Positions 1 through 64,000 of a stretch of 64,000 nt of DNA are shown here, in pieces. The stretch comes from a virus (lineage: Duplodnaviria > Caudoviricetes), in IMG/VR virus record IMGVR_UViG_3300028805_000057, positions 64,001 through 128,000 of that record; one strand, given 5' to 3'. The notes below the pieces were generated by a model. That model ran no database searches. It was not told the origin of the DNA and worked only from the letters and a program-made list of their open reading frames with translations. How positions within the stretch are numbered: position 1 is the stretch's first letter; each line of letters starts with the position of its first letter. The position numbers and the translations under genes were made by a program.

Positions 1-114
1 TATTTTGGTTCACCGATCCTACAGGTAGCTGTCCAATTTGTAAAATAAAAAGAAGTGACTTTGGTTTCAAGTGGCCTGTTAAGGATTAAAGATATTTGAA
101 GGAGAAATAAAAAT

Positions 115-396
115 ATGACTTTTGGTGCATTAAAAGAAATAATAGATAAAAATAAAATTCCGGATGATGTTTTATTATTATCTCATAGCGGATGGGAATG
201 CGATGCAACACATATGGATGGAATATGGTATTGCAAAGATAAAAATGTAATTGTTTTTACACAAGGAGATGATCCTGAATTTGATTTTAAAGAATCACAA
301 GATGATCTTAATATAGCACTTCGTGATCATTTTAAAGATTATAGACGTATGAAGTTTGTTAAATTAAATGGTATTGATGCTGTAACAATAAAATGA
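115..396 (+). CDS. hypothetical phage protein
   Basis: 93-aa ORF with GAAGGAG RBS upstream; no recognised motif. Confidence 0.6.
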   Translation: MTFGALKEIIDKNKIPDDVLLLSHSGWECDATHMDGIWYCKDKNVIVFTQGDDPEFDFKESQDDLNIALRDHFKDYRRMKFVKLNGIDAVTIK

Positions 397-414
397 TATT
401 TAAAGGAGAATAAT

Positions 415-657
415 ATGGGTTTAAATGATTTTTATAAATATTTAGAAAGTAAATTAATACAAGATTATATTGTTGAACTTCGTTATAAATATTTTTATGA
501 AACCGGTTGGCGTTATAGTAATGAGATTCTTGAATGGGATCCTGATTTAAAAGTTTATGAATGGCGTAATGATTGGGATGAAGGTTATGATAAAGTTGAA
601 GTATTAGGTTACATAGCAATCGCAAATGTAAAAGTTCCGAGATTTGAAGGAGAATAA
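415..657 (+). CDS. hypothetical phage protein
   Basis: 80-aa ORF, AAGGAG RBS, W/Y-rich (WRNDWDEG). Confidence 0.6.
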   Translation: MGLNDFYKYLESKLIQDYIVELRYKYFYETGWRYSNEILEWDPDLKVYEWRNDWDEGYDKVEVLGYIAIANVKVPRFEGE

Positions 658-660
658 TTT

Positions 661-1218
661 ATGGGTAAAAAGAAATTTGATACCGGTACTATAACAATAA
701 ATGATAAAGATAGATATGCATATAAGATTGTAAAATGTTGTGATAAAAATGGTAATGATTTAAAGTTTGATTATTTTTGTCATGACATTTATGCCATAAT
801 ACGTTTGATAATACCTGAAGAAGCAATTATTGTAACTCCAAGTAATATAATTATAGAAACTAGGTCAAGGTCAGATTTATTTGTAAAAAGAAGATGTAAT
901 AAATTATATTTTGATAGAGTTATGAGCTATTTTTATATAACGAATACAATACATGGCGGACCGACAATAGCAAGAATTTATACAAAAGATTTAGATAGGT
1001 TTTTAAAAGATGAACATTCAGACAGATCATTAATTGAATATCATAGCTATTATAGAAATTTTATAGAAAATTATCATATTATAACATATAAACAAAATAC
1101 ATTAATAAAACCTGCTGAAGGTTATTTAGACATGGATGTTTCAAAGGAATGTGCTTGTGGTTTACATTTCTTTTTTACTTTAAAAGAGTTGTATAACTAT
1201 TTAGATTATTTAATTTAA
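661..1218 (+). CDS. hypothetical protein, possibly DUF5758-like
   Basis: RBS GAAGGAG; C-terminal ECACGLHFF motif recalls DUF5758-type phage proteins. Confidence 0.45.
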   Translation: MGKKKFDTGTITINDKDRYAYKIVKCCDKNGNDLKFDYFCHDIYAIIRLIIPEEAIIVTPSNIIIETRSRSDLFVKRRCNKLYFDRVMSYFYITNTIHGGPTIARIYTKDLDRFLKDEHSDRSLIEYHSYYRNFIENYHIITYKQNTLIKPAEGYLDMDVSKECACGLHFFFTLKELYNYLDYLI

Positions 1219-1236
1219 TAGTCAGGGAGGAATATA

Positions 1237-1443
1237 ATGAAATTAAATAAAATAGATGATATACTTTGTAAATATAATTTTAAATTATCAAATACAAACA
1301 TGAACAAAGATGATACTGATTCTGTTTATAATGAGTTTCGGAATAAAACACTTGATGAAATAGTACATGATTATGCAAATCAAAGAAATTGTATAAAAGA
1401 AATAATGAAAGTTTTATATAATGTTCGAGAAATTGATAGATGA
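1237..1443 (+). CDS. hypothetical protein
   Basis: 68-aa ORF with GGGAGG RBS. Confidence 0.55.
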   Translation: MKLNKIDDILCKYNFKLSNTNMNKDDTDSVYNEFRNKTLDEIVHDYANQRNCIKEIMKVLYNVREIDR

Positions 1444-1468
1444 TAATTTTGTAAAGGAGACAAATAAA

Positions 1469-1633
1469 ATGATGAAAATTGAGATTGAACTGAGTGAAAA
1501 AGATTTTGAAAAAATACGTAAAACTTCCATGTCTATTGACGATATGGATAATACCGTAATTGGCAGAGTTTATACATCGATAATAAAGGGATATAAAAAA
1601 GACCATCCTGAGGAATTTGGAGTAACTTCATAA
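1469..1633 (+). CDS. hypothetical protein
   Basis: ORF track 1421..1633; AAGGAG RBS favours the ATG at 1469 (MMKIEIEL). Confidence 0.5.
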   Translation: MMKIEIELSEKDFEKIRKTSMSIDDMDNTVIGRVYTSIIKGYKKDHPEEFGVTS

Positions 1634-1656
1634 AAATAATTATATAGGAGAAGAAA

Positions 1657-2193
1657 ATGACAGATACAGAAATAAAACAAATAGAAACTATTTGCGAAGT
1701 AGCTAATATTAAAGATATTGGTGATTTAAGTGATGGTTATCATACATTTAATCAACTTTATCATCAAAGAGCTGTTTTGTTTGCAACTATTGTAAATCAG
1801 AATAAAGATATTTCATGGAAATCATTTAAGCATTCTGATGGTAAATATTGTTTTGACAGTAATGGTGAATGGTTTATTGTTGGCATTGATACACCAGAAG
1901 GTAGTTATACATATCATTATGAAAAGAGTTATTGGGATATGTTTAAATGCCAAGAATTAGAATGTGGTAAAGAATGGGATGGACATACTGAAGAAGATGT
2001 AACGAGATTATTGTCTTTAGAAAAGACAGATGACGAAGAAAAAGTTATAAAAACAGAATTTATTGATATAACACGTTATTGCCGTAAATATAAAAAGTGT
2101 GGTAATTGTGAAGAGGAATTTATGGAACAATATACTTATAGATGGTTCTTTTGTCCAAGATGTGGTGCAAAGTTTATTAATGTAACTCAATAA
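1657..2193 (+). CDS. conserved phage protein (WDGH-motif) with C-terminal zinc ribbon
   Basis: SDGYHTFxxLYxxR and WDGHT motifs; C-terminal CxxC..CPxCG. Confidence 0.65.
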   Translation: MTDTEIKQIETICEVANIKDIGDLSDGYHTFNQLYHQRAVLFATIVNQNKDISWKSFKHSDGKYCFDSNGEWFIVGIDTPEGSYTYHYEKSYWDMFKCQELECGKEWDGHTEEDVTRLLSLEKTDDEEKVIKTEFIDITRYCRKYKKCGNCEEEFMEQYTYRWFFCPRCGAKFINVTQ

Positions 2194-2210
2194 AAATATT
2201 TTAGGAGGAA

Positions 2211-2393
2211 ATGATGAAACAAATTGTTTATACAGTAATACAATATTTTCCTAATACTAATGAAGAACCCATAGTTACAGTTTTTGATAATAAGGATAAT
2301 GCTGAATCTTGTTTTAAATATTATAAAAGTCTTGGTAGAATGGTGTGCATGGATGAATGTCTTGTATGTAAGACGTTTAAAATACTTTTATAA
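2211..2393 (+). CDS. hypothetical protein
   Basis: 60-aa ORF, AGGAGG RBS. Confidence 0.55.
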   Translation: MMKQIVYTVIQYFPNTNEEPIVTVFDNKDNAESCFKYYKSLGRMVCMDECLVCKTFKILL

Positions 2394-2418
2394 GATGAAA
2401 ACATTTTAGGAGAAAAAG

Positions 2419-2538
2419 ATGAATGATTTAGCAATTACAGGAATATTCATTGTTTTAATGACTATACTCACAGTCGGTTATAATCATATTGTAACTAAAA
2501 TTGAAAAGAAGAAGAAACTAAATAAAAACACAGATTAA
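2419..2538 (+). CDS. small membrane protein (39 aa)
   Basis: Not in ORF track; AGGAG RBS, MNDLAITGIFIVLMTILTVGY hydrophobic helix followed by a Lys-rich tail. Confidence 0.5.
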   Translation: MNDLAITGIFIVLMTILTVGYNHIVTKIEKKKKLNKNTD

Positions 2539-2553
2539 TAAATGATATTTTGT

Positions 2554-2626
2554 AGCCCCTTAGCCAAGTGGTGAAGGCGGCGGTCTTTGACACCGTTATT
2601 CACTGGTTCGAATCCAGTAGGGGCTG
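2554..2626 (+). tRNA. tRNA-Gln (anticodon TTG)
   Basis: Acceptor AGCCCCT/AGGGGCT, D-arm GCC..GGC, anticodon stem GCGGT/ACCGT with loop CT-TTG-AC, T-loop GGTTCGAATCC; CCA not encoded. Confidence 0.93.
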
Positions 2627-2750
2627 TAATGCGCACGGATGGCCGTGGACACAATGGCAGTTGAAGCACAGAGGAGCTTTTGGTGCGCTATATAAATAAA
2701 TATGGGCCTCAAGCTGAAAGTGGTATGTCCCTCATGAGTAAGCAATTATC

Positions 2751-2867
2751 ATTCAGGTGGCGGAATAGGTAGACGTTTTTAGTGATAAGGTTAAAGATAT
2801 ATAAAACCATTAAGAATAATCTTAGCAAAACTTTATATCATATAAGGTGCAGATCCTTATCCTGAAT
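2751..2867 (+). ncRNA. tRNA-like structured RNA, copy 1
   Basis: ATTCAGG/CCTGAAT acceptor, Leu-like D-arm TGGCGGAATAGGTAGACG, T-arm ATAAGG-TGCAGAT-CCTTAT, long AT-rich centre with no anticodon arm. Confidence 0.7.
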
Positions 2868-2891
2868 GATATTTTAAAAAGGAGAAATAAT

Positions 2892-3212
2892 ATGGGAAAT
2901 AGTATTTATTATGGAATTTATTCAAAAGAATGTAATAATGATAAAGTATTGCCTTATTTGGATATAGACTATATTTGTGTTGATTTAAATATTAGTAAGG
3001 ATTCGCAAAGAGAGTTCTTTAACATTTTGAGAAAGTATTCTATTGAAAAAGGAGAAACTGTAGAAAGATATTTTGATTTGCATTATTATCATTGTTTTAT
3101 AATTACATACTACGAAGATTATTTTAATTTTTATAATGAAGTTAATGTAGTTTTACCTGATGATATAGAATGTGATTTTGATAATGATATTTTGATATTT
3201 TGGGTAGTGTAA
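2892..3212 (+). CDS. hypothetical protein
   Basis: ORF track 2847..3212; AAGGAG RBS supports the ATG at 2892 (MGNSIYY). Confidence 0.55.
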   Translation: MGNSIYYGIYSKECNNDKVLPYLDIDYICVDLNISKDSQREFFNILRKYSIEKGETVERYFDLHYYHCFIITYYEDYFNFYNEVNVVLPDDIECDFDNDILIFWVV

Positions 3213-3224
3213 AAGACTGCTCTT

Positions 3225-3368
3225 CGCGCACGTATACGCGTATGTACGCGCACACGCCCGCCTAGCGCATCCGCGTGATCACGCCCACGCACGCATTATG
3301 CACGCACGCCCGGACCCGCGCTACACGCACGTGCGCCTGAGTTTAATGTAATGTTTCTTACGCGCGAG
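3225..3368. repeat. GC-rich alternating purine/pyrimidine low-complexity tract (CACG/CGCG/GCAC)
   Basis: Intergenic CGCGCACGTATACGCGTATGTACGCGCACACG... in an AT-rich background. Confidence 0.8.
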
Positions 3369-3427
3369 AAAAATAAATAAAAATAATTTTTAAAGTTTTT
3401 TACACAAAATAAAAAGGAGGAATAATT

Positions 3428-3607
3428 ATGGAAAATACAATTAAATCAAGTTATTCAATAAGGTTAATAGATGGAAGTGATTCTGTCAATGACTTTGAAA
3501 CATATGACGATGCAGTTAAATATGCAAAAGATAAATATCCTAACTCATCATACAAAATTGTTAAAATAACAGAAGAAACATTGGTTACCGTACTTCTAAG
3601 GAGATAA
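3428..3607 (+). CDS. hypothetical protein (59 aa)
   Basis: Not in ORF track; AAGGAGG RBS, MENTIKSSYS...VLLRR, ends just before the helicase start. Confidence 0.55.
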   Translation: MENTIKSSYSIRLIDGSDSVNDFETYDDAVKYAKDKYPNSSYKIVKITEETLVTVLLRR

Positions 3608-3608
3608 T

Positions 3609-4862
3609 ATGGTTAAACTAAGGGAACACCAGAAGAAAGCACTTACCCAAATGAAGAATGGTTGTATTCTTTGTGGTGGTGTAGGTTCTGGTAAAAGTAT
3701 TACAAGTGTTGCTTATTATTTTTTAAAAGCTGGTGGCTCTATTGAACCATTCAGATTTCCTAAACAAATGAAAGATCTCTATATTATTACGACAGCAAGA
3801 AAAAGAGATACATTTGAATGGGACGACGACATATTACATTTTGGTTTAGCAAGAAATGGTCAAAATTTTGGTGGTAAAGTTGTAATTGATTCTTGGAATA
3901 ACTTACACAAATATGTCGAACATAAAGAAGGTAGAGGTTGGAAACCATTAGTAAAAGATGCTTACTTTATTTTTGATGAGCAAAGAGTAATCGGTACAGG
4001 AACTTGGGTTAAATCATTTTTGTGTTTAACAAAAGTAAATGAATGGATATTATTAAGTGCAACACCTGGCGACACTTGGCTAGATTACATTCCAGTATTT
4101 ATTGCTAATGGTTTCTACACAAATTTTACAGATTTCAGATTACAACATGTTATATACTCTCCTTTTGTTAAATTTAGAAAAGTTGAGAGATATGTAAATG
4201 TACCAAAACTAGAAAGATTACGAGCAAGCATATTAGTAGATATGCCTTTTGATAGAAAAACAGTTCAACATCATGAAGACATATATGTAACTTATGATAG
4301 TGCATTATATGACAAAATAATGAACACTAGATTTGACTTTGAAAAAGGTGAACCATTTAAGAATGCTGCTGAATTATGTTCTGCTTTAAGAAAAGTATGT
4401 AATATGTCACCTGAGAAATTCGACATATTACTACAGATAATAAAAGATAGGCGAAAAGTTATACTCTTTTATAATTTTAACTACGAGCTTGAAGCTTTAG
4501 TAGATCTACTTACAAAAATGGAAATACCGTTCTCGCAATGGAATGGACATAAACATGAAGAAATACCACAAACAGATAACTGGGTTTATATAGTTCAGTA
4601 CAGTGCAGGTAATGAAGGTTGGAATTGTATACTAACAGATACGATTGTATTCTTTAGTCAAAACTATTCATATAAAGTTATGACACAAGCAGCTGGACGA
4701 ATTGATAGATTAACAACACCATTTACAGATTTATGGTATTATCATTTTAAAACTAAATCGGGTATAGATAGAGGAATTGCAAGAGCTATTAAACAAAAGA
4801 AGAAATTTAATGAAGAAAAATATTATGGATACTTATTTCCAAAGAATAGAGATGAACGTTAA
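3609..4862 (+). CDS. SF2 (SNF2-like) DNA helicase
   Basis: LREHQ Q-motif, Walker A GGVGSGKS, FDE Walker B, LSATP motif III, EGWN, QAAGRIDR motif VI. Confidence 0.9.
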   Translation: MVKLREHQKKALTQMKNGCILCGGVGSGKSITSVAYYFLKAGGSIEPFRFPKQMKDLYIITTARKRDTFEWDDDILHFGLARNGQNFGGKVVIDSWNNLHKYVEHKEGRGWKPLVKDAYFIFDEQRVIGTGTWVKSFLCLTKVNEWILLSATPGDTWLDYIPVFIANGFYTNFTDFRLQHVIYSPFVKFRKVERYVNVPKLERLRASILVDMPFDRKTVQHHEDIYVTYDSALYDKIMNTRFDFEKGEPFKNAAELCSALRKVCNMSPEKFDILLQIIKDRRKVILFYNFNYELEALVDLLTKMEIPFSQWNGHKHEEIPQTDNWVYIVQYSAGNEGWNCILTDTIVFFSQNYSYKVMTQAAGRIDRLTTPFTDLWYYHFKTKSGIDRGIARAIKQKKKFNEEKYYGYLFPKNRDER

Positions 4863-5056
4863 TGAATTATGAAAAATGTGAATCATGTAAGAATTACGAT
4901 CCAATAGATAACAAGTGTTATATTAGTGATGGATTAATTATTAAACAACATTCATTACAAGAGAATTGCAATAATTATAATCCATCAACTTCTAGGATTC
5001 GCTCTCGTCAAACAAGTAGACTTTACCTTATTAATCAAAGTGTTAAAAATCCCTAA
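4862..5056 (+). CDS. small Cys-rich hypothetical protein
   Basis: CxxC..C..C; TAATG translational coupling to the helicase. Confidence 0.5.
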   Translation: MNYEKCESCKNYDPIDNKCYISDGLIIKQHSLQENCNNYNPSTSRIRSRQTSRLYLINQSVKNP

Positions 5057-5272
5057 CACTTCGAGATTCGCGAAAAAATTCGCTTCTATTGTAGAGAGGG
5101 GTAGAATCAAGCCCCAGGTCATGTTAAGGAGATAAATGAGGTCTTCTTAGCATTCTGGGTGTTCTTGGTTAGTCCTTTAAATTTTTTTGAGAATATAAGC
5201 AGACGATTTTATATTCTCTAATTCTTTTTTGTAAATATCAACATAGCAACAAAATTAAAAGGAGACGACTGC

Positions 5273-5575
5273 ATGAAACATTACAAAAAAGAAAGTGATT
5301 TCCAAGCTGATGTAATTAAAATGGTTGAAGAAAGGTTCCCTGGTTGTTATTGTGTTAAACAAGATACCAGACAAGGAACACCTGATTTGTTAATCTTACA
5401 TCAAAAGCATTGGGCGATGCTTGAGAATAAGATTGATGAGAATGCAGATCACCAACCAAATCAAGATTGGTATGTAAATCACTTTAATGAAATGTCCTTC
5501 TCAGCATTTGTCTATCCGGAAAATGTAGAGGAGGTACTAAATGAAATGGAACGATCATTTCAAGCTGCCGAGTGA
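5273..5575 (+). CDS. VRR-NUC-type nuclease / Holliday junction resolvase
   Basis: ESDFQ..GTPDLLIL..MLENK..Q PD-(D/E)XK pattern. Confidence 0.8.
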   Translation: MKHYKKESDFQADVIKMVEERFPGCYCVKQDTRQGTPDLLILHQKHWAMLENKIDENADHQPNQDWYVNHFNEMSFSAFVYPENVEEVLNEMERSFQAAE

Positions 5576-6101
5576 TCATGCTTTTCTTGGAGCAAGCACA
5601 CATGCATGGTTAAATGATGATCCTGCAAAACTTAAGAATCGATATTTAAGATGGCTTGCAAAAGAAAGAGGAACACGATTACATGATTTAGCAGCTCGAT
5701 TAATCAAAGAAGGTATTGAACTTCCACAAACAACTAAAACTTTTGATCAATATGTAAATGATGCAATTGGTTTTAGAATGAGGCCTGAACAAAAATTATA
5801 TTATAGTGATAATTGTTTTGGTACTGCGGATGCAATAGCCTTTGATGAAAAAATAAAGTTTCTACGAATTCATGATTTAAAGACTGGTGAGATTCCTGCA
5901 AAGATGGAACAGTTATATATTTATGCTGCTTTATTTTGTTTGGAATATCATCAGAAGCCTGGAGATCTTGGATTCGAATTACGAATCTATCAGAATAATG
6001 GAATTGATATTGCTAATCCTAATGCGGAGATTATATTACCGATTATGGATAAGATTATATCATTCGATAAATTAATTAACAACATTAAAGGAGAATTGTA
6101 A
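5541..6101 (+). CDS. PD-(D/E)XK (Cas4/DUF2800-like) nuclease
   Basis: HAFLGAS, GTRLH, FGTADAI..IHDLKTG..QLYIYA. Confidence 0.8.
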   Translation: MKWNDHFKLPSDHAFLGASTHAWLNDDPAKLKNRYLRWLAKERGTRLHDLAARLIKEGIELPQTTKTFDQYVNDAIGFRMRPEQKLYYSDNCFGTADAIAFDEKIKFLRIHDLKTGEIPAKMEQLYIYAALFCLEYHQKPGDLGFELRIYQNNGIDIANPNAEIILPIMDKIISFDKLINNIKGEL

Positions 6102-9025
6102 TGGATACTAGCGGCATGTCATTTGATGACAAAATCAAAGCTTATATTCGACTCCATGAGACAGAGTCTTCATTACAACATTATGGAACCCCGAGACATT
6201 CTGGTAGATATCCATGGGGTTCTGGTGAAAATCCTTATCAAAGAAATGAGGACTTTCATAGGGTTTACAATGATTTAAAATCTCAGGGATATTCTGATAA
6301 AGAGATGGCTGAGATGTTTGGTTGTTCTATTAATGAACTTAAAGCAAGACGTTCAATGTCTTCACAGCAAGAAAAAGAAAGACAGAGAGTTCGTGTTGTT
6401 AGACTTCATGACCAAAAAGGAATGGGTTGGACAGCTATTGCACAAGAGATGGGATTAAAGAATGAATCTACAGCTCGTTCAATTTACAAGAATGCAAAAG
6501 CTCCTAAGAAACAACTCAATCAGCAAGTTGCAGATAGACTTGAAAAGATTCTTAAGGAAAAAGGCGGATATTTGGATATTTCAACAGGAACAGAACTTGG
6601 ATATCCTTGGTCTGAAGATGCTCCTAAGACTGGTATTAGTTCAAGTCAGATGAGAACAGCATCTATTATGTTAAGAGAAAAAGGATATTCTGTACAGGTA
6701 ATTAACTTACCTCAGGTTACAAATCCAGGTCAGTATACAAATACAACTGTACTTGCTCCTGCTGGAACAACCAAAAAGGATATTTTCAATAATCTTGATA
6801 AACTTCATTCAGTTGAAGATTATACACCAGATGCTGGTAAGACTTGGTGGGTTCCTGAATGGCCTGCTTCAATTGATAGAAAGAGAGTTTATGTAAGATG
6901 GCCTGATGAAGGTGGAGCCGAGAGAGATGGTATGGTTGAAATAAGACCTGGTGTTAAAGACCTTTCTCTTGGAAACTCTACTTATGCACAAGTTAGAATT
7001 GCAGTACATGGATGCGATGTTGCTGGAAAGACAGATGATTACGGAAATCCTGAACCTTCAGATCGTTATATTAAAGGAATGGCTGTATATTCTGATGAGA
7101 TACCCGATGGCTATGATATTGTTGTAAACTGTTCTAAAGCAAGATCAAAAGGTGATGCTAAAGCATTTAAACCAATAAAAGATACAACAGATGTAAATGC
7201 TGTCTTTGGTGCAAGAATTATGACTAACGGACAGGATCATTATATTGGTGATGATGGAAAAGATCATCTTGGTTTAATAAATAAGGTTAATGCAGAAGGA
7301 ACTTGGCAGGATTGGTCTAAAACTTTACCTTCACAGTTCTTAAGCAAACAGCCTAAAGAGCTTATTAAGAAACAGCTTAACTTAACATATGCTGATGCAC
7401 TTGATGAGTTCAATGAAATTAAGAATTATACAAATGATGTTGTTAGACAGAAAGCTCTTGAAGAGTTTGCAAGTCAGTGTGATAGTGCTGCAGTAGATTT
7501 AAAAGCAGCTGCATTACCTAGACAGCAGTCACATGTTATAATTCCAATTAACACATTAAAAGACAATGAAGTATTTGCACCTGGATATGATGATGGTGAG
7601 GAAGTTATATTAATCAGATATCCTCATGAAGGAACATTCCAGATACCTAGACTTATTGTAAATAATAAAAATAAAGAAGGTATTAAATTTATTGGCAAGC
7701 TTGCACCTGATGCAATTGGTATTAATCATAATGTTGCAGACATAATGTCAGGAGCAGACTTTGATGGAGATACTGTTACAGTAATACCTACAAGTAAGAT
7801 TGTCAATATTAAGAATAAACCACCTCTTGAAGGACTTAAAGGCTTTGATGCAAAAGCTGAGTATCCTTACAGACCTGGTATGAAACACTTGGATAAGAAG
7901 CAGACACAGACAGAAATGGGTGTCATCTCAAACCTTATTACTGATATGACAATCAAAGGTGCTACTGATGAAGAACTTACTCGTGCAGTAAAGTATGCAA
8001 ACACAGTTATTGATGCAGATAAACATAATCTTGATTACAAGAGAAGTTATGCAGAGAATGATATTGAAAGTTTAAAAAAGAAATACCAGCAGAAAGCTGA
8101 TTGGAATGGTAAAGGTAAATCATATGGTGGTGCTGGAACTTTACTTTCAAGAGCTAGTTCAGAGCAACATATTTTAGAACAGCAGTTAGCACAAGTAGAT
8201 GAGAAAACTGGAAACTTAAAGAAAGCTTGGAGACCTGATTCTTCTGGAGAATTAATGTATATGCCTACTGGAAGAACAAGAATGGTTCCTGAGAGAAACA
8301 AAGATGGTTCTATAAAACTTGACGAAAATGGCAAGAAAATATACAAGGAAGAACTTGTAAGACAGAAAGTTTCTAAAATGTCACAGGTTGAAGATGCAAG
8401 AGAGCTTATGTCTAATCCCGAGAAAGGTTACATTCAGGAAGAGTTGTATGCTGAGTATGCTAACAACATGAAACACCTTGCTATTCAGGCTCGTAAAGAA
8501 GCTTTCTCTATTAAACCCGAGAAGTGTAACCCTGAAGCAGCTGCAGCATATAAAGATGAAGTTGAATCACTTAATCGTAAACTTGAAAATGCACAGCGTA
8601 ACGCACCTAAGGAAAGACAAGCTCAGGTTCTTGCTAATGTATCTATGAAGGAGCTTAAGGAAGCTAATCCTGGCATGGACAATGAGAAGAAGAAGAAGCT
8701 TGCTCAGCTTGTAATGACTCAGGCTAGAGCTTCTGTTGGTGCTAACAAGAAGGATGTACAGGTAGAAATCACTCCTCGTGAATGGGAAGCCATACAGAAG
8801 AATGCTATCAGCCCTAGTAAGCTGCGCGAGATACTCAAGAATACTGATACCGATAAGGTTAAGAAGCTTGCATCTCCTAAGGTTCCTGCTAATACATTAC
8901 CCAAGACTAAGATTAATCGTATCAAGGCTATGGCTAATAGTGGTTACACCTTAGAGGAAATAGCAAAGGCACTTGATATTTCAAAGAGCAGTGTTTCGAA
9001 GTACATCAAAGGGAAGGAGGATTGA
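6101..9025 (+). CDS. putative single-subunit two-barrel (YonO/RdRP-like) RNA polymerase with HTH domains
   Basis: Catalytic-type GADFDGD motif preceded by IRYPH; HTH-like segments near the N-terminus and at the C-terminus (GYTLEEIAKALDISKSSVSKY); N-terminal SLQHYGTPRHSGRYPWG. Confidence 0.75.
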   Translation: MDTSGMSFDDKIKAYIRLHETESSLQHYGTPRHSGRYPWGSGENPYQRNEDFHRVYNDLKSQGYSDKEMAEMFGCSINELKARRSMSSQQEKERQRVRVVRLHDQKGMGWTAIAQEMGLKNESTARSIYKNAKAPKKQLNQQVADRLEKILKEKGGYLDISTGTELGYPWSEDAPKTGISSSQMRTASIMLREKGYSVQVINLPQVTNPGQYTNTTVLAPAGTTKKDIFNNLDKLHSVEDYTPDAGKTWWVPEWPASIDRKRVYVRWPDEGGAERDGMVEIRPGVKDLSLGNSTYAQVRIAVHGCDVAGKTDDYGNPEPSDRYIKGMAVYSDEIPDGYDIVVNCSKARSKGDAKAFKPIKDTTDVNAVFGARIMTNGQDHYIGDDGKDHLGLINKVNAEGTWQDWSKTLPSQFLSKQPKELIKKQLNLTYADALDEFNEIKNYTNDVVRQKALEEFASQCDSAAVDLKAAALPRQQSHVIIPINTLKDNEVFAPGYDDGEEVILIRYPHEGTFQIPRLIVNNKNKEGIKFIGKLAPDAIGINHNVADIMSGADFDGDTVTVIPTSKIVNIKNKPPLEGLKGFDAKAEYPYRPGMKHLDKKQTQTEMGVISNLITDMTIKGATDEELTRAVKYANTVIDADKHNLDYKRSYAENDIESLKKKYQQKADWNGKGKSYGGAGTLLSRASSEQHILEQQLAQVDEKTGNLKKAWRPDSSGELMYMPTGRTRMVPERNKDGSIKLDENGKKIYKEELVRQKVSKMSQVEDARELMSNPEKGYIQEELYAEYANNMKHLAIQARKEAFSIKPEKCNPEAAAAYKDEVESLNRKLENAQRNAPKERQAQVLANVSMKELKEANPGMDNEKKKKLAQLVMTQARASVGANKKDVQVEITPREWEAIQKNAISPSKLREILKNTDTDKVKKLASPKVPANTLPKTKINRIKAMANSGYTLEEIAKALDISKSSVSKYIKGKED

Positions 9026-9357
9026 GAGCTATGAGAGAAGTAATGTTAACAACAGTCGACAATCCGTTTAATCCATTTGATAATTTTGAAGAGTGGTTCA
9101 AAATTGATATGCAGTTTGGATACAATACTTGTGCTTTGGTAGCTCGTATTGCTCCATCTGCTACTGATGCATTGCCTGATAAGTTTGCTAACGCAATGCA
9201 AGAGGAATGTATCGACCGTTGGTGTCGTATGTTCCCACTCACTTACAAGAAAGTTGTTAGGGAGATACCTGACCCTGACTACAAAGCCATGTTAGAAGAG
9301 GACGAAGACTATAGCGATTACTATAGCGATGACGATAGCGAGACATCAGAAGATTAA
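9022..9357 (+). CDS. conserved phage protein, last gene before the putative genome end
   Basis: MLTTVDNPFNPFDNFEEW motif, acidic tail. Confidence 0.65.
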   Translation: MRAMREVMLTTVDNPFNPFDNFEEWFKIDMQFGYNTCALVARIAPSATDALPDKFANAMQEECIDRWCRMFPLTYKKVVREIPDPDYKAMLEEDEDYSDYYSDDDSETSED

Positions 9358-9425
9358 TAGCTATCTTTTTCTACTATGAATATCAAAATCATTTATTCAA
9401 AAGTAGAATGAAGCTAGCAATACCA

Positions 9426-9523
9426 CCCCGGGGGGTGCGAGGGGCTGCATGGGACTGTTCGTTCGAGCGCCACTTCGAAAATTCTCCGGGGGGATCTGCT
9501 GATATTTGAGTTTATACCCGGGG
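9426..9523. other. putative cos/packaging region; candidate 3' overhang CGCCACTTC (9468-9476)
   Basis: GC-rich intergenic segment with CCCCGGGGGG, CTCCGGGGGG and CCCGGGG boxes around CGCCACTTCGAAAATT, upstream of the terminase/HNH genes. Confidence 0.6.
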
Positions 9524-9747
9524 CTTTCCCAGTGAGGTTGATTCACTCTAAAGCTCCATTGTCTCGCTAGGTTCGTCTCCTTATCCTTTAAGTGATAAAA
9601 GGTTGGTAATACAAAGGCTTTACAAGATCGCTAACTAAAAACGCCAACCCATAAGTCACAGCGGTATTAGCTTAGTCTTACGCCCAATAAACTACGGCTA
9701 AAGTGTGTCAGTGGAGCTTTAAAGTGTAGTTAACCTCACTGTAAAGC
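9523..9747. ncRNA. long-range structured element upstream of the packaging genes
   Basis: 9530-9561 CAGTGAGGTTGA..TAAAGCTCCATTG pairs with 9709-9741 CAGTGGAGCTTTA..TTAACCTCACTG; inner GGTTGG/CCAACC stem. Confidence 0.5.
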
Positions 9748-9771
9748 AAATAGAGAAGGAAGGAAAAGTGT

Positions 9772-10140
9772 ATGAAAGAAGCCAAGAGAGTGATACCAAA
9801 CACTCCGGTATTCCCGCCAGCGTCTTCTGATGAGGAACGGACAATGCAGATGGGCTCTCTTGCAATGGACTTAGCAGAAATGAGAATGCGTGAAGGTATT
9901 GCTTCCTCTGCTGAAATATTATACTTTATTAAAGCAGCCTCACCTGAAGCAAGACTTGAACGAACTAAGTTAGAAGAAGAAACAAAATTAATTCAAGCAA
10001 GAGTAACAGATATAGAACGTTCAAAGAATACTGAAGAACTCTATAGTAAAGCAATTGCTGCATTTCAAGAGTATCAAGGAATTGAGATTGAAGAAGAAGG
10101 TGATGAAGATGGTTACGGACCGTATCAGAACCTATACTGA
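9772..10140 (+). CDS. putative terminase small subunit
   Basis: First gene after the putative cos; helical 122-aa protein next to an HNH gene; positional call. Confidence 0.5.
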   Translation: MKEAKRVIPNTPVFPPASSDEERTMQMGSLAMDLAEMRMREGIASSAEILYFIKAASPEARLERTKLEEETKLIQARVTDIERSKNTEELYSKAIAAFQEYQGIEIEEEGDEDGYGPYQNLY

Positions 10141-10603
10141 GTTAATCCAATTTCTAACTTTTGAAGAACGATTTGAATATTTGAATCTTGGCGGAATAAT
10201 TGGAGTCGAAACATTTGGTGCATTAAGTAGTCGTTGGATGAATCAAAATTTTTACAGATCAAATGAATGGAAACAATTAAAGAATCAGATACTTATACGA
10301 GATAACGCTTGTGATATGGCATTGCAAAATTATCCAATCGGTAACACAAGAATTTACATACATCATATGAATCCTATTACCGAAGATGATATTGTTGAGA
10401 GAACACCTTTTCTCTTAGATCCAGAGTATCTTATATGTGTTTCATTTGAAACTCACAATGCGATTCACTTCGGTGACATAAATGTTTCAAGATTAGCAAA
10501 AGATCCAGTATTAAGACAACCAAATGATCAATGCCCTTGGAAGTCAGATTATCAAGTAGCACCACATGTTACTGCAAGAGGATTTGATCGAAGAAGTAAA
10601 TAA
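10109..10603 (+). CDS. HNH endonuclease (packaging-associated)
   Basis: FYRSNEWK..RD..C..IHHMNP..LICVS..THNAIH; likely start MVTDRIRTY at 10109 (track 10055). Confidence 0.85.
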   Translation: MVTDRIRTYTELIQFLTFEERFEYLNLGGIIGVETFGALSSRWMNQNFYRSNEWKQLKNQILIRDNACDMALQNYPIGNTRIYIHHMNPITEDDIVERTPFLLDPEYLICVSFETHNAIHFGDINVSRLAKDPVLRQPNDQCPWKSDYQVAPHVTARGFDRRSK

Positions 10604-10620
10604 GAAAGGAGAATACCATA

Positions 10621-11976
10621 ATGCCAATGCGTAATAATGAAATGTTATACAATGTATTTGCATACCATAAAAATCATATACAACATTATGGTACTCTTGG
10701 ACAAAAGTGGGGTGTTCGTCATTGGCAAAACTCAGATGGTACTTTTAATGCTGAAGGTAAACTGAGATATTTTGGAACACCTAAGAATAGAAATACAAAT
10801 GGAACTGTTTTTATTAGCGGTTCTTCTAAAACACAATTTGACAATAGTCCATATTATCGAGAAAAATTACCCGATCAGATACAAGAACAAATAAGGAAGT
10901 ATATGAATCAAGGTAAGACAATTCTTGTTGGAGATGCACCTGGTATTGATAGACAAGTACAAGATTTCCTTAAAGAAAATAACTATAAAGATGTAGAAGT
11001 TTATAGTCCAGGAAAAGAAGTAAGGTATAATGCTAATCCTGAATGGAAAACTAATCTTATCGATGTTCCCGAAGCACCACAAGGTTCTAGTGAATGGCTT
11101 GCCGGTAAAGATAAAGCTATGTCTGATCGAGCAGATGAAGGCTTAGCAATTGTCTTAGATGATGGTTCACAAGCCACAAGAAATAATATTTCAAGATTGA
11201 ATGAACAAGATAAAAATTGTGATGTATTTCAATTAAATAAAGATGGTAAAGATGGATGGACTAAATATGGTGACTTTGATGAAAATACATTGAAGAAACT
11301 TAAGAGTGAAGGTTATGCAAGAGATTCATATGAAAACGAAAGTGAAACAGATAATGGTTACTTAGATAATGTAGCTAATTGTATGCAAGAAGACTTCTCA
11401 TATGATGACTCAGATCATAAACTTCAATCTCCATCTCAAACATTTAAATACAAAACTGGTAATTGTCATGATCAGACTTTGTTTGAAAAAGAATTATTTG
11501 AACAAGCTGGATTAGAACCCAAAGCGATCTTTTTAATGGAAGTTGATCCTAATACTGGACAAGGCGGTGTTACACATAGTTTTGTGTTCTTTGAAGATCC
11601 TGACACCAAACATATTACAAAATTTGAAAATGCTTGGCGAGATAAAGCTGGAGTTGAAACATTTTCATCAATTAATCAAATGAAAGATTATATGGAATGG
11701 GAACATAAGAATAAAAACAACTTTGGCAATTCAGAAGTTTATCCTAAAATAGTTTGGGGTAACTTTGAAGGTCAGCCAGGTGACGATTTACAAGACATTG
11801 TTACTAAGAGCCTTTCTTCAAAGATTGGAGCAGATTCTTTTATTAAGGATTTAGGTTTGGGAAAGAAAGTTCTTAGTGCATTAGTCAAAACAAAAGACAA
11901 AGCCAAAGAAACAGCAAAGGAGATTTATAGTAATGGGAAGACGAAATTATTATCAAAATATGGAAGAAACAACTGA
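10621..11976 (+). CDS. leader-tagged protein: HYG module + SLOG/YspA-like domain + transglutaminase-like domain
   Basis: IQHYGTLGQKWG; VFISGS..ILVGDAPGID..KDKAM..DGSQAT (SLOG-like); SP..GNCHDQ..HSF..FENAW (Cys-His-Glu). Confidence 0.65.
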   Translation: MPMRNNEMLYNVFAYHKNHIQHYGTLGQKWGVRHWQNSDGTFNAEGKLRYFGTPKNRNTNGTVFISGSSKTQFDNSPYYREKLPDQIQEQIRKYMNQGKTILVGDAPGIDRQVQDFLKENNYKDVEVYSPGKEVRYNANPEWKTNLIDVPEAPQGSSEWLAGKDKAMSDRADEGLAIVLDDGSQATRNNISRLNEQDKNCDVFQLNKDGKDGWTKYGDFDENTLKKLKSEGYARDSYENESETDNGYLDNVANCMQEDFSYDDSDHKLQSPSQTFKYKTGNCHDQTLFEKELFEQAGLEPKAIFLMEVDPNTGQGGVTHSFVFFEDPDTKHITKFENAWRDKAGVETFSSINQMKDYMEWEHKNKNNFGNSEVYPKIVWGNFEGQPGDDLQDIVTKSLSSKIGADSFIKDLGLGKKVLSALVKTKDKAKETAKEIYSNGKTKLLSKYGRNN

Positions 11977-12196
11977 AGAAGTAGTCAATGAGACACCTGT
12001 TGTTGAAGAGGCTCCTGCAGTTGAGACTGTTGTAAATGAAGAACCTGCAAAAGTAGAAGAGAAGAAAGAAGAGCCTGTAGTTCAGAAAGCAGTAGTTGAA
12101 GAGAAGAAAGTTGAAACTCCTGCACCTGCACCCGTACCTGCTCCTATAAAGAAAGGTGTTAAAGAGGTTAAAGCAAAGGGAACTGCAACTCTATAA
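11933..12196 (+). CDS. Glu/Val/Pro-rich low-complexity protein
   Basis: 87-aa ORF, AAGGAG RBS. Confidence 0.6.
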   Translation: MGRRNYYQNMEETTEEVVNETPVVEEAPAVETVVNEEPAKVEEKKEEPVVQKAVVEEKKVETPAPAPVPAPIKKGVKEVKAKGTATL

Positions 12197-12208
12197 AGGA
12201 GACTTATT

Positions 12209-12559
12209 ATGGATGAGAGTATACTAACATCAATTAAAACTCAATTAGCTCTTATGCCAGAAGATGAATCATTTGACAGAGAGTTAATAATATTTATAAA
12301 TGCTGCGTTCGCTAGACTGACACAGCTTGGTGTTGGTCCAATGCCTCATTTCCAAATAGCAGATGATAGTACAACTTGGGATGAATATGTCACAGATATT
12401 ACACAAGAAGAAATGGCAAAAGTATATGTTTATCTCAAAGTAAAAAGATTATTTGACCCACCTGCTAATTCAACACTTGCAAAAGCAATTGATGAAGAAA
12501 TAGCAATGTATGAATACTTATTAAAAGTTGAAGCGGAGGATGATGCAGAATATGAGTGA
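12209..12559 (+). CDS. head-tail adaptor/connector
   Basis: SILTSIK..FD..IN..LTQLGVG..YVYLKVKRLFDPP pattern typical of this phage group. Confidence 0.65.
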   Translation: MDESILTSIKTQLALMPEDESFDRELIIFINAAFARLTQLGVGPMPHFQIADDSTTWDEYVTDITQEEMAKVYVYLKVKRLFDPPANSTLAKAIDEEIAMYEYLLKVEAEDDAEYE

Positions 12560-14276
12560 AGAAATGTTAGCAGTAATGCAAGAAGATGATCAGAATTCGC
12601 TTGAACATTATGGTGTAAAAGGCCAAAAGTGGGGACAGCGAAATTACCAAAATCCTGATGGTACTTATACGGATTTAGGAAAAGAAAGAAGACGAGTAAA
12701 ATTTATCCGAGAAGAGAAGGCTAAGAAAGAAGCTGATGCTAATGCGCATCAAAATGGTATTGAAGAATCAATTGATACAGATGTAAAGATTGGTGGCAAA
12801 GCATATAAGGATATGACTCGTAAAGAGCTCCGTGCTGCAAAGAAACGTGCAAGACATAACGAAGCTGAGCGTAGAGCACAGAGAGAATTTAATAGAGATA
12901 AAAAGCAAGCATTAGAAGATGGTGACATTGCTTTTATTTCAAAAAATATCAGCAAATTTACTAATGAAGAGATTGATGCAGCAATGGTTAGATACAAGAA
13001 AATGCAGGATTTGAAGAATCTTGATAAGGCTAACCAGAAAGATGCAAACCATTACATTGACAAAGCTTTACATTACTTGGATAAAGCAAGTCAAGCAAGT
13101 AAGTCAATCTCTAATATTGCAAATAACTTCAATGATATGTCTAAGAAGGCTGCTGAGAAGAAGAAAGCTTGGATAGATTATGAATATACCAAAGATCCTA
13201 GCTTAAAGCCTCTTACTGAGAAAGAGAAGCTTGATGTTGAGAAACAGAAGACTATTAATAAACAGTCAGAAGAAACTCTTGCTAAGATGAGAGAAGCAAC
13301 ATTACAAGAACAGGAAAAGACCAAGCAAGCGAGAATAGATTCTGCTAATAAACGTTCTTCACAGCAAGCTGAACTTACAGAGATTGAAGAAAAAGCAAGA
13401 AAAGCTCGTATTGATAACGATATGCTTGAACAAGAAGTAAGACAAAAGAAATTCGAAGCTGATCAGAAAGCAGTTGAGAGAGACCAGAAGAAATTTGATC
13501 TTGATATGCAGAAGAAAGCTGTAAAGGATCTTGAGAAAGCAGAAGATGATCTTAAGAAACAACTTAAAGACAGTATCAAACGAGAAATGACTTCTGAAGA
13601 GAAAGAACTCAGAGCAAAGTTAAAAGAAGTTGAAGAAGAGAAGAGAGAAGCTGAACGTAAAGAAAAAGAAGCACGTAGAGCAGAAAAAGAAGCAACTAAT
13701 AGAGCTAATGCTGAATTAAAAGAATATTTACGTAAGCTTGATGAGCAAGAAGAAAATGAAAAAGAACAGAGAAGATTAGAAAAAGAGCAAGCTAAAAAGC
13801 AAAAAGAGATTGAACGTACGATGCAAGAAGAAGCAAAGAATATTGCTAAACAGAATGAAGTTGAAAAACAATTAAATTCTATGACAAATGATGAATATTG
13901 GAATTTAATGTATTCTGGTCAGTCAAAGAATCAATCTAAACTTGGCTCATTCTTCTCTAAGAAAGATAAGGATAAAGTACATAAAGATAATAATCAGGAC
14001 TTTGATCCAGATGATAAAGGTGTTAATATTGTTACAAGAAAATACCTTAATCAGTTAAAAAATTCACCTAAAGATTACTTCAAAGAAAATCAGGTTCAAA
14101 CAGATCAGTGGAAGAAAGATCTGAAGAAGTATGATGCTGATGTAATCGATAAGTGGGTTAAAGATATGAAGAAGAAATATATGAAAGAAAGAAACATGGA
14201 TTCCAAAGCAGCTGAACAAAAAGCTGAGGAGTATGTTGATTCTTGGTTAGATGCCTATGACGAAGGCTTATTCTAA
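12528..14276 (+). CDS. leader-tagged coiled-coil protein (HYG module)
   Basis: SLEHYGVKGQKWGQRNYQNPDG followed by a long K/E-rich coiled coil; true start probably 12540-12552. Confidence 0.7.
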   Translation: MKRRMMQNMSEEMLAVMQEDDQNSLEHYGVKGQKWGQRNYQNPDGTYTDLGKERRRVKFIREEKAKKEADANAHQNGIEESIDTDVKIGGKAYKDMTRKELRAAKKRARHNEAERRAQREFNRDKKQALEDGDIAFISKNISKFTNEEIDAAMVRYKKMQDLKNLDKANQKDANHYIDKALHYLDKASQASKSISNIANNFNDMSKKAAEKKKAWIDYEYTKDPSLKPLTEKEKLDVEKQKTINKQSEETLAKMREATLQEQEKTKQARIDSANKRSSQQAELTEIEEKARKARIDNDMLEQEVRQKKFEADQKAVERDQKKFDLDMQKKAVKDLEKAEDDLKKQLKDSIKREMTSEEKELRAKLKEVEEEKREAERKEKEARRAEKEATNRANAELKEYLRKLDEQEENEKEQRRLEKEQAKKQKEIERTMQEEAKNIAKQNEVEKQLNSMTNDEYWNLMYSGQSKNQSKLGSFFSKKDKDKVHKDNNQDFDPDDKGVNIVTRKYLNQLKNSPKDYFKENQVQTDQWKKDLKKYDADVIDKWVKDMKKKYMKERNMDSKAAEQKAEEYVDSWLDAYDEGLF

Positions 14277-14294
14277 TAAATATGAGGTAAACTT

Positions 14295-16037
14295 ATGATA
14301 TCAAATACAGCTACACCGAAATATTATGGGCAATTTCGAGAAGCTGTCTTAAAAGGAGAAATACCAGTTTGTCAAACTATTTCTATGGAGATGAATCGTA
14401 TAGATAATCTTATAGCAAATCCAACAGTTTGGTATGATCCTGCTCCAGTAGAAGGTTATATTAAATTCTGCGAAAAAGAGTTAACTTTGACAGATGGTTC
14501 GGATTTAGTCCTACTTGATTCATTTAAATTATGGGCTGAACAAATATTTTGTTGGTATCACTTTGAACCAGCACAAGTATTTGTTAAAGGCAAGGATGGA
14601 CAACCTGGACATTATGTCACAAAAAATGTTCGTAGACGACTTACACATAAACAATTCCTTATAGTAGGAAGACGTGCATCAAAATCATTATATGTAAGTA
14701 CAATACAAAATTACTTCTTAAACATTGACAACTCTACAACTCATCAAATAGCTGTAGCACCTACAATGAGACAGGCTGAAGAAGTAATGTCGCCCATAAA
14801 AACAGCCTTAGCAAAAGCAAGAGGACCATTATTTAAATTCCTCACAGAAGGTTCTATTAATAATACTACTGGTTCTAAAGCAAATAGAGTTAAAGTTGCA
14901 TCTACAAAGAAAGGTATTCAGAACTTCCTTACAAATTCACTCTTGGAAGTAAGACCACTTTCGATTGATTCGCTTCAGGGTTTGCGCTGTAAAGTCGCAA
15001 GTCTTGATGAGTGGTTATCAGGAGAAACTAAGGAAAATCCTATTACCGCTATTGAACAGGGTGCAAGAAAGATTCCTGATTGGTTAATACTATGTACTTC
15101 ATCAGAAGGTACTATCAGACATGGCGTTGGTGATACAATCAAAATAACACTAATGGATACGCTTAAAGGAGAATACATTGATCCTTTTACAAGTATATTC
15201 TATTATAAGTTAGATAACATTCAGGAATTAAATTATCCAGAATTATTTGTAAAGGCTAATCCTAATATTGGTTATACAACATCATTACAAGATTATATAC
15301 AAGAACGCGATAGAGCAGAAGCGTACCCCTCGGAACGTAATGACATACTCGCCAAGATGTTTAATATACCAATGGAAGGTTATACGTATTACTTTACATA
15401 TGATGAAGCAACACCTGGCCCTTATCAAGAATTTTGGAATATGCCTTGTGCAATGGGTTGTGACTTATCGCAAGGAGATGACTTCTGTGCTTTTACATTT
15501 TTATTTCCTCTTGGTAATGGAAAGTTTGGTATTAAGACAAGAAGTTACATAACCACTTTAACTCAATCAAAGTTAACATTGGCAACACGATTAAGATATG
15601 ATGACTTTATTAATGAAGGAACTTTAGTTGTAATGGATACAACTGTTTTGGATTTAAATTTAGTTTATGAAGATCTAGAACAATTTATAGCATCGAAACA
15701 ATATGCTGTAGAATGTGTAGGATATGACCCGTATAATGCAAAAGAATTTATTGAAAGATGGGCAAGGGATAATGGACCTTATGGTATTGAGAAAGTTATA
15801 CAAGGTGTTAGAACTGAATCAGTACCCCTTGGAGAGTTGAAGAAACTGGCCGAAAATCGTATGCTTCTCTTTGATGAACAGCTTATGAGTTTCGCCATGG
15901 AAAATTCTGTTGTATCAGAAGATTCTAATGGTAATAGAAAACTTTATAAGAAAAGACATCAGGATAAGATTGATAATGTATCGGCACTAATGGATGCATT
16001 TGTTGCATACAAGTTAAATAAAGATTACTTCGAGTAA
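14295..16037 (+). CDS. terL: terminase large subunit
   Basis: Walker A-like VGRRASKS, LDEW Walker B, TSSEG, nuclease motifs GCDLSQGDD, GYDPYN, KIDNVSALMDA. Confidence 0.92.
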   Translation: MISNTATPKYYGQFREAVLKGEIPVCQTISMEMNRIDNLIANPTVWYDPAPVEGYIKFCEKELTLTDGSDLVLLDSFKLWAEQIFCWYHFEPAQVFVKGKDGQPGHYVTKNVRRRLTHKQFLIVGRRASKSLYVSTIQNYFLNIDNSTTHQIAVAPTMRQAEEVMSPIKTALAKARGPLFKFLTEGSINNTTGSKANRVKVASTKKGIQNFLTNSLLEVRPLSIDSLQGLRCKVASLDEWLSGETKENPITAIEQGARKIPDWLILCTSSEGTIRHGVGDTIKITLMDTLKGEYIDPFTSIFYYKLDNIQELNYPELFVKANPNIGYTTSLQDYIQERDRAEAYPSERNDILAKMFNIPMEGYTYYFTYDEATPGPYQEFWNMPCAMGCDLSQGDDFCAFTFLFPLGNGKFGIKTRSYITTLTQSKLTLATRLRYDDFINEGTLVVMDTTVLDLNLVYEDLEQFIASKQYAVECVGYDPYNAKEFIERWARDNGPYGIEKVIQGVRTESVPLGELKKLAENRMLLFDEQLMSFAMENSVVSEDSNGNRKLYKKRHQDKIDNVSALMDAFVAYKLNKDYFE

Positions 16038-16057
16038 AATCAAAATAGAAGGAGATA

Positions 16058-17407
16058 ATGATGGATTTCAAGAATAGAATCAAGCATGCCTGGAATGCAT
16101 TTATGAATAAAGATCCCACTCCAACGGTGGATTTAGGTCCAAGTTCATATTATTATCCAGAGCGAACGCAAACAAGAACACAGACTGATCGTTCAATGAT
16201 TACATCAATATTTAATCGTATTGCGATAGATGTATCTACAGTAAGAATATTACAAGCAAAGGTTGACGAATTAGGTAATTATATAGAACCCATGAGAACT
16301 CCTTTGAATGAATGCTTACAAGTTAGTGCAAATATTGATCAGACTGGACGAGCATTAATACAAGATGCAGTTCAGAGAATGTTTAGAGATGGAGTTGTTG
16401 CATTAGCTCCAATTGTATCAGATGATAATCCTAATGAAACTGGTACATTTGATATATACGATATTCGATGTTGTGCAGTAACACAATGGTATCCTCGAAA
16501 AGTCGAAGTAGAAGTTTACAATGACAAGAAAGGAACTATTGAGAAATTATTACTTGACAAAGAGATCGTATGTATTATTCAAAATCCTATGTATGAAATA
16601 ATGAATGCACCAAGTTCATTACTTAATAGGATTTTTAAGAAATTGAGTTTGCTGGATGTAGTCGATAATGAGAATGCATCTAATAAACTAAATATGATTA
16701 TTCAAGTACCTTACTCAACAAGATCTCAGCTTCATCAAGATAATGCTTCGAGACGAAGAAAAGAGATTGAAGACCAATTAATTAATAATCCTTATGGTAT
16801 TGCCTATATGGATGTTAATGAAAAGCTTATTCAATTGAGTAGACCTCTTGAATCAAATCTCCTCGAACATATCAAATATTTGATGGAGACTTATAAGAAT
16901 CAACTTGGTATCACCGATGCAGTTTTAAATGGAACTGCGAATGAAACAGAGATGAACAACTACATCAAGAGAACAGTTGAACCTATTTGTGCTGCTCTCT
17001 GTGATGAAATGAGACGTAAATGGTTAACACAAACTGCCCGTACAAAAGGACAATCCATTACGTATTACTCTGATCCATTCAAGCTTATACCTATTAATGA
17101 AATTGCTAAGTTTGCAGATGTACTTTCTAGAAATGAGATTATGACATCTAATGAACTTAGACAGAAGATGGGTATGCCTCCGTCAGATGATCCAAGGGCT
17201 GATGAGTTAAATAATGCTAATATGCCTGACTACGATCAAGAAAATCAAAATGAGATGATTCCTATGGAAGAAGAAACTAATCCTGGACAAGAAGAAGTTT
17301 ACTTCGATCCTAATGCTCAGAATCAGGAAACTGAAGAAGAGCAAGGTGAAGAGGAAGTTTATTATGATCCTGAAAGTAGCACTAAGACATTTAGCTTGTT
17401 TAAATAA
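16058..17407 (+). CDS. portal protein
   Basis: Between terL and protease; IFNRIAID, MTSNELRQKMGMPP HK97-like portal signature. Confidence 0.88.
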   Translation: MMDFKNRIKHAWNAFMNKDPTPTVDLGPSSYYYPERTQTRTQTDRSMITSIFNRIAIDVSTVRILQAKVDELGNYIEPMRTPLNECLQVSANIDQTGRALIQDAVQRMFRDGVVALAPIVSDDNPNETGTFDIYDIRCCAVTQWYPRKVEVEVYNDKKGTIEKLLLDKEIVCIIQNPMYEIMNAPSSLLNRIFKKLSLLDVVDNENASNKLNMIIQVPYSTRSQLHQDNASRRRKEIEDQLINNPYGIAYMDVNEKLIQLSRPLESNLLEHIKYLMETYKNQLGITDAVLNGTANETEMNNYIKRTVEPICAALCDEMRRKWLTQTARTKGQSITYYSDPFKLIPINEIAKFADVLSRNEIMTSNELRQKMGMPPSDDPRADELNNANMPDYDQENQNEMIPMEEETNPGQEEVYFDPNAQNQETEEEQGEEEVYYDPESSTKTFSLFK

Positions 17408-17430
17408 AATATTACGAGAGGAGAAAACCA

Positions 17431-19842
17431 ATGAATCAAGACTACGATTTTGCCGGTTGGGCAACCAAAAATGACATTCTTTGTGAAGACGGTCGTGTTA
17501 TTAAGAAGGATGCATTTAAGGATTGCGATGGTAAACAGGTACCGTTAGTCTTCAATCATGATCACAAAGATGTTCAGAACTTTTTAGGACATTGTGTATT
17601 AGAAAATCGTGATGAGGGTGTTTACTGCTATGGCTATATAGACAAAGACACACCTGCAGGTCAGCAGGCTCTGAGTCTTATTAAACATGGAAGTTTGAAT
17701 TCTCTCTCGATTTATGCTAATAAACTTAAACAGATTGGTCATGATGTAATTCACGGTCTTATTCGTGAAGTTTCACTTGTACTTGCTGGTGCTAATTCAG
17801 GCGCTGTAATAGATACAGTATTAGCTCATGCAGAAGATGCAAGTGATATTGAAGGCGATGCTATGATAGTTTACGCTGGTGAAGAAAATCCTATTGAGCA
17901 TAGTTTTGATGATTCCGAGCACGAAGAAGAAATAGAACATTCAGCTGATGAGTCAGAAGATGATGAAGCAGTATTTGATTCTATGACAGATGCTCAGAAG
18001 AGACTTATGCTCAAAATGATGGGTATGGCTGCAGAAGATGCAGCAAATTCTACAGTTTCCCATTCTTCAAAAGATGCTGAGGAAGATGATGAAGATGACG
18101 ATGACGAAGACGATGAGTCAGAGTTAGAACATTCTAAAGAATCTTCTGAAGAGAATGAAGATAAGGATAAAAAGAAAGCTTGTTCACACAGCTTCTTACT
18201 TTTTGGTAATGATGATGAATTGAGTCATGCTTCAAAAGAAGAAGACGAAAAAGAAGAAACCAAAAATGAGGAAGATGATGAAGACAATGAAAACCTCGAA
18301 GATGCTGAAGAATCCGATGTAGAAGAGGATGACAAAGACGACGAGGAAGAAACAAATGATTCAAACAAAAATAATGAGAAGGAGAAAAAAGAAATGACTC
18401 ACAATTTATTTGAAAATCAGGCACAGAACGATGTTCTTATCCACAGCGCTGAAATGTGCAGCGAGATGATGGCAGATGCAGTTAAGTTTGGTTCACTTAA
18501 GGATTCCGTAATGGCTCATAGTGCAGATTACGGTATTGATAACATTGATTACCTTTTCCCGAATGCAAAGAATTACACCACTACTCCTGAGTTCATTAAG
18601 AGAAGAACTGAGTGGGTTAATGAAGTTCTTTCAGGCGTTCGTCAGTCACCTTTCAGCCGTGTTAAGACTATCTTCGCTGACATCACCGAGGATGAGGCTC
18701 GTGCTAAGGGTTACATCAAGGGTAACCGTAAGGCAGAGGAAGTATTCACTCTGTTAAAGAGAGAGACCACTCCTACTACCGTTTACAAGAAGCAGAGAAT
18801 TGATCGTGATGATATTATCGATATCACTGACTTCTCAGTTATCGAGTATATCAAGGCAGAGATGAGAATTATGTACGATGAGGAATGTGCACGTGCAATC
18901 CTTGTTGGTGATGGACGTAATCCTCTTAGCCCTGACAAGATCAAGGAAGCTAACATCAGACCTATCTGGACAGATGATGATCTGTTTACAGTTAAGAGAG
19001 CAATCGCTGTTACTACAGCTACAACTGATCAGGCTCGTGCTAAGGCATTTATCAAGAACCTTGTTAAGTCAAGAAAGCTTTACAGAGGTTCAGGTAATCC
19101 TACACTCTTCATCGCTGAGGACCTTCTTGCTGATATGCTCCTTATCGAGGATGAGATGGGACGTCTTATCTATGATGACATCAACAAGCTTAAGAACACT
19201 CTTCGTGTTAACAAGATTGTTGAAGTTCCGATCTTTGATGGTCTTATGAGAATAGACAATGGCGATACCAAGTATCTTGCAGCTATTCTTGTTAATCTTA
19301 ATGACTACAGAACTGGCCGTGATCGTGGTGGCGAGCTCAGCTTCTTCGATGATTTTGATATCGACTTCAACCAGCAGAAGTATCTTATGGAGTCAAGATT
19401 CTCAGGTGCTCTTGTTCTGCCTTATTCAGCAGTTGCATATGAGTTCGTTTACAATCTTACTCTTGATATCCAGGCAGAGGACAGCACTACTGTTGTTCTT
19501 GGCAAGCAGGTATCTGAGCTTCAGGAGAATGTATTCGTTAATGAGAACTCTGTACAGGGTATCCTTAACTATGTAACTGGTTATACTCAGTTCTCAGATT
19601 CACCTGAGCTTCAGGAAGGTCACTATCTTGCACTTAAGTTCGAGGCATCTGATGGAGCAACTGTTACTATCCAGACTATCGGTGGCGTAGATGATGCAAG
19701 AGTCGTTACTCTTGATCAGGATATGAATTCAGTTACTTATGTTAAGTCTACAAAGGAGAAGCTCAGAGTTACTTGCTCACTTAACGGCGACGTTATCACA
19801 AGAACTATCACCTTCAGTGGCTTAAAGCTTCTTGCTGAGTAA
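17431..19842 (+). CDS. prohead protease-scaffold-major capsid fusion with C-terminal extra domain
   Basis: N-terminal HK97-type protease (PLVFNHDH, SLSI, EVSLVLAGAN), acidic linker, capsid fold (FFDDFDIDFNQQKYLMESRFSGAL), C-terminal beta-rich extension. Confidence 0.9.
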   Translation: MNQDYDFAGWATKNDILCEDGRVIKKDAFKDCDGKQVPLVFNHDHKDVQNFLGHCVLENRDEGVYCYGYIDKDTPAGQQALSLIKHGSLNSLSIYANKLKQIGHDVIHGLIREVSLVLAGANSGAVIDTVLAHAEDASDIEGDAMIVYAGEENPIEHSFDDSEHEEEIEHSADESEDDEAVFDSMTDAQKRLMLKMMGMAAEDAANSTVSHSSKDAEEDDEDDDDEDDESELEHSKESSEENEDKDKKKACSHSFLLFGNDDELSHASKEEDEKEETKNEEDDEDNENLEDAEESDVEEDDKDDEEETNDSNKNNEKEKKEMTHNLFENQAQNDVLIHSAEMCSEMMADAVKFGSLKDSVMAHSADYGIDNIDYLFPNAKNYTTTPEFIKRRTEWVNEVLSGVRQSPFSRVKTIFADITEDEARAKGYIKGNRKAEEVFTLLKRETTPTTVYKKQRIDRDDIIDITDFSVIEYIKAEMRIMYDEECARAILVGDGRNPLSPDKIKEANIRPIWTDDDLFTVKRAIAVTTATTDQARAKAFIKNLVKSRKLYRGSGNPTLFIAEDLLADMLLIEDEMGRLIYDDINKLKNTLRVNKIVEVPIFDGLMRIDNGDTKYLAAILVNLNDYRTGRDRGGELSFFDDFDIDFNQQKYLMESRFSGALVLPYSAVAYEFVYNLTLDIQAEDSTTVVLGKQVSELQENVFVNENSVQGILNYVTGYTQFSDSPELQEGHYLALKFEASDGATVTIQTIGGVDDARVVTLDQDMNSVTYVKSTKEKLRVTCSLNGDVITRTITFSGLKLLAE

Positions 19843-19904
19843 TAAATCACTTTGCAGAGCAAACTAAACTACTCGCACTAAAATAAAGTGTTCGTAATCA
19901 AAAT

Positions 19905-19944
19905 GGGGTGCTGCGGGTAAGTTACCCGTGGTGCCCTTAATTTT
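19905..19944 (+). terminator. hairpin after capsid gene (terminator or attenuator)
   Basis: GGGGTGCTGCGGGTAA/TTACCCGTGGTGCCCT stem followed by an AT/T-rich run. Confidence 0.55.
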
Positions 19945-19964
19945 AATGGAAGGAGGACGAGATA

Positions 19965-20309
19965 ATGAGATACTTTGCTAAATTAGGTTATAGATATACT
20001 GAAGAACAGAAAGACTCTGAAGGCAGACCTAATGGTATCTATAAAGAGATTTATATTGAAAGACCTTACAAAGCAGAAGTAATGTCATCTGGTTATCGGA
20101 ACCAACAAGGCGAAGGTATTAATGATGACTACAAAATAACAAACAAGTTTAGTGTATTAGCTTGTGATGCTTTTACATTATCTCATCTGAATTCTATTAT
20201 CTGGATTGAATATTTAAATGTCAAATGGAAGGTGACTTCTGTTGATATACAAAGACCCAGATTAATAATTTCAATAGGAGGTGAGTATAATGGCGTTGAG
20301 CAAGAATAG
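19965..20309 (+). CDS. head-tail joining (stopper) protein
   Basis: Position; WKVTSVDIQRPRLIISIGGEYNG. Confidence 0.7.
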   Translation: MRYFAKLGYRYTEEQKDSEGRPNGIYKEIYIERPYKAEVMSSGYRNQQGEGINDDYKITNKFSVLACDAFTLSHLNSIIWIEYLNVKWKVTSVDIQRPRLIISIGGEYNGVEQE

Positions 20310-20598
20310 AGAAGATTTACATCAAGTACTTCTGACTTATTGTCCTAACGTATATTACCAACCTCCAGAATCAGTGAAACTTAAATTTCCATGCATAATT
20401 TATGCTATGGCTACTTTAAGTCCACAGTATGCTGACAATAATCCATATCTCTTGCATGTATCTTATGATATGAGGTATATTACAAGAGATGCAGATGATG
20501 AAACAGTATATAATTTGGCTCTATTGCCAAAGTGTAAGCATGGTAAAATGTATGCAAAAGATAATTTGTATCATCATTCTTACACAATCTATTATTAA
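20290..20598 (+). CDS. tail terminator
   Basis: NVYYQPP..FPCIIY..DNLYH motif; ATG 20290 after GGAGGTGA. Confidence 0.7.
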   Translation: MALSKNREDLHQVLLTYCPNVYYQPPESVKLKFPCIIYAMATLSPQYADNNPYLLHVSYDMRYITRDADDETVYNLALLPKCKHGKMYAKDNLYHHSYTIYY

Positions 20599-20627
20599 AA
20601 AATACAGAACAAGGAGGAAAAACAACC

Positions 20628-21326
20628 ATGGCTAAACTCACATGGGATGAAGCGGCCAATCGTTTATATGAAACTGGTGTCGATCATGTAGTTCTTTTCC
20701 CTATGTTTGGTACTACCAAAGCTAATAGTGCTTACGCTAAGGGTGTTGCTTGGAATGGTGTTACAGGTATCACAGAGAATCCTGAAGGTGCAGATGCAAA
20801 TGATATCTATGCAGATAACATGAAGTATTTGTCACTGATTTCTGTTGAGAACTGGAAGGCTACTATCAAGGCTTACACTTGGCCCAGAGAATTTAATAGA
20901 TGTCAGGGCGAGCTTGAGTATAATGATGGTACTCATATGGGATTGTTCTTTGGTCAGCAGAATCATGAAAGATTTGGTATTGCTTGGAGAACAATTCAGG
21001 GTAATGCAGTTAAGGGTGATTCTTATGGTTACAAGCTTCATGTTGCTTATGGTCTTACTGCAGCTCCTTCAGAGAAGGATCATGCTACAGTTAATGATTC
21101 TCCTGAAGCAACAGAGTTCTCATGGGAACTTAACTCAATTCCGGATGCATTTGTAACAACTGAAGATCCTAATACAGGAGAAGTTCTTGCACCTACTTCA
21201 CATATTGTAGTAGATAGTGTATTGAATCCTACTGGATATGCAGCTCTTGAAGCAGCATTATTTGGAACAGTAAGTGCAGATGCATATCTTCCTACACCCG
21301 ATTATTTAGCAACTTTAGTATCTTAA
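20628..21326 (+). CDS. major tail protein 1
   Basis: LTWD..YETGVDH..AWNGVT..YADNMKY..SPEA..FSWE. Confidence 0.85.
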   Translation: MAKLTWDEAANRLYETGVDHVVLFPMFGTTKANSAYAKGVAWNGVTGITENPEGADANDIYADNMKYLSLISVENWKATIKAYTWPREFNRCQGELEYNDGTHMGLFFGQQNHERFGIAWRTIQGNAVKGDSYGYKLHVAYGLTAAPSEKDHATVNDSPEATEFSWELNSIPDAFVTTEDPNTGEVLAPTSHIVVDSVLNPTGYAALEAALFGTVSADAYLPTPDYLATLVS

Positions 21327-21344
21327 TGAAAGGAGAAAGACATC

Positions 21345-22127
21345 ATGGCAGCTTTGGTTTGGGATGCTGATAATGAGAGACTGTTTGAGACTGGTGTGGA
21401 TCATGTAGTCCTCTATCTTATGAATGATGACGGCACATATGCTGAGGGTGTTGCATGGAATGGTGTTACCGGTATTACCGAGTCACCTGAAGGTGCAGAT
21501 GCTAATGACATATATGCTGACAATATTAAGTATCTTTCTCTGATCTCAAAGGAAGACTGGAAAGGTACTATTAAAGCTTATACTTATCCTAAGGAATTCA
21601 ATCAGTGTATGGGTAACTTTGGTGTTGGTTCAACATCTTCAGCTCTTGGTTTCAAGGCTCATGTTGGACAGCAGAAGAGAAAGAAGTTTGCTCTTTCTTG
21701 GAGAACCCGTCTTGGTAATGATACACTTGGTGATAGTTTTGCTTACAAGATTCACATTGCTTGGGGTCTGAGTGCAGCTCCTTCAGAAATGGATCATGCT
21801 ACACAGAATGACTCACCTGAGGCACAGGAATTTAGCTGGGAAATCAGTTCGATTCCTCCTCAGACAAGTGAAAAGATTCCTTATGATGGAACTACCACTG
21901 CAGCAAACAAGATTGCTGTTCAGCCTTGCGCACATGTATTTGTAGCAAGTAAGATTGTTACATTTGATCAAGTAACAGATGTTGATAATGAAGATCTTGC
22001 TGCTCTTGAAGCATATCTGTATGGCACTAATGAGTCTGCAGTGGGTGAGGGTGACGATACTCCCGCAAAGGTTCCTACTCTGACAGAACTTATTCAGGGT
22101 TATCCTACAGGCAACTACGGATCGTAA
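21345..22127 (+). CDS. major tail protein 2 (paralog)
   Basis: Same motifs as 20628..21326. Confidence 0.85.
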   Translation: MAALVWDADNERLFETGVDHVVLYLMNDDGTYAEGVAWNGVTGITESPEGADANDIYADNIKYLSLISKEDWKGTIKAYTYPKEFNQCMGNFGVGSTSSALGFKAHVGQQKRKKFALSWRTRLGNDTLGDSFAYKIHIAWGLSAAPSEMDHATQNDSPEAQEFSWEISSIPPQTSEKIPYDGTTTAANKIAVQPCAHVFVASKIVTFDQVTDVDNEDLAALEAYLYGTNESAVGEGDDTPAKVPTLTELIQGYPTGNYGS

Positions 22128-22145
22128 TTTTACAATTAAATAATT

Positions 22146-22190
22146 ATTATAGGGGGAGCTTGAAATACAGTTTCCCTCTATAATTTTTTT
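22146..22190 (+). terminator. rho-independent terminator
   Basis: ATTATAGGGGGAGCT/AGTTTCCCTCTATAAT stem followed by a T-run. Confidence 0.75.
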
Positions 22191-22364
22191 CATTAAAATA
22201 TAACTGTTCACTGCGTTCAAATTTCAAAATGAATATAAATTGGGCTTTAAATATTAGGTTCAAACGAGACTTCTCACTTCGTTCAAAGTACATTTTCTTC
22301 ATTTTTGTTCGGAAAAAAGTAGTTCTCATTTCATTCAAACTAAAAGGAGACAAGGAGATATATT

Positions 22365-22832
22365 ATGTTAAAGAAAATAATTAAGTATACAGATTTTAAT
22401 GATAATGCAAGAACACAGGAATTCTATTTCTATCTTTCAAAGAGAGATATTCAAGCACTTGATGCTAAGTATCAGGAAGATGGCGGACTTTCTGGAAGAT
22501 TTAACATTATAGTAAATGATAGAGATGCAAGAAGACTTCTTGAAACAGTTGAAGATCTTATTCTTTTATCATATGGTGTTAAGTCAGAAGATGGTACAAA
22601 GTTTAATAAGAGCGAAAAAGTAAGAGAAGACTTTAGATGGTCTGCAGCTTATGAAACTCTGTTTGATGAATTAACAGATATGAAGGATAATACTGATAAA
22701 TTCTCAGATTTCCTTAAAAAGATATTACCTAATGATGTTCAGGCACAGATTACAAAAGCAGAATCTGAAGGTAAAGTAGAAATGCCTGAGATCCTGGCCG
22801 AGGCTATTAAGGACACAGAGGCTAATAAATAA
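22365..22832 (+). CDS. tail assembly chaperone
   Basis: Position; IKYTDFN..FYFYLSK..SYGVKSEDG..SAAY. Confidence 0.7.
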   Translation: MLKKIIKYTDFNDNARTQEFYFYLSKRDIQALDAKYQEDGGLSGRFNIIVNDRDARRLLETVEDLILLSYGVKSEDGTKFNKSEKVREDFRWSAAYETLFDELTDMKDNTDKFSDFLKKILPNDVQAQITKAESEGKVEMPEILAEAIKDTEANK

Positions 22833-23461
22833 TGCTTGCATTAACAGTCAAAGCTTTTAGTGTGTTTGATGAAGCAACTGAACAATTTATTTCAGTTGAC
22901 AAACCAACTAGTCTTCTCTTGGAAAATTCTCTTTATGCTATTGGTGAATGGGAAAAAAAATATAAGAAACCATGGTTTCCAGATAGTAGAGCAAGTGCTT
23001 ATGCAAAAAAGAAAGAACAACAAGAAAAAACTCCTGAAGAAATATTGTATTTTATAAAATGTATGATACGATATAAAGATAGAGAGTTAATAATAGATGT
23101 TAGCGAGATAGATGAAAAATTACTTTATGGTTTAACAGAAGAAGATTTAAAGAAAGTAACAGATTATTTACAAGATAGTCAAACTGCTTTATCGTCTATT
23201 CCTGAAACTAAACCTGATAAGAAACATAAATCAGATCCAATTAGATTAACATCTGATAGAATGTATGCATGGCTTGCAGAATTACAAATACCATTTGAAG
23301 CTGAGTATTGGAATATTAATAGATTAATGAATGTTATACAAGTAGTTAATTATGATAATACTCCAGATGATAGAAAGAAGAGAGCTAAACCAATGGAAGT
23401 AGCTCAAGACTACGCAAGAATAAATGAAGAGCGTCTGAAAAAACTCGGCACGAAAGGATAA
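22832..23461 (+). CDS. second tail assembly chaperone-like protein
   Basis: LENSL..WE.KYKKP, IPFEAEYWNINRL; coupled to the upstream gene. Confidence 0.6.
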   Translation: MLALTVKAFSVFDEATEQFISVDKPTSLLLENSLYAIGEWEKKYKKPWFPDSRASAYAKKKEQQEKTPEEILYFIKCMIRYKDRELIIDVSEIDEKLLYGLTEEDLKKVTDYLQDSQTALSSIPETKPDKKHKSDPIRLTSDRMYAWLAELQIPFEAEYWNINRLMNVIQVVNYDNTPDDRKKRAKPMEVAQDYARINEERLKKLGTKG

Positions 23462-23467
23462 TTAATT

Positions 23468-23854
23468 ATGATACAGATGACCAGTAAGGGCGAGTGGAAG
23501 AAAACCAGGAAATGGCTTGATAAAGTCGGAAAGCACAAGTTATACTTAAATGAAATGAGAAAGTATGGACAGCGCGGAGTTGAAGCCCTGAAGAATGCTA
23601 CACCTGTCCTTACTGGTACAACTGCTGAATCTTGGTATTATGACATTAGTGAATCCGAGAAAGGCAAATATAAAATTACTTGGTGCAATAGTAATGTTGA
23701 AGATGAATGGTATAATGTAGCATTATATATACAATTAGGACATGCTACAGGAGCTGGTGTTTGGATTGAAGGTTTGGATTACATTAATCCAGCATTAAGA
23801 TCTATTTTTACAGATCTTGAAAAAGCTGTATGGCAAGAGTACAGTACAAATTAA
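23468..23854 (+). CDS. HK97 gp10-like tail completion protein
   Basis: ATPVLTG..W, IQLGH..G.DYINPA. Confidence 0.7.
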   Translation: MIQMTSKGEWKKTRKWLDKVGKHKLYLNEMRKYGQRGVEALKNATPVLTGTTAESWYYDISESEKGKYKITWCNSNVEDEWYNVALYIQLGHATGAGVWIEGLDYINPALRSIFTDLEKAVWQEYSTN

Positions 23855-23879
23855 AATCTCTTGAAAGGAGGAAATCAAA

Positions 23880-26800
23880 ATGGTCGATATAGATGAAAGA
23901 GTCGTGTCTATGAAATTCGACTCAAGCGACTTTGAGAAGAATACTAAATCGACAATGAGCATCTTAGATAAACTTCATGAAAAGTTATCATTTAAAGATG
24001 TTGCTGATAGTGATTCGCTGAACGCCATCACAAATAATGTACAAAAGATGGCAGATAAAGCTTATACAATCGTTGATAGGATGATTGATAAGATTAAAGA
24101 TAATATAGCTAATAAGCTTGTTAATTTCCTTCAAGAGAATACATTAGGACAATTTAAAGCAGGTTTTGATAAGTATGCTGATATGACTACCTCTGTTGCA
24201 ACTTTAAGTTCACAAGGTTATGCAATGAAGCGTATTAATGAACAGCTTGCGAGACTAAATTACTTTACAGATGAAACTTCATACAACTTCACTTCAATGG
24301 TTAGTGAAATTGGTAAGTTTACAGCTTCAGGACAATCACTTGAAGATGCTACGACAGCAATGATGGGTATTGCAGAATGGGCAGCACTTTCAGGTAAGAA
24401 TGCAAATGAAGCATCAAGAGCAATGTATCAGCTTTCACAAGCTCTTGGTTCTGGTACAATGAGACTGATAGACTATAAGTCAATTCAGAATTTGAATATG
24501 GATACAATCGAGTTCCGAAAGAATGCTATTGAAGCAGCTATTGCAGCAGGAACTCTTAAAGATAATTTAAATGGTACGTTTACATCATTAGTTGATAATA
24601 AGACAACATTTGCTATTCAAAACTTCGCCGAATCATTAAGTGGTAAATGGTTTAATAGTAAAGTAATGATGGAAACATACAAGAAATATTCTGATGCAGT
24701 TGATGAAATTAGAGCAATATATGAAGAAGGTACTTATACAACACTTGCCGGTGATGAAAAAGATATAAATACAACTGCAGATGCTGTTAAACTTGTTAAA
24801 GAAAATAATGAAGAACTTATTAAAAGGTTTAGAGAAGCTAATAAAAAATTAACTAGTGATCAGATTGATGACTTTCTGAAAAAATGGAAGAAAGTTGAAA
24901 AAGTCACTGGTATGACAGTTAAAGATTATGCCAAAATGCATGAAATTTCTGAAGAAGAAGCCAAAACTATGATGGCTGCTAAAGAGAAAGGTTATGCAGA
25001 ATATTTAAAAGAGTATGCAGAAGTATTTAAAGAAACTGAACAAAGTGCAGAAGAAGCTCTTGAAGATTGGCATACATATGTTTCAACTTATGGTATTAAA
25101 GCATTTGAAGCAGCTCAGGAAGCAAAGACATTTAGAGATGCTATTGAATCTGCTAAGGATGCAGCAAGTACTGTTTGGACAACTATTTATACAGAAGTAT
25201 TTGGTAATTATGAAGAAGCAAAAGAGCTTTGGACTGATTTGGCAAATGCTTTATATGAAATATTTGTAAATCGTTTGTGGGATCTTGAAGGTATCTTTAA
25301 TTATTGGAAAGATGGATACGAAAAAGATGCTGAAAAGCAAATAAAAACTCTTAAAGAAGAATATGACAAGTTAACTGCTAATGGTGCTCCTGCAGATGTA
25401 TATGGTAGACAACGTGTCGAAGAAATAAAAAAAGAAATGGCTGAAATTCAAGCACAATTGGATACTGGTTTATTAAATGGTAGACGAGTATTATTTCAAG
25501 GTTTGTATGCGTTTGGTGGTGGTTTAAAAAGCGTTATACAAAATTTTAGAGATGCTTGGAATGGATTATTTGATGAAAATGAGAGTGCTAAAAAGTTATT
25601 TAATTTAAGTGAACGTATCAGATATGATGGTTTTAGATTCTATGATATGCTTACTAATAAAGAAACTGGTTTAGTTGCTACTGATTTTTATAAAAATATT
25701 GCACAAGGTATAAAGAATTTATTTGCTCCATTTAAAGGTGCTATAGAAGTAATTAAAGCTGTTATTAATTCATTCTTACCTGCTAGAAAAACAACTAAGG
25801 ATATACTTGTTTCATTATCTGAAGCATTTAAGAATTTTACAGAGAAACTTGTACCTAGTCAAGAAACTTTACAGAAGATTGCAAAGATATTAAGAGGTGT
25901 AGTTTCTGTTATACGTTTAATTGCAAAAGCAGCATATGGTTTATGGACTGCTATAATTAAACCAATTCTTAGTGTATTGTTTGATGGTTTAGGAAGTATA
26001 ATTGGATTCTTAACAGATATACTAGCTTCAATGGCAGATGGTTTCTATGGATTTGAAAATGCTATAGGACCAATGGAAGCTTTACAGGTTGTTGCTGAAG
26101 CTGTTCAATGGGCATTTGAAGGAATTCTCGAAATACTCAAATCAGTTGCTGGTGTGATTTGGGATATATTTGGACCTGCAATTAGCTTTGTAGTTGGTAT
26201 ATTTAAAGATTTATTTAATAAAGCTAAAAATTTATTTAGTGGTGAAAAAGGTAATGTCTTTAAGAATATTGGTAATGGATTCAAGAATGTTACAAGTAGA
26301 GCTAAAGATGCTTGGAAGTCAACTGAAACCTTTGCTGATGTTTTTAATAGATTTAAAGAAGGTAAAGGCATAAGTAATGTTGTTGAATTACTTGGTGCTT
26401 TACTCGATAACTTTGTTACAAGAATTGGTAGAACTGTAATCGCAATATTCGGTCTTGAAGATGTTATAACAAATGAAAATGGTAAAATTGGAGCAGCATT
26501 CAGTGATCTTAAGAGCTCATTAAGTGGTGTTGCTACAATATTTAAATGGATTTATACAAATGTTATACGACCTACATTACAGGTAGCATTTACTGGTCTT
26601 GCTAATTGCATAAGAGATATTGGCGAAGCTTGGAAATCTGGCGACGTTATGAGAATTATGCAAATATTAACTCAAGCATTTAAGACCATCGGTAGTTTTC
26701 AATTATTTAAAGTATTACAAGCTTTAAGTAGATCATTTGGTTCTGCTGGTATTCTTAGAGTATTAAGAAATGGTGCCAAAGCATTAAAGAGTTTATCAAA

Positions 26801-29800
26801 ATGGTTGGGTGCAAAAGCAGTAAATGAAGTATCAAGTGCTATCTTTAAGTTAGTATTAGCATTTAGTATGTTACTTGGTGTGCTTACTGCAATGTCTTTC
26901 TTACCTGCAGAAAACTTAGAGAGAGTATCGGGTTTATTGTTAAATGCTGGTATTGCTCTTGGTGTTATGATGGTTGCAATGACTACACTTTCGATTGTCG
27001 CAACTAAGACAAGATGGGGATTAGTAGGCATAGCAGGTTCAATGATTGCAATAGTTGCAGCTACTTGGACGTTTATATTTGTAATTGAGAAAATAAGACA
27101 AGCTATAGAAAGATTTAAAGACGAAACTGAAGGATTCGGTGGAATTTTAGTTGCTATAGCTCCTATTATTGCAGTATTAGCAGCGATGTTTATTGTATTT
27201 AAAGCAGCTGCAAAGATCGGTAATAGTGGTGGACTATTAGCATTTAGTGCCGGTGTAATGGCATTAGGTGTTGCTGTATTTGCTATGGTATTTGCACTTG
27301 ATAAGATGGTTACTTTCTTACAAGATAATACTGCTGAAAATGTTATTTCCGCTATTTTAGTAACTGTAGCTATTATGACAACTGTTGCTTTAGCTAGTGG
27401 TTTAATGTTAAGATTAGTTGGTAAGAGTTTCCAAAATATTAGTAAATCAGCTGGAGCAATTGCTATGGCTGTTGCTATAGTAACTGTAGCATTAACTACT
27501 GCTTTAATTGTTATACCATTACTTGAAGAAATGGTTCAAAATAGTGATAGATTCCCTGAATATGTAGAAGCTTTGGCAATATTTACAGCAACAATGATAT
27601 CAATCAGTGGTTCTTTTGCATTAATGACAAGTAGAACTAAGGGTGGTTTCCACATGTTAGCTGCTGGTATTGTATTTAATATATTTGCTAAAACTATTTC
27701 AAATATAATAATGCCATTATTAGAATCTCTTAAAGGTTTAGATTTTACTGAGTATCTTGGTGGTATATTAGCATTAGGTATGATGATGGTTGCCATTTCA
27801 TATAGTATTAAATTAGTTATGGAAGGCGTTGCTGAAATAGTTAAAGCTATTAGTAAGATTAATTGGAAGAGTTGGTTTGCTATAATATTAAGTACTGGTG
27901 CTGTTATAGCTGGTATTATGTTATTAGCAAGTTATTTGGAAAATAATAAAACTGAAGTTAGTGCTGGTGTAATAATTGGTGTTATTGGCACTGCTTTAGC
28001 TGTAATACTTGGATTTGGTTTATTTGCAGAAATGTTAATGAAGATAACAAATCAAAATCTGAATAATAGCATTTCTCAATTAGCTGCTGTATTTAAATGG
28101 ATGACTGCTTTCATTACATCAATAGTAGTTGGTTTGGCTGGCACAATGGCTTTATTAAAGTTATTATATGACGGTAATGAAATGGAAGCATTAAGTCGTA
28201 TGGCAATATTTGCTGGTATTGTTTTAGCTACTATTGGTCTTACATTATTGATGTTTGGTAAATTTATTAAATCGGTAAGTCAAAAATTATCACTTATACC
28301 CGATGCAAATTTAACAAAAGTAAGGAATTTATTAATTACTATATTTGCTGGTATGGTTGGTATAATGCTTGCTTTAGTAACATATACTATAGTAATTGAT
28401 GATACTTTCTCAAGATGGGAAGAATATGCAGCTCCATTAGCGACTATTGTTGCTACGATGTTAATTGTAACAGGAGGAATCTTAGCAGAAATTGCAGCAT
28501 TTATTAATTTCTTACCAACACTTGAATTTAATAAGAGTGCTGTTACTATTGTTATTTCAACATTAGCGGCTGTATTATTAGATATATTAGCTATTGGATT
28601 GATATTAATTCCTTCATTTGAAAAGATGAGAGATGTTGATTGGAGAGTTGTATTATCATTACTAGCTGGCATTGCTCTGATTATATTCTCCATATCAATG
28701 CTAACTGTCGCGGCTGCAAGAACAACAACTTGGGAAAAGACTTTAGAAGCATTAGTAGTAGCATTAGGTACATTGGCGGCTATTGCGGTATTCCTTCCTG
28801 CTATTGCAAAAGCATTTGAAGCAATGAAAGGTATCGGATGGACTGAGTTTGCAGTATTAATGTTAGGTTTCTTAATTCCTTTTGTTGCTGTACTTATAGC
28901 TGTTAAATCAATGACAGAAATTGCTCCTAAATTTGCTGCAGCTGCTGGCAATATTGCTTTAGGATTTATTGCGATTGCCGCTGCGATTGCTGCAGTAGCT
29001 ATTGCTATTGGATTACTTAAAGAAATGTTCTCACCTGGTAGTACATTAATTGGTCAAATGCTAATGAAGGGTGAAGCAGAAGGTATTAAGAAAGGCTCTA
29101 AAGAAGTATATGATGAAAATGAAAAAGCTCAGGAAGGATTACTTGAACAAACTGAAGAGATTGACCAAATAAATTCACCCTCTAAGAAATTTAGATACTA
29201 TGGTAAGATGATTGATAAAGGTCTTGCTCAAGGTATTACTAAAAATAGAAGAGTTGCAATTAAAGCTGCGACTGCTCTTGCTATATTTACTAATGATGGA
29301 TTCTGTGAAGAACTTGGTATTGCATCACCTTCAAAAGTATTCTATGAGAATGGTCGATTTGTTGTTAGAGGTTTCATTAATGGTTTAAATGATGAAAGTA
29401 ATAAGAACAAGAAGGCTGGTGCTGATATGGCCGAAGGCTTTACTGAAGGTATGGACAATATGATGGATGGAATGAAAGATAAATGGTCCGGATTATGGTC
29501 TGAACTTGGCATGGATGAAGATATTAAGAAGGCTATTGAAGAAGGTACTGAAGGTGCTGGATCAGTATTTGCTAATGGTTTACTTGATGAATTAACGGGT
29601 GAAGATAGCACTATTGTAAGTCAATTAAGTGCCGCTGAAGCTCAAGAGTTATCAAGACTTAAAGGCATACAAGCTGAGCGAGATAAAGCACTTAAAGAAT
29701 TTGATAGAAGTTGGTCTGGTCCTCATGATGAAAGTTATACATCTACAAAACAAAAATTATCAGATAGTTACGGAAAGAATCTTGATGCACAAATTGCGGC

Positions 29801-31496
29801 TCTTGAAAGTAAAGCTGGTCAAGTAACTAAGAAAAATAGTGGATTATCTGGTTTATTTAGTAGTATATTTGGCGATACATTTACTAATCTTGGAAAAGAC
29901 GGAAACTTTATAGATACTCTTAAAGGATTCGGAGATAAAATTGGTAGTGGTATTGGATCAGTATTTAATAAAGATGGAAGTGCTTATAAGAGTCTTAAAG
30001 AAACTGGTCAATCATTACTTAGTGAATTCGGTATAGATTTTGGTGGTAATGGTAGTAATACTAGTGGAACTCCAGCAGATAATGTTGGTAAACAAGTTGG
30101 TACTGGTATTGGAAATGGTTTAAATACTTGGTTAAATGGTAAAACATTTAATGACACTATGGAAACTGCTGGAAAAACAATAGGTAATTCTATAAAAACT
30201 GGTATTGATGAGATTTTAGATAAATATAATCCATTAAAGAATCTAGAACTTATTGCTGAAACTGCTTATGAACGGTTAAAGGCTGCTATAACAGGTAGTG
30301 AAAATCGTTCAAGTACAATGAGCGCATTAAGTGATATTTTGAACAAAAAAGCATCAGTTTATGGATGGGAAAATGATGAAGTTACATTATATAATGAATT
30401 TTTAAAATTATATAATAAAATGGGTAGAAATGTACTTATGGATAATGCTCAGATTGAAAAAGTTTTAACTACAATTTATAATAATGGTAAGTATGGTAGA
30501 TTAAGTGAAAATAGTAAGATTGATTGGGAATTAGATATGTTCGGTGATTTTGTTTATAATGGAATAACCGATCTTGTAGGAACAAGTTATATTGAAGAAG
30601 AATATGAAAAAGCTAAAGAAAATTTATTAAAATCAAGTATTGATTGGGGAACTTTATTAAAATCTAATGATTATTATACATTCCAAAATTATTTATTGGA
30701 ATTATTGCCGATGGGAACATCAAATAGTGTTATTAAAAATTGGTCGAATGCATATACTAGATATACCAATGGCGCAGATACCACATTTAATAGAGAATTA
30801 CAAAAAATATTTGCTGACGAGAAATTCAAAGAACAATTCTTATCTTCCGGAACTGATATTATTAAATTCTTATTCTGGGGTATGAAAGTTGGATATTTGG
30901 AATATGAAGATGGTATATTAAATACTGCTAATGGCAATGCTGCTGATATTATTCAGGCATACTATGATAATTTCAGAGAGCATTCGCCTTCCAAAGTTGG
31001 TATTGACATAATGAAATTCTTTATGGAAGGTCTTAAGATTGGTATCGATGATAATACAAAATCGGTTCTTGATAGTGTAGGAATAAGTACTGATTTAATA
31101 ACCGATTCTACAATTACTGGTCTGAATGCAATGGTTAATGCTCTTGAAGAAGATGTTCAACCTCAAATTACTCCAGTAATAGATGCAGATGCTGTAAATA
31201 ATGGTATATCATCTATTAATACATCATTTGCTAATCTAAATCCTACAATGCAAGCAACTATTGATTCATTCCATGATGATGCACCAAATTATAATGGACA
31301 GTTAGCAATATTAGCTAATGCAATTAATGGAACAAATACACTTGTTAATAATCTCATGAATATGTTAGCAGAAGGTGATATTGTTACTGTTAATGTTACC
31401 GGAGAAGTTGATACAAATAATCTGTATGAACTTGTAGTTAACACAAATCGTGAGAAATTTAAACAAACTGGTAAAAACAAATTAATGTCATACTAG
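23880..31496 (+). CDS. tape measure protein
   Basis: 2538 aa; DERVVSM start, tape-measure domain (AMYQLSQAL), long hydrophobic central repeats, repeated xSPSK motifs. Confidence 0.92.
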   Translation: MVDIDERVVSMKFDSSDFEKNTKSTMSILDKLHEKLSFKDVADSDSLNAITNNVQKMADKAYTIVDRMIDKIKDNIANKLVNFLQENTLGQFKAGFDKYADMTTSVATLSSQGYAMKRINEQLARLNYFTDETSYNFTSMVSEIGKFTASGQSLEDATTAMMGIAEWAALSGKNANEASRAMYQLSQALGSGTMRLIDYKSIQNLNMDTIEFRKNAIEAAIAAGTLKDNLNGTFTSLVDNKTTFAIQNFAESLSGKWFNSKVMMETYKKYSDAVDEIRAIYEEGTYTTLAGDEKDINTTADAVKLVKENNEELIKRFREANKKLTSDQIDDFLKKWKKVEKVTGMTVKDYAKMHEISEEEAKTMMAAKEKGYAEYLKEYAEVFKETEQSAEEALEDWHTYVSTYGIKAFEAAQEAKTFRDAIESAKDAASTVWTTIYTEVFGNYEEAKELWTDLANALYEIFVNRLWDLEGIFNYWKDGYEKDAEKQIKTLKEEYDKLTANGAPADVYGRQRVEEIKKEMAEIQAQLDTGLLNGRRVLFQGLYAFGGGLKSVIQNFRDAWNGLFDENESAKKLFNLSERIRYDGFRFYDMLTNKETGLVATDFYKNIAQGIKNLFAPFKGAIEVIKAVINSFLPARKTTKDILVSLSEAFKNFTEKLVPSQETLQKIAKILRGVVSVIRLIAKAAYGLWTAIIKPILSVLFDGLGSIIGFLTDILASMADGFYGFENAIGPMEALQVVAEAVQWAFEGILEILKSVAGVIWDIFGPAISFVVGIFKDLFNKAKNLFSGEKGNVFKNIGNGFKNVTSRAKDAWKSTETFADVFNRFKEGKGISNVVELLGALLDNFVTRIGRTVIAIFGLEDVITNENGKIGAAFSDLKSSLSGVATIFKWIYTNVIRPTLQVAFTGLANCIRDIGEAWKSGDVMRIMQILTQAFKTIGSFQLFKVLQALSRSFGSAGILRVLRNGAKALKSLSKWLGAKAVNEVSSAIFKLVLAFSMLLGVLTAMSFLPAENLERVSGLLLNAGIALGVMMVAMTTLSIVATKTRWGLVGIAGSMIAIVAATWTFIFVIEKIRQAIERFKDETEGFGGILVAIAPIIAVLAAMFIVFKAAAKIGNSGGLLAFSAGVMALGVAVFAMVFALDKMVTFLQDNTAENVISAILVTVAIMTTVALASGLMLRLVGKSFQNISKSAGAIAMAVAIVTVALTTALIVIPLLEEMVQNSDRFPEYVEALAIFTATMISISGSFALMTSRTKGGFHMLAAGIVFNIFAKTISNIIMPLLESLKGLDFTEYLGGILALGMMMVAISYSIKLVMEGVAEIVKAISKINWKSWFAIILSTGAVIAGIMLLASYLENNKTEVSAGVIIGVIGTALAVILGFGLFAEMLMKITNQNLNNSISQLAAVFKWMTAFITSIVVGLAGTMALLKLLYDGNEMEALSRMAIFAGIVLATIGLTLLMFGKFIKSVSQKLSLIPDANLTKVRNLLITIFAGMVGIMLALVTYTIVIDDTFSRWEEYAAPLATIVATMLIVTGGILAEIAAFINFLPTLEFNKSAVTIVISTLAAVLLDILAIGLILIPSFEKMRDVDWRVVLSLLAGIALIIFSISMLTVAAARTTTWEKTLEALVVALGTLAAIAVFLPAIAKAFEAMKGIGWTEFAVLMLGFLIPFVAVLIAVKSMTEIAPKFAAAAGNIALGFIAIAAAIAAVAIAIGLLKEMFSPGSTLIGQMLMKGEAEGIKKGSKEVYDENEKAQEGLLEQTEEIDQINSPSKKFRYYGKMIDKGLAQGITKNRRVAIKAATALAIFTNDGFCEELGIASPSKVFYENGRFVVRGFINGLNDESNKNKKAGADMAEGFTEGMDNMMDGMKDKWSGLWSELGMDEDIKKAIEEGTEGAGSVFANGLLDELTGEDSTIVSQLSAAEAQELSRLKGIQAERDKALKEFDRSWSGPHDESYTSTKQKLSDSYGKNLDAQIAALESKAGQVTKKNSGLSGLFSSIFGDTFTNLGKDGNFIDTLKGFGDKIGSGIGSVFNKDGSAYKSLKETGQSLLSEFGIDFGGNGSNTSGTPADNVGKQVGTGIGNGLNTWLNGKTFNDTMETAGKTIGNSIKTGIDEILDKYNPLKNLELIAETAYERLKAAITGSENRSSTMSALSDILNKKASVYGWENDEVTLYNEFLKLYNKMGRNVLMDNAQIEKVLTTIYNNGKYGRLSENSKIDWELDMFGDFVYNGITDLVGTSYIEEEYEKAKENLLKSSIDWGTLLKSNDYYTFQNYLLELLPMGTSNSVIKNWSNAYTRYTNGADTTFNRELQKIFADEKFKEQFLSSGTDIIKFLFWGMKVGYLEYEDGILNTANGNAADIIQAYYDNFREHSPSKVGIDIMKFFMEGLKIGIDDNTKSVLDSVGISTDLITDSTITGLNAMVNALEEDVQPQITPVIDADAVNNGISSINTSFANLNPTMQATIDSFHDDAPNYNGQLAILANAINGTNTLVNNLMNMLAEGDIVTVNVTGEVDTNNLYELVVNTNREKFKQTGKNKLMSY

Positions 31497-31517
31497 GGAA
31501 AGGAGGAATAATAATAC

Positions 31518-32501
31518 ATGGCAAAAGGTGAAATAGAATATATTAGTTATGAACCTGGTTGGAGTCAAACAAAAGGCTATTTCTTAACTGGTATTGTTCA
31601 ATTTAAATTTAATTCAAAATATTATTTAACTAAAAATAGTGTTAGAATATATTATAGACCTTTAGCATCTCAATCTGATGCTGATTATGTTGATATTGTT
31701 CCTCCAGACTCTACTGAAACTGGAACAAATATATTAAAAGCTGATAGTTGGCAAAAACCTTATACACCAACTTTACAAGCTCAAAAGAGTTATGAAGATA
31801 TTTCAGCTTTGATAAATAATGCTGTAAAAATAGTAAAAGGTCTTAGTAATGATAAATATGTTGTTAAATTTACTATTTCTAATCTTACTGGTAGTACACT
31901 ATATGTTACTGCAGCTCGTTTAAGGTTATTTAATTCAAAAGGTGATTACAAGACGTATGTAAGAGCTCCAGAAAATGAACAAGGTAATTTTGGTTTCACT
32001 ACTATGACTTCACCAAATTATATTTTTGAAAACCAAACTTTATTTTGTGTTGCTAAATATAGTCTTGGAACAAATAATACTTATACAACTGATTGGGAAG
32101 ATTTTACTGATTGCATAAAGTTACCTTCATATGATGTAAATTCCGAAGATGTGAATGAAGATTGGGAAGATGCTGACTATAAAACTCATCGTATAGCTGT
32201 AAGAAAGAAAGTAAATGGAAAGTTTGAAATGATTTTCCCAACAATGACTCGTTATAAAGAATTTCTTAATTATATTGAATTAAGTAAGCAATTAAATGGT
32301 GATGGCATAGCATATGTGGAATTAAGATTACAAGTTAATAACATTCTTGATATACAACCAATGTTAGACATATCTCAAACGAAATGTGTTAATTACATTG
32401 GTAAGTTCTTTATCAAAATAGATAATAATGCTTGGGTTCAACCAATATTTGGACATTATGATAAGTATAGTCCATTAAGTATTACTATACAAGAAGCTTA
32501 A
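31518..32501 (+). CDS. distal tail / tail-associated protein
   Basis: Immediately after the tape measure; beta-rich; positional call. Confidence 0.5.
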   Translation: MAKGEIEYISYEPGWSQTKGYFLTGIVQFKFNSKYYLTKNSVRIYYRPLASQSDADYVDIVPPDSTETGTNILKADSWQKPYTPTLQAQKSYEDISALINNAVKIVKGLSNDKYVVKFTISNLTGSTLYVTAARLRLFNSKGDYKTYVRAPENEQGNFGFTTMTSPNYIFENQTLFCVAKYSLGTNNTYTTDWEDFTDCIKLPSYDVNSEDVNEDWEDADYKTHRIAVRKKVNGKFEMIFPTMTRYKEFLNYIELSKQLNGDGIAYVELRLQVNNILDIQPMLDISQTKCVNYIGKFFIKIDNNAWVQPIFGHYDKYSPLSITIQEA

Positions 32502-32521
32502 GCATTTTATTTCCCCGTTTT

Positions 32522-32566
32522 AGAGCTGGCTCTGTGGAATTTCTTCGAGGGTCAGCTCTTTTGTTT
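32522..32566 (+). terminator. rho-independent terminator
   Basis: AGAGCTGGCTC/GGGTCAGCTCT stem followed by TTTGTTT. Confidence 0.7.
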
Positions 32567-32636
32567 AATTACGAAGCTTGCTGAGAAATTCAGTTTGCTT
32601 GCAAAGTATATTATTGATAGGAGGTGATCAGGTGAA

Positions 32637-33017
32637 TTGGGTTATATAAGATTAAACGAAAACCCACATGGGATTCTTGTAGATGATTGTGTTATACGAG
32701 CAATCTCTACAGCTACTGGACGAAGTTGGGATGATGTATATTTGGACTTAATGTTGGAAGGTCTAGAACATAAAGATTACCCTAATAAGAACGTAATTTG
32801 GTGGAACTATCTACAAAGAAAAGGTTATAAACGATTTATTATTCCAGATACTTGTCCAATGTGTTACACTTTAAAAGATTTTGTTGAAGACCACCGTCAT
32901 GGTATTTATATTGTCGGCGATGGAAGCCATGTAGTAGCAGTTGTTGACGGATATTACATAGATAGTTACAATTCTGGTAATATGTCAGTCTTGTATTACT
33001 TTACTACAAAATTTTAA
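32637..33017 (+). CDS. conserved phage protein with papain-like Cys/His/Asp motif
   Basis: DDCVIRAI..GSHVVAVVDG..IDS; GGAGGTGA RBS, TTG start. Confidence 0.55.
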   Translation: MGYIRLNENPHGILVDDCVIRAISTATGRSWDDVYLDLMLEGLEHKDYPNKNVIWWNYLQRKGYKRFIIPDTCPMCYTLKDFVEDHRHGIYIVGDGSHVVAVVDGYYIDSYNSGNMSVLYYFTTKF

Positions 33018-33480
33018 AGGAGGATTTTAATGAGAAAGAAGAAAGAAGAGAATTTTGATCCAAGTTTATGGATTACATTATTTACAACATTAATGACAAC
33101 AAATAATAATTCTTCAAATATTGTATTAGAAAAGCAGGTAGCATATTTACAAGGAAAATTAGATGTGTTAGAAAAGGTAATATTAAATGAAGAACCAAAT
33201 ACAGTTTGATAATATTAATTTCTCTAATCCAGCTGATGTACCAATAATACTACGTTTATTACTTGCTAGTAAAGATGAAGAATCTGCAAAACAATTTAAA
33301 GAATATTTAGAAAAGGAGAAAAATATGAATGAAAAAAGAGAAAAAAGAATCATCTTGTGAAGGTTGTATACATTTATATAATTATCCAGATGGAACTAAC
33401 AGATGTAATTATCCAATGAGTATTGAGAAACTTTGTTTGGAGAGTTATGATAGGATTTATAAAACTGAAAGGAGAACTAA

Positions 33481-33942
33481 ATGAATTATCCAAATCAATT
33501 TTACCCACAAAATAATAATTTTATGTATCCACAGCAATATAGACAAGAACAATTAAATCAAGTTTATGCGAATTCGTATAATTCAAATTGTATTTTTGTA
33601 AAAGATAGAAATGAAGCAGAAATGTGGCAAATAGCTCCAGGTAATAAATTAATATTTGAAGATCAAAATGGAGTATATTTTTATGTGAAATCGCTTGGTT
33701 TTAATCCAAATGATCGACCAATTTTTAAAGTTTATAAACGAGAAGATTATGTTGAGCCCGTCCAACAAAATGTTGAACCTGTTGAACAGAATCCTCTCAA
33801 AGAAGAATTTGAGAAATACCAGAATTCTACAAAACTTGAAATGGATAATCTCAGGTCAAGTTTAAATGAATTAAAAGAATTAATTAATCAGAATTCTAAA
33901 CCAAACTTCAATAAGAATTATAAGAAGGGAGGTAAAGAATGA
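33481..33942 (+). CDS. conserved N/Q-rich phage protein (accessory module)
   Basis: N/Q/P-rich N-terminus, APGN..FYVKS. Confidence 0.65.
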   Translation: MNYPNQFYPQNNNFMYPQQYRQEQLNQVYANSYNSNCIFVKDRNEAEMWQIAPGNKLIFEDQNGVYFYVKSLGFNPNDRPIFKVYKREDYVEPVQQNVEPVEQNPLKEEFEKYQNSTKLEMDNLRSSLNELKELINQNSKPNFNKNYKKGGKE

Positions 33943-34139
33943 TGAATAATATGATTCAACAACTTTTTCAGGTTATGAAAATGCGTGGTATTACTATACC
34001 ACAGAATGTTAATATGAATGATCCTCAGGCGATAATTCAGTATTTAATGTCTAATGGAAAAATAAGTCAGGAACAGTATAACACAGCTTATAATCGAGCA
34101 AAGAATAACTATCCTGGCGCTTTTAATAATTCACAATAA
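33939..34139 (+). CDS. small conserved phage protein (accessory module)
   Basis: DPQAIIQYLMSNGKISQEQYN. Confidence 0.65.
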   Translation: MMNNMIQQLFQVMKMRGITIPQNVNMNDPQAIIQYLMSNGKISQEQYNTAYNRAKNNYPGAFNNSQ

Positions 34140-34262
34140 TTTAGGTTTCAATATTTATTGAGAATTGTTTTAAGCCGGCCTGAAAAATATTTTTCATAAA
34201 ACAATTCAAAATAGGTATTAAACATATAACAAAAATAATAATACTTATGGAGGATTTTAATT

Positions 34263-35159
34263 ATGATTAGTACAAATGATAACATGGTAATGCCTGTAGC
34301 ACCTTTTATGGGATATGGAAATGGTAACAATTGTGGCTTTGGTAATGGTGATTGGGGAAGTTGGATAATTTTGTTTCTGATCTTTGGCCTTTTCGGAGGT
34401 TGGGGAAATGGAAATGGCTTCGGCGGAGGCAATGGAACAAATGGTCTTTATCCTTGGCTTAATAATTCCAACCAGATCAATGATGGTTTCAGAGATCAGA
34501 TGCTGAATACTACAATTAATGGAATACAGAATGGTGTAGTATCAGGATTTGGCGATGTGCAAAATTCACTCTGCGCTGGATTTGCGGGGGTTAACGCGAC
34601 TGTGAATGGGGCTCAGAATGCAATTGCTAATCAGCTCTATACAAACCAGATTTCAGATCTTGAGAGGAGTTTCGCTGCTCAGACTGCTAACTCACAGGGA
34701 CTGATGAATCTTCAGTCTCAGTTAGCTCAGTGTTGTTGTGATAATCGCTTAGCGACTGTAGGAACGCAGAATATAGTACAGTCCGAAGGGAATATGACAA
34801 GAACAGCTGATGCTAATAACACAAGAGATATTATTGATGCACAGACGCGCGGAACTCAGGCAATACTTGATAAGCTCTGCCAGTTAGAACTTGATGGTGT
34901 TAAGGCTCAGGTTGAATCAAAGAATGACGAGATTGCAAGACTTCGCCAGGATTTATCAATGAAAGACCTTGCAGCATCTCAGACTGCACAGAATGCATTT
35001 ATTGCACAGGGATTGAATAGTGAAGTTGACGCTTTGTACAATAGGTTAAAGAATTGTCCAGTACCTTCACAGCCTGTTTATGGCTCGCAGCCAATATTTA
35101 CATGTCCTACTAACTATTATAACAATAATGGTTGTGGTTGCGGATGTGGCGTAGCATAA
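34263..35159 (+). CDS. Gly/Cys-rich coiled-coil membrane protein (accessory module)
   Basis: WIILFLIF TM segment, GN-rich, LAQCCCD, TQAILDKLCQ, C-terminal CGCGCG. Confidence 0.75.
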   Translation: MISTNDNMVMPVAPFMGYGNGNNCGFGNGDWGSWIILFLIFGLFGGWGNGNGFGGGNGTNGLYPWLNNSNQINDGFRDQMLNTTINGIQNGVVSGFGDVQNSLCAGFAGVNATVNGAQNAIANQLYTNQISDLERSFAAQTANSQGLMNLQSQLAQCCCDNRLATVGTQNIVQSEGNMTRTADANNTRDIIDAQTRGTQAILDKLCQLELDGVKAQVESKNDEIARLRQDLSMKDLAASQTAQNAFIAQGLNSEVDALYNRLKNCPVPSQPVYGSQPIFTCPTNYYNNNGCGCGCGVA

Positions 35160-35250
35160 TCAAAATAAGTAGTAAAATGTAACTAGTAAACAAATGATTT
35201 AAAATCCTTATTAATCTAATTGGGCAAGAAGAAAGGGGTTGAAATTTTTT

Positions 35251-35958
35251 ATGATAGCATTTCGTGATTTAACAGGTCAAAAATTTAATATGTTAACCGT
35301 TCTTTACAGATATGAAATAGATGCTCCAAATGGAGATTCACGGTGGGTCTGCTCGTGTGAATGTGGCGGTACAACGATAGTAACTGCATCAAATTTAATA
35401 TATAATGGTGTTAAAAGCTGTGGATGTTTAAAAAGAACGAATCATTTTAAAATACATGGTGATTGGAATAGCAAACTTTATACTAGATGGCGAAGTATGA
35501 TACGACGTTGTGAAGATCCCAATTTTCCATCTTATAATAATTATGGTGGTCGTGGTATACAAGTATGTCCAGAATGGCATAATTATGAAAATTTTAGAGA
35601 TTGGGTAAATAGTACTCAAGATGATCCAAGTTTAACATTAGATAGAATTGATGTAAATGGTAATTATGAACCTAATAATTGTCGTTGGGCAACACAAAAA
35701 ACACAACAAAATAATAAAAGAAATAATATTTATGTAACATATTTTAACGAAACTCATTCATTAAAAGAATGGTGCGATATATTAAATTTACCATATGATC
35801 TAGTTTATCGTCGTATAAGTCGTTTAAATTATGATTTCTGGAGAGCAATTTCAACCCCTCTTCCTGACCATTATTATGAAGATTGTTATGACTATGATTA
35901 TTCAAATGAATATTATGAAGATCCATATGAATATGACAATTACATATATGATGAGTAA
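35251..35958 (+). CDS. HNH-type homing endonuclease
   Basis: DLTGQKF, CSCECG, SCGC, YGGRGI.VC, TLDRIDVNGNYEPNNCRWAT; start 35239 (TTG) or 35251 (ATG). Confidence 0.85.
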   Translation: MIAFRDLTGQKFNMLTVLYRYEIDAPNGDSRWVCSCECGGTTIVTASNLIYNGVKSCGCLKRTNHFKIHGDWNSKLYTRWRSMIRRCEDPNFPSYNNYGGRGIQVCPEWHNYENFRDWVNSTQDDPSLTLDRIDVNGNYEPNNCRWATQKTQQNNKRNNIYVTYFNETHSLKEWCDILNLPYDLVYRRISRLNYDFWRAISTPLPDHYYEDCYDYDYSNEYYEDPYEYDNYIYDE

Positions 35959-35975
35959 GGTAGAAAGGATAATGA

Positions 35976-36428
35976 ATGGCAGCTGAATACGATAGTACAT
36001 CGGCTCAGAATGTTTCTGCAAACAGCGCCGTACTTTTTACAAATGCACCAGTTCCTTGTAATGAAAATTTAGTAATACATCGAAATGGTTCAGGTATTTT
36101 TAGATTAGCAAATAGGTTTTTCAGACAGAATCTTTGTTCTTGCTGGAAGCGTAACTCAAATTATAATGTTTCATTTGGAGCAAATCTTAGTATCCCAGAA
36201 GGTGGAACAGTTGAACCAATCTCTCTTGCTGTCGTAATAGATGGCGAAATTGATGAGAGTGCGATTATGACTGTTACACCTCAGGCTACTGGAGATCAGT
36301 TTAATGTTAGTGTAGATGTATTAGTACAGGTACCTTTTATATGCACATGTAGTAATGTATCTGTACGAAATATATCGACACAAGCAGTAACAGTAACAAA
36401 TGCAAATATTAAATTTGATAAAGCATGA
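35976..36428 (+). CDS. BclA C-terminal/C1q-like beta-sandwich protein (accessory module)
   Basis: AQNV..VLF..YNVSFGAN..ISLAV..SVRN..NANI pattern. Confidence 0.55.
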   Translation: MAAEYDSTSAQNVSANSAVLFTNAPVPCNENLVIHRNGSGIFRLANRFFRQNLCSCWKRNSNYNVSFGANLSIPEGGTVEPISLAVVIDGEIDESAIMTVTPQATGDQFNVSVDVLVQVPFICTCSNVSVRNISTQAVTVTNANIKFDKA

Positions 36429-36443
36429 AAGGAGAACTAAAAA

Positions 36444-36890
36444 ATGAATGATCTTTGGAAAGAATTAGAAAGAACTTGTGAAAGAGCAACACATGAACTT
36501 TCACAGTTAAATGACAGATTAGAAACTAATAAGAATATGATGTCTCCGGCTGACCTTGAGGTGATGTTCAAGCTCATGGATATTGTAAAAGATACAAAAT
36601 CCACTATGAAGAAAATCATGGAAATCGAAGACCTTGAACAAGGATATGATAAGGATTATTCCGGAACTTATTATTCTCAACCTATGTGGGATAGACGATA
36701 CAGTGGCAACTCTTACCATGGTCAGTATACCATAGCCACTGGTGATGGACGAAATGATTACTCAGGTAGAAACATGAGAAGATCATATTCCAGAGGCGAC
36801 GAAACAAGAATGGAACTTGAGGAAATGTTAAACAATACTCGAGACCAGAATGAAGCTGAAGTTATTAGAAAAATTCTGAATAGACTATAA
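36444..36890 (+). CDS. conserved phage protein (accessory module)
   Basis: DIVKD helix followed by YS(G/R) repeats. Confidence 0.65.
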   Translation: MNDLWKELERTCERATHELSQLNDRLETNKNMMSPADLEVMFKLMDIVKDTKSTMKKIMEIEDLEQGYDKDYSGTYYSQPMWDRRYSGNSYHGQYTIATGDGRNDYSGRNMRRSYSRGDETRMELEEMLNNTRDQNEAEVIRKILNRL

Positions 36891-37006
36891 TATAAAATAT
36901 TCATAATCTCTCTAATACTTTCAACTAATTGATTAAATAGGCCGGCTTTAATCGGTTAGATATTTACAACTGAATAATTTTACAACTTAATACTTTGACA
37001 AAAGGT

Positions 37007-37112
37007 AACTCGGTGGCGGAATGGGTAAACGCTTAATTGTACGCACGTAAGATTTCTACCAAATTCAGGTCGTGTAATGAAATCATGTAAGGTTCAAATC
37101 CTTACCCGAGTT
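37007..37112 (+). ncRNA. tRNA-like structured RNA, copy 2
   Basis: AACTCGG/CCGAGTT acceptor, TGGCGGAATGGGTAAACGC D-arm, GTAAGG-TTCAAAT-CCTTAC T-arm. Confidence 0.72.
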
Positions 37113-37165
37113 AGAATTATAAAAAGATATTTATACACAAAAACATAAGGAGGGATCTATAAGGT

Positions 37166-40100
37166 ATGAAACCGGTTTATTACAAGAAAAATGGTGTGGT
37201 TAATAAGGTGGCTGGTGTATCAGTACCAATCCCTTATCCTGCAGATGATGTTAGTTATGATAATACTACAAGTCAATTAGAAGCAACTGATGTACAGTCT
37301 GCAATTGATGAATTAAGTCAAAAAGAAGCAGGTGTTCAGTCAGACTGGAATGAAACTGATAATACAAAATTAGATTATATCAAGAACAAACCTACTATTC
37401 CTGATCCACAAATTCAGTCAGATTGGACGCAGTCAGATGATACAGCAAAAGATTTTATAAAGAATAAACCTAGTATTCCAGCAGCTCAGATACAATCTGA
37501 TTGGTCACAGTCAGATAACACACAATTAGATTACATTAAAAACAAACCAAGTAATTTAGTACAAGATGCTTCTTATGTACATACGGATAATAATTATACA
37601 TCTACAGAGAAGACAAAACTTGGAACTATTGCAGAAGGTGCAGAAGTAAATGTACAATCTGATTGGAACCAAACTGATACTGATGCTGACGATTTCATTA
37701 AGAACAAACCCACTATTCCTGATGCTCAAATACAGTCAGACTGGAATCAGACAAGTGGTACAGCAAAAGATTTCATCAAGAATAAACCTACATTAGGAAC
37801 TGCAAGTGCTTTAGACGTAGCAACTAGTGGCGATGCAAGTTCTTCACAGGTTGTAAAGGGTGATGATTCTAGATTAACAGATGCAAGAACACCTATAAGT
37901 CATACTCACACATTATCTGAAATCACCGATGCTGGTACTGCAGCAAGTAAGAATAGCACAAGTTCAGTCACAGCAGGATCTACAGACTTAGTAGAATCAG
38001 GAGCTGTCAAGACTGCTATAGATAATGCTGTATCAGGTGCTTATAAACATGCAGGTACTAAAACTTGTGCAGAATTGATTTCCAGTCTTCTGATCGCAAG
38101 TAATAATGGTAATGTATATAATATTACAGATAGTGGCACCACAACATCAGACTTTATAGAGGGTGCAGGAATCCCTATAAGAGCTGGCGACAATGTTGGT
38201 ATTGCTAAAATTAGTGATAGTATATACAAATTTGATTTGTTAAGTGGTTTCATCGACACAAGTAATTTTGTTACTAAATCATCTACAAGTGGTTTAATAA
38301 AGAATGATGGAAGTATCGATACAACTGAATATGCTCCCGCTAGTTCTATACCAGCTGCTCAGATACAGTCGGATTGGAGTCAATCAGATAATACAAAATT
38401 AGATTATATCAAGAATAAACCTACATTAGGTACGGCGGCTGCTAAGAATGTTCCTGTAAGTGGTAATGCTAGTACTTCGGAAGTTGTTTTAGGAAATGAT
38501 AGCAGACTTACTGATGCTAGAAATGCTGCTGATGTTTACGAATGGGCTAAAGCTAGTGCAAAACCCAGTTATACCAAATCGGAAGTTGGTTTAGGTAATG
38601 TAGATAATACAAGTGATTCTACCAAAAAGAGTAATTTTACTGGAAGCATTGCAAGTGAAAATATGGGCTTTGTTACAGGTGGTGATGCTTATACTGCATT
38701 AAATGGTAAAGTAGATAAAGTAGATGGCAAAGATTTATCATCTAATGATTATACTACTACTGAAAAGAATAAACTAGCTGGTATTGCAAGTGGAGCAGAG
38801 GTTAATGTACAATCTGACTGGAATCAGACTAATACTTCTTCAGATGATTACATCAAGAACAAACCATCAAACTTAGTACAAGATGATTCTTATGTACATA
38901 CAGATAATAACTACACTACTACAGAGAAAAATAAATTAGCCGGTATCGCATCTGGAGCAGAAGTAAATGTACAGTCAGATTGGAATCAAACTACTACAGG
39001 TTCTGATGACTATATCAAGAATAAACCCACTAAACTCTCACAATTTACAAATGACAGCGGTTTCACAAAAGTTGAATCAAGTACTACAAACGGAAACATC
39101 AAAATAGATACCGTTGAAACCCAAGTATACGATGATAGTGAGATACAGAATTTAGTAGACACTTCCTTAACCGAAACAGAGTATGCTAACCCTCTTAGTC
39201 TAACAACTGATAATGCTCAAAACGCTGTTGATACTAAGATAAAGATAGAACCAATACAAGATCTTCACGGATATGATAAACCTTGGGTAGGTGGTGCAGG
39301 GAAGAATAAACTTGAAATTACTTCAATAACTAAAATCTCTGGTGGCATAACATTTACAGTTGTAAAAGATGATGCTAATAATATTACAAAAATCAATATT
39401 AAAGGTTTATCTACTGCAGAAACATATTATCTTTTAAATAATCAATCTTTAGAAAACGGAGAATATGAGGTATCTGGTGGTGCTGAAGTAGGTAAATACT
39501 TTATATATGTAAATGGTAATAAAATAGGTGGAGGACAAACTTCACTTGCAGTCACTTTATCAAACACAAGATTTACTGTTGATAGTTCATTATATACAAG
39601 TTATGATGTTGGTATTGGTGTATTTAACAATGTAAACTTAAATGCTGGGTATGACTTATATCCAATGATTCGTTTAGCTTCAGAAAGTAATACTTTTGCT
39701 CCTTACTCTAATATATGCCCCATCTCCGGTCATGATCAAATTGACATTTTAGGGTGCGGTGTAAACATCTGGAATGAAGAATGGGAACTTGGTGATTACA
39801 GTAGCACAAACGGCGAACCGGTATCTGATAGTAATAGATTACGTAGTAAATCTACTGATTACATTCGCATTGCACCTTCTGCTGGTTATATTAAAGTTGG
39901 CAATGGTACAGTAAAAGCGTACCTCTGTTTCTATGATAAAAACAAAGCACATCTGTCAAGCATTACAGCAAACGGTGTATTTAGTATTCCGCAGAATGCC
40001 GAGTATATGCGGTTCTGTTTAGAGAGAACATATGGAACAACATATAACAATGACATTATTATAGCATTAGGTAGTGATGCCATTCCCTACTCCCCCTACC

Positions 40101-40744
40101 AATCCTCCAACAACCTTTCTCTCGCCCTCCCCTCAACTGTCTATGGAGGAGTGCTTGATTTAGAGAGTAGTGAGTTACAAGTTACTCATAAAGTAAGATT
40201 GTTAACAAATTCAGATACTTGGTATATTGATGCTAGGTGGAATAATTGTTTTTATACTGCATGGACACGAGATGGTTATGCTCCGTCTAGATTTGGTTTA
40301 GACGCGATATCATCTCAATATCATTCTATAACTGGGGATGTAGAAGAATTACAAAATGGTGATTTCATATATGATAGTTCTGTAATTTCTGGTTCAAATA
40401 ATTCTATGGTAGTAAAAAATGAAAAATATACTACTGTTAATGAATTTAAAGATAGTTTAACTAATAATCCAATTCAAATCTGTTACGAACTAGCAACCCC
40501 TACAACCATCCACCTCACCCCTTCACAACTCTACTTACTAAAAAATCAAAACAATCTCACAACATCACAATACACACAAATTAAAGTAATATACAGAAAT
40601 GGCATCTTTGCTTTATTAGATCCAGCTACAGAAACAACTGATGGACTGATGAGTGCAATGGACAAAGTAAAATTGGATAGCATAAATACAGAGAATGTAT
40701 CACTCGATCTCTTATCACATGCTATTGTTTTACAAAGGATATAA
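37166..40744 (+). CDS. tail fibre / receptor-binding protein 1
   Basis: Eight QSDW..DYIKNKP-type repeats, KSEVGLGNVDNT and KVDKVDGK fibre motifs, EPIQDLHGY..GKN module, ATETTDGLMSAMDK. Confidence 0.8.
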   Translation: MKPVYYKKNGVVNKVAGVSVPIPYPADDVSYDNTTSQLEATDVQSAIDELSQKEAGVQSDWNETDNTKLDYIKNKPTIPDPQIQSDWTQSDDTAKDFIKNKPSIPAAQIQSDWSQSDNTQLDYIKNKPSNLVQDASYVHTDNNYTSTEKTKLGTIAEGAEVNVQSDWNQTDTDADDFIKNKPTIPDAQIQSDWNQTSGTAKDFIKNKPTLGTASALDVATSGDASSSQVVKGDDSRLTDARTPISHTHTLSEITDAGTAASKNSTSSVTAGSTDLVESGAVKTAIDNAVSGAYKHAGTKTCAELISSLLIASNNGNVYNITDSGTTTSDFIEGAGIPIRAGDNVGIAKISDSIYKFDLLSGFIDTSNFVTKSSTSGLIKNDGSIDTTEYAPASSIPAAQIQSDWSQSDNTKLDYIKNKPTLGTAAAKNVPVSGNASTSEVVLGNDSRLTDARNAADVYEWAKASAKPSYTKSEVGLGNVDNTSDSTKKSNFTGSIASENMGFVTGGDAYTALNGKVDKVDGKDLSSNDYTTTEKNKLAGIASGAEVNVQSDWNQTNTSSDDYIKNKPSNLVQDDSYVHTDNNYTTTEKNKLAGIASGAEVNVQSDWNQTTTGSDDYIKNKPTKLSQFTNDSGFTKVESSTTNGNIKIDTVETQVYDDSEIQNLVDTSLTETEYANPLSLTTDNAQNAVDTKIKIEPIQDLHGYDKPWVGGAGKNKLEITSITKISGGITFTVVKDDANNITKINIKGLSTAETYYLLNNQSLENGEYEVSGGAEVGKYFIYVNGNKIGGGQTSLAVTLSNTRFTVDSSLYTSYDVGIGVFNNVNLNAGYDLYPMIRLASESNTFAPYSNICPISGHDQIDILGCGVNIWNEEWELGDYSSTNGEPVSDSNRLRSKSTDYIRIAPSAGYIKVGNGTVKAYLCFYDKNKAHLSSITANGVFSIPQNAEYMRFCLERTYGTTYNNDIIIALGSDAIPYSPYQSSNNLSLALPSTVYGGVLDLESSELQVTHKVRLLTNSDTWYIDARWNNCFYTAWTRDGYAPSRFGLDAISSQYHSITGDVEELQNGDFIYDSSVISGSNNSMVVKNEKYTTVNEFKDSLTNNPIQICYELATPTTIHLTPSQLYLLKNQNNLTTSQYTQIKVIYRNGIFALLDPATETTDGLMSAMDKVKLDSINTENVSLDLLSHAIVLQRI

Positions 40745-40825
40745 AATAATATGAACGAACATCGTGAGTACATCAGTTTTGTGTAACAAAAGTGTACATT
40801 GAACGAAGTGAGATGTCCGTACAAT

Positions 40826-40955
40826 AACTCGGTGGCGGAATAGGTAGACGCTTAGTCCAAGGTATGCGACAGATCTACATAATGAAACGTGGATTCAAGA
40901 CATTATGATGGAGATACTAAGATACTATACAGGTGTGCAAATCCCTGTCCGAGTT
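40826..40955 (+). ncRNA. tRNA-like structured RNA, copy 3
   Basis: AACTCGG/CCGAGTT acceptor, TGGCGGAATAGGTAGACGC D-arm, CTTAGT/ACTAAG closing stem, ACAGG(T)G-TGCAAAT-CCCTGT T-arm. Confidence 0.72.
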
Positions 40956-40984
40956 ATAGATTTTTTAACAGAAAGGAGACAATT

Positions 40985-43900
40985 ATGTCACAGGATTACT
41001 TAGACAAACTCATAGAAAAAGACGAAACGGGGACTCAAATACAGTCTATCCCGTTACATGATACAGAGTTACGAGGGATTACTATAGACGACCCTATCAC
41101 AGTCGAAGGTAATCCAATCAATTTCTCCACAAAGAATGAACAAAATGCTATTCAAACAGTGGTTGACTTAGAACCTATACAAGACCTTCATGGATATAGT
41201 AAACCCTGGGTTGGAGGAGCGGGGAAGAATTTGTTGCCTTTAACTATTGAGGGGATAAAGAGTGCTAATAGTGGGGCTACTTGGATAGGAAATTCCACAG
41301 TTTTAGCAAATGTGACAGTTACGATAGTTACAGACAATGATAATAATGTAATAGGAATAAAATTTAATGGTACTGCCAATTCAAATATTTTATTATTTAC
41401 CCAATCAGTTTACATAAATGGTAATTATACTATATCTGGATGTCCGTCTGGTGGTAGTAATGGAACTTATAGATTAGATGTTCGTAACGCATCAAACAGT
41501 TCTGTTATAATAGAAGAATATGGCACTGCAAAACAATTTACATACGAAGGAAATGTCATAGGTCTTATTAGAATAGCAAACGGAACAAATGTAAATAATT
41601 TAATTTATATTCCTCAATTAGAAGTGGGAGATACTAAAACTACTTTTGCTCCCTACACCAACATCTGCCCCATCCTCCCTCACGAGGAAATCAAAATAGG
41701 GGGATGCGGGAAGAATTTGATTGATACCAATTCTGCAACGCAAGGAAAAGATATAAATTCCAGCGGAGAAATTGTAAATGCTTCAGATACACATTATGTT
41801 ACTGATTATATTCCAGTAATCGAAACAAAGACTTTGCATCAAAACAGAATAGGTAATTGGGCAGCGATCGGAAATGCTTTTTATGATAAGAACAAAAACT
41901 TTTTATCATTTATAAGCGGCGAATATCTAATTTCACATAATTTGAATTTTACTGTTCCTGAAAATGCAAAATATGTAAGATGCACTATTACAGATCCTAT
42001 TAATACGATGCAACTCGAATACGGAACTTCAGAAACATCTTATACCGCTTACAAACAATCCAACTCCCTCACTCTCCCCCTCCCCGAGGATATATACGGC
42101 GGAACCCTGAACCTGGAGACTGGGGAGATGAGGGTAGAGAAGAAGATTGCCGATTTTGGTAATTTTACTTGGTATTATGATTCTAGCAGATCAGTTATGT
42201 CTTCTAATCAAATAACGGATACTGCAATTGGAAGCGGTGTAAATGCTAATTTTATTAATACGGCATTTGAACGAAATGATGTTGCTATTGCATCTATGCC
42301 AAATAATACTAGTAAAATTACAAATGGATATTTTTATGTAAAGACTAATTTATGGACTGATGATTCAGTATTTAAGACTACTATGACAGGTCAAAAACTA
42401 GTCTATGAACTCGCTGATTCTTACAAATATACCATCCAACTAACCCCTCATCAACTTAAACTCTTTAAAGATGTTAATAATCTGAACTCATCAGACTATA
42501 CAACTTTAAATGTAACCTACCATTCTAACTCAATTGCATCCCTAGCACCAGCTACTGATACGACTGATGGTCTCTTAACAGCTATGGATAAGCGTGCCCT
42601 CGACCGTACTGAAGAAATCATCGAAGGTAACCCTATAGCATTCGAGACCGAGTCCACTCAAGTGGCAAAATCGACTATTGTAGATATTGAACCTATACAG
42701 GACTTACATGGATATTCTAAGCCATGGGTTGGGGGAGCTGGGAAGAATTTGTTACCGATGACAGTTGATGATATAAAAAATATTTCTACTAATACAGGTA
42801 CGTGGGACAATAATGTTTATACAAAAAATGATATAACATTTACTTTTATACAAGATTCTGATAATAATGTTACTGGTATTAAAATTAATGGAACACCAAC
42901 TTCTGATACATTTCTTTATTTTCCTTCAATTAATGCAAATGGCTCATATAAACTAAATGGTTGTCCTTCTGGAGGAGAATATGTCAAGTATAATATATCA
43001 ACAAAAGTTGATGGTGCATGGACAACTACAAGTTATGATTATGGATCGGGTGCAAATATTACAGCAACCTCTTCTATAGAAATTGCTATAACTATAAAAG
43101 TTGCTGTAACTAACCAAATGTGGTATCCTATGATACGCTTATCAACTGTAACAGACTCAACCTTTGAACCTTATACCAACATAGCATCTATCTCTGGTAG
43201 GTCTGCTATTACTGTTGATGTTTGTGGAAAGAATCTTGTAGACGTTAATAATATTAAACGCATACATCCAAAAACTGGTGATATAAATGATAAATGGATA
43301 ACTTTTGATCAGTATATTCCATATGTTCCTGATGTTAGTTATGTCTTTACTTCGATTATAGGAATATCGACAGTATACGCCATGTCTTTAAATGTATATG
43401 ATTCTGATTTTAATTATATAGTTGAAGAAGCCAAGATTAATATTAATCCTAATAATATATCGTTTAGTATAGCAAATAAAGAAGGAAGTTATGTAAAAAT
43501 TGGTTTCTACCATTCTAGTTCTTTATCTGGCTACACAATGACTAATCCTCTTTTATGCCCTACAAGTAATACAGATGGAGTATATACCCCTTACCAGCAA
43601 TCCACCTCTCTCCAAATCCAACTTGACGAGACTGTCTATGGTGGTCAATTAGATGTTGAAAATGGAGTTTTAGTGGTAGATAGGGAAATGAAGGTGTATG
43701 ATGGAACTAATTATACTCCAACTGACCATTATACTGGAAATATTTATGTGAATATTGAAAATACTGCGAAATATAAACCAAGTAACGAAGATTTGTGGAT
43801 GTCGTGTAATTGTGCGAAATGGGTAGCTAATGACATAACGACAAGAGGTAGTTATTGTTATAATGGTTCGCTAGGTGCATACTTCACTAAAAATTCAACT

Positions 43901-44152
43901 TTTGCATCAGCAAGTGATTTTGCAGCCTATGCACTTAACAACAATATTCAAATGGTAATACCAATTCTTACCCCTACTACAATCTCTCTAACACCCGAGC
44001 AAGTAAAATTATTATCAGGTGTTAACACTATTACAACCAATGCTGATAAGATTACATTAACTTATCGTAATGGTTCTGTAGCAACATTAAATGATTTGGA
44101 ATCTCTGTATGCTAAACTTAAAGCATACATTGATTCTCTACATTCTAGTTAA
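40985..44152 (+). CDS. tail fibre / receptor-binding protein 2 (tandem duplicated modules)
   Basis: Two EPIQDLHGYSKPWVGGAGKNLL modules; ATG 40985 has an AAGGAG RBS (track start 40889 lies inside the ncRNA). Confidence 0.78.
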   Translation: MSQDYLDKLIEKDETGTQIQSIPLHDTELRGITIDDPITVEGNPINFSTKNEQNAIQTVVDLEPIQDLHGYSKPWVGGAGKNLLPLTIEGIKSANSGATWIGNSTVLANVTVTIVTDNDNNVIGIKFNGTANSNILLFTQSVYINGNYTISGCPSGGSNGTYRLDVRNASNSSVIIEEYGTAKQFTYEGNVIGLIRIANGTNVNNLIYIPQLEVGDTKTTFAPYTNICPILPHEEIKIGGCGKNLIDTNSATQGKDINSSGEIVNASDTHYVTDYIPVIETKTLHQNRIGNWAAIGNAFYDKNKNFLSFISGEYLISHNLNFTVPENAKYVRCTITDPINTMQLEYGTSETSYTAYKQSNSLTLPLPEDIYGGTLNLETGEMRVEKKIADFGNFTWYYDSSRSVMSSNQITDTAIGSGVNANFINTAFERNDVAIASMPNNTSKITNGYFYVKTNLWTDDSVFKTTMTGQKLVYELADSYKYTIQLTPHQLKLFKDVNNLNSSDYTTLNVTYHSNSIASLAPATDTTDGLLTAMDKRALDRTEEIIEGNPIAFETESTQVAKSTIVDIEPIQDLHGYSKPWVGGAGKNLLPMTVDDIKNISTNTGTWDNNVYTKNDITFTFIQDSDNNVTGIKINGTPTSDTFLYFPSINANGSYKLNGCPSGGEYVKYNISTKVDGAWTTTSYDYGSGANITATSSIEIAITIKVAVTNQMWYPMIRLSTVTDSTFEPYTNIASISGRSAITVDVCGKNLVDVNNIKRIHPKTGDINDKWITFDQYIPYVPDVSYVFTSIIGISTVYAMSLNVYDSDFNYIVEEAKININPNNISFSIANKEGSYVKIGFYHSSSLSGYTMTNPLLCPTSNTDGVYTPYQQSTSLQIQLDETVYGGQLDVENGVLVVDREMKVYDGTNYTPTDHYTGNIYVNIENTAKYKPSNEDLWMSCNCAKWVANDITTRGSYCYNGSLGAYFTKNSTFASASDFAAYALNNNIQMVIPILTPTTISLTPEQVKLLSGVNTITTNADKITLTYRNGSVATLNDLESLYAKLKAYIDSLHSS

Positions 44153-44254
44153 TAAAAAAATGTTAATCATCCTCTCATTATATAACACTATAAGTTAGTG
44201 AAGTATAATGGGAGGAATTTTTATGAATAATAAAAAAAATCAGGAGGAATCAAA

Positions 44255-44611
44255 ATGATTATAGTAGATAAACAGGAAATAACTTTAACTAGAGGTGATA
44301 CAGCATATCTACGCTTTATTCCTCTTGTCAAAGATTATCAAACTAATACATGGGTTGAAAAGATATTAGAGGAAGGTGATAGAGCTTTTTTCCGCATTAA
44401 GACAAATGCAGCAACCGTATTAGAGAAAGAATGTTTAGTTGAAATTGAAAATAATAAAGTAAGATTAACAATAGATCCGGAAGATACAATTCCTTTAGAC
44501 TTCAAGACATATTACTACGAAGTCGAATTAGTTACGAATCTTGATGAACACTTTACATTTATTGCTCATCAAAGATTTACAGTAGGAAAGGAGGAAGAAC
44601 TACATGGCTAA
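44255..44611 (+). CDS. BppU N-terminal-like baseplate protein
   Basis: ITLTRGDT..FRIK..PEDT..YYYEVEL. Confidence 0.6.
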   Translation: MIIVDKQEITLTRGDTAYLRFIPLVKDYQTNTWVEKILEEGDRAFFRIKTNAATVLEKECLVEIENNKVRLTIDPEDTIPLDFKTYYYEVELVTNLDEHFTFIAHQRFTVGKEEELHG

Positions 44612-44990
44612 TCTTGGTGGTAGTAGAGGATTAGTTCAGGCTGAATTTGAGATAAGTGGTGAAGTACAGAAGACTGATGGTTCTTTGTATGTTGCAGTCA
44701 TCTCAAAGACTAAAGCTGAATGGGCAGCAATTCCTCAATTTATGTCTAAAAATAGAGTAATCTATGTTTATAGTGATTATAGACAGGAATTCGATGCAAC
44801 TACTGGCAAAGTAATCAATATTCCAGGAGTCAAAATAGGTGATGGTGTATCATATGTTATAGATTTACCATTTATGACAGAACCGGTTACTCAAGCAGAT
44901 ATTGACCGATGGAATTCAAATGTTGGTCTGGACGCAAGAGTTGATGAAGAAAATCATAATCTGATATTCTTTTATGGAACAGAAGAATAA
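44604..44990 (+). CDS. tail fibre-associated protein
   Basis: KTKAEW..KIGDGV..LPF motif seen in fibre/hyaluronidase-N-like domains. Confidence 0.55.
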   Translation: MANLGGSRGLVQAEFEISGEVQKTDGSLYVAVISKTKAEWAAIPQFMSKNRVIYVYSDYRQEFDATTGKVINIPGVKIGDGVSYVIDLPFMTEPVTQADIDRWNSNVGLDARVDEENHNLIFFYGTEE

Positions 44991-45012
44991 TTAATATATG
45001 GAGGAACATATC

Positions 45013-45552
45013 ATGGCAAATTCTATTCTTTATACAATAACAATGCCCAACGGACATACATATGATCTTGGAGATGCATATGCAAGAGAATTAATAAAAG
45101 AATTATTAAACTTTCATGAATGGCTTGGAATCACTACAAGTCCTATAGAAGATGGCGATACAACAAATCCCATTTTAATTAATGGAGTAGAAGTTACAGC
45201 TGTAGCAGGTGATGTTGTTTCAAGAAGTACTGATCATGAAGATTTTGTAATGTCAAGTAGCGGTGTATGGCAGTCATTTGGTCACCTTTCAGGCTTAGGT
45301 GCATTGGCATTCAAAGATACTGCAAGTGGATCATACACTCCTCAGGGTTCTATTAGCGGAACAACATTAGGTACAAAATCAATAAGTCAGGTAACTAATA
45401 CTGGTACAATGCCTACATTTACAGTGCAGGGTACTAACTTAGTTATCACGGGTGGTACTGAACCTACAATTGAGAGTACTACAGTTGCTGATGGCACAGT
45501 TGCAACAGAAGGTACATTCACTGGTACACCGGCTACAATTACTGTTTCTTAA
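45013..45552 (+). CDS. tail fibre-associated protein
   Basis: T/G-rich, LGALAFKD..YTPQG..FTGT; GGAGG RBS before ATG 45013 (track 44998). Confidence 0.55.
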   Translation: MANSILYTITMPNGHTYDLGDAYARELIKELLNFHEWLGITTSPIEDGDTTNPILINGVEVTAVAGDVVSRSTDHEDFVMSSSGVWQSFGHLSGLGALAFKDTASGSYTPQGSISGTTLGTKSISQVTNTGTMPTFTVQGTNLVITGGTEPTIESTTVADGTVATEGTFTGTPATITVS

Positions 45553-45589
45553 AATATTTAAAGAAAATACCAAAAGGAGGTACACATAA

Positions 45590-46003
45590 ATGCCTAATCC
45601 TATTCTTGACAAGATAACGGTTGACGATATAGAATATGATCTTGTCGGTAATGGTGGTGGTCATGTCATTGAGAAATCTGATGGAACTGATATGACCCAG
45701 AGATCAAATCTGCAGTTTGTTGATGCTCAATTAACAGATGATTCAACAAATGATAGAACTAAAGTAGAAAATGTAAAAATAATTCAAAATGAGAGTGAAT
45801 TAGCAAATCTTCCTGATGGTATTTATATGGGAGCTCAAGATGAAGCAATTCCATTTTCATTTGAAGCTGAAGATATAAGTTATGATAATACTACAAGTCA
45901 ACTTACAGCAACTAATGTACAGGCTGCTATTGATGAATTAAGTCAGGATGTGCAGAATCTGACTGATTTACTTATGAAACTTATTAATAATTTAAGTAGC
46001 TAA
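45590..46003 (+). CDS. tail fibre-associated protein
   Basis: Shares DISYDNTTSQL.AT.VQ.AIDELSQ with the N-terminus of 37166..40744. Confidence 0.6.
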   Translation: MPNPILDKITVDDIEYDLVGNGGGHVIEKSDGTDMTQRSNLQFVDAQLTDDSTNDRTKVENVKIIQNESELANLPDGIYMGAQDEAIPFSFEAEDISYDNTTSQLTATNVQAAIDELSQDVQNLTDLLMKLINNLSS

Positions 46004-46012
46004 AACTAAAAA

Positions 46013-46063
46013 AAAGATAGGCTTAAACAGCCACACGATTACTGTATCTAAGTCTATCTTTTG
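46013..46063 (+). terminator. probable bidirectional terminator
   Basis: AAAAGATAGGCTT/AAGTCTATCTTTT inverted repeat. Confidence 0.5.
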
Positions 46064-46139
46064 ATTTTTACCCATTATCTCTTTCTCCCATTATATAAAA
46101 CTAAATTTTAGCGATATGTAATGAGAGGAGATTATCAAA

Positions 46140-46289
46140 ATGGATAGAAATACTGAAATACCTTTAGATGAAATTATAGAGTTAATGTTAAATGCTGAAA
46201 GTGATGAAGAGTATGAATTATACAAAGCATATTACTATGAGCATTACATTAAACCTAATAAGAAATCTAAAGACAAAAATGTATGTTAA
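46140..46289 (+). CDS. small hypothetical protein (49 aa)
   Basis: Not in track; GAGGAG RBS; MDRNTEIPLDEIIELML... Confidence 0.5.
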   Translation: MDRNTEIPLDEIIELMLNAESDEEYELYKAYYYEHYIKPNKKSKDKNVC

Positions 46290-46306
46290 ACCCCTTAACA
46301 TAACAC

Positions 46307-46368
46307 AATTGCTCAAGAAATGGATATGGCCATTATGTACCAAGGGTTCGATTCCCTCTTGAGTAATT
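46307..46368 (+). ncRNA. truncated tRNA-like element without anticodon arm
   Basis: AATTGCTCAAG/CTTGAGTAATT stem, AATGG/CCATT hairpin, AGGG-TTCGATT-CCCT T-arm. Confidence 0.5.
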
Positions 46369-46570
46369 AACTCTATAGATAGTAGTCTTGTAGTATGAAA
46401 TGAAGATGAGAATAACTTAGTATTAAGTACAAAGACATTTGATGTATAGGAGTGCTATTTATAGAGTTCAAATATAACCATTTGGAGAAAGGTTTAGGTG
46501 ATGATCTAAATACTTACCAAATGGTTTATTTGTTGGCACTGTTAATATTTTATATTAGGAGGAAAAAACT

Positions 46571-46843
46571 ATGAAAATGCCAAAACTTCCAGACTCGGTA
46601 TATAATTGGCTTAAGTGGATTTCGCTTATAGCTTTACCGTTGTTCTCAACTTTCTTATCTACGATTTTATCTGCTTTAAGTGTAGATCCAAACACGATTA
46701 GAATAATTTGCACAATTTTAAATGCAACTGCGGCATTAATTGGCGGTTTAATTGGTGTTTCTACAATCAGATATAATCATGAAAAAGATGAAGCCAATAA
46801 GATATTCGAACAGCAGAATATCACAAATGGTGATACAAAATGA
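46571..46843 (+). CDS. holin (Dp-1 family-like)
   Basis: KLPDSVYNWLKWISLIALP, two TM helices, GLIGVS; upstream of endolysin. Confidence 0.8.
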   Translation: MKMPKLPDSVYNWLKWISLIALPLFSTFLSTILSALSVDPNTIRIICTILNATAALIGGLIGVSTIRYNHEKDEANKIFEQQNITNGDTK

Positions 46844-46957
46844 ACCCTGTGATACAGACGTTTGCTGGACTCTTGTTATTACTTATTTTACTATTAGTAA
46901 TGTCAGCTATAGCAAGAGTCAGCGAACAGTTTGAAAATGATAGAAAGGAGGACAAAG

Positions 46958-47206
46958 ATGACAACTCTCGAGGTAGGGAAAACATACAAAAACATACAAA
47001 GCGGAAGGACAGTAGTGATTCTGGGAAGACTGGACACTCTGGCTAAAGAAGGTTGTTTATTGGCAGAAGATAAAATGTATGGTGTAATTTTACCAATCTT
47101 TAATGAAGATCCTAAGAATTGGGAGTTATTACCTAATTCTCCTTCTGTCAAAGATATTATTAAAGAAAGGGGAATCAGTAAGCATGAATATAACACCTCA
47201 ACGTGA
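46958..47206 (+). CDS. hypothetical protein
   Basis: AAGGAGG RBS before MTTLEVGKTY (track 46931). Confidence 0.5.
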   Translation: MTTLEVGKTYKNIQSGRTVVILGRLDTLAKEGCLLAEDKMYGVILPIFNEDPKNWELLPNSPSVKDIIKERGISKHEYNTST

Positions 47207-47942
47207 TGCTAAGCCTTATTATGTCGAAGTGAGAGATAATCTTACGCAATATGTCTGGAATATGAATTATCCAACTATTATTACACAAGATACTATCAAT
47301 AAAGCATATAGAGATTGGTATCATAATACAAATGGTAATGTTGGTAAATATAACAAAGCATACTATGATAAGAAACTAAGAGAAGGAGAAGGTAAGCCTG
47401 GTAGTGACTGTTCTGGTATGCATTATGGATTAAGTGGCTATGATAAAACAGCACAGGGGTATTACGATGAATCACCAGAAGACAAAAAAGGAACCATTGA
47501 TAGTATTCCTATTCATGATCTGGTTATTTTGTACCGTGGTCAATCTAAAAGCAAAATAACTCATACTGGTATTTATCTTGGTAATGGAATGACAATACAT
47601 ATGGCTAACTCTACTGATAATTGTATATATGAAACTACAGATGCAGGTAAATGGAAATGGTGGAGTTATGCTAAATTTATTGATTACTCCAAACCATTAG
47701 GAGCAAAACCAATAATCACCAGAGTAATCAAAATAGGTAATAAAGGTATTGATGTTAAACTTTTACAAGACCAGTTAATTAAAAAAGGCTATGATCCTGG
47801 AAAGATTGACGGTGATTTTGGTTCAAAAACCTATACTGCTCTTAAACATTTCCAAGCAGACAATAATATAGCTGTTGATGGTATTGCAGGAAAACAAACT
47901 GTTAAATCTTTGGGGATGCTGTGGAGAGGCGGTTCTTATTAA
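47184..47942 (+). CDS. endolysin: NlpC/P60 peptidase + peptidoglycan-binding domain
   Basis: DCSG..HTGIYLG..IH; G..G.DVK.LQ..L...GY..IDGDFG..FQ..VDGIAG; start 47184 (track 47103). Confidence 0.88.
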   Translation: MNITPQRDAKPYYVEVRDNLTQYVWNMNYPTIITQDTINKAYRDWYHNTNGNVGKYNKAYYDKKLREGEGKPGSDCSGMHYGLSGYDKTAQGYYDESPEDKKGTIDSIPIHDLVILYRGQSKSKITHTGIYLGNGMTIHMANSTDNCIYETTDAGKWKWWSYAKFIDYSKPLGAKPIITRVIKIGNKGIDVKLLQDQLIKKGYDPGKIDGDFGSKTYTALKHFQADNNIAVDGIAGKQTVKSLGMLWRGGSY

Positions 47943-48029
47943 GAAGCGAAACTCAGGTTTGCTTGCAAAGCTCTGAGGCCCATCATATTAATTCACAAAA
48001 TATTCTTGTCTTACTGGATTGATTATATT

Positions 48030-48080
48030 TTACAAATTGTATTTCATAGCGTAAAGAACCCCATAGAATATGCCAAACAT
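48030..48080 (-). CDS. 16-aa hydrophobic peptide MFGIFYGVLYAMKYNL
   Basis: Perfect AAGGAGGTGA SD 5 nt upstream of the ATG on the minus strand. Confidence 0.45.
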   Translation of the reverse strand: MFGIFYGVLYAMKYNL

Positions 48081-48157
48081 GGTAATCACCTCCTTAGTTA
48101 AAAATTATCATGAAGGTGAGACAAGATATTTTATATTAAAAACACTCGAAAGGAGGA

Positions 48158-48300
48158 AAAATATTATGAACATAACCATGTAGAAAATCGCATGGGATTT
48201 ATTCATAAATATTTACAAACAAATATTATGAACAGAACCATACCAAAAAACTGCATGGGATTTATTCATAAATATTTACAAACAAATATTATGAACAGAA
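48158..48300. repeat. 62/63-bp tandem duplication spanning a start codon
   Basis: AAATATTATGAACA three times (ATGs at 48166, 48228, 48291); GCATGGGATTTATTCATAAATATTTACAAAC twice. Confidence 0.85.
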
Positions 48301-49859
48301 TAATGTTTTATAATAAACTAGATAAGTTTAAGAAAAACCTAGAAGAAAAAAATAGTTTAGAACATAGATTTAGTGATCACGATGGTGTTGATAATAAACT
48401 TGATACTAATGGAAATAGACCCAGAGAAGTTCATACGAATGAATATAAGGGCACTTTTAATAATACTAGACGTGGTAATTTATCTAGAGCAACTAAACCT
48501 AAGTCTAATTATGGACAGAGTTATTATACAAAGATTGATAAATATTATCCTGATGGTACTGCTAGATACTTCTATTCAAAAGATGAATATGAAGCATATC
48601 AAAATGGGCAGGTGAAAGGTAATAGTGCTAAACATCTTGATCAAATGATGAAAGAAACTGCTGAGAGAAAAGTTATCGAAGATAAAAAGAAACAACAAGA
48701 AGAAATCTATAGAAAGAATAAAGAAGCAGATGAAGCAAGAGTTAAAGCAGAACAAGAAAAATATGCTAAATTACGTGCTGAAAATAACAAACAAAAACCT
48801 AAGACAAGAGAAGAAGCTGAAAAAGAAGCTATAAAAAGAGAACAAGAAAGAATAAGAAAAGCTGATATTGAAGCTAACAAGAAACCTGAAACTAAGGCAC
48901 TTGAACAAGCTGAAGATGAATTAGTAAAACTTAAAGGAAAACAGAATCTTGCTAAGAATCGTGGTTTAGATGACAAAAACAATAAGAAAGAATATGATAA
49001 GTTGACTAAAGAAATCGAAGCAAAAGAAAAAGAAATTGCTTCAATAAGAAAGAAGATGGCTGATGAAACATTAGCGAATAGAGATAAAGAAATTAAAGAA
49101 GCTACAAAAAGAGAGCAAGAAAGAATAGAAAAAGAAGCTACTGAGAAACTTGAAACTTGGAAAGAAAATATTAAAGATAATATCAATGATTATGCTCTTG
49201 AAGTATATGATAATATTAAGAGATGCGCAAATGATAGAGATGTTTCTTTTAATGTAGATAATCCATTTGTAGATTTATTTAAAGAAGCTCTTAAGAAATA
49301 TGATCCAGACTTTGATGGAGATATCGCAGCATACGTGAGACCTTATCCTGGACAAAGTATTGCAGGTATACTTGGCAGTGAATTACTTAAAGATGATAAA
49401 CATACCAAGATTGCTAAGAAAGTTCTTAATGAATTAGAAGATAATTTAGATAAAACTATTGATAAATATACTATTAATGATGAACAATATGATGATTTCT
49501 TAGATCATCTTAAAGGAAAACAGGAAAAGAATAAAACTGCAGCTATTGATAAAGAAATGGATAATGCAAGAAAATCACTTGAAGCAATGTATAATGGTGA
49601 TGAAAACAGTATTAATCTTGATAAATCTCTTAAGAAAGTACTTGAAACTAAACTTAAAGAAATTGACCCTGAATATGAAAAAGGTAATCTTTATAAATAT
49701 GTAAGACCTTATATTCTTGGTAAATGGTGGAAAGATGATGAATCATATGCTAAAGTTACGGAAGCTCTTAATGAACTTGAAAAAGAATTAAGATCTGCAA
49801 ATAAACATGATGATGCATATGGTGATTTTGTTGAAAAAGTTTCAAAAATACTTGCATGA
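48291..49859 (+). CDS. leader-tagged coiled-coil protein (YYxKID..RYFY module)
   Basis: MNRIMFYNKLDKFK leader, SLEH, YYTKIDKYYPDGTARYFYSKDEYEAY; internal repeat (LK..DP....G....YVRPY). Confidence 0.7.
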   Translation: MNRIMFYNKLDKFKKNLEEKNSLEHRFSDHDGVDNKLDTNGNRPREVHTNEYKGTFNNTRRGNLSRATKPKSNYGQSYYTKIDKYYPDGTARYFYSKDEYEAYQNGQVKGNSAKHLDQMMKETAERKVIEDKKKQQEEIYRKNKEADEARVKAEQEKYAKLRAENNKQKPKTREEAEKEAIKREQERIRKADIEANKKPETKALEQAEDELVKLKGKQNLAKNRGLDDKNNKKEYDKLTKEIEAKEKEIASIRKKMADETLANRDKEIKEATKREQERIEKEATEKLETWKENIKDNINDYALEVYDNIKRCANDRDVSFNVDNPFVDLFKEALKKYDPDFDGDIAAYVRPYPGQSIAGILGSELLKDDKHTKIAKKVLNELEDNLDKTIDKYTINDEQYDDFLDHLKGKQEKNKTAAIDKEMDNARKSLEAMYNGDENSINLDKSLKKVLETKLKEIDPEYEKGNLYKYVRPYILGKWWKDDESYAKVTEALNELEKELRSANKHDDAYGDFVEKVSKILA

Positions 49860-49875
49860 AAGGAGAGTGATTAAG

Positions 49876-50145
49876 ATGGATACATCAAGTATTGCAGTAA
49901 TTATTGTGGCATTAATCGGCGCAATAGCAACAATAACATCAAATATTGTAATGAACAACAAACAGTCAGCAGCAATGGATGCTAAGTTGGATAAGCAGCA
50001 AGGAATTATTGAAGAACGACTAAGTAATTTAAAAGAATCAGTCGATAAACATAATAACTTTGCTCAGAAAATCCCAGCAATCGAAGCAAATATTGAAAAC
50101 ATTGAAAAACGAATCGACAAATTAGAAAGTAAATTAATAAAGTAA
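49876..50145 (+). CDS. membrane-anchored coiled-coil protein (holin/XhlA-like)
   Basis: IAVIIVALIGAIATI TM segment, VDKHNNF; AGGAG RBS (track 49807). Confidence 0.6.
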   Translation: MDTSSIAVIIVALIGAIATITSNIVMNNKQSAAMDAKLDKQQGIIEERLSNLKESVDKHNNFAQKIPAIEANIENIEKRIDKLESKLIK

Positions 50146-50158
50146 GGAAGGAGTCAAA

Positions 50159-50311
50159 ATGGATAGAAATACATTCTTTGATAATCTAAAAAGTTATAAT
50201 GCTAACTCCTTACATAATAATATTACTAACAAACATGCTAGTAATAGATTCGAGTTTTATGATTCATTACAACACCATGGAATGAGAGGAAGTAAAAAGA
50301 AATCAAAATAG
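50159..50311 (+). CDS. 50-aa leader-only microprotein
   Basis: Not in track; AAGGAG RBS; MDRNTFFDNLKSY...NRFEFYDSLQHHGMRGSKKKSK. Confidence 0.6.
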   Translation: MDRNTFFDNLKSYNANSLHNNITNKHASNRFEFYDSLQHHGMRGSKKKSK

Positions 50312-50325
50312 GGGGTTAAATAATC

Positions 50326-51207
50326 ATGGATAGTTTTGAATTTTATTATAATCTTGATTCATATAATAAAAACTCCTTGAGACATAAATCGGAGTCCTCT
50401 CTTAAAGGTACACAAAAAGAAAATGTTAAATACTTTAAGAGAGAAGGTACTCCTGGTAATTACAAATATTATTATACAAAAGAAGAATACGAAGCTTCTA
50501 AGAAACCTGAAAATAAAGTAGATGTTGTAACAAATGTTAAACCTACTTTACAAGCTAATAAAACTTTTAATAAGAAAAAGAAAGTATCTCATAAGTCATT
50601 ATATACACCTATGCAACAAGCTAAGAAAATAAATAATGCTAAGATGAATAAACAATATGATAAGAAATTTGTAGATGTTGTACAAGGTAAAGATAAAATG
50701 ACATCTGAGGAAAGAGTAGAAGAATATAAAAACTATTTACAAGATCCTGAGAATTACAATGAAGATACATATATAGAAAACAGATTAACAAAACTTGGTG
50801 AAGGTGGAAATGTTAATCTTAATCTTCGACCTGAGATTTCTACACAAGAATTAATAGATGCAAAATGGCCTGAAAAAGAAGTAGGCGAAGGATACGCTAC
50901 AGTATTTTCAAGTACATTTTCAAATGAAGGTGACACAGAATTTTATAACTTTACTCCGATTGTTATGGATCCTAAAACTGGTGAGTATCTTGGTTGTATG
51001 GATCCTGAAGAATTTAAACAGTATTGTTATGATGTAATTGATGGTATAAGAGAAGATGATAAGAATTGTCAAATAGGTGGAGCATTTACTGGTGAAAATG
51101 CAAAAGATTTGGCAGAAAAAGCAGCTATAGAAATTCATGATTTACATGAACAGCAACATGTTAATGAAGAGAATAAAAAGAAAAATAAATCAAACAATTC
51201 AAAATGA
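50326..51207 (+). CDS. leader-tagged protein (KY..YYYTKEEY module)
   Basis: MDSFEFYYNLDSY..SLRH..KYFKREGTPGNYKYYYTKEEYEA; C-terminal domain not recognised. Confidence 0.7.
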   Translation: MDSFEFYYNLDSYNKNSLRHKSESSLKGTQKENVKYFKREGTPGNYKYYYTKEEYEASKKPENKVDVVTNVKPTLQANKTFNKKKKVSHKSLYTPMQQAKKINNAKMNKQYDKKFVDVVQGKDKMTSEERVEEYKNYLQDPENYNEDTYIENRLTKLGEGGNVNLNLRPEISTQELIDAKWPEKEVGEGYATVFSSTFSNEGDTEFYNFTPIVMDPKTGEYLGCMDPEEFKQYCYDVIDGIREDDKNCQIGGAFTGENAKDLAEKAAIEIHDLHEQQHVNEENKKKNKSNNSK

Positions 51208-51225
51208 GGGGGTCCTGGTAAAAAT

Positions 51226-52143
51226 ATGTTACAAAAAGAATTCTATACAAAATTAGAAATGGCAAGACAAAAGCAGGACTCCTTACAACATCATGGTATT
51301 AAAGGTCAGAAGTGGGGTGTAAGGCGTTTCCAGTATATGGATGGTTCTTACACCCAAGCTGGCCGTGAAAGATATGGTTATGGTCCTGCAAGACAACCAA
51401 AACAAGAAGATGATAAAGTTGGTGTTATGATACCTATTCCTTCAGCTGCAGTTCCACCAATATTGGCTGCTGGTGCTGCTATTTTAGGAGTAGAATTAGG
51501 ATTATCTACAATAGGTGATGCTATACATAATGCTAAAGTTTCGAAAGATATTAAGAATTGGGAGGCAAATCGAGCAAAAGAAGAAACTGATCCTAAGACT
51601 GGTCTTAAACTTAAATCTGATCCAAATGCTTCTGTTAAAGATGATATGAAAATGATTAACAGAGAATATGGATATGGAATGTTTGCTAAGGCGATTTGGG
51701 ATATTGATTCAAAGAAATCAATGGGTCATACAGAAAATTGTATGCTTTGTACAACTGCTTTGGATCTTAAGAGAAGAGGATATGACGTTAAAGCCGGTTC
51801 AAGTAAAGATGGATACTATGCTAAAGATGTTGCTAATTGGTATAAAGAAAAGAAACAACCTACTATGGGCAAATTTAATAGCATTATAGAACAGCTTAAT
51901 AAACAACCTGAAGGTTCTTATGGAAACTTTATGGTATACTGGAAAGAAGGCGGTGGGCATTCTATGTTTTACAGGATTGAAGGTGGTAAACCTGTAATAT
52001 ATGATGCTCAGTCTAACAAGAATTATACAATATATGAAATTTCAAATCATATAAATAATTCAATTCCAGGACATTGTTTCTTAAGAACAGATAACTTAAC
52101 ACCGGATTACGATTATTTAAAGAAGAATAATATTATAGCCTGA
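51226..52143 (+). CDS. leader-tagged papain-fold (Tox-PL-like) effector 1
   Basis: SLQHHGIKGQKWGVRR, hydrophobic segment, NCMLC..RGYDVKA..GGHS..IYDAQ. Confidence 0.72.
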   Translation: MLQKEFYTKLEMARQKQDSLQHHGIKGQKWGVRRFQYMDGSYTQAGRERYGYGPARQPKQEDDKVGVMIPIPSAAVPPILAAGAAILGVELGLSTIGDAIHNAKVSKDIKNWEANRAKEETDPKTGLKLKSDPNASVKDDMKMINREYGYGMFAKAIWDIDSKKSMGHTENCMLCTTALDLKRRGYDVKAGSSKDGYYAKDVANWYKEKKQPTMGKFNSIIEQLNKQPEGSYGNFMVYWKEGGGHSMFYRIEGGKPVIYDAQSNKNYTIYEISNHINNSIPGHCFLRTDNLTPDYDYLKKNNIIA

Positions 52144-52269
52144 ACGAAGTAAAAAGCTCAGCCTGTGATTGATTTTGAGCAGGGTGGCATAGAACGAATG
52201 TTTAGGATAAAGAATTTGGTTTTCAGAATGAAAAGCAATTATTATTGCATAGGAGGGTTCAAAATAAGT

Positions 52270-53871
52270 ATGAATAGATATGAATTCTATGGAAATATTA
52301 ATACATACAGAAAAAATCAATCAAATAAAGAAAATGAATTAACTCACTACGGAACTCTCGGTCAAAAATGGGGTGTTCGTAAGTGGCAGAACTATGATGG
52401 TACTTTTAATGAGGCTGGTAAGGAAAGATATTTTGGAACTAAGAAAGCTAAAAATGAAGAAAAAATAAATTCAAAATATCAAAATAAAGATGGTTCTTTA
52501 ACACAAGAATATATAAATAAAATTCAAAAATTAACTAATGAAGGTAAATTTGATGAAATTGAAAAACTTAAAAAACAAATAGATTTTGATAAAGTACAAG
52601 AATGGTCTAAGAAAACAAATCCGAATTTATATAAAATGCCAGATTTTAGTGATCCTTCAGAATATGAAGGAGATTTTGAATCATATGTTGAAGATAATTG
52701 GGAAACTGCAGCTAAGAAAAGAGGGTTCGATCTTGATGATATTTTAACAGATGAACAATATGAAATAATTAATCAGGATATGAAGGATTATTTTAATAGT
52801 CATGAAGAAAAAATAGGTTCTGTCTTTAATAAAAATTTAAGTGAAGAAAAGAAAGATAAATTACGAGAAAAATTATATTCACGTGATAGTGAAATGCTTA
52901 CTATAGATCAATTATATGATGAAGATGAACAGAAATATTTATTAAATAAAAAAGTTTCTAAAAAAGTTAATAAATTAGTTGATTGTTTGACTAAAGGTGA
53001 TTTTGATGAATATAATAAAATATTAGAAGATGTTGACCCAGAACATTTACAAACAGTAAAGAATGCTGCACAAGATTTAGCCAATACAAAACAATTAAGA
53101 AATGTCGATACATCTAGATTAACTGAAGTTTCAAAAGATATTTTTGGAAATGATAATATATTAGGTGTTCAAAGTATTCTTGCAATGACAAATAGTGATG
53201 ACATTAATGCACATTCATCAAATAGAGTGTATCCAGTAGATATACGACAGTCAATTATAGATAATAGTACTCTATTAAAAACTGCTATATTAGAATATGA
53301 AAGAGGCTATAAAGATGGATACGAAAGAGATATACAAATTGCTTCTGGCGGTGATGAACGCCGTGCAAAATATATGAAACAGTTTGTTGATGATGTCGAA
53401 GCTGTTAAAGAATACTCTAAAGATTCTAAAGAAATTAATGATGAATTACGTAAGTTAAAAACAAAAGAATCTTGTGACGATAAAGCTTTTATTAATTATC
53501 ATTATACAGAAGCTTTATATGATAATATGCGTAAATATATAAATGATGATTTTCCTGTAAGACTTAAAAAAGGAACAAATGATGCTAAGAAAATGGTTAA
53601 TAATCTTTATAAAAACTTTGAAAAATATTCAAAAGAATTTAAAGAAGATTTATATTATCAATTATTAGATTACTATGATGATGAATATATTTCAAAATCT
53701 GAATTTATGAAAGAAATAGGAAAAATCAATGCTGTTGAAATGTATGGTAATGGTAATATAACTTTTACTTATACAGTACCAGGTGAAATGGGATATGATA
53801 TGGTTAATATAAATGGCAATATAAACGATAATGGGAAACTTACAATAGATGATGCTGATTTTATTGATTAA
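52270..53871 (+). CDS. leader-tagged protein, paralog of 55409..56923
   Basis: MNRYEFYGNINTYR..ELTHYGTLGQKWG; AGGAGG RBS before ATG 52270 (track 52165). Confidence 0.72.
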   Translation: MNRYEFYGNINTYRKNQSNKENELTHYGTLGQKWGVRKWQNYDGTFNEAGKERYFGTKKAKNEEKINSKYQNKDGSLTQEYINKIQKLTNEGKFDEIEKLKKQIDFDKVQEWSKKTNPNLYKMPDFSDPSEYEGDFESYVEDNWETAAKKRGFDLDDILTDEQYEIINQDMKDYFNSHEEKIGSVFNKNLSEEKKDKLREKLYSRDSEMLTIDQLYDEDEQKYLLNKKVSKKVNKLVDCLTKGDFDEYNKILEDVDPEHLQTVKNAAQDLANTKQLRNVDTSRLTEVSKDIFGNDNILGVQSILAMTNSDDINAHSSNRVYPVDIRQSIIDNSTLLKTAILEYERGYKDGYERDIQIASGGDERRAKYMKQFVDDVEAVKEYSKDSKEINDELRKLKTKESCDDKAFINYHYTEALYDNMRKYINDDFPVRLKKGTNDAKKMVNNLYKNFEKYSKEFKEDLYYQLLDYYDDEYISKSEFMKEIGKINAVEMYGNGNITFTYTVPGEMGYDMVNINGNINDNGKLTIDDADFID

Positions 53872-53907
53872 AATTTTTTAAAAGAAAAATCAAAATGGAG
53901 GAATATT

Positions 53908-54177
53908 ATGGGCAATGACTTAGTAGGTCAGGCTATTGAAGCTATGAAAAAATATAGACCTGAAAAAACAGTAATAAAGATTTGGAATAAAGGTAAGTCA
54001 TGTCTTATACTTGCTGCAAAGAATCCTAAAGAATACCAAATGGAGATGGATCCTTATTATATATTTGCTGAGGGTGCTATCTCCGGTATCTCTTATTTGG
54101 ATAATGCTGTCAAGTTAAAAAAGATAATGAAACCAGAGTATATAGCATACACTCGAAAGGAGCTTGGAAATGAATAG
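53908..54177 (+). CDS. small protein, putative immunity/partner 1
   Basis: Paralog of 55131..55391 (KKYxP..AK..DP(Y/F)Y..G..G); no leader. Confidence 0.6.
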   Translation: MGNDLVGQAIEAMKKYRPEKTVIKIWNKGKSCLILAAKNPKEYQMEMDPYYIFAEGAISGISYLDNAVKLKKIMKPEYIAYTRKELGNE

Positions 54178-54231
54178 CTATACTATACAAAAAGCGTATA
54201 GCAGATCCATTCATTATGAAAGGAGTAATAA

Positions 54232-55119
54232 ATGAATAGAATAGAGTTTTATTCAAGTTTAAATAAATATAAAGATATTCAAGAGAAATCTGATAATGAA
54301 TTAAAACACTATGGCATAAAAGACCAGAAATGGGGTGTAAGACGTTGGCAGAATCCTGATGGTACATTTAATGCTGAAGGTAAGTTAAGATATTTCGGTG
54401 CTCAGCCTAAAGAAGGTAGTGTAACTGCACTTGCTGGTGTATTTGCTCTTTGGGGTGCAGAATTAGCTTTGTTAGTTGGCGGACCAGTGACTGCATATGC
54501 AATACAAGATGCTAAAACTACAAATAAAATAAAGAAATTTGAAGCAAATTTAGCAACAGAAAAAACAGATCCTGAAAGTGGATATAAATTAAAGAATGAA
54601 AAAATGTCTAAAAATACTACAAAAGAAGACATGTCATATGTAAATATGGAACAACAATATGCTGGTATGAAACAAAAGAATAGAGATGCTAAAGAAGGAA
54701 CTAGTATGAATTGTTCTTTATGTACTACTGCAATGGTTCTTAGACAAAAAGGATATGATGTACGTGCTGGTAAGACTAAAGAAGGTACATCATATCAAGA
54801 ACAAGAAAAACGTTATAAAGGTGGCAAGTTTACATTAGGAACATTCAAAGATATTATAAAAGAACTCGAAAAACAACCTGAAGGTTCTTACGGACATTTC
54901 TCTGTTGAATGGAGAGAAGCTTATGGTGGAGCTCATAGTATGTTTTATAAGATTGAGAACGGCAAACCTGTAATATATGATTGTCAAGTTAATCAAGTTG
55001 TTAAACCGAAAAATTTATATAAAAATGCTTCGCCTCTTGAAGATAAGACTAAGTTTATGAGATGTGATAATCTCGAAGTTAATTGGGATTATATAAAAGA
55101 GAATAAACTTGTACACTAG
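54232..55119 (+). CDS. leader-tagged papain-fold (Tox-PL-like) effector 2
   Basis: ELKHYGIKDQKWGVRR, hydrophobic segment, NCSLC..KGYDVRA..GAHS..IYDCQ. Confidence 0.72.
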   Translation: MNRIEFYSSLNKYKDIQEKSDNELKHYGIKDQKWGVRRWQNPDGTFNAEGKLRYFGAQPKEGSVTALAGVFALWGAELALLVGGPVTAYAIQDAKTTNKIKKFEANLATEKTDPESGYKLKNEKMSKNTTKEDMSYVNMEQQYAGMKQKNRDAKEGTSMNCSLCTTAMVLRQKGYDVRAGKTKEGTSYQEQEKRYKGGKFTLGTFKDIIKELEKQPEGSYGHFSVEWREAYGGAHSMFYKIENGKPVIYDCQVNQVVKPKNLYKNASPLEDKTKFMRCDNLEVNWDYIKENKLVH

Positions 55120-55130
55120 GAGGAAATAAT

Positions 55131-55391
55131 ATGAATATAATAGATGAAATTAAAGATGCTTTCAAAAAATATAATCCTGATTTATATGTAATAGCAATAT
55201 TTATTGCAGAAAAAGATTTATATTTTGTAGTTGCAAAACATACTCCCGATAAAACAACAGTTGAAGAAGATCCTTTCTATATGTATGGAAATGGAAAAGT
55301 TACTGGTGTTACAATAACAGATTCTGAAGAAAGAATGAATAATGCATTTGAAATTATGCAAGCAAAGAATCGTATTTATGAAATTGATTGA
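55131..55391 (+). CDS. small protein, putative immunity/partner 2
   Basis: Directly after effector 2; paralog of 53908..54177. Confidence 0.6.
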   Translation: MNIIDEIKDAFKKYNPDLYVIAIFIAEKDLYFVVAKHTPDKTTVEEDPFYMYGNGKVTGVTITDSEERMNNAFEIMQAKNRIYEID

Positions 55392-55408
55392 AAGGAGGGA
55401 GTCTTCAA

Positions 55409-56923
55409 ATGAATAAAATAGAATTCTTAGCAAATATAGATAAATATAAAGGCGAAGATCATTCTACTTTCCTTCAGCATTACGGAATCTTAGGACAAAA
55501 ATGGGGACAGCGTAGATGGCAAAATCCTGATGGCACTTTTAATGAAGAAGGTAAGCAAAGATATTTTGGTCAGAAATCAAACAATATAAGTTCTGAAGAA
55601 AAGATTGGTGGTTATACTGCAGATCATTTTCACAAAAATATTTATTTAAAGACTGACAAGAATACTCTTAAGAAAATTAAGAAGTATCCTGATATATATG
55701 ATACAGAAGGTTTAACTGATGATGAAATATTAAAAGCTGTTAGACGTGTTCCTAAGATACCTAATGCTAGAGCATATGGTAGAGAAATTAGAGAAGAACT
55801 TTATAATACTCAATTGAATAAGACAAGATCTAAGTATTACGAGACAAATACTAAAGATATTCTTGAAGCTGAAGATGTTGAAGAGCAAAAGATTGGTGGT
55901 TGGACAGATCATGGTAAAAAGATTGATGAATTATATCCTAATGATAATGGACATTTATATAGTGATAATCTTTACACATCTGATGAACAAGAATATTTTA
56001 TGAATGAAAAAAATGCTAATAGAATAAATAAAATGGCTAAGTATGCTATGGAAGGTAATACTAAAAAGTATGATAAATTAATGGATAAAATTGATGACAA
56101 ATATAAAGATACAGTAAGAAGAGCAGTTCTTGATATTGAAGATGGTATAGATAATAAAGCTAATAATAAAAAAGGCAGAGAACTTTCTAAAGAAATAGGA
56201 CTTGGAGAAGTTGATTTAAATGCAATATTAAGAAATCGATATAAAGATGATGAACGAATGTATTCAATTAAAGATCGTGATATGATTCGTAATAATATGG
56301 ATACTATAATGACAGCAGTTAAGAAACTTAAAAATCAAGATATTAATGGATATTATGATGAAGTTGAAAAGATAGCTCGTACTGGTGAAGATAAAGATAC
56401 TATTGATAGATTTGTAGATGACTATATTAGTATTAAATCATATATTGATGAAGGTAAAAAACTAGATAAAGAATTAAAAAATATGAAAAATATTCAAAGT
56501 AAATGTAAATATCCAATTGATTATGATACAGACGCAAGAGACTTTATGTTCTCAGAATATACAAAAGACTATAGATCAATTCAAGAAAAGATGCAAGATC
56601 CTAAAATACATAGAGACGGACAAAAAGTTATTAATAATCTTAATAAAAACTTTGATAAATATGTTGATCAATTTAAAGATAAAGTTGTTGAAAATCTTTA
56701 TGAAGATTATAAAGATTGGCATGCTGATGATGACAAGATACTATCTAAACAGCAATTTAAGAATGCCATTGGTAAAGTAAATAGTGGTAGTATTGATGAT
56801 ACTGGATATTTACAATTATATCTTGAAGATAATGGTTTATTCTATGGACATGTATTTACAAGTCTTGGAGTTATAGATGATAACGGTAATCTTAAAGTTG
56901 AAGATGTATTCTTAGAAGGTTAA
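55409..56923 (+). CDS. leader-tagged protein with DUF2262-like C-terminus
   Basis: MNKIEFLANIDKYK..FLQHYGILGQKWG; ends DNGLFYGHVF..LEG; start 55409 (track 55388). Confidence 0.7.
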   Translation: MNKIEFLANIDKYKGEDHSTFLQHYGILGQKWGQRRWQNPDGTFNEEGKQRYFGQKSNNISSEEKIGGYTADHFHKNIYLKTDKNTLKKIKKYPDIYDTEGLTDDEILKAVRRVPKIPNARAYGREIREELYNTQLNKTRSKYYETNTKDILEAEDVEEQKIGGWTDHGKKIDELYPNDNGHLYSDNLYTSDEQEYFMNEKNANRINKMAKYAMEGNTKKYDKLMDKIDDKYKDTVRRAVLDIEDGIDNKANNKKGRELSKEIGLGEVDLNAILRNRYKDDERMYSIKDRDMIRNNMDTIMTAVKKLKNQDINGYYDEVEKIARTGEDKDTIDRFVDDYISIKSYIDEGKKLDKELKNMKNIQSKCKYPIDYDTDARDFMFSEYTKDYRSIQEKMQDPKIHRDGQKVINNLNKNFDKYVDQFKDKVVENLYEDYKDWHADDDKILSKQQFKNAIGKVNSGSIDDTGYLQLYLEDNGLFYGHVFTSLGVIDDNGNLKVEDVFLEG

Positions 56924-56936
56924 GGGAGGACCCTAA

Positions 56937-59330
56937 ATGACTAACAAAGAAATTCATGAAATGATTAAAAAATATGAATCAAAATGGGGACGACTTGGGC
57001 ATACTAATATTATGAGACCTGAATTAAATCACTCAGGAGAAGAAGGAGGAACAACAATGTCAAGCATGACTAATGATTTAATAGCATTTAGACAGAAAGT
57101 TGCTGCAGGTAGAGAAGCTAATAGACTTGCTCATAAATCAACTGTCAATGTTACAGATATTAATAGAAGATATTTTGAAGAGATTACCACAAATGGTACT
57201 TTGATACATGCTGGAACTAATCAGCAAAACTACAAATACTATCAGAAGATAGATCTTGGTAATGGTCAGTCAAGATATTTCTATACTAAGGAAGAATGGG
57301 ACGCTTACCAGAATGAAAAGAATGGTAAGAAACAGTCTACCGGTGGCGCTGAGAAAGTTCGTCAGATGCATAATGAGAAAGAATCTAATCTCCAGGGCAT
57401 GATTAAAGATGGCGATTACTATGAAAAAGGTGAAGATGGTAAATTCCATAAGACTGATAAGAAATGGGATGATGTTAGAAAGCAGGCCATTGAAGAAGCT
57501 GATAACAAGATAATTGATGCTGCTAAAGAAGGTGGATATGAAGCTGCTAAGAAAGCTATCTTTGATGATGATCGTATGCTTGAAATGTTTGGCCAGTTTG
57601 AAGGCGGATTTGAGAATCATGGCTGGGAGCTTAATGATGATGACTCGATTACTGGTATGGATGATAATGATGAAAAGTACTTCAAGGAAATGGAAACTTG
57701 GCTTCGTAGCTTCAAGGATTCTACCGGTATAGATATTTATAAGAATCCCGATTTCCAGAAGTCTGTAATGGATGAAATTCGTAAGAGATATAATCTTATG
57801 AAGAATCAGGCTAAGGAAAGAGAATCAAAAATCGAAGGAACTAAGAAGTATGCTACTCCTGAAGGTGCTGGTAAGAAGTCTGAAGAGAAGAAAGAAGAGA
57901 CCACTAAGTCTGAAGAGAAGAAAGAAGAGACCACTAAGACCGAAGAGAAGAAGACTGAATCTAATAGCGGATCAGACTTTGATAAGAAGTTGAATGAAAC
58001 CATTACAAATGAAGGTTCTGATGCCACAGCTGATTATATCATTAATAACTCACCTGAATTTAAGGCTTATGCAAATGCTCTTCGTAAGGCTGTTGCTGAT
58101 GGCAAGATTAAAGTATATCGTGATGGCGGAATGACTGGTAAGGAAAATAAAGAACTTGCTAGCACATTTGATCCGTTACTCGAAGACCTTGATGCTTTAT
58201 TACAGAAAGCTGCTAAGAATCCAGACTTTGATCGTAAGGGTGTTGAGAAGCTTATCAATAAGGAATTTGAGAATATTGCTGCAGCTGCAACAGAGGATAA
58301 ATATGGTGTAAGAGACAATACTAAGAAGTTTGTAAAACATTCCTTAGAAGAGCCTGAAATCATGGATGAGTATTCAGCATTTATGGAAAGAGTTAAGAAG
58401 GGTAGAGAAAAGAATAAACTTGCTCATTCTATAATGATTTCTCCTTCTGATTTAAATGCTAGATACGAGCAGTCCATTAAAGATCATTGTTTCTTAATTC
58501 ATAGTGGCAATTTCAAGTATTACAACAAGATTGACTTAGGTAATGGTAATACAAGATATTTCTATACTAAGGCCGAGTGGGATGCTTATCAGAGAGAAAA
58601 GGGTTCTAAGACTAATACTGATCAGAAGCTTTCCAAAGAAACTTTAAAGCAGATCGAACAGCAAAAGCAGAAGAAAGCAAACTATGATAATAATGCTGAA
58701 GCTGCTAAACATGAAGGCGACAGATGGCAGAAGAAAGAAGAGCCTAAGCCTAAAGTTACTGTTGAAACAATTGTAGTTGATGTAAAGAAAGATCCTAATT
58801 TTACAAAAACTGTAGATACTGTTAAAGCAGCAATTGATAATGGAGATATATCATATGTATATGATAAGCCCATTGTTAATATTGATAAGAAAACTGGTAA
58901 ACTAAGTGAAGCTGGTATGAAAGCTAATGAAGCTTGGCAGAATCTCTATAAGTCATTTAATGATTTATCGTCAAAGAATAAAGAAAATGGTTTATCATAT
59001 GAAGATGTTAAAGGCGCTTTAATGGATGCTTTTAATTCTGAATTAAAGAAAGCTCAATCTTCAAATAAGTCTGGATCTGATGATAAGCCAAAAGATTCAA
59101 ATCCTGATAACTTAGGCTTTGATAAGATGAAAGAAGGAATGACTCAGGAAGAATTTAATAAGGCATTGAAGGATGCTAGAGATTCTATTGATTTCGATAA
59201 GATGACAAATGAGATATCCGAAGTTATCAATGACCAGTTCAAGAATGTGGATCAAAGCGTTCTTGATGGCATTAAAGATCAGGTAACAAAAGAAACTGAA
59301 AAAATGTTAAAGAATAAATTAGGTTTCTAA
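56937..59330 (+). CDS. polyprotein-like leader-tagged protein with two KYYxKIDLGNG modules
   Basis: Duplicated AF..V..GRE.N.LAH..LIH(A/S)G..KYY.KIDLGNG..RYFYTK.EWDAYQ; seven hydrophobic-x-His sites. Confidence 0.75.
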   Translation: MTNKEIHEMIKKYESKWGRLGHTNIMRPELNHSGEEGGTTMSSMTNDLIAFRQKVAAGREANRLAHKSTVNVTDINRRYFEEITTNGTLIHAGTNQQNYKYYQKIDLGNGQSRYFYTKEEWDAYQNEKNGKKQSTGGAEKVRQMHNEKESNLQGMIKDGDYYEKGEDGKFHKTDKKWDDVRKQAIEEADNKIIDAAKEGGYEAAKKAIFDDDRMLEMFGQFEGGFENHGWELNDDDSITGMDDNDEKYFKEMETWLRSFKDSTGIDIYKNPDFQKSVMDEIRKRYNLMKNQAKERESKIEGTKKYATPEGAGKKSEEKKEETTKSEEKKEETTKTEEKKTESNSGSDFDKKLNETITNEGSDATADYIINNSPEFKAYANALRKAVADGKIKVYRDGGMTGKENKELASTFDPLLEDLDALLQKAAKNPDFDRKGVEKLINKEFENIAAAATEDKYGVRDNTKKFVKHSLEEPEIMDEYSAFMERVKKGREKNKLAHSIMISPSDLNARYEQSIKDHCFLIHSGNFKYYNKIDLGNGNTRYFYTKAEWDAYQREKGSKTNTDQKLSKETLKQIEQQKQKKANYDNNAEAAKHEGDRWQKKEEPKPKVTVETIVVDVKKDPNFTKTVDTVKAAIDNGDISYVYDKPIVNIDKKTGKLSEAGMKANEAWQNLYKSFNDLSSKNKENGLSYEDVKGALMDAFNSELKKAQSSNKSGSDDKPKDSNPDNLGFDKMKEGMTQEEFNKALKDARDSIDFDKMTNEISEVINDQFKNVDQSVLDGIKDQVTKETEKMLKNKLGF
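57876..57953. repeat. 30-bp in-frame tandem repeat (KSEEKKEETT)
   Basis: AAGTCTGAAGAGAAGAAAGAAGAGACCACT twice plus a partial copy. Confidence 0.8.
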
Positions 59331-59340
59331 AAATCAAAAT

Positions 59341-59376
59341 GGGTACCTGGATAATTTCTGGGTACCCTTATTTTTT
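59341..59376 (+). terminator. rho-independent terminator
   Basis: GGGTACCTGGA/TCTGGGTACCC stem followed by TTATTTTTT. Confidence 0.75.
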
Positions 59377-59465
59377 AAAAAAGGAGACATTGGGCAAATG
59401 AGAAGCTTTCGCGCAAAATCAGCGTTCAAGCATTCCAAACCTAGCCGGAAAGGAGTGCCTAGCTT

Positions 59466-62400
59466 ATGAAATGGAACTACGATGATTCTATAAGAGATGA
59501 ATTTAGCAAGGGACCGCATAGAGATATTCTCATAGTTCCTCATGCTACATATGTTACTCCAGTATCTGGTGGGCCTCCTGAAATAAAATCTAAGGTCCCT
59601 CAGTATATGTGGATTCCAATGCCTGTACCGATATGGGATGCTAAGGAAAAGAAGATGACGATTGTTACAATCCAACAGCCTTTTCCTAAGAAAGATCCAA
59701 GTACAGGTGAAGTATTAAGAGAAGATGTAGAGTGGGTTATCACGAATGATGATATTATTAAAGAAAAGTTTAAATATTCTCATTCACTTAATTCGGAATC
59801 CAACTTAACATTCTCTTCTTGTAATGCTGCAATGGTACAATTTACCATAAGAAATAAGAAACAATATATACAAGAATTAGATGAACAGGGCGAACCTACA
59901 GGAGAATATTACTGGGAACAAGAAATACCAAATTTACAAAACTATGAATTTGTAGAGAAGGACCCTGATGGTAATAGTAGAAAGATAGTTGGTGAATTAT
60001 CTGGTAATGCTTGTATTAAAGTCTATACATACATAAATGGTGACTCAAGTACATTAATGTATTTAGGAATGTTCCAAGTTGAAGAAGATAAGATGGTTGA
60101 TAATGGGTATAACCGTCAAATTACTGCATATGACTTCATGGCATTCTTCAGAGATTGCGACATATTCTATTGGTATAAGCATCTCTGGACAGGTATAAAT
60201 AAACTGGACAATGACTTTGAAGACTATACAAGTGATAGTGATGAAGAAAAGAAGAAACCTGATGATTATGATGCTGAAGTTAACTGGGTAAGAAAACCGG
60301 CAAAAGATTTATATCCAAATAGAGATGGTAGATGGACTATAGGTGAAGCATTAAGGGATCTATTTGAAAACTTTGCGGCTTATGATATGATTACTTATGA
60401 TGAGGAAGAAATCGAAGTAGAGGATCCGGATACTCATGAAAAGAAAAAAGTTAAGACAACTGTAGCAAAATTAGGTAATACCGTAACAAACCCAAATAAC
60501 TATGGACGAAATTATGAAGAAGGAACTGGTTATACAGGATTAGGTATGCCTGTAATGTTAGATCCTGATTTATATGATAATACAAAAGAATATAGTATAC
60601 CAACAGAACCAGGTGCAGATCAATATGAATGTTATGGTTACATGGATGCTTTAGATATTGAATTTTATCAAGATCCGAATATAATGAAGTCAGAATCTTT
60701 AAGTATGGGCAAATTCCTTGAAGATATTGGATTATTAGCTGGTAGATATCCTTATATCAGAACTGATCACTTACAAGATGATGATTGGTTTGATCCTGCA
60801 ACTAAAACAGGAAATCAAAATAGATATAATAATTATGAGAAATGTATTTTAACATTTAAACCTCTACCATCAAGTAAAGATGATAGCAAATTACCTACTG
60901 ATCAAATGTTGGATAATACAGAAATCAGTAAAGGATTTAGTCATGAATCTTATACTGTTGATGATATTGAGATAGTTAAGATAAATTTCCAAGATAAAAG
61001 TAAGATTGAATATTCAAGACTTACGGCAAGTCAGAGAAAAGATAAGAAAACAGGTAATGTACAAACATTTACTTTTAGTGATAATATATTTGTTTCATAC
61101 CTTGTCGAAAAATCTGATAATGAAGAAATTAAAAAGAAATTAGAGAATTATAAAGCATTAAAATTAAAGATATTTGGTAAAAACAATAAAAAAGGTAATA
61201 TGAGTTCTACAGCATTATTTGCACAGGGATATTACAATATGAAATATAGAAGTTATGTCCCTTATGAACTTACAACCTATGCAGACCCTGTACGAGATGT
61301 CGGTGATAGAATAAAGATAACTTATACCGATGTCATCACAGGAGAATATGTAAGCTTTTTCTCATATATTCTTGAACGAGAAATGAATGGTATTCAGAAA
61401 TGCCTGGATACTTACAAAGCTCAAGGTGATGGTCTTAATCCAGTATTTAGTAATTACCAAAGCGGTTCAAAGTATCAAAGTGGTTCAAGTTATGCTGCAA
61501 GTTCTTTCGGTTATAATGCTGTATATAGTGGAACTGGTTCCGGTGGATCAAGTGGCTCTGGTGCATTAGGAATTACTCCAAGTGACTTAGTACAGTATTG
61601 GCGAAACTTTGGTATAAGACTCTTAGATGAACCTAGTGACTGTCAAGCGAAGTTTGTTAAGGGAAGTGAACAAGGAGATCCTACTGCAGAACATTATATA
61701 TACAATATAAGTGGTGGTGAAACTAGTAGTATTAAAGATGGTAATACTACTAATCCAATATTATATGAACCTGGTGATGGTACTGGTACAAAGGAAGCGA
61801 CTGTAACTGCCGGTGATTATGTTGATTGGGTAGAAGATTATCAGCACGATGATCTGATAGTACCAAGTTTTATTGACTATCCTTTATATGTTTATACATT
61901 AAATAGTGAATGGAAATATGTTGGTAATGGCTATACAATGGGAGATGGCGGTTGTAATTTTTATGATAGTTCTAATGCTGAAATTATATTAAGTGATGGA
62001 ACTATTGTAGAAGATGATACTGATATTGAAGGTAAAGCAGATGATACTCTAATTATTAAATTAAAATCTGGAACTCCGTATTATAAATATAGATATACTA
62101 ATACAAGTTTTTATAGATATGCATCTGAAGATTGGGGTTTACCTTATACTACAAAAGAAGAATTAACAACTTCTGCAAGTATAAAAGTTGAACCTGGTGA
62201 TACTATATGGGGTGCCGGGCAATGGTATTGTATTTATCAATATCCAGGAGTATGGGTTATTGCAGGTCATTATCCACAACTAGATATTCCAGTAACACAA
62301 ACAACTAAAAAATACATCTCACTCAAATGGTCTGATCCTCAAGATATTATAGACTGGAAACCTACACCTGCAACATGGGAAGGTACAGTAATTGTAAGGA

Positions 62401-63059
62401 AAGAGAACTCAGCACCACTTCATAGATGGGACGGAGAAAAAGTTGTTCGTACTACTACAAGAGATAAGTATAAGACTAAAGCATATAAAGATGAAGATAT
62501 TAAAGCAAATAAAGTATATTACTATGGATTCTTTCCATATTATACAAAGATTGCCGATCCTGATCATCCTATAAGATTTTATACATTCACTAAGTCTATT
62601 AGAGTTGAGACTGGTATAGTTGCTCATCCTGCGACGATTACTAATTTGATAGTTTCTCATTTGGAGATTACTGTAGTATATGAAATACCATCTATTGCTG
62701 CTGGAGTAAAATATAAATCAGTTACATTAGTTGGTAAAAAGAATGAAGCACCGGTTGACGAAACTGATGGTGATATTATTTTACCATTGGAGGAATCATC
62801 TACTCAAGCAGTTATTGATGGTCTTGAACAAACTACAAGATATTACTTTATAATATTCTCTAAGGATACTGATGATGTTGTAGTATCATCTAATTGTATG
62901 GATGCTATGACTACATATCCTCCAAAGATATTTGCTGAGATTATAGAAACTAGAAATGATCCTTATGATAGTGATTTCTTTACAGAGAGTATAGAAGCTG
63001 TTGGAATGCCATCAGAAAGTAATTTCTTTACTGAAATTATTAATGTTACACAAGGATAA
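59466..63059 (+). CDS. large tail/baseplate-hub protein with C-terminal FN3-like domains
   Basis: YLGMFQV..ITAYDFM and DVGDRIKI tail-hub patterns; LKWSDP..VIVRK..YYYGFFPY and GLEQTTRYYF FN3-like segments. Confidence 0.65.
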   Translation: MKWNYDDSIRDEFSKGPHRDILIVPHATYVTPVSGGPPEIKSKVPQYMWIPMPVPIWDAKEKKMTIVTIQQPFPKKDPSTGEVLREDVEWVITNDDIIKEKFKYSHSLNSESNLTFSSCNAAMVQFTIRNKKQYIQELDEQGEPTGEYYWEQEIPNLQNYEFVEKDPDGNSRKIVGELSGNACIKVYTYINGDSSTLMYLGMFQVEEDKMVDNGYNRQITAYDFMAFFRDCDIFYWYKHLWTGINKLDNDFEDYTSDSDEEKKKPDDYDAEVNWVRKPAKDLYPNRDGRWTIGEALRDLFENFAAYDMITYDEEEIEVEDPDTHEKKKVKTTVAKLGNTVTNPNNYGRNYEEGTGYTGLGMPVMLDPDLYDNTKEYSIPTEPGADQYECYGYMDALDIEFYQDPNIMKSESLSMGKFLEDIGLLAGRYPYIRTDHLQDDDWFDPATKTGNQNRYNNYEKCILTFKPLPSSKDDSKLPTDQMLDNTEISKGFSHESYTVDDIEIVKINFQDKSKIEYSRLTASQRKDKKTGNVQTFTFSDNIFVSYLVEKSDNEEIKKKLENYKALKLKIFGKNNKKGNMSSTALFAQGYYNMKYRSYVPYELTTYADPVRDVGDRIKITYTDVITGEYVSFFSYILEREMNGIQKCLDTYKAQGDGLNPVFSNYQSGSKYQSGSSYAASSFGYNAVYSGTGSGGSSGSGALGITPSDLVQYWRNFGIRLLDEPSDCQAKFVKGSEQGDPTAEHYIYNISGGETSSIKDGNTTNPILYEPGDGTGTKEATVTAGDYVDWVEDYQHDDLIVPSFIDYPLYVYTLNSEWKYVGNGYTMGDGGCNFYDSSNAEIILSDGTIVEDDTDIEGKADDTLIIKLKSGTPYYKYRYTNTSFYRYASEDWGLPYTTKEELTTSASIKVEPGDTIWGAGQWYCIYQYPGVWVIAGHYPQLDIPVTQTTKKYISLKWSDPQDIIDWKPTPATWEGTVIVRKENSAPLHRWDGEKVVRTTTRDKYKTKAYKDEDIKANKVYYYGFFPYYTKIADPDHPIRFYTFTKSIRVETGIVAHPATITNLIVSHLEITVVYEIPSIAAGVKYKSVTLVGKKNEAPVDETDGDIILPLEESSTQAVIDGLEQTTRYYFIIFSKDTDDVVVSSNCMDAMTTYPPKIFAEIIETRNDPYDSDFFTESIEAVGMPSESNFFTEIINVTQG

Positions 63060-63073
63060 AAAGGAGGCGTAAT

Positions 63074-63232
63074 ATGGACGGAAATAGCGGTATTTATGAA
63101 ATACATGAGACTAAAGAAGAAGAAGAGTGGGGCGAAGAAGTAGTCTTAGAAAGTAGAGAACTTGATCCTACTGGTTTGTTTATTGAAGAGATACAAGTAA
63201 GAAGATTGGGCGGTGGTAATAATGCTAACTGA
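63074..63232 (+). CDS. small acidic protein (52 aa)
   Basis: Not in track; AAGGAGG RBS; MDGNSGIYEIHE... Confidence 0.5.
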   Translation: MDGNSGIYEIHETKEEEEWGEEVVLESRELDPTGLFIEEIQVRRLGGGNNAN

Positions 63233-63719
63233 TAATTTTTTAAGATTATTTAGTAATACTATGCAAAATCAATTAACAGCATATCAAGATTGCGGTGCGG
63301 GTAGCTATGGCATTTATCAAATGAATGAATTAATTGGTTGTAATGATGTAATTAGAAGAGGAAGAGATGATACCGGTTCAAGAGCATTAGGTTGGTATGT
63401 AATGATTGGGACTGGTAATACAACTCCAACAAAAACCGATATACATTTAAATAATATTATTGATTTAACCCCAACAAGTACATCTTTAGTTGTAGGTACT
63501 GATAATATTTTGAAAAAAGTAATACATAAATTTACTAATACTACGAATGATGCTTTAGTTATAAAAGAAATTGGTTTAGGATATGGTGGTAAAGTGCATG
63601 CGTCATGGCCTAATAATTATTTTATGTGTGCTAGAAAATTATTGGATACTCCCGTAACAATGCAACCTGGGGAAACATATCAATTTTCTTATACAATAGG
63701 AATTAAATCAGGAGGTTGA
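63213..63719 (+). CDS. tail/baseplate-associated protein
   Basis: IGTGNTTPT..D..L, IKEIGL, ARKLL..PVT pattern typical of fibre-attachment proteins. Confidence 0.55.
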   Translation: MVIMLTDNFLRLFSNTMQNQLTAYQDCGAGSYGIYQMNELIGCNDVIRRGRDDTGSRALGWYVMIGTGNTTPTKTDIHLNNIIDLTPTSTSLVVGTDNILKKVIHKFTNTTNDALVIKEIGLGYGGKVHASWPNNYFMCARKLLDTPVTMQPGETYQFSYTIGIKSGG

Positions 63720-63723
63720 TAAT

Positions 63724-64000
63724 ATGGTATTACATAATTTTGCTTATTCATTTGGTGGACAAACTTTATCACAAGTTTCAACAAGATTAGATTATGGAGC
63801 TTCAAATGTATCTTCAATGACAGATGTAAATATGGCTAGTATATGGAATATATTTGCTGCAGCTGGTAGAGATAGTACTAATTCTGCTCATTTATATTTA
63901 GGCGTTGGTAGTGCTACAGATAATGTTACATATGAAGATACTAGATTACATGAACCAATTACAAGTTTAACAGTTGTTTCAGCATCACAGGTTACAGCAA
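63724..64000 (+). CDS. partial tail-associated protein (runs off the window), likely paralog of the preceding gene
   Basis: GGAGG RBS, MVLHNFAY..YLGVGSATD..EDTRL; no stop before the window end. Confidence 0.5.
   Translation, partial: MVLHNFAYSFGGQTLSQVSTRLDYGASNVSSMTDVNMASIWNIFAAAGRDSTNSAHLYLGVGSATDNVTYEDTRLHEPITSLTVVSASQVTA

Follow-up and report, generated by a model that had tools for sequence, protein, structure and literature searches.

We found evidence for a phage head maturation system in which a prohead protease, encoded in frame with its own capsid protein, would cut at repeated histidine sites. Specifically, the window, i.e. the whole stretch of 64,000 nucleotides of Caudoviricetes DNA from a gut phage that was analysed, encodes on its plus strand a protein of 803 aa and 90.5 kDa (ORF 17431-19842) in which prohead protease, acidic spacer and capsid protein are read in a single frame. 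We interpret it as a polyprotein for head assembly, whose serine protease has the assemblin fold, whose acidic spacer is scaffold-like and whose capsid protein has the HK97 fold. Domain folds, motif enrichment, conservation, tag co-occurrence and a conserved internal start signal were computed here, and from these we infer the cleavage itself, its position after histidine and the packaging of the tagged proteins. The complete picture of a His-cutting head polyprotein with an internal start and a set of tagged cargo proteins draws on sequence comparison and on analogy, and we regard it as rather probable.

The prohead serine protease domain spans aa 1-133 (17431..17829, plus strand) and ends at an invariant LAH/A site (H133; slashes mark the presumed cut). 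It matched PHROG 3270, 80 and 3244, all of which are annotated as head maturation protease, with an E value of 1e-194 between the fusion protein and PHROG 3270. The profile PF04586 (Peptidase S78) matched 16 of 31 close homologues (51-87% identity). The window protein itself gave no Pfam match at E <= 0.01, and its family assignment therefore comes from the homologues, the PHROGs and the fold. An AF2 model of aa 1-175 reached pLDDT > 95 over aa 10-130 and fell after about aa 130. Herpesvirus assemblins were the best structural matches of this model in Foldseek (2pbk, E 1.3e-4; 4v07, 2wpo and 1at3), T4 gp21 (5jbl) was matched as well, and the probability was 1.00 for both the assemblins and gp21. 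The initial annotation had cited gp21 as an HK97-type protease; it belongs to MEROPS S77, not S78, the fold being common to both. In an alignment of 50 divergent sequences H43, S93 and H133 never varied, and H45 and H108 were never or hardly ever replaced. The candidate catalytic residues are among them, with S93 as the putative nucleophile.

The acidic, scaffold-like spacer follows at aa 134-363 (17830..18519, plus strand). It has a D+E content of 37.8% and a pI of 4.05, in agreement with the acidic surroundings described earlier for the motifs, and contains one conserved helix module at about aa 178-206. All nine hydrophobic-x-His-(S/A) motifs named by the initial annotation, which had placed them at 17815-18530, were recovered in the translation of 17431-19839 (plus strand) at nucleotides 17821-18522, namely LAHA (aa 131-134), IEHS (155-158), IEHS (168-171), VSHS (209-212), LEHS (232-235), CSHS (251-254), LSHA (264-267), LIHS (336-339) and MAHS (361-364). 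The first of them, LAH/A at 17821..17832, forms the boundary between protease and spacer, and the other eight lie in the spacer region, all on the plus strand. Site 2, IEH/S (H157; 17893..17904), is at least 90% conserved, sites 3-7 (H170, H211, H234, H253 and H266; 17932..18231) vary in number and spacing among relatives, and site 8, LIH/S (H338; 18436..18447), is variable. Site 9, MAH/S (H363; 18511..18522), lies directly ahead of the start of the conserved capsid core; it was invariant in one family alignment and at least 90% conserved in another, with 0 to about 19 aa between the equivalent His and the conserved core motif among relatives. Cuts after every His would produce fragments of 13-72 aa.

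Since the spacer is of low complexity, a high motif count might be a by-product of composition or chance. We scored the motif as [LIVMCA]-x-H-[SA], with all nine matches in aa 131-364, and compared the count with composition-preserving shuffles of aa 126-366. The shuffled sequences had a mean of 0.54 and a maximum of 5 motifs, and none out of 200,000 reached the observed number, which bears out the enrichment that had been proposed as a check. Nine of the 11 His of aa 126-366 stand in the motif context (binomial probability of at least this many, 9e-11). Outside the fusion gene, the 251 remaining ORFs of the genome (147,894 bp) contain 25 matches in 44,117 aa (0.57 per 1000 aa). The spacer reaches a density of about 38 per 1000 aa, i.e. 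about 67-fold above the rest of the phage proteome. Together with the conservation of the pattern throughout the family, the shuffles rule out an origin by chance or composition, to which we assign a negligible probability.

Among the listed homologues (47-100% identity) 119 of 120 keep between 2 and 10 strict motifs, the exception being a partial sequence of 452 aa. We further examined the context of 667 spacer His from 85 representatives of 50%-identity clusters. At P3, L (40%), I (17%), V (12%) and M (10%) together accounted for 79% of the residues, and at P1' the residues S (27%), A (25%), G (10%) and N (8%) for 70%, while the neighbouring positions were near background. Both H133 and H363 are invariant. 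Each occurs at one of the two domain boundaries, in parts of the models with falling or only moderate confidence. Spacer sequence, spacer length and number of sites vary among relatives and the His contexts are conserved; such variation in site number and spacing is expected of cut sites, not of structural residues. Three conserved His in a similar context were also found inside the folded protease domain and, in some relatives, one in the capsid N-arm region, which means that sequence context outside the four residues has to play a part.

Histidine is the usual residue for sensing pH or metal, and the His of an acidic, scaffold-like spacer with a conserved helix could be thought to serve this purpose, with no proteolysis taking place there. 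A sensor would have no need for a hydrophobic residue at exactly -2 and a small residue after each His, however, and it leaves unexplained both the invariant His with which the protease domain ends and the same triplet in the leaders of unrelated proteins (see below). A protease fused in cis moreover needs a place of release, and the sequence offers no second repeated motif. We consider the sensor explanation improbable.

The same motif pattern was present in six cultured phages of Firmicutes and Actinobacteria, with hosts in Lactococcus, Faecalibacterium, Rhodococcus, Arthrobacter, Gordonia and Streptomyces, and a His equivalent to H363 was found in Lactococcus phage 1706, FP_oengus, ReqiPepy6, Circum, Nadmeg and FidgetOrca. 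It is conceivable that the sites are cut by a host protease or by another phage protease instead of the fused domain. Yet the motif is kept across phages of Lactococcus, Faecalibacterium, Streptomyces and Arthrobacter, always beside this protease domain, and this explanation seems very improbable to us. The window protein belongs to the same family as the actinobacteriophage "Major capsid and protease fusion protein" (Circum gp12, clusters AM/AU), Lactococcus phage 1706 gp10, FP_oengus gp71 and ReqiPepy6 gp25, with 38-52% identity over the protease and capsid parts. These fusions have the same His motif pattern and neighbouring tagged genes, but the window protein differs from them by a longer and more acidic spacer, a higher number of sites (nine) and an extra C-terminal domain. 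The fusion was noted by Klyczek et al. 2017 (PMC5513430), and the papers that mention it are silent on cut sites, specificity and an internal start.

The major capsid protein corresponds to aa 364-803 (18520..19842, plus strand; 49.8 kDa) and has an HK97 fold with an extra beta-rich C-terminal domain at aa ~697-802, a region (aa 697-802) covered by PHROG 31690. Its AF2 model (mean pLDDT 83.9) matched the capsids of phi29 (gp8), GTA, HK97, T5 and actinophages in Foldseek with E values of 1e-10 to 1e-14. In addition, PF05065 matched 15 of 31 homologues and PHROG 7080, "major head protein", was matched. A PDB sequence search with the fusion protein and a 31-sequence profile found no relative, and the mature N-terminus is therefore not readable from any solved capsid; from the position of site 9 it is predicted to be S364. 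This site lies in a predicted helix of moderate confidence (pLDDT 64-72, AF2), and such a helix could limit protease access. We also looked at histidine usage. The capsid part at aa 367-803 (437 aa) contains a single His, but avoidance of His in the mature capsid was discarded as support since it is only modest family-wide (1.24% as compared with 1.75% in the proteome).

Within the fusion gene we identified an internal ribosome binding site, AAGGAG at 18379-18384, followed by a 9-nt spacer and an ATG at 18394 (M322; feature 18379..18396, plus strand). This start at codon 322 was absent from the initial annotation. In a comparison of the window with 14 relatives from phages of Firmicutes and Actinobacteria, a Shine-Dalgarno-like motif (GGAG, GAAGGA or GAGGAG) was conserved 8-13 nt upstream of an ATG, GTG or TTG at the homologous codon. 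The sequence comparison suggests that the start probably yields a protease-less capsid precursor of 54.5 kDa (aa 322-803), and with this in-frame start of its own, most of the capsid precursor may carry only the last two sites. A candidate tenth site at the same position, M-T-H followed by N (aa 322-325), was rejected because relatives have R, K, Q or E in place of the His. The residue two after the Met thus varies (H, R, K, Q or E), which indicates a conserved start and not a conserved His site.

Three known systems show parts of the proposed arrangement. T4 gp21 has a fold in common with the window protease and likewise acts on a short motif that recurs, with a hydrophobic residue at P3 and a single specific residue at P1, cutting after L/I-x-E. 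P1 is thus Glu in T4 as opposed to the proposed His in the window phage, and protease, scaffold and capsid protein of T4 are separate genes instead of one fusion. Herpesvirus assemblins (MEROPS S21, UL26/UL26.5) recognise V/L-x-A and cut before S, and this motif, a hydrophobic-x-P1 followed by Ser, resembles the window sites. Here the protease is fused to the scaffold and frees itself at a release site that ends its domain, and a nested in-frame gene of the UL26.5 type delivers an abundant protease-less product, as the internal start in the window probably does. Assemblin differs from the window protein by Ala at P1 and by its fusion partner, which is scaffold only and not capsid protein. The third system, HK97 gp4 and the gp5 delta domain (MEROPS S78, PF04586), represents the family to which close homologues of the window protein are assigned. 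In HK97 the N-terminal part of the capsid precursor serves as a scaffold that is later cleaved off, as proposed for the window, but the cut in gp5 follows Lys103, no His motif is known there, and protease and capsid are encoded in separate genes. Because of the analogy with T4 gp21 and herpesvirus assemblin, we place the cut of the window protease most probably directly after His (P1). The literature searched contained no account of the motif, of a His-specific prohead protease, of DUF7211 or of how the fusion is processed, and no biochemical or proteomic data on any family member; a specificity for histidine would be undescribed for a head protease.

The motif also precedes cargo modules elsewhere in the window, as the initial annotation had stated. 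We found seven further proteins, otherwise unrelated, whose short leader ends in [LI]-x-H, the motif of the prohead protease itself, with a DUF7211 tag immediately after it (all on the plus strand). These are the phage single-chain RNA polymerase (ORF 6101-9025; L-Q-H at aa 25-27, 6173..6181, followed by a divergent tag), ORF 10621-11976 (I-Q-H at aa 20-22, 10678..10686), ORF 12528-14276 (L-E-H at aa 25-27, 12600..12608) and the four tagged putative cargo genes ORFs 51226, 52165, 54232 and 55388 (51283..55480), which have L-x-H and then Y/H-G ahead of DUF7211 and of which two encode a papain-fold glutamine-deamidase toxin domain. The profile PF23847 (DUF7211, cut-off 27 bits) had six matches in the whole genome, all of them in the window and four above the cut-off, among them ORF 12528 with 28.9 bits and ORF 51226 with 29.4 bits. 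To our knowledge no function has been assigned to DUF7211, and the literature search gave no link between this domain and the His motif in the capsid precursor. We collected 78 distinct DUF7211 cores without requiring a His; all 78 had His at -2 and all 78 had L or I at -4. Measured from the first Met, the median distance is 19 aa, and about 10% of the tags are internal, in tandem or polyprotein-like genes.

Tag loci were searched with a four-sequence tag alignment. Tag and fusion gene occurred together in 16 of 16 IMG/VR contigs that include the head module, and in the phage collection the tag was found only in phage groups with the fusion. This co-occurrence could be no more than the result of inheriting a single head module. 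One IMG/VR contig of 81.9 kb, rated 100% complete, has tags but no fusion gene and looked like a counter-example. It was set aside because it also lacks any portal homologue and is therefore a fragment that is uninformative on this point. The only hint of packaging is the record of Lactococcus phage 1706, in which the tagged ORF7 is labelled "structural protein". The short N-terminal leaders of T4 cargo proteins (IPI-III, Alt) also end in the protease motif and are removed, and the T4 scaffold is chopped to small peptides. These capsid-targeting sequences are cut off by gp21 (PMC7411985). Unlike the T4 leaders, the DUF7211 tag continues beyond the presumed cut with a conserved basic segment. 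Since [LI]-x-His ends the leaders of at least seven other proteins, the tagged proteins are, by analogy to T4, probably head cargo that the same protease trims or holds.

The initial annotation had proposed a His-specific protease that links head maturation to cargo processing, and this proposal is partly supported. Every comparative test on the sequences agrees with the motifs being sites for the cis-encoded prohead protease, but the His of the tags is followed by Tyr, His or Phe and then an invariant Gly, and not by a small residue. Because of this P1', the tag His may be docking sites instead of cut sites. More generally, the motif could be a recognition or docking element with the cut placed elsewhere, or some copies, especially those of the DUF7211 tags, could be uncut tethers. 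The difference at P1' between spacer (S/A/G/N) and tags speaks for this, as does the basic segment after the tag His, which looks like a functional module by itself. Proteases of the same fold, on the other hand, have a hydrophobic P3 and a specific residue at P1, the invariant His fall exactly at two domain boundaries, and the internal tags make sense if they are freed by cutting. Docking in place of cleavage thus appears unlikely to us.

With cleavage after His as the preferred reading, head maturation might proceed as follows. Inside the assembled prohead, the protease would recognise a hydrophobic residue (P3), any residue (P2) and His (P1) followed by a small P1', and would cut after the His. 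A first cut after H133 would free the protease, cuts at the other sites would turn the spacer into peptides of about 13-70 aa able to leave the shell, and a last cut after the invariant H363 would give the mature capsid protein of 49.8 kDa, starting from S364. Most capsid subunits would come from the start at codon 322, as a shorter precursor that lacks the protease and keeps the last two sites only, and the protease would enter the shell in minor amounts as part of the full-length form. This would parallel herpesvirus UL26/UL26.5 and lambda C/Nu3. The [LI]-x-His leaders would place the RNA polymerase and two toxin-domain proteins among the head cargo, similar to the capsid-targeting sequences of T4.

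Prohead proteases of known specificity have Glu (T4, phiKZ-like), Lys (HK97), Phe (80alpha) or Ala (herpesviruses) at P1. A His-specific member, if confirmed, would be a new specificity in an old fold, and endopeptidases of any kind rarely have His at P1. At 133 aa, such a small sequence-specific protease might also serve as a laboratory tool. Many family members are in culture, including Lactococcus phage 1706, Faecalibacterium phage FP_oengus and many SEA-PHAGES isolates. For hundreds of sequenced phages, annotation would gain the true capsid N-terminus and the head-cargo proteins that are now "hypothetical", for instance the phage RNA polymerase and toxin-like enzymes. We lean slightly towards the view that a large lineage infecting Actinobacteria and Firmicutes, with hundreds of isolates, uses a His-specific head protease and that hydrophobic-x-His is a readable maturation code. 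If so, sequence alone would give the mature N-terminus of the capsid protein and a full list of the proteins that are loaded into the head and injected, among them a virion RNA polymerase and toxin-domain proteins, and the nested internal start would set the ratio of protease to capsid protein.

The window (bases 64001-128000 of the 147,894-bp virus record) encodes an 803-aa fusion of protease, spacer and capsid parts (17431-19842, plus strand), with the portal gene (16058-17407) on one side and genes for head-tail and tail proteins on the other. In PHROG comparisons the fusion protein hit family 3270 'head maturation protease' (E 1e-194) and, with lower significance, a family of major head proteins. 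A Pfam search with this protein itself gave no match; among 31 homologues with 51-87% identity to it, 16 matched Peptidase_S78 (PF04586) and 15 Phage_capsid (PF05065). No relative was found in a PDB sequence search. The AF2 model of aa 1-175 is of very high confidence at aa 10-130, with a collapse of confidence past about aa 130, and Foldseek grouped the protease-domain model with herpesvirus assemblins and T4 gp21. Aa 322-803 were modelled as an HK97-fold capsid protein with an additional C-terminal beta domain, with Foldseek likeness to phi29 gp8, GTA, HK97, T5 and actinophage capsids. The spacer that separates the two parts comprises 230 aa, of which 37.8% are Asp or Glu. It contains a conserved amphipathic helix module (aa ~178-206, window 17960-18050) that is flanked by His sites, occurs in two copies in some relatives and looks like a scaffold repeat unit. 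Actinobacteriophage annotations include the fusion, and a 2017 paper comments on it without giving cut sites (PMC5513430). Neither a prohead protease specific for His nor the domain DUF7211 came up in our literature searches.

All nine hydrophobic-x-His-(S/A) motifs that the initial annotation named in the capsid precursor were recovered, spanning aa 131-364 (nt 17821-18522). Specifically, of the 11 spacer-region His, nine are preceded at -2 by one of L, I, V, M, C and A and followed at +1 by S or A (binomial probability 9e-11), and the 437 aa of the capsid part include a single His. When aa 126-366 were shuffled with their composition preserved (200,000 trials), the motif count averaged 0.54 and did not exceed five. 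Per 1000 aa, the spacer holds about 38 motifs and the remaining phage proteome 0.57. The only other motif cluster in the genome lies in a 797-aa ORF without family match (56937-59330; five strict motifs at aa 30, 89, 466, 495 and 520), which may be a cargo polyprotein.

A family search with one representative per 50%-identity cluster showed a large family: 2005 matches passed E <= 0.001, and 726 of them also passed E <= 1e-30. Strict motifs, 2-10 each, were kept by 119 of the 120 closest proteins listed (47-100% identity), the single exception being a 452-aa partial sequence. In 85 divergent representatives, every His lying past the protease domain and ahead of the capsid core was compared (667 in total); the residue two positions before His was L (40%), I (17%), V (12%) or M (10%) and that directly after it S (27%), A (25%), G (10%) or N (8%), with the remaining positions close to spacer background. 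H133 (site 1), which immediately follows the final strand of the protease domain, and H363 (site 9), 0 to about 19 residues before the point where the conserved capsid core begins, are invariant; H157 (site 2) is almost invariant, and the remaining sites vary freely in number and spacing. The same pattern was found in six cultured relatives, namely Lactococcus phage 1706, Faecalibacterium phage FP_oengus, Rhodococcus phage ReqiPepy6, Arthrobacter phage Circum, Gordonia phage Nadmeg and Streptomyces phage FidgetOrca. A short conserved context in otherwise free sequence, placed at domain boundaries and variable in copy number, is characteristic of protease cut sites.

Proteases of the assemblin/gp21 fold recognise a hydrophobic P3 and one specific P1 residue: T4 gp21 cleaves behind the E of L/I-x-E, assemblin between V/L-x-A and a following S. 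By analogy with these two enzymes, whose fold the window protease shares according to Foldseek, the fused protease would cut after His as P1. It would free itself at H133 and break up the spacer into 13-72-aa peptides, and the capsid protein that remains (49.8 kDa) would begin with S364. Comparison (conservation, boundary sites and the cargo link described below) lends good support to the putative His-specific protease of the initial annotation, in which the position of the cut after His is proposed by analogy. The case is weakened by His residues of similar context elsewhere, three of them conserved in the folded protease domain and, in some relatives, one in the capsid N-arm region; accessibility must therefore matter.

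An internal ribosome-binding site with in-frame start M322 (AAGGAG, nine bases, ATG; 18379-18396, plus strand) precedes the capsid part. GGAG, GAAGGA or GAGGAG, resembling Shine-Dalgarno sequences, lies 8-13 nt upstream of the homologous start codon in the window and 14 relatives, which come from phages of Firmicutes and Actinobacteria, the two host phyla. This codon is ATG, with GTG in FP_oengus and TTG in phage 1706, and the residues after it fit x-x-N-x-F-D/E. A cut site at codon ~322 was considered and rejected, since the window His after the internal start is R, K, Q or E in relatives; the start signal and codon are therefore the conserved features. The internal start probably yields a protease-less capsid precursor (aa 322-803, 54.5 kDa) that has the last two sites only and would be the main capsid building block; the protease would enter with the full-length form. 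We liken this proposed pair to herpesvirus UL26/UL26.5 and lambda C/Nu3. The portal protein has I-K-H followed by A at residues 7-10 (16058-16100); hydrophobic-x-His-(S/A) occurs 9-14 residues from the start in four of seven related portals and is absent in three, and some portals may, on this pattern, be trimmed too.

The motif had also been reported ahead of cargo modules elsewhere in the window, and we indeed found seven proteins in which L/I-x-H, about 20-60 residues from the protein start, is followed by Y/H-G and a DUF7211 (PF23847) tag: a phage RNA polymerase (6101) and ORFs 10621, 12528, 51226, 52165, 54232 and 55388. Two of them (51226-52143 and 54232-55119) contain a papain-fold glutamine-deamidase toxin domain (PF15644) and ORF 55388 contains DUF2262. 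The 974-aa protein at 6101-9025 is a candidate virion-packaged RNA polymerase in view of its match to PHROG 4291 (label: RNA-dependent RNA polymerase; E = 0) and its L-Q-H leader. Three ORFs in region 48192-51207 (48192, 50326 and one of 50 aa at 50159) begin with similar leaders that end in S-L-x-H without the full tag; these may be degenerate or variant cargo leaders.

The tag core was searched for in the whole genome and in every fetched locus, without the His requirement. This recovered 78 distinct tags; in each of the 78 the residue at -2 is His and that at -4 is L or I, and the median distance to the first Met is 19 residues. Tagged genes adjoin the terminase or portal gene in each of the six cultured relatives, and tagged ORF7 of Lactococcus phage 1706 is a 'structural protein' according to its record. 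Among 25 tag-bearing IMG/VR loci the fusion gene is present in 16 of 16 with a head module, the other nine being fragments, and in the phage collection the tag is found only in phage groups having the fusion. This linkage may derive partly from common descent of the head module. About one tenth of the tags are internal to longer, polyprotein-like genes. Circum gp7 (L004, its locus: 2784-3791) has two internal tags and Nadmeg gp16 (L005, its locus: 1086-2798) one at about residue 357, which suggests polyproteins released by cutting. A further point that weakens the case is that the residue after the tag His is bulky, unlike the small P1' residues at spacer sites; the tags could therefore be held rather than cut. 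T4 cargo proteins carry short leaders that are removed by gp21 (PMC7411985). On this comparative evidence the sequences are read as encoding a putative prohead protease of new specificity together with a cargo code like that of T4.

Follow-up and report, generated by a model that had tools for sequence, protein, structure and literature searches.

A hypervariable phage gene array with hydrophobic-x-His-ending leaders, DUF7211 or KYY modules and exchangeable C-termini: candidate cargo of the phage head

The window analysed here is a stretch of 64,000 nucleotides from a Caudoviricetes genome (IMG/VR record IMGVR_UViG_3300028805_000057), whose source is a large gut phage that is apparently virulent. 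Positions 48291-59330 hold a hypervariable gene array, located after the lysis genes and outside the head module, next to holin and endolysin genes. Genes are named below by their start positions, and all features lie on the plus strand. The first-pass annotation had counted eight genes with a leader ending in hydrophobic-x-His; open reading frames and translations bear out every site that it listed, on seven full genes and on one remnant of 50 residues (50159). A GGAGG or AGGAG Shine-Dalgarno-like stretch lies 5' of every candidate array start except that of 48291, where a 63-bp tandem repeat of about 2.3 copies (48159..48304) covers the start-codon region. This first gene (48291..49859, 522 aa) encodes an SLEH-ending leader, a KYY module, a long coiled coil and two internal repeats. 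It is followed by an 89-aa protein without the tag (49876..50145; phrog_1863), which has an N-terminal hydrophobic segment and a coiled coil and shares 95% identity with its counterpart in the closest relative, and by the remnant (50159..50311, 50 aa; site SLQH), in which the leader stands in two copies and a cut-off DUF7211 start reads HHGMRGSKKKSK, with the stop codon next. The 293-aa product of 50326 (50326..51207) combines an SLRH-ending leader and a KYY beta-hairpin module with a C-terminal domain whose fold is confidently predicted and appears to match no recognisable fold. Two genes share a layout of leader, DUF7211, hydrophobic helix and papain-fold toxin domain (PF15644), namely 51226 (51226..52143, 305 aa, leader ending in SLQH) and 54232 (54232..55119, 295 aa, leader ending in ELKH, helix at residues 71-109). 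Between them lie a 533-aa gene (52270..53871) with an ELTH-ending leader, DUF7211 and a C-terminus outside known families, for which no DUF2262 match was recorded with the Pfam profiles, and a gene for a small protein of 89 aa (53908..54177). Another small protein, of 86 aa (55131..55391), is encoded immediately 3' of 54232. The array ends with a 504-aa gene (55409..56923), which carries an FLQH-ending leader, DUF7211 and a C-terminal DUF2262 (32 bits; cut-off 29.8), a polyprotein-like gene of 797 aa (56937..59330), and a strong intrinsic-terminator-like hairpin with an 11-bp stem and a T run (59341..59367). The C-termini of the array are mutually unrelated and comprise two papain-fold toxin domains, a DUF2262-type domain, coiled coils and one unrecognised fold. 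The last gene had been described as a leader-first member like the others; the LIH site and the KYY module are there, but the protein consists of two units, each reading LAH ... LIH and then a KYY module, so that both KYY modules are internal. Its six hydrophobic-x-His-small sites fall at residues 20-22, 30-32, 89-91, 466-468, 495-497 and 520-522.

One of two modules follows the His site, as had been proposed, and this is supported by DUF7211 profile matches and by the KYY alignment (A5, four copies). The Pfam family DUF7211 (PF23847) is a 25-position profile with a gathering cut-off of 27 bits, which was exceeded by 51226 (29.4 bits) and by 12528/12543 (28.9 bits), while 55409 (26.0 bits), 54232 (25.5 bits) and 52270 (21.4 bits) fell just short of it. 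In a six-frame search four loci reached the cut-off, three of them outright (33.4, 33.1 and 30.4 bits), with 51226 scoring 33.1 and 55409 scoring 30.4 bits; 54232 scored 26.9 bits, and 27.6 only with neighbouring same-frame matches added. The genes 48291, 50326 and 56937 are KYY genes and not DUF7211 members.

The same tag had been reported on two further genes and on the RNA polymerase, and is present on all three, in 12528/12543 by profile score and in the others by sequence. The two genes beside the terminase carry the His site before DUF7211-like starts: 10621 (10621..11976, 451 aa) has an IQH-ending leader and matches Pfam DUF7211 weakly (12.5-17.3 bits), its motif being plain by eye and aligning in alignment A2, and 12543 (12543..14276, 577 aa) lies between the connector and terminase genes, the same gene position as ORF7 of Lactococcus phage 1706. 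The YonO/QDE-1-type RNA polymerase (6101..9025) has a variant tag, opening ...SLQH-YGTPRHSGRYPWGSG, and is 37% identical to its tagged homologue in phage 1706, ORF75. Both 1706 proteins are labelled 'structural protein' in GenBank, and ORF7 contains two DUF7211-like modules and one KYY-like module. These labels, which belong to another phage and to genes that are not of the array type, are the support for a putative presence of tagged proteins in virions, and the similarity of 12543 to ORF7 is confined to the tag, which counts against a packaging reading. In ReqiPepy6, gp015-021 all start FLAH-YGVKGMKWG and are located between the terminase and portal genes.

The hydrophobic-x-His motif recurs in the capsid precursor. 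The prohead protease (Peptidase_S78, residues 1-128; 33.5 bits over residues 20-128, cut-off 21) is joined via an acidic spacer to the major capsid protein (17431..19842), and the fusion matches phrog_3270 'head maturation protease' with an E-value of 1e-194. The spacer (17806..18525; residues 126-365) is 37% D+E and contains nine hydrophobic-x-His-small sites in 240 aa, compared with 0.20 per 100 aa genome-wide (binomial P ~2e-9). Its boundaries are marked by VLAH at the protease end and by VMAH just before the capsid N-arm. Among 34 related fusions, a site lies within 14 aa of the capsid N-arm in 31, and 92% of spacer His residues stand in a hydrophobic-x-His context, versus 27% in the capsid part; of 42 relatives, nearly all carry a site behind the protease domain. 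Its position at the protease end, at the capsid start and throughout the spacer, here and in the 34 relatives, makes hydrophobic-x-His very probably the sequence that this phage's prohead protease recognises, as the first-pass annotation had supposed. As in the T4-type arrangement, a single motif appears to be common to the putative cargo leaders and the scaffold/capsid precursor, both here and in relatives. The array proteins share the His site with the capsid precursor and are therefore likely to enter the head and to be delivered together with the DNA.

The leader itself had been taken for the prohead-targeting signal, and this part of the proposal did not hold. A profile built from the seven EFY-type leaders gave no further match across the 148-kb genome, so the EFY-type leader is a feature of the array paralogues; as judged by sequence comparison, what the lineage as a whole shares is the L-x-H site together with the modules behind the His. 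Relatives have leaders of 1-26 residues (often 4-8) with varying sequences, whereas the ~30 residues following the His are nearly invariant. Leader length and sequence among relatives thus give no sign of targeting information before the site, where it would lie in a T4-type system. The conserved module behind the His (DUF7211 or KYY) is the more probable address, and it would be retained when the protein matures. In 322 modules the L-x-H before DUF7211 has His in 100% and Leu in 95%. The tag family includes multi-module polyproteins with two hydrophobic-x-His sites at their joints, where the motif flanks the leader of the internal modules. When the 45 residues upstream of internal modules were searched, a second His was found in 178 of 200 cases, mostly at a distance of 5-25 aa, with a hydrophobic P3 (83%), K/R at P2 and S/D/G/A at P1'. 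In both AlphaFold models (54232 and 50326) the site falls in a segment of low confidence, as would suit an exposed linker. The P1' residue, however, is aromatic (H/Y/F/W) at the tag and S/A/G at the scaffold sites, which makes a cut exactly after the tag's His uncertain; this His may be part of a binding motif instead of the scissile site, a possibility that weighs against packaging and processing.

The tag profile matches 26,981 clusters at 50% identity. Nearly all of 76 IMG/VR loci with the tag hold a homologue of this phage's terminase, most also share its portal, connector and protease-capsid genes if the locus is long enough to include them, and the RNA polymerase is also present in 18 of them; by these sequence comparisons, the tag is confined to one head-gene lineage. 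Among close relatives the cargo is swapped right behind the tag, and P0154, P0155, P0165, P0172 and P0175 join a conserved N-terminal module to unrelated, exchangeable C-terminal domains, the combination that characterises polymorphic toxins. The nearest relative (135.7 kb) has an array of different composition at the same locus, in which a papain toxin sits behind a KYY module and not behind DUF7211. The C-termini are therefore variable among related phages, in agreement with the earlier expectation.

Both PF15644 matches exceed the cut-off of that family (Papain fold toxin 1 / Gln_amidase; 24.1 bits), with 35.1 bits for 51226 and 33.2 bits for 54232. The N-C, C, H, Q and D columns are invariant across 14 homologues, and the predicted catalytic Cys and His are conserved in both array proteins. 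The toxin domain of 54232 was modelled by AlphaFold with a pLDDT of ~90, and a comparison with PDB structures places it nearest to papain-like toxins and effectors, although the scores are weak (best E 8e-4, TM 0.3-0.58); the predicted activity may be that of a deamidase or that of a protease. The small proteins 53908 and 55131 are paralogues (28% identical) encoded near both toxin genes and could be inhibitors or immunity proteins; the Atlas model of 55131 weakly resembles PepSY domains (TM 0.5-0.6), and homologues of the pair also adjoin array genes that encode no toxin.

The comparisons establish the common motif, its statistical enrichment, its confinement to a single lineage, the module shuffling and the virion-protein annotation in 1706. 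We consider it slightly better than an even chance that the array products are cargo that enters the prohead and undergoes processing by the protease, and for cleavage, packaging, docking partner, ejection and host effect we infer the following course. Each product would consist of a propeptide-like leader ending in hydrophobic-x-His, a basic/aromatic DUF7211 or KYY module and an exchangeable cargo. The S78 (HK97-type) protease, made as a fusion to the capsid protein, would recognise hydrophobic-x-His, and cuts at the same motif would separate the protease-capsid fusion at its domain boundaries and dice the acidic, scaffold-like spacer. The basic post-His module would dock the cargo onto the acidic scaffold/protease region in the prohead, in keeping with the basic net charge of 97% of related tagged proteins and the 37% D+E of the spacer, after which the protease would trim the leaders and split the polyprotein units. 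Scaffold fragments would then exit, and the cargo would remain with the DNA and be ejected at infection into the next host, delivering papain-fold toxins, unassigned domains and the RNA polymerase from the head module.

Alternatively, the tagged proteins may not be packaged at all, in which case DUF7211 and KYY would be short modules that bind a partner inside the infected cell or in its membrane (for host takeover, exclusion of superinfecting phages or the timing of lysis), and L-x-H would belong to the module fold or binding surface. We rate this as unlikely, although several observations agree with it. Transmembrane-like segments behind the tag, present in 28% of related tagged proteins and in both array toxins, are unusual for capsid-internal proteins and could point to a site of action in the producing cell's membrane; the array adjoins the holin and endolysin genes; the P1' residue at the tag differs from that of the scaffold sites; the tag is modelled as disordered, as seen for the DUF7211 segment of 54232; and 1706-like phages have been remarked upon as rich in membrane proteins (PMC5759034). 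A KYY-like motif in a baseplate-module gene of an unrelated phage also counts against a head cargo, as do the location of the array behind the lysis genes instead of within the head module and the net acidity of several array proteins, which typical tagged proteins do not show. Left unexplained by an unpackaged role are the second His site before internal modules, the strict co-occurrence with one head-gene lineage, the usual location between terminase and portal genes, and the labels on ORF7 and ORF75.

A mainly structural role after packaging, in which the proteins would serve as internal head, scaffold or DNA-condensing components and vary because of weak constraint, seems to us rather improbable. 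The earlier claim that the variable C-termini are effectors stands as far as exchange among close relatives is concerned, but two of the eight are toxin-like and several are long coiled coils (48291, 56937 and also 12543), which could be structural internal proteins. Most cargo lacks an enzymatic signature, 150 related tagged proteins including seven papain toxins, three GNAT and one P-loop domain, and a strongly basic net charge was found for 97% of 206 related tagged proteins. A purely structural role is at odds with the two papain-fold toxin domains with intact Cys/His, structurally nearest to bacterial toxins and injected effectors, with the small paralogous neighbours if they are inhibitors, with the tagged RNA polymerase, clearly an enzyme, and with combinatorial cargo shuffling, typical of conflict systems. 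Secreted, lysogen-deployed polymorphic toxins for bacterial competition, like those with LXG or MuF, would also show a conserved N-terminus, a variable C-terminus, a PF15644 domain from a polymorphic-toxin family and a small gene downstream, but are highly improbable here, since no integrase or resolvase was found in the 148-kb genome, rated complete, neither a signal peptide nor an LXG or MuF domain could be recognised, the tag is limited to one phage head lineage, and the RNA polymerase is tagged too.

Head-loaded, protease-processed cargo has a precedent in T4, where a capsid targeting sequence (CTS) on the internal proteins IPI-III and Alt is removed by the gp21 prohead protease at L/I-x-E. 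Both systems have a short N-terminal peptide with a hydrophobic-x-residue site that recurs in the scaffold/capsid precursor, as well as loci of variable, basic cargo genes; the T4 cargo is delivered with the DNA, and the same is predicted here. The differences from T4 are an S78/HK97-type protease that is made as part of a capsid fusion, a predicted P1 His where T4 has Glu, a conserved element on the C-terminal and not the N-terminal side of the site, and the additional occurrence of cargo as multi-module polyproteins. In the MuF polymorphic toxins of temperate phages, a head-associated N-terminal part is followed by exchangeable toxin domains, with immunity-like genes nearby. The array resembles them in its conserved N-terminal part, exchangeable C-terminal toxin domains and nearby candidate immunity genes, and differs in having a ~30-residue tag in place of a folded domain, with many copies per genome, in a phage without integrase; a search of the 148-kb genome for Phage_Mu_F (PF04233) found none at E <= 0.01, so the independence from MuF asserted earlier is upheld. 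The ejection proteins of giant phages (SPN3US, phiKZ-like) likewise include many head-internal proteins cut at a common motif by the prohead protease, with a virion RNA polymerase among them, but these are myoviruses with another protease, a Glu-ending motif and no DUF7211 or KYY (PMC7411985, PMC10052503). Further parallels, ORF7 and ORF75 of 1706 and gp015-021 of ReqiPepy6, have the same tag and the same head-gene lineage; their genes lie among connector, terminase and portal genes, whereas this phage has a second, 11-kb array after the lysis genes that mixes DUF7211 with KYY.

We found no published account of the DUF7211 tag. More tentatively, and with somewhat less than even confidence, we propose that in the 1706-like lineage (phages of Firmicutes and Actinobacteria) a His-specific S78 code and retained DUF7211/KYY addresses load and excise a recombining arsenal that includes RNA polymerase and papain-fold toxins. 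Cultured relatives (Lactococcus phage 1706 and Rhodococcus, Arthrobacter and Gordonia phages) make a direct test possible. Should the idea prove true, a very large family that has so far lacked characterisation (26,981 clusters) would acquire a function, P1 His would be a new specificity among HK97-type prohead proteases, and a compact tag of ~30 residues would be available for packing foreign proteins into phage heads; siphophages from bacteria of gut, rumen, dairy and soil would inject their own RNA polymerase together with a changing set of enzymes, by a hitherto undescribed, lineage-wide capsid-delivery system with a scope like that of polymorphic toxins, spanning tens of thousands of clusters.

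The source contig (147,894 bp, viral) is rated complete by CheckV, and all genes in the window are oriented on the + strand. The head module includes, in this order, a YonO/QDE-1-type RNA polymerase (6101-9025; phrog_4291, Pfam RdRP), an HNH endonuclease, the connector (12209-12559), the large terminase (14295-16037), the portal (16058-17407) and an 803-residue protease-capsid fusion (17431-19842) with a Peptidase_S78 prohead protease as its N-terminal domain (33.5 bits vs. a cut-off of 21). Downstream of the head genes come those for the tail, for a holin and for an NlpC/P60 endolysin. The same gene set is the hallmark of a supercluster containing Lactococcus phage 1706, Faecalibacterium phage FP_oengus, Rhodococcus phage ReqiPepy6, and several actinophage clusters (bioRxiv 10.1101/842583), and tblastn likewise links the window to these phages. 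No integrase, resolvase or MuF domain was found in genome-wide searches; the first-pass annotation had proposed a system independent of MuF.

The array (48291-59330) comprises seven complete genes plus a remnant of 50 residues. All eight start with M-x-x-x-E-F-Y-x-x-L and continue to an L-x-H site, and the shared leader and His site described from the sequence were thus recovered in all of them. Two conserved modules follow the His: DUF7211, directly after it in 51226, 52270, 54232, and 55409 (genes are named by their start coordinate), or the alternative KYY module in 48291, 50326 and, as two copies, 56937 (alignment A5), which forms a beta-hairpin and a short helix in the AlphaFold model. 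As had also been noted, the L-x-H site with a DUF7211-like start (hereafter the tag) was present on 10621 and 12543, and in a variant form on the RNA polymerase, where it was kept in five distinct relatives. A profile of the EFY-type leader had no match outside the array, nor did the array match any cultured phage record by megablast. The product of 10621-11976, a tagged protein of the head module, additionally carries a GDAPGID motif; it matches phrog_289 ('GTP-binding domain') at E 9e-7 and has a weak hit to a transglutaminase core. Its residues 60-212 are absent from the relatives P0172 and P0175, so a domain has been gained or lost.

The C-termini of the array proteins were as variable as first reported. 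A papain-fold toxin domain (PF15644, over the cut-off) with invariant Cys and His was found in 51226 and 54232; its model was confident, and the nearest folds were papain-like toxins or effectors with weak scores. The C-terminus of 55409 is a DUF2262-type domain; the clusters found for this protein in Atlas searches were all DUF2262 ones without an assigned function. Long coiled coils are found in 48291 and 56937, and the C-terminal domain of 50326 was well folded in the model and could not be assigned to any known fold (best E 0.24 in Foldseek, best Z 4.4 in VIA). Four homologues of 50326 (P0231, P0233, P0235, and P0236) have a third post-His module, PHKxHKY[VI]xIxDGRYIYPEDL, in place of KYY, with the same cargo domain behind it. 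Invariance of the C-termini among related phages had been named as an argument against the proposed effector arsenal; instead, proteins sharing 73-91% identity in leader plus tag had unrelated or rearranged C-termini behind them. The closest relative (a 135.7-kb contig) also has an array at this position, after lysis genes orthologous to those of the window, but it is composed differently, and a papain toxin domain there follows KYY and not DUF7211.

Two small paralogous genes within the array (53908-54177 and 55131-55391) encode products whose Atlas models look similar to PepSY domains, a type of domain known in other systems as a peptidase inhibitor; in related phages, homologues of these genes adjoin toxin and non-toxin genes of the arrays alike. 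The remnant (50159-50311) has two consecutive leader copies and a DUF7211 start ended by a stop, and is probably a decayed array gene. The same double leader occurs in the database protein P0225, there on a full-length KYY protein. Through a 63-bp tandem repeat at 48159-48304, present in about 2.3 copies of 86-96% identity, the first array gene has its ribosome-binding and start region in duplicate, which suggests recent unequal recombination at the array edge. A strong terminator-like hairpin (59341-59367) closes the array. Promoter-like sites were not enriched vs. shuffled sequence. The gene at 59466-63059 and its paralogues at genome positions 128318 and 132256 (outside the window) encode three tandem phrog_18190 proteins of 1200-1300 aa, function unknown, with a conserved 26-residue N-terminus ending in ILIVPH-[A/G]T, i.e. 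hydrophobic-x-His-small. Judged by this motif they might also be processed; by chance alone, however, 17% of all ORFs carry such a site close to their N-terminus.

A profile of leader plus DUF7211 retrieved 26,981 clusters (50% identity), 10,505 of these at E <= 1e-10, and the top-scoring proteins had two to five modules each. The core was nearly invariant in 322 modules: L-x-H-[HY]-G-I-K-G-Q-K-W-G-V-R-R-[YF]-Q-N-x-D-G-[ST]-L-T-x-x-G-[KR]-x-R-Y. Upstream of internal modules, a second His was found in 178 of 200 cases (45 residues searched; mostly at 5-25) in the context hydrophobic-[K/R]-His-[S/D/G/A], a scaffold-type site, which gives the polyprotein joints the order cargo, His site, leader, His site, tag, cargo. 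Such a layout is hard to explain without processing. Hydrophobic-x-His as the C-terminal end of cargo, a conceivable relic of these joints, was seen in only 5 of 206 proteins, estimated as near chance, and this idea was set aside. Internal hydrophobic-x-His-small sites were not clearly depleted in cargo domains. Among the best 80 viral loci (76 distinct), each with three to nine tagged genes and leaders of 1-26 residues, nearly all had a homologue of the window terminase and most, where the locus extends that far, shared its portal, its connector and its protease-capsid fusion as well. Of 206 tagged proteins from these loci, 97% were net basic and 28% had a transmembrane-like segment; Pfam matches in the C-termini were scarce (n = 150: papain toxin 7, GNAT 3, P-loop 1). 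KYY modules in 14 further loci were mostly behind a leader ending in hydrophobic-x-His-[A/S/G]. A KYY-like motif (H-KYFKREGTPGNYKYYYT) behind hydrophobic-x-His was also observed in a 182-aa gene immediately 5' of Baseplate_J (L100:10001-10549), on an unrelated 110-kb phage contig, and KYY thus extends beyond both this lineage and head modules. Literature searches found no publication on the DUF7211 tag and nothing relevant on the capsid-protease fusion and YonO in virions.

Sites of the same type are concentrated in the protease-capsid fusion. Its spacer, which links the protease domain to the capsid domain (residues 126-365, 37% acidic), contains 11 His, nine of them in a hydrophobic-x-His-[S/A/N] context (binomial P about 2e-9 vs. 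0.20 per 100 residues genome-wide); the protease domain is followed by the first of these sites, VLAH, and the last, VMAH, stands immediately before the conserved N-arm of the capsid. Related contigs supplied 34 distinct homologous fusions, of which 31 had a site <= 14 residues from the N-arm, with Leu at P3 in 27 and G, S or A at P1'. Across these fusions, hydrophobic-x-His accounted for 92% of His in the spacer vs. 27% in the capsid part, at densities of 3.3 vs. 0.41 sites per 100 residues. The site after the protease domain was kept in nearly all of 42 relatives, and ORF10 of phage 1706 and the ReqiPepy6 fusion have the same pattern. This distribution is the signature that would be expected for the protease's own cleavage motif, with a precedent in the L/I-x-E sites of T4. 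A PDB sequence search with the fusion gave no match, so no solved relative supplies a mature N-terminus. The portal begins with MDFKNRIKH-AW, a hydrophobic-x-His-Ala site at residues 7-9.

The link of tagged proteins to virions is at the level of annotation and comes from the GenBank record of phage 1706. There, ORF7, between connector and terminase, is labelled "structural protein" and contains three modules behind L-x-H sites, two of them DUF7211-like and one KYY-like; it has only the tag and the position in common with 12543. ORF75, also labelled "structural protein", is 37% identical to the window RNA polymerase and shares its N-terminal motif.

Several points count against capsid loading: the aromatic P1' at the tag, the hydrophobic helices in both papain-fold toxins, the net acidic charge of several array proteins, the location of the array downstream of the lysis genes, and the KYY-like motif that an unrelated phage carries in its baseplate module. 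A capsid-loading system analogous to the T4 CTS and internal proteins appears to be the most economical reading of the array and tag. The leader had been proposed as a prohead-targeting signal removed by the phage protease; as the address it appears unlikely, since the conserved, and therefore probably addressing, element sits after the site. Under capsid loading, a site with His at P1 would be read by the S78 domain of the protease-capsid fusion, and the basic tag may dock onto the acidic spacer, a partner that we put forward as a suggestion. Unlike in the T4 CTS, the P1 residue would be His and the reader such a fused protease; the conserved element lies C-terminal of the site, and some of the cargo comes as polyproteins.

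Follow-up and report, generated by a model that had tools for sequence, protein, structure and literature searches.

Two related genes for predicted papain-fold enzymes, together with two small partner genes, are found in a phage of gut bacteria, and the question this locus raises is what such enzymes would do for a virus and how the small proteins would act on them. The genes lie in a 64,000-nucleotide window of a 148-kb phage genome whose record is rated 100% complete and in which no integrase or tyrosine or serine recombinase was seen. The open reading frames that an earlier note had picked out here, at 51226, 53908, 54232 and 55131, are present as described. Their order on the plus strand is toxA (51226..52143, 305 aa), the insert bigA, smallA, toxB (54232..55119, 295 aa) and smallB, so the small genes are placed differently relative to their toxins. 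This is a late region, 3' of the lysis genes and amid late and structural genes; in relatives the toxin-partner pair sits between terminase and portal. A nucleotide search with the surrounding 13-kb region returned zero matches among 50,697 phage records. Promoter scanning gave chance-level results (76 found versus 74 expected), and terminator-like sites were not enriched (3 versus 3.9 expected), a hairpin at 59341-59367 being the sole notable one.

The two larger proteins belong to the Tox-PL1 family, have a papain-like fold and keep its catalytic signature. Aligned end to end, the two share 40% identity (E 8e-68). The Tox-PL membership claimed by the note was upheld by Pfam, in which toxA (35.1 bits) and toxB (33.2 bits) both exceed the 24.1-bit gathering score of PF15644 (Gln_amidase, Papain fold toxin 1), a match also seen in a genome-level search. 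The NC...H...DxQ motif, given as the Tox-PL1 signature by Zhang et al. 2012 (PMC3482391), is intact in both paralogs, in agreement with the common Cys-His-Asp motif noticed earlier. Across 84 homologues, N171, C172, H245 and Q262 of toxA are invariant and D260 is kept in at least 90%; all five residues are invariant in an 18-sequence alignment that includes both paralogs. A hydrophobic stretch does precede each domain, with 19-residue Kyte-Doolittle maxima of 1.78 in toxA (from residue 71) and 1.97 in toxB (from residue 64). In toxA, a leader (residues 1-19) is followed by an [L]-x-H site and a DUF7211 module (20-50), the hydrophobic segment (about 64-100) and the Tox-PL1 domain (about 127-296), and toxB has the same layout. 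Neither toxin has a signal peptide or any known secretion domain.

The AF2 model of toxA (mean pLDDT 82, with the papain-like domain above 90) has the arrangement of a papain-like fold, Cys at the N-terminus of a helix and His and Asp on neighbouring strands: helix 169-183 holds C172, and strands 244-252 and 255-260 hold H245 and D260, respectively. The closest structure in the VIA comparison was SpvD (Z 11.7). Staphopain, C39 peptidases (about 9), Cpe1 (8.8), CdiA-CT (8.7) and OspI (8.3) followed at Z 8-9, MepS reached Z 5.5-5.7, and Tse1 was among the Foldseek matches. The nearest structures are cysteine proteases, and the deamidase OspI ranks lower. Glutamine deamidase, the activity in the earlier label, is just one possibility; the fold matches accommodate protease and deamidase alike. 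Searches of PDB sequences with the Tox-PL1 and small-family profiles remained at chance level (protein kinase A at E 0.09, CD8 at E 0.03).

The small genes smallA (53908..54177, +, 89 aa) and smallB (55131..55391, +, 86 aa), the partners of toxA and toxB, respectively, have strong Shine-Dalgarno sites, and smallB starts 11 nt past the toxB stop codon with a GGAGG site. They are paralogous (28% identity, E 9e-12) and leaderless, as previously suggested, both lacking the common leader and a hydrophobic N-terminus. No signal peptide or transmembrane segment was found in the small proteins, indicating that the partner is cytoplasmic, and smallA has no tag. The family profile matches smallA at E 1.7e-21 and also matches smallB. 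An exhaustive profile search, from which we take the family size, yielded about 940 clusters, none with a family name, and a word-indexed search with the same profile gave 39 unnamed proteins.

All 50 of 50 small-family members, from 156 phage or prophage loci, adjoin or are fused to a Tox-PL1-type gene, a conserved and specific link of the kind that the proposed toxin-immunity pairing would predict. At viral loci, where all 30 members have a Tox-PL1 gene, 23 begin no more than about 200 bp past the toxin domain, three are fused ahead of the toxin and four lie directly upstream of the toxin gene. At independent bacterial loci 17 of 20 members adjoin the toxin, and the other three stand beside divergent Tox-PL-like genes. 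Five of five near-complete phages with DUF7211 but no Tox-PL1 also lacked the family. Certain phages encode the partner domain as an N-terminal extension of the toxin or of the cargo protein that follows, and locus L021 (5599-7050) has a natural partner-toxin fusion; such fusions fit a cleavable pro-domain and are odd for a classical immunity protein.

The predicted structure of smallA (AF2, pLDDT 86.5) is alpha+beta, with a helix at residues 5-16 followed by strands. Its similarities to cystatins, YpmB and other PepSY-type proteins (Z 3.4-5.0) are in the noise range, as were all matches in Foldseek and VIA-wide searches (best Z 5.0), and an ESM Atlas look-up was uninformative. Searches of 26 family members against Pfam gave zero convincing matches, with one member reaching PepSY at E 0.17. 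The Tox-PL1-specific immunity family Imm35 was not matched by any of these 26 in hmmscan at E up to 1, and distant kinship may remain at the level of fold. Since the fold matches are within noise, it is synteny that suggests an inhibitor role for the small proteins.

The gene between toxA and smallA, bigA (52270..53871, +, 533 aa), starts at the ATG at 52270, which has a GGAGGG site, rather than at the GTG at 52165. It encodes a leader, DUF7211 and a DUF2262-like C-terminus, and is a paralog (29% identity) of bigB (55409..56923, +, 504 aa), which has a leader, DUF7211 (26 bits) and a DUF2262 C-terminus (32 bits in Pfam). In loci L084 and L085, smallA orthologues (MGN[DN]LVG...) lie directly 3' of toxA orthologues and bigA is missing from the slot, so we regard bigA as an inserted cargo gene; L001 and L082 have other genes there. 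A conserved three-gene module of toxin, large DUF2262 protein and small protein was ruled out by these same relatives. We treat bigB as a neighbouring cargo gene rather than as part of the toxin pair.

The chief context of the toxins was overlooked in the earlier reading: they are two members of a set of DUF7211-tagged genes, in a phage in which no integrase was seen. toxA matches the 25-residue Pfam model of DUF7211 (PF23847) at 29.4 bits against a cut-off of 27, and toxB, at 25.5 bits, falls slightly below it with the motif plain in its sequence. At least four further proteins of this phage bear DUF7211, namely bigA, bigB and two encoded on the plus strand just 5' of the large terminase gene (10621-11976 and 12528-14276); the latter two match phrog_32444 and show the motif in their sequences, with a Pfam DUF7211 match for the one at 12528. 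Overall, 248 DUF7211 proteins were found in 82 sources, up to nine per locus, grouped around terminase and portal genes in phages of gut Clostridia and actinobacteria. The model is matched by 143 of 148 related cargo proteins, eleven DUF7211 polyproteins contain multiple motifs (forms with 2-4 units each exist), and hydrophobic segments are present in 30% of DUF7211 proteins. A classical toxin repertoire was not borne out by Pfam in 148 DUF7211 proteins, which gave 22 matches to Gln_amidase, two to GNAT and single weaker matches to nine other families. Given that, beyond Tox-PL1 and the occasional GNAT or LigT domain, no enzyme domain can be recognised in most of these proteins, the repertoire is atypical for polymorphic toxins. 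Literature searches on DUF7211 and DUF2262 returned no papers, and no virion proteomics of a DUF7211 protein was found.

What the tag might do is suggested by the residues before it. An L or I at -2 and a His at 0 precede DUF7211 in 208 of 208 motifs. A similar pattern occurs in a fusion of head maturation protease, acidic scaffold-like linker and major capsid protein (17431..19842, +, 803 aa), identified by PHROG matches to head maturation protease and major head protein, whose linker contains nine [LIVM]-x-H sites between residues 131 and 363. Of the 431 linker His residues in 62 homologues, 353 (82%) have L, I, V or M at -2, compared with a 19% background and 27% of His in the capsid part of the fusion, statistics that rest on related, non-independent sequences. 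Because the motif recurs in the scaffold linker, the [LI]-x-H before DUF7211 is, on sequence grounds, probably a cleavage site of the head protease, and the tag probably loads toxA and toxB into the virus head for injection.

The internal proteins of T4 and its Alt protein carry a capsid targeting sequence, are cleaved by gp21 at [LI]-x-E, packaged in the head and injected, and the same site recurs in T4 scaffold proteins. The system described here likewise has a short N-terminal leader ending in an [LI]-x-residue site on several unrelated proteins, with the site recurring in the scaffold (Alt is mentioned in PMC5512222). It differs from T4 in that the site would end in His, a conserved module of 30 residues comes after it, and cleavage and packaging are predicted.

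The core idea, a Tox-PL1 toxin associated with a phage head and paired with an antidote, dates in print from 2012 (PMC3482391), and the toxA/toxB system is a variant of this known theme. MuF polymorphic toxins of temperate phages were described by Zhang et al. 2012 (PMC3482391) and Jamet et al. 2017 (PMC5576092), and MuF-Tox-PL1 fusions sit beside terminase, portal and capsid genes (PMC3482391). As in those toxins, a head-module protein combines a conserved N-terminal head-associated module with a C-terminal toxin (the same Tox-PL1), a small gene lies downstream, and delivery with the DNA is proposed. In contrast, the N-terminal module here is a DUF7211 motif of 25-30 residues, and toxA and toxB gave no Pfam match to a MuF (SPP1 gp7-like) domain at E up to 0.1. 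Also unlike MuF toxins, many tagged proteins occur per genome, some of them polyproteins, the partner family is unnamed, and the phage has no integrase that we could see. The Tox-PL1/Imm35 pairs, in which Imm35 is a proposed peptidase inhibitor (Zhang et al. 2012, PMC3482391), share the toxin family and a Tox-PL1-specific partner, and differ in the partner family itself. Cpe1-Cpi1 pairs a papain-like cysteine protease toxin with an immunity protein (PMC12136450; PDB 9l5u); T6SS or CDI systems of Gram-negative bacteria deliver Cpe1, which cuts GyrB and ParE (PMC12136450). The pair resembles our system in its papain-like Cys-His-Asp domain (rmsd 3.5 over 122 residues) and in having a small partner, predicted here to be cognate and cytoplasmic, without relation at the sequence level. 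The same system as ours is found in a cultured phage, Gordonia phage Secretariat (NC_048876.1), in the terminase-portal interval. Its gp15, annotated as an acetyltransferase, contains DUF7211 twice, GNAT and a Tox-PL1-like domain (Gln_amidase 23.7 bits, slightly below the 24.1 cut-off), and gp16, a hypothetical protein by annotation, is a small-family member (E 6.9e-12). Secretariat differs in its actinobacterial host and in the fusion of the toxin to a GNAT domain. Faecalibacterium phage FP_oengus is another cultured carrier of DUF7211 proteins.

Taken together, we lean, by slightly better than an even chance, towards head-loaded, injected cysteine enzymes with cytoplasmic inhibitors, comparable to the MuF-Tox-PL1 toxins with another tag and a new partner family. 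For toxA and toxB we infer packaging, cleavage, injection, inhibition and target alike. Both would be produced late as tagged papain-fold Cys-His-Asp cargo, directed into the procapsid by the DUF7211 module after the [LI]-x-H site, and trimmed there by the head protease at that site. smallA and smallB would be the cognate cytoplasmic inhibitors, silencing each enzyme inside the cell that makes it, up to the enzyme's enclosure. On the following infection the enzymes would exit the head together with the DNA, the hydrophobic segment may keep them at the membrane, and in the newly infected cell they would act on a cytoplasmic target, by cleavage or deamidation, to the benefit of the phage. In temperate relatives the small proteins could additionally protect lysogens, a role excluded here by the phage's lack of a visible integrase.

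For phage-linked Tox-PL1, Zhang et al. 2012 (PMC3482391) put forward a processing role. On this view toxA and toxB would be the phage's own peptidases, acting on DUF7211 polyproteins or on head proteins as particles assemble or are released, and the small protein would be a pro-domain-like timing inhibitor. Arthrobacter phage Bumble suits such a role: its gp4, in which Tox-PL1 (Pfam 32.8 bits) follows an N-terminal part, carries the annotation capsid maturation protease, and the portal-to-scaffold interval has no other protease-annotated gene. The multi-unit polyproteins, the pro-domain-like N-terminal fusions and the resemblance of the toxA model to C39 peptidases, which cleave leaders, point the same way. 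We nevertheless consider this role improbable, because the phage has its own head protease domain and because five of five near-complete DUF7211 phages have no Tox-PL1 by a search that finds both copies here. Moreover, two diverged paralogs with their own diverged partners are more in keeping with diversifying pairs of toxin and antidote than with a housekeeping protease.

Release or delivery of the toxins by infected or lysogenic cells in inter-bacterial competition, with the small proteins as kin immunity, would fit the secreted polymorphic toxins from which Tox-PL1 is best known (PMC3482391), the many relatives in prophages within gut Clostridia contigs and the conserved adjacent small gene. 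Its chances are slim given the lack of secretion domain and signal peptide, the absence of recombinase genes from a record rated complete, and a location amid late and structural genes (between terminase and portal in smaller phages). We hold it just as doubtful that the small proteins are chaperones or adaptors that keep a membrane-prone enzyme soluble or pass it to the procapsid. The strict toxin-partner link does not hint at a mechanism, the toxins do have a hydrophobic segment, and some small domains are joined to the following cargo protein; yet the partner accompanies only Tox-PL1-type genes among the many tagged proteins with hydrophobic segments, which implicates the catalytic domain rather than that segment or the tag. 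Virion-associated wall hydrolases of NlpC/P60 type, opening peptidoglycan at entry, would share the papain-like superfold of NlpC/P60 and amidase effectors (MepS, Tse1) and could be positioned at the envelope by the hydrophobic segment. This is very improbable: cell-wall enzymes rank far below cytoplasmic-target proteases in the fold comparison, a partner without signal peptide would inhibit in the cytoplasm, where there is no cell wall, and the phage has a separate NlpC/P60 endolysin (47103-47942, Pfam).

Returning to injected, inhibitor-guarded enzymes, a broader proposal is possible, and we advance it tentatively. DUF7211 with [LI]-x-H may be a general, MuF-independent load-and-cut tag for injected effector sets (Tox-PL1, GNAT, LigT-like and many unknown bodies) in siphophages of Clostridia and Actinobacteria, with the head protease cutting after His in cargo and scaffold linker. 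The small family would then be a new class of papain-fold inhibitor, and its fused forms pro-domains removed inside the capsid, leaving the enzyme active only once enclosed.

The first minutes of infection are decided by phage-delivered proteins, and to our knowledge few loading signals have been described, namely the T4 capsid targeting sequence and MuF or portal-bound carriers. Hundreds of proteins bear the short DUF7211 tag, in cultured actinophages as well as in phages of the gut's dominant Clostridia, and the presence of the tag's putative cleavage motif in the capsid scaffold as well makes for a directly testable rule of loading and processing. If these assignments are true, the small family, for which Pfam has no model, would add a new family of inhibitors acting on papain-fold enzymes, and the Tox-PL1 enzymes would provide a handle on the host targets that these phages attack.

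The earlier note had read two open reading frames as papain-fold Tox-PL enzymes, and this identification holds. The products of toxA (51226-52143) and toxB (54232-55119) are paralogous over their full length (40% identity, E 8e-68), and in the proposed Pfam check each scores above the cut-off for PF15644 (Gln_amidase, Papain fold toxin 1, here Tox-PL1). The signature of this family is NC-H-DxQ (Zhang et al., 2012, PMC3482391). N171, C172, H245 and Q262 never vary across 84 aligned homologues, and D260 hardly ever does; both proteins carry all five residues. The hydrophobic stretch described ahead of each toxin domain was also recovered (KD 1.78 in toxA, 1.97 in toxB). In an AF2 model (mean pLDDT 82; papain-like domain mostly >90), the catalytic Cys lies within helix 169-183, with the His and Asp on strands beside each other. 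Structure comparison of residues 127-296 ranked SpvD highest (Z 11.7), followed by an 8brf chain (10.3), C39 peptidases (~9), staphopain (8.8), Cpe1 (9l5u, 8.8), CdiA-CT (8ssm, 8.7) and OspI (8.3). As modeled, the domain resembles papain-like effectors and toxins, a set of matches that does not separate protease from deamidase.

The small partner genes smallA (53908-54177) and smallB (55131-55391) are, as had been claimed, leaderless paralogs (E 9e-12), with neither signal peptide, hydrophobic segment nor tag. An iterated profile search of all 4713 ORFs from 82 sources (the window, related locus L001 and 80 viral loci) converged at 25 members, and a second profile built from a 26-sequence alignment raised this to 30 members in the viral sources. 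All 30 have a Tox-PL1 gene in the same locus: 23 begin no more than ~200 bp downstream of the toxin domain (the start codon often overlaps the preceding stop), four lie immediately upstream of a toxin gene, and three are N-terminal fusions on the toxin polypeptide. Seventy-four bacterial-genome loci served as an independent set: 17/20 members there adjoin a toxin, and the neighbors of the other three are divergent proteins that retain a GH...D.Q pattern. The family was absent from all five near-complete phages that have DUF7211 (tagged) proteins and no Tox-PL1; as controls, the Tox-PL1 and small-family searches both detect their targets in the source genome. An exhaustive search yielded ~940 clusters (E up to 0.001), mostly standalone with a median length of 83 aa; among the best 146 matches, 11 are N-terminal fusions onto DUF7211 proteins, three of which include Tox-PL1. 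No member tested had a convincing Pfam match, and Imm35, the published Tox-PL1 partner, was not matched. In the predicted structure (pLDDT 86.5) a helix leads into an antiparallel sheet; cystatins and PepSY-type proteins match it only at noise level (Z ≤5.0).

In the window the order is toxA, bigA (52270-53871), smallA, toxB, smallB, bigB (55409-56923), giving the appearance of a duplicated three-gene module; related loci rule this out as a conserved unit. L084 has toxA-smallA-toxB-smallB without intervening genes, L085 lacks toxB and has the smallA orthologue directly after that of toxA, and in L001 and L082 the slot is occupied by different, unrelated cargo genes. Because of these gene orders, we assign smallA on comparative grounds as the partner of toxA, with bigA inserted between them.

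The source record is a single 147,894-bp IMG/VR virus sequence (G+C 31.6%; CheckV completeness 100%), of which the window covers bases 64001-128000. Every gene of note in the window is on the + strand, including those for a YonO-type single-subunit RNA polymerase (6101-9025; phrog_4291, full length), which has a helix-turn-helix-like C-terminal tail (~residues 930-972), large terminase (14295), portal (16058), a 2538-aa tape measure protein (23880), a Dp-1-type holin (46571) and an NlpC/P60 plus PG_binding endolysin (47103). Searches for tyrosine and serine recombinases found none in the phage, and both control searches gave positives. By mechanical ORF calling, the toxin and partner genes sit within a tightly packed run (48.3-59.3 kb) with intergenic gaps of 11-54 nt and a single one of 126 nt; a GGAGG-type site precedes each gene except the first (48291), and a strong hairpin with a T-run (59341-59367) ends the run.

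No Shine-Dalgarno site precedes the leader-type start at 48291, and immediately upstream of this first cargo gene a tandem duplication (48192-48300) repeats the peptide MGFIHKYLQTNIMNR in a long ORF. Adjacent cargo genes (48291-51207 and 56937-59330) share the leader M-N/D-R-x-E-F-Y..L..Y...L-x-H and, in place of the KWG module, a second motif, Y-Y-x-K-...-G-x-x-R-Y-F-Y-T-K-E-E-[WY]-x-A-Y-Q; a 797-aa protein of the run has two copies of the Y-Y-x-K-type unit. A 50-aa ORF (50159-50311) with a strong ribosome-binding site encodes nothing beyond a pair of leaders and an L-Q-H-H-G start that is cut short, and may be left over from cassette exchange. Within the cargo run, downstream of the lysis genes, 49873-50145 encodes a small protein that has a transmembrane helix at its N-terminus (KD 2.36) plus a coiled coil; it keeps this place in the related loci L001, L082, L084 and L085.

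The tag, DUF7211, is carried by toxA, toxB, bigA, bigB and two terminase-adjacent proteins, and reads [LI]-x-H-[HY]-G-[IV]-[KL]-G-[QM]-K-W-G-V-R-R-[YF]-Q-N-x-D-G-[ST]-L-T-x-A-G-[KR]-x-R-Y. Over the 82 sources we counted 248 proteins with this motif (maximum nine per locus); it generally sits around residue 14, and 11 proteins have two to four copies. Their genes group around the terminase and portal genes in 35-65-kb phages, and bacterial records indicate mostly gut Clostridia as hosts (Oscillospiraceae, Lachnospiraceae, Ruminococcus, Faecalibacterium). Hydrophobic segments occur in 30% of DUF7211 proteins and 8% of other ORFs. Pfam assigned Gln_amidase to 22 of 148 tagged proteins, a share biased upward since loci were fetched with a toxin-containing query, GNAT to two, and nine further families got one weak match each. 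The 451-aa tagged protein beside the terminase gene (10621-11976) matches phrog_289 'GTP-binding domain' (E 8.7e-7) and nothing in Pfam. Both bigA and bigB end in a DUF2262-like domain (bigB: Pfam 32 bits vs 29.8), a family that no paper found in a literature search names. In one 1028-aa polyprotein (L006:1571-4654), Y-L-[EA]-H stands before each of four DUF7211 units, and the protein also has several hydrophobic segments, with Tox-PL1 at its C-terminus; in the next gene, the small partner domain is fused onto another tagged protein.

All 208 DUF7211 motifs examined have L or I two positions before the invariant His, and [LI]-x-H also ends the leaders of nearby cargo proteins without the KWG part (48291, 50326). 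The same pattern occurs in an 803-aa fusion of head protease, acidic scaffold-like linker and major capsid domain (17431-19842), where residues 131-363, which separate the protease domain from the capsid domain, contain nine [LIVM]-x-H sites, the majority of them in the linker. Among 62 distinct fusion homologues, L, I, V or M stands at -2 of 353/431 linker His (82%), where the composition-based expectation is 19% and the capsid part shows 27%; the homologues share kinship, so a nominal p-value overstates the enrichment, strong as the pattern is. After the linker His, S, A, G or N usually comes next. In T4, [LI]-x-E sites mark scaffold proteins as well as the leaders of injected internal proteins. 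By analogy, we infer that [LIVM]-x-H is a putative cleavage site of the head protease; if so, cargo would encounter the protease within the procapsid.

Taken as a whole, we lean toward tagged, head-loaded, injected enzymes with inhibitory small partners. The Cys-His-Asp enzymes toxA and toxB would be packed into the phage head, trimmed there, injected, and then act on a cytoplasmic target; the small cytoplasmic partner would restrain its enzyme in the producing cell. Fused forms (partner, [LI]-x-H, DUF7211, hydrophobic segment, Tox-PL1) would be zymogen-like. The main alternative, that Tox-PL1 is a processing peptidase belonging to the phage itself, was put forward by Zhang et al. (PMC3482391) and is implied by an Arthrobacter phage annotation. 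However, tagged cargo is common in phages without any Tox-PL1 and this phage has its own head protease, both of which weaken that reading. A secreted competition toxin, a chaperone function for the small protein, and a cell-wall hydrolase activity for the enzyme are also less likely than injected enzymes with inhibitory partners.

The proposed working resembles that of MuF polymorphic toxins, including published MuF-Tox-PL1 fusions, and of Cpe1-Cpi1. The system does not belong to the MuF family, however, because Pfam finds no MuF domain in toxA or toxB, and the small family differs from Imm35. The tagged set also occurs in cultured actinophages, such as Gordonia phage Secretariat (NC_048876.1; L165 1369-7886). 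There, gp12 (2H-phosphoesterase, LigT-like, plus DUF7211), the tagged gp14 and gp17, gp15 (two DUF7211 tags, GNAT, Tox-PL1-like) and gp16 (small-partner homologue, E 6.9e-12) surround the terminase gene (gp13), with the portal downstream of them. Secretariat offers an experimental model at hand for the tagged set.
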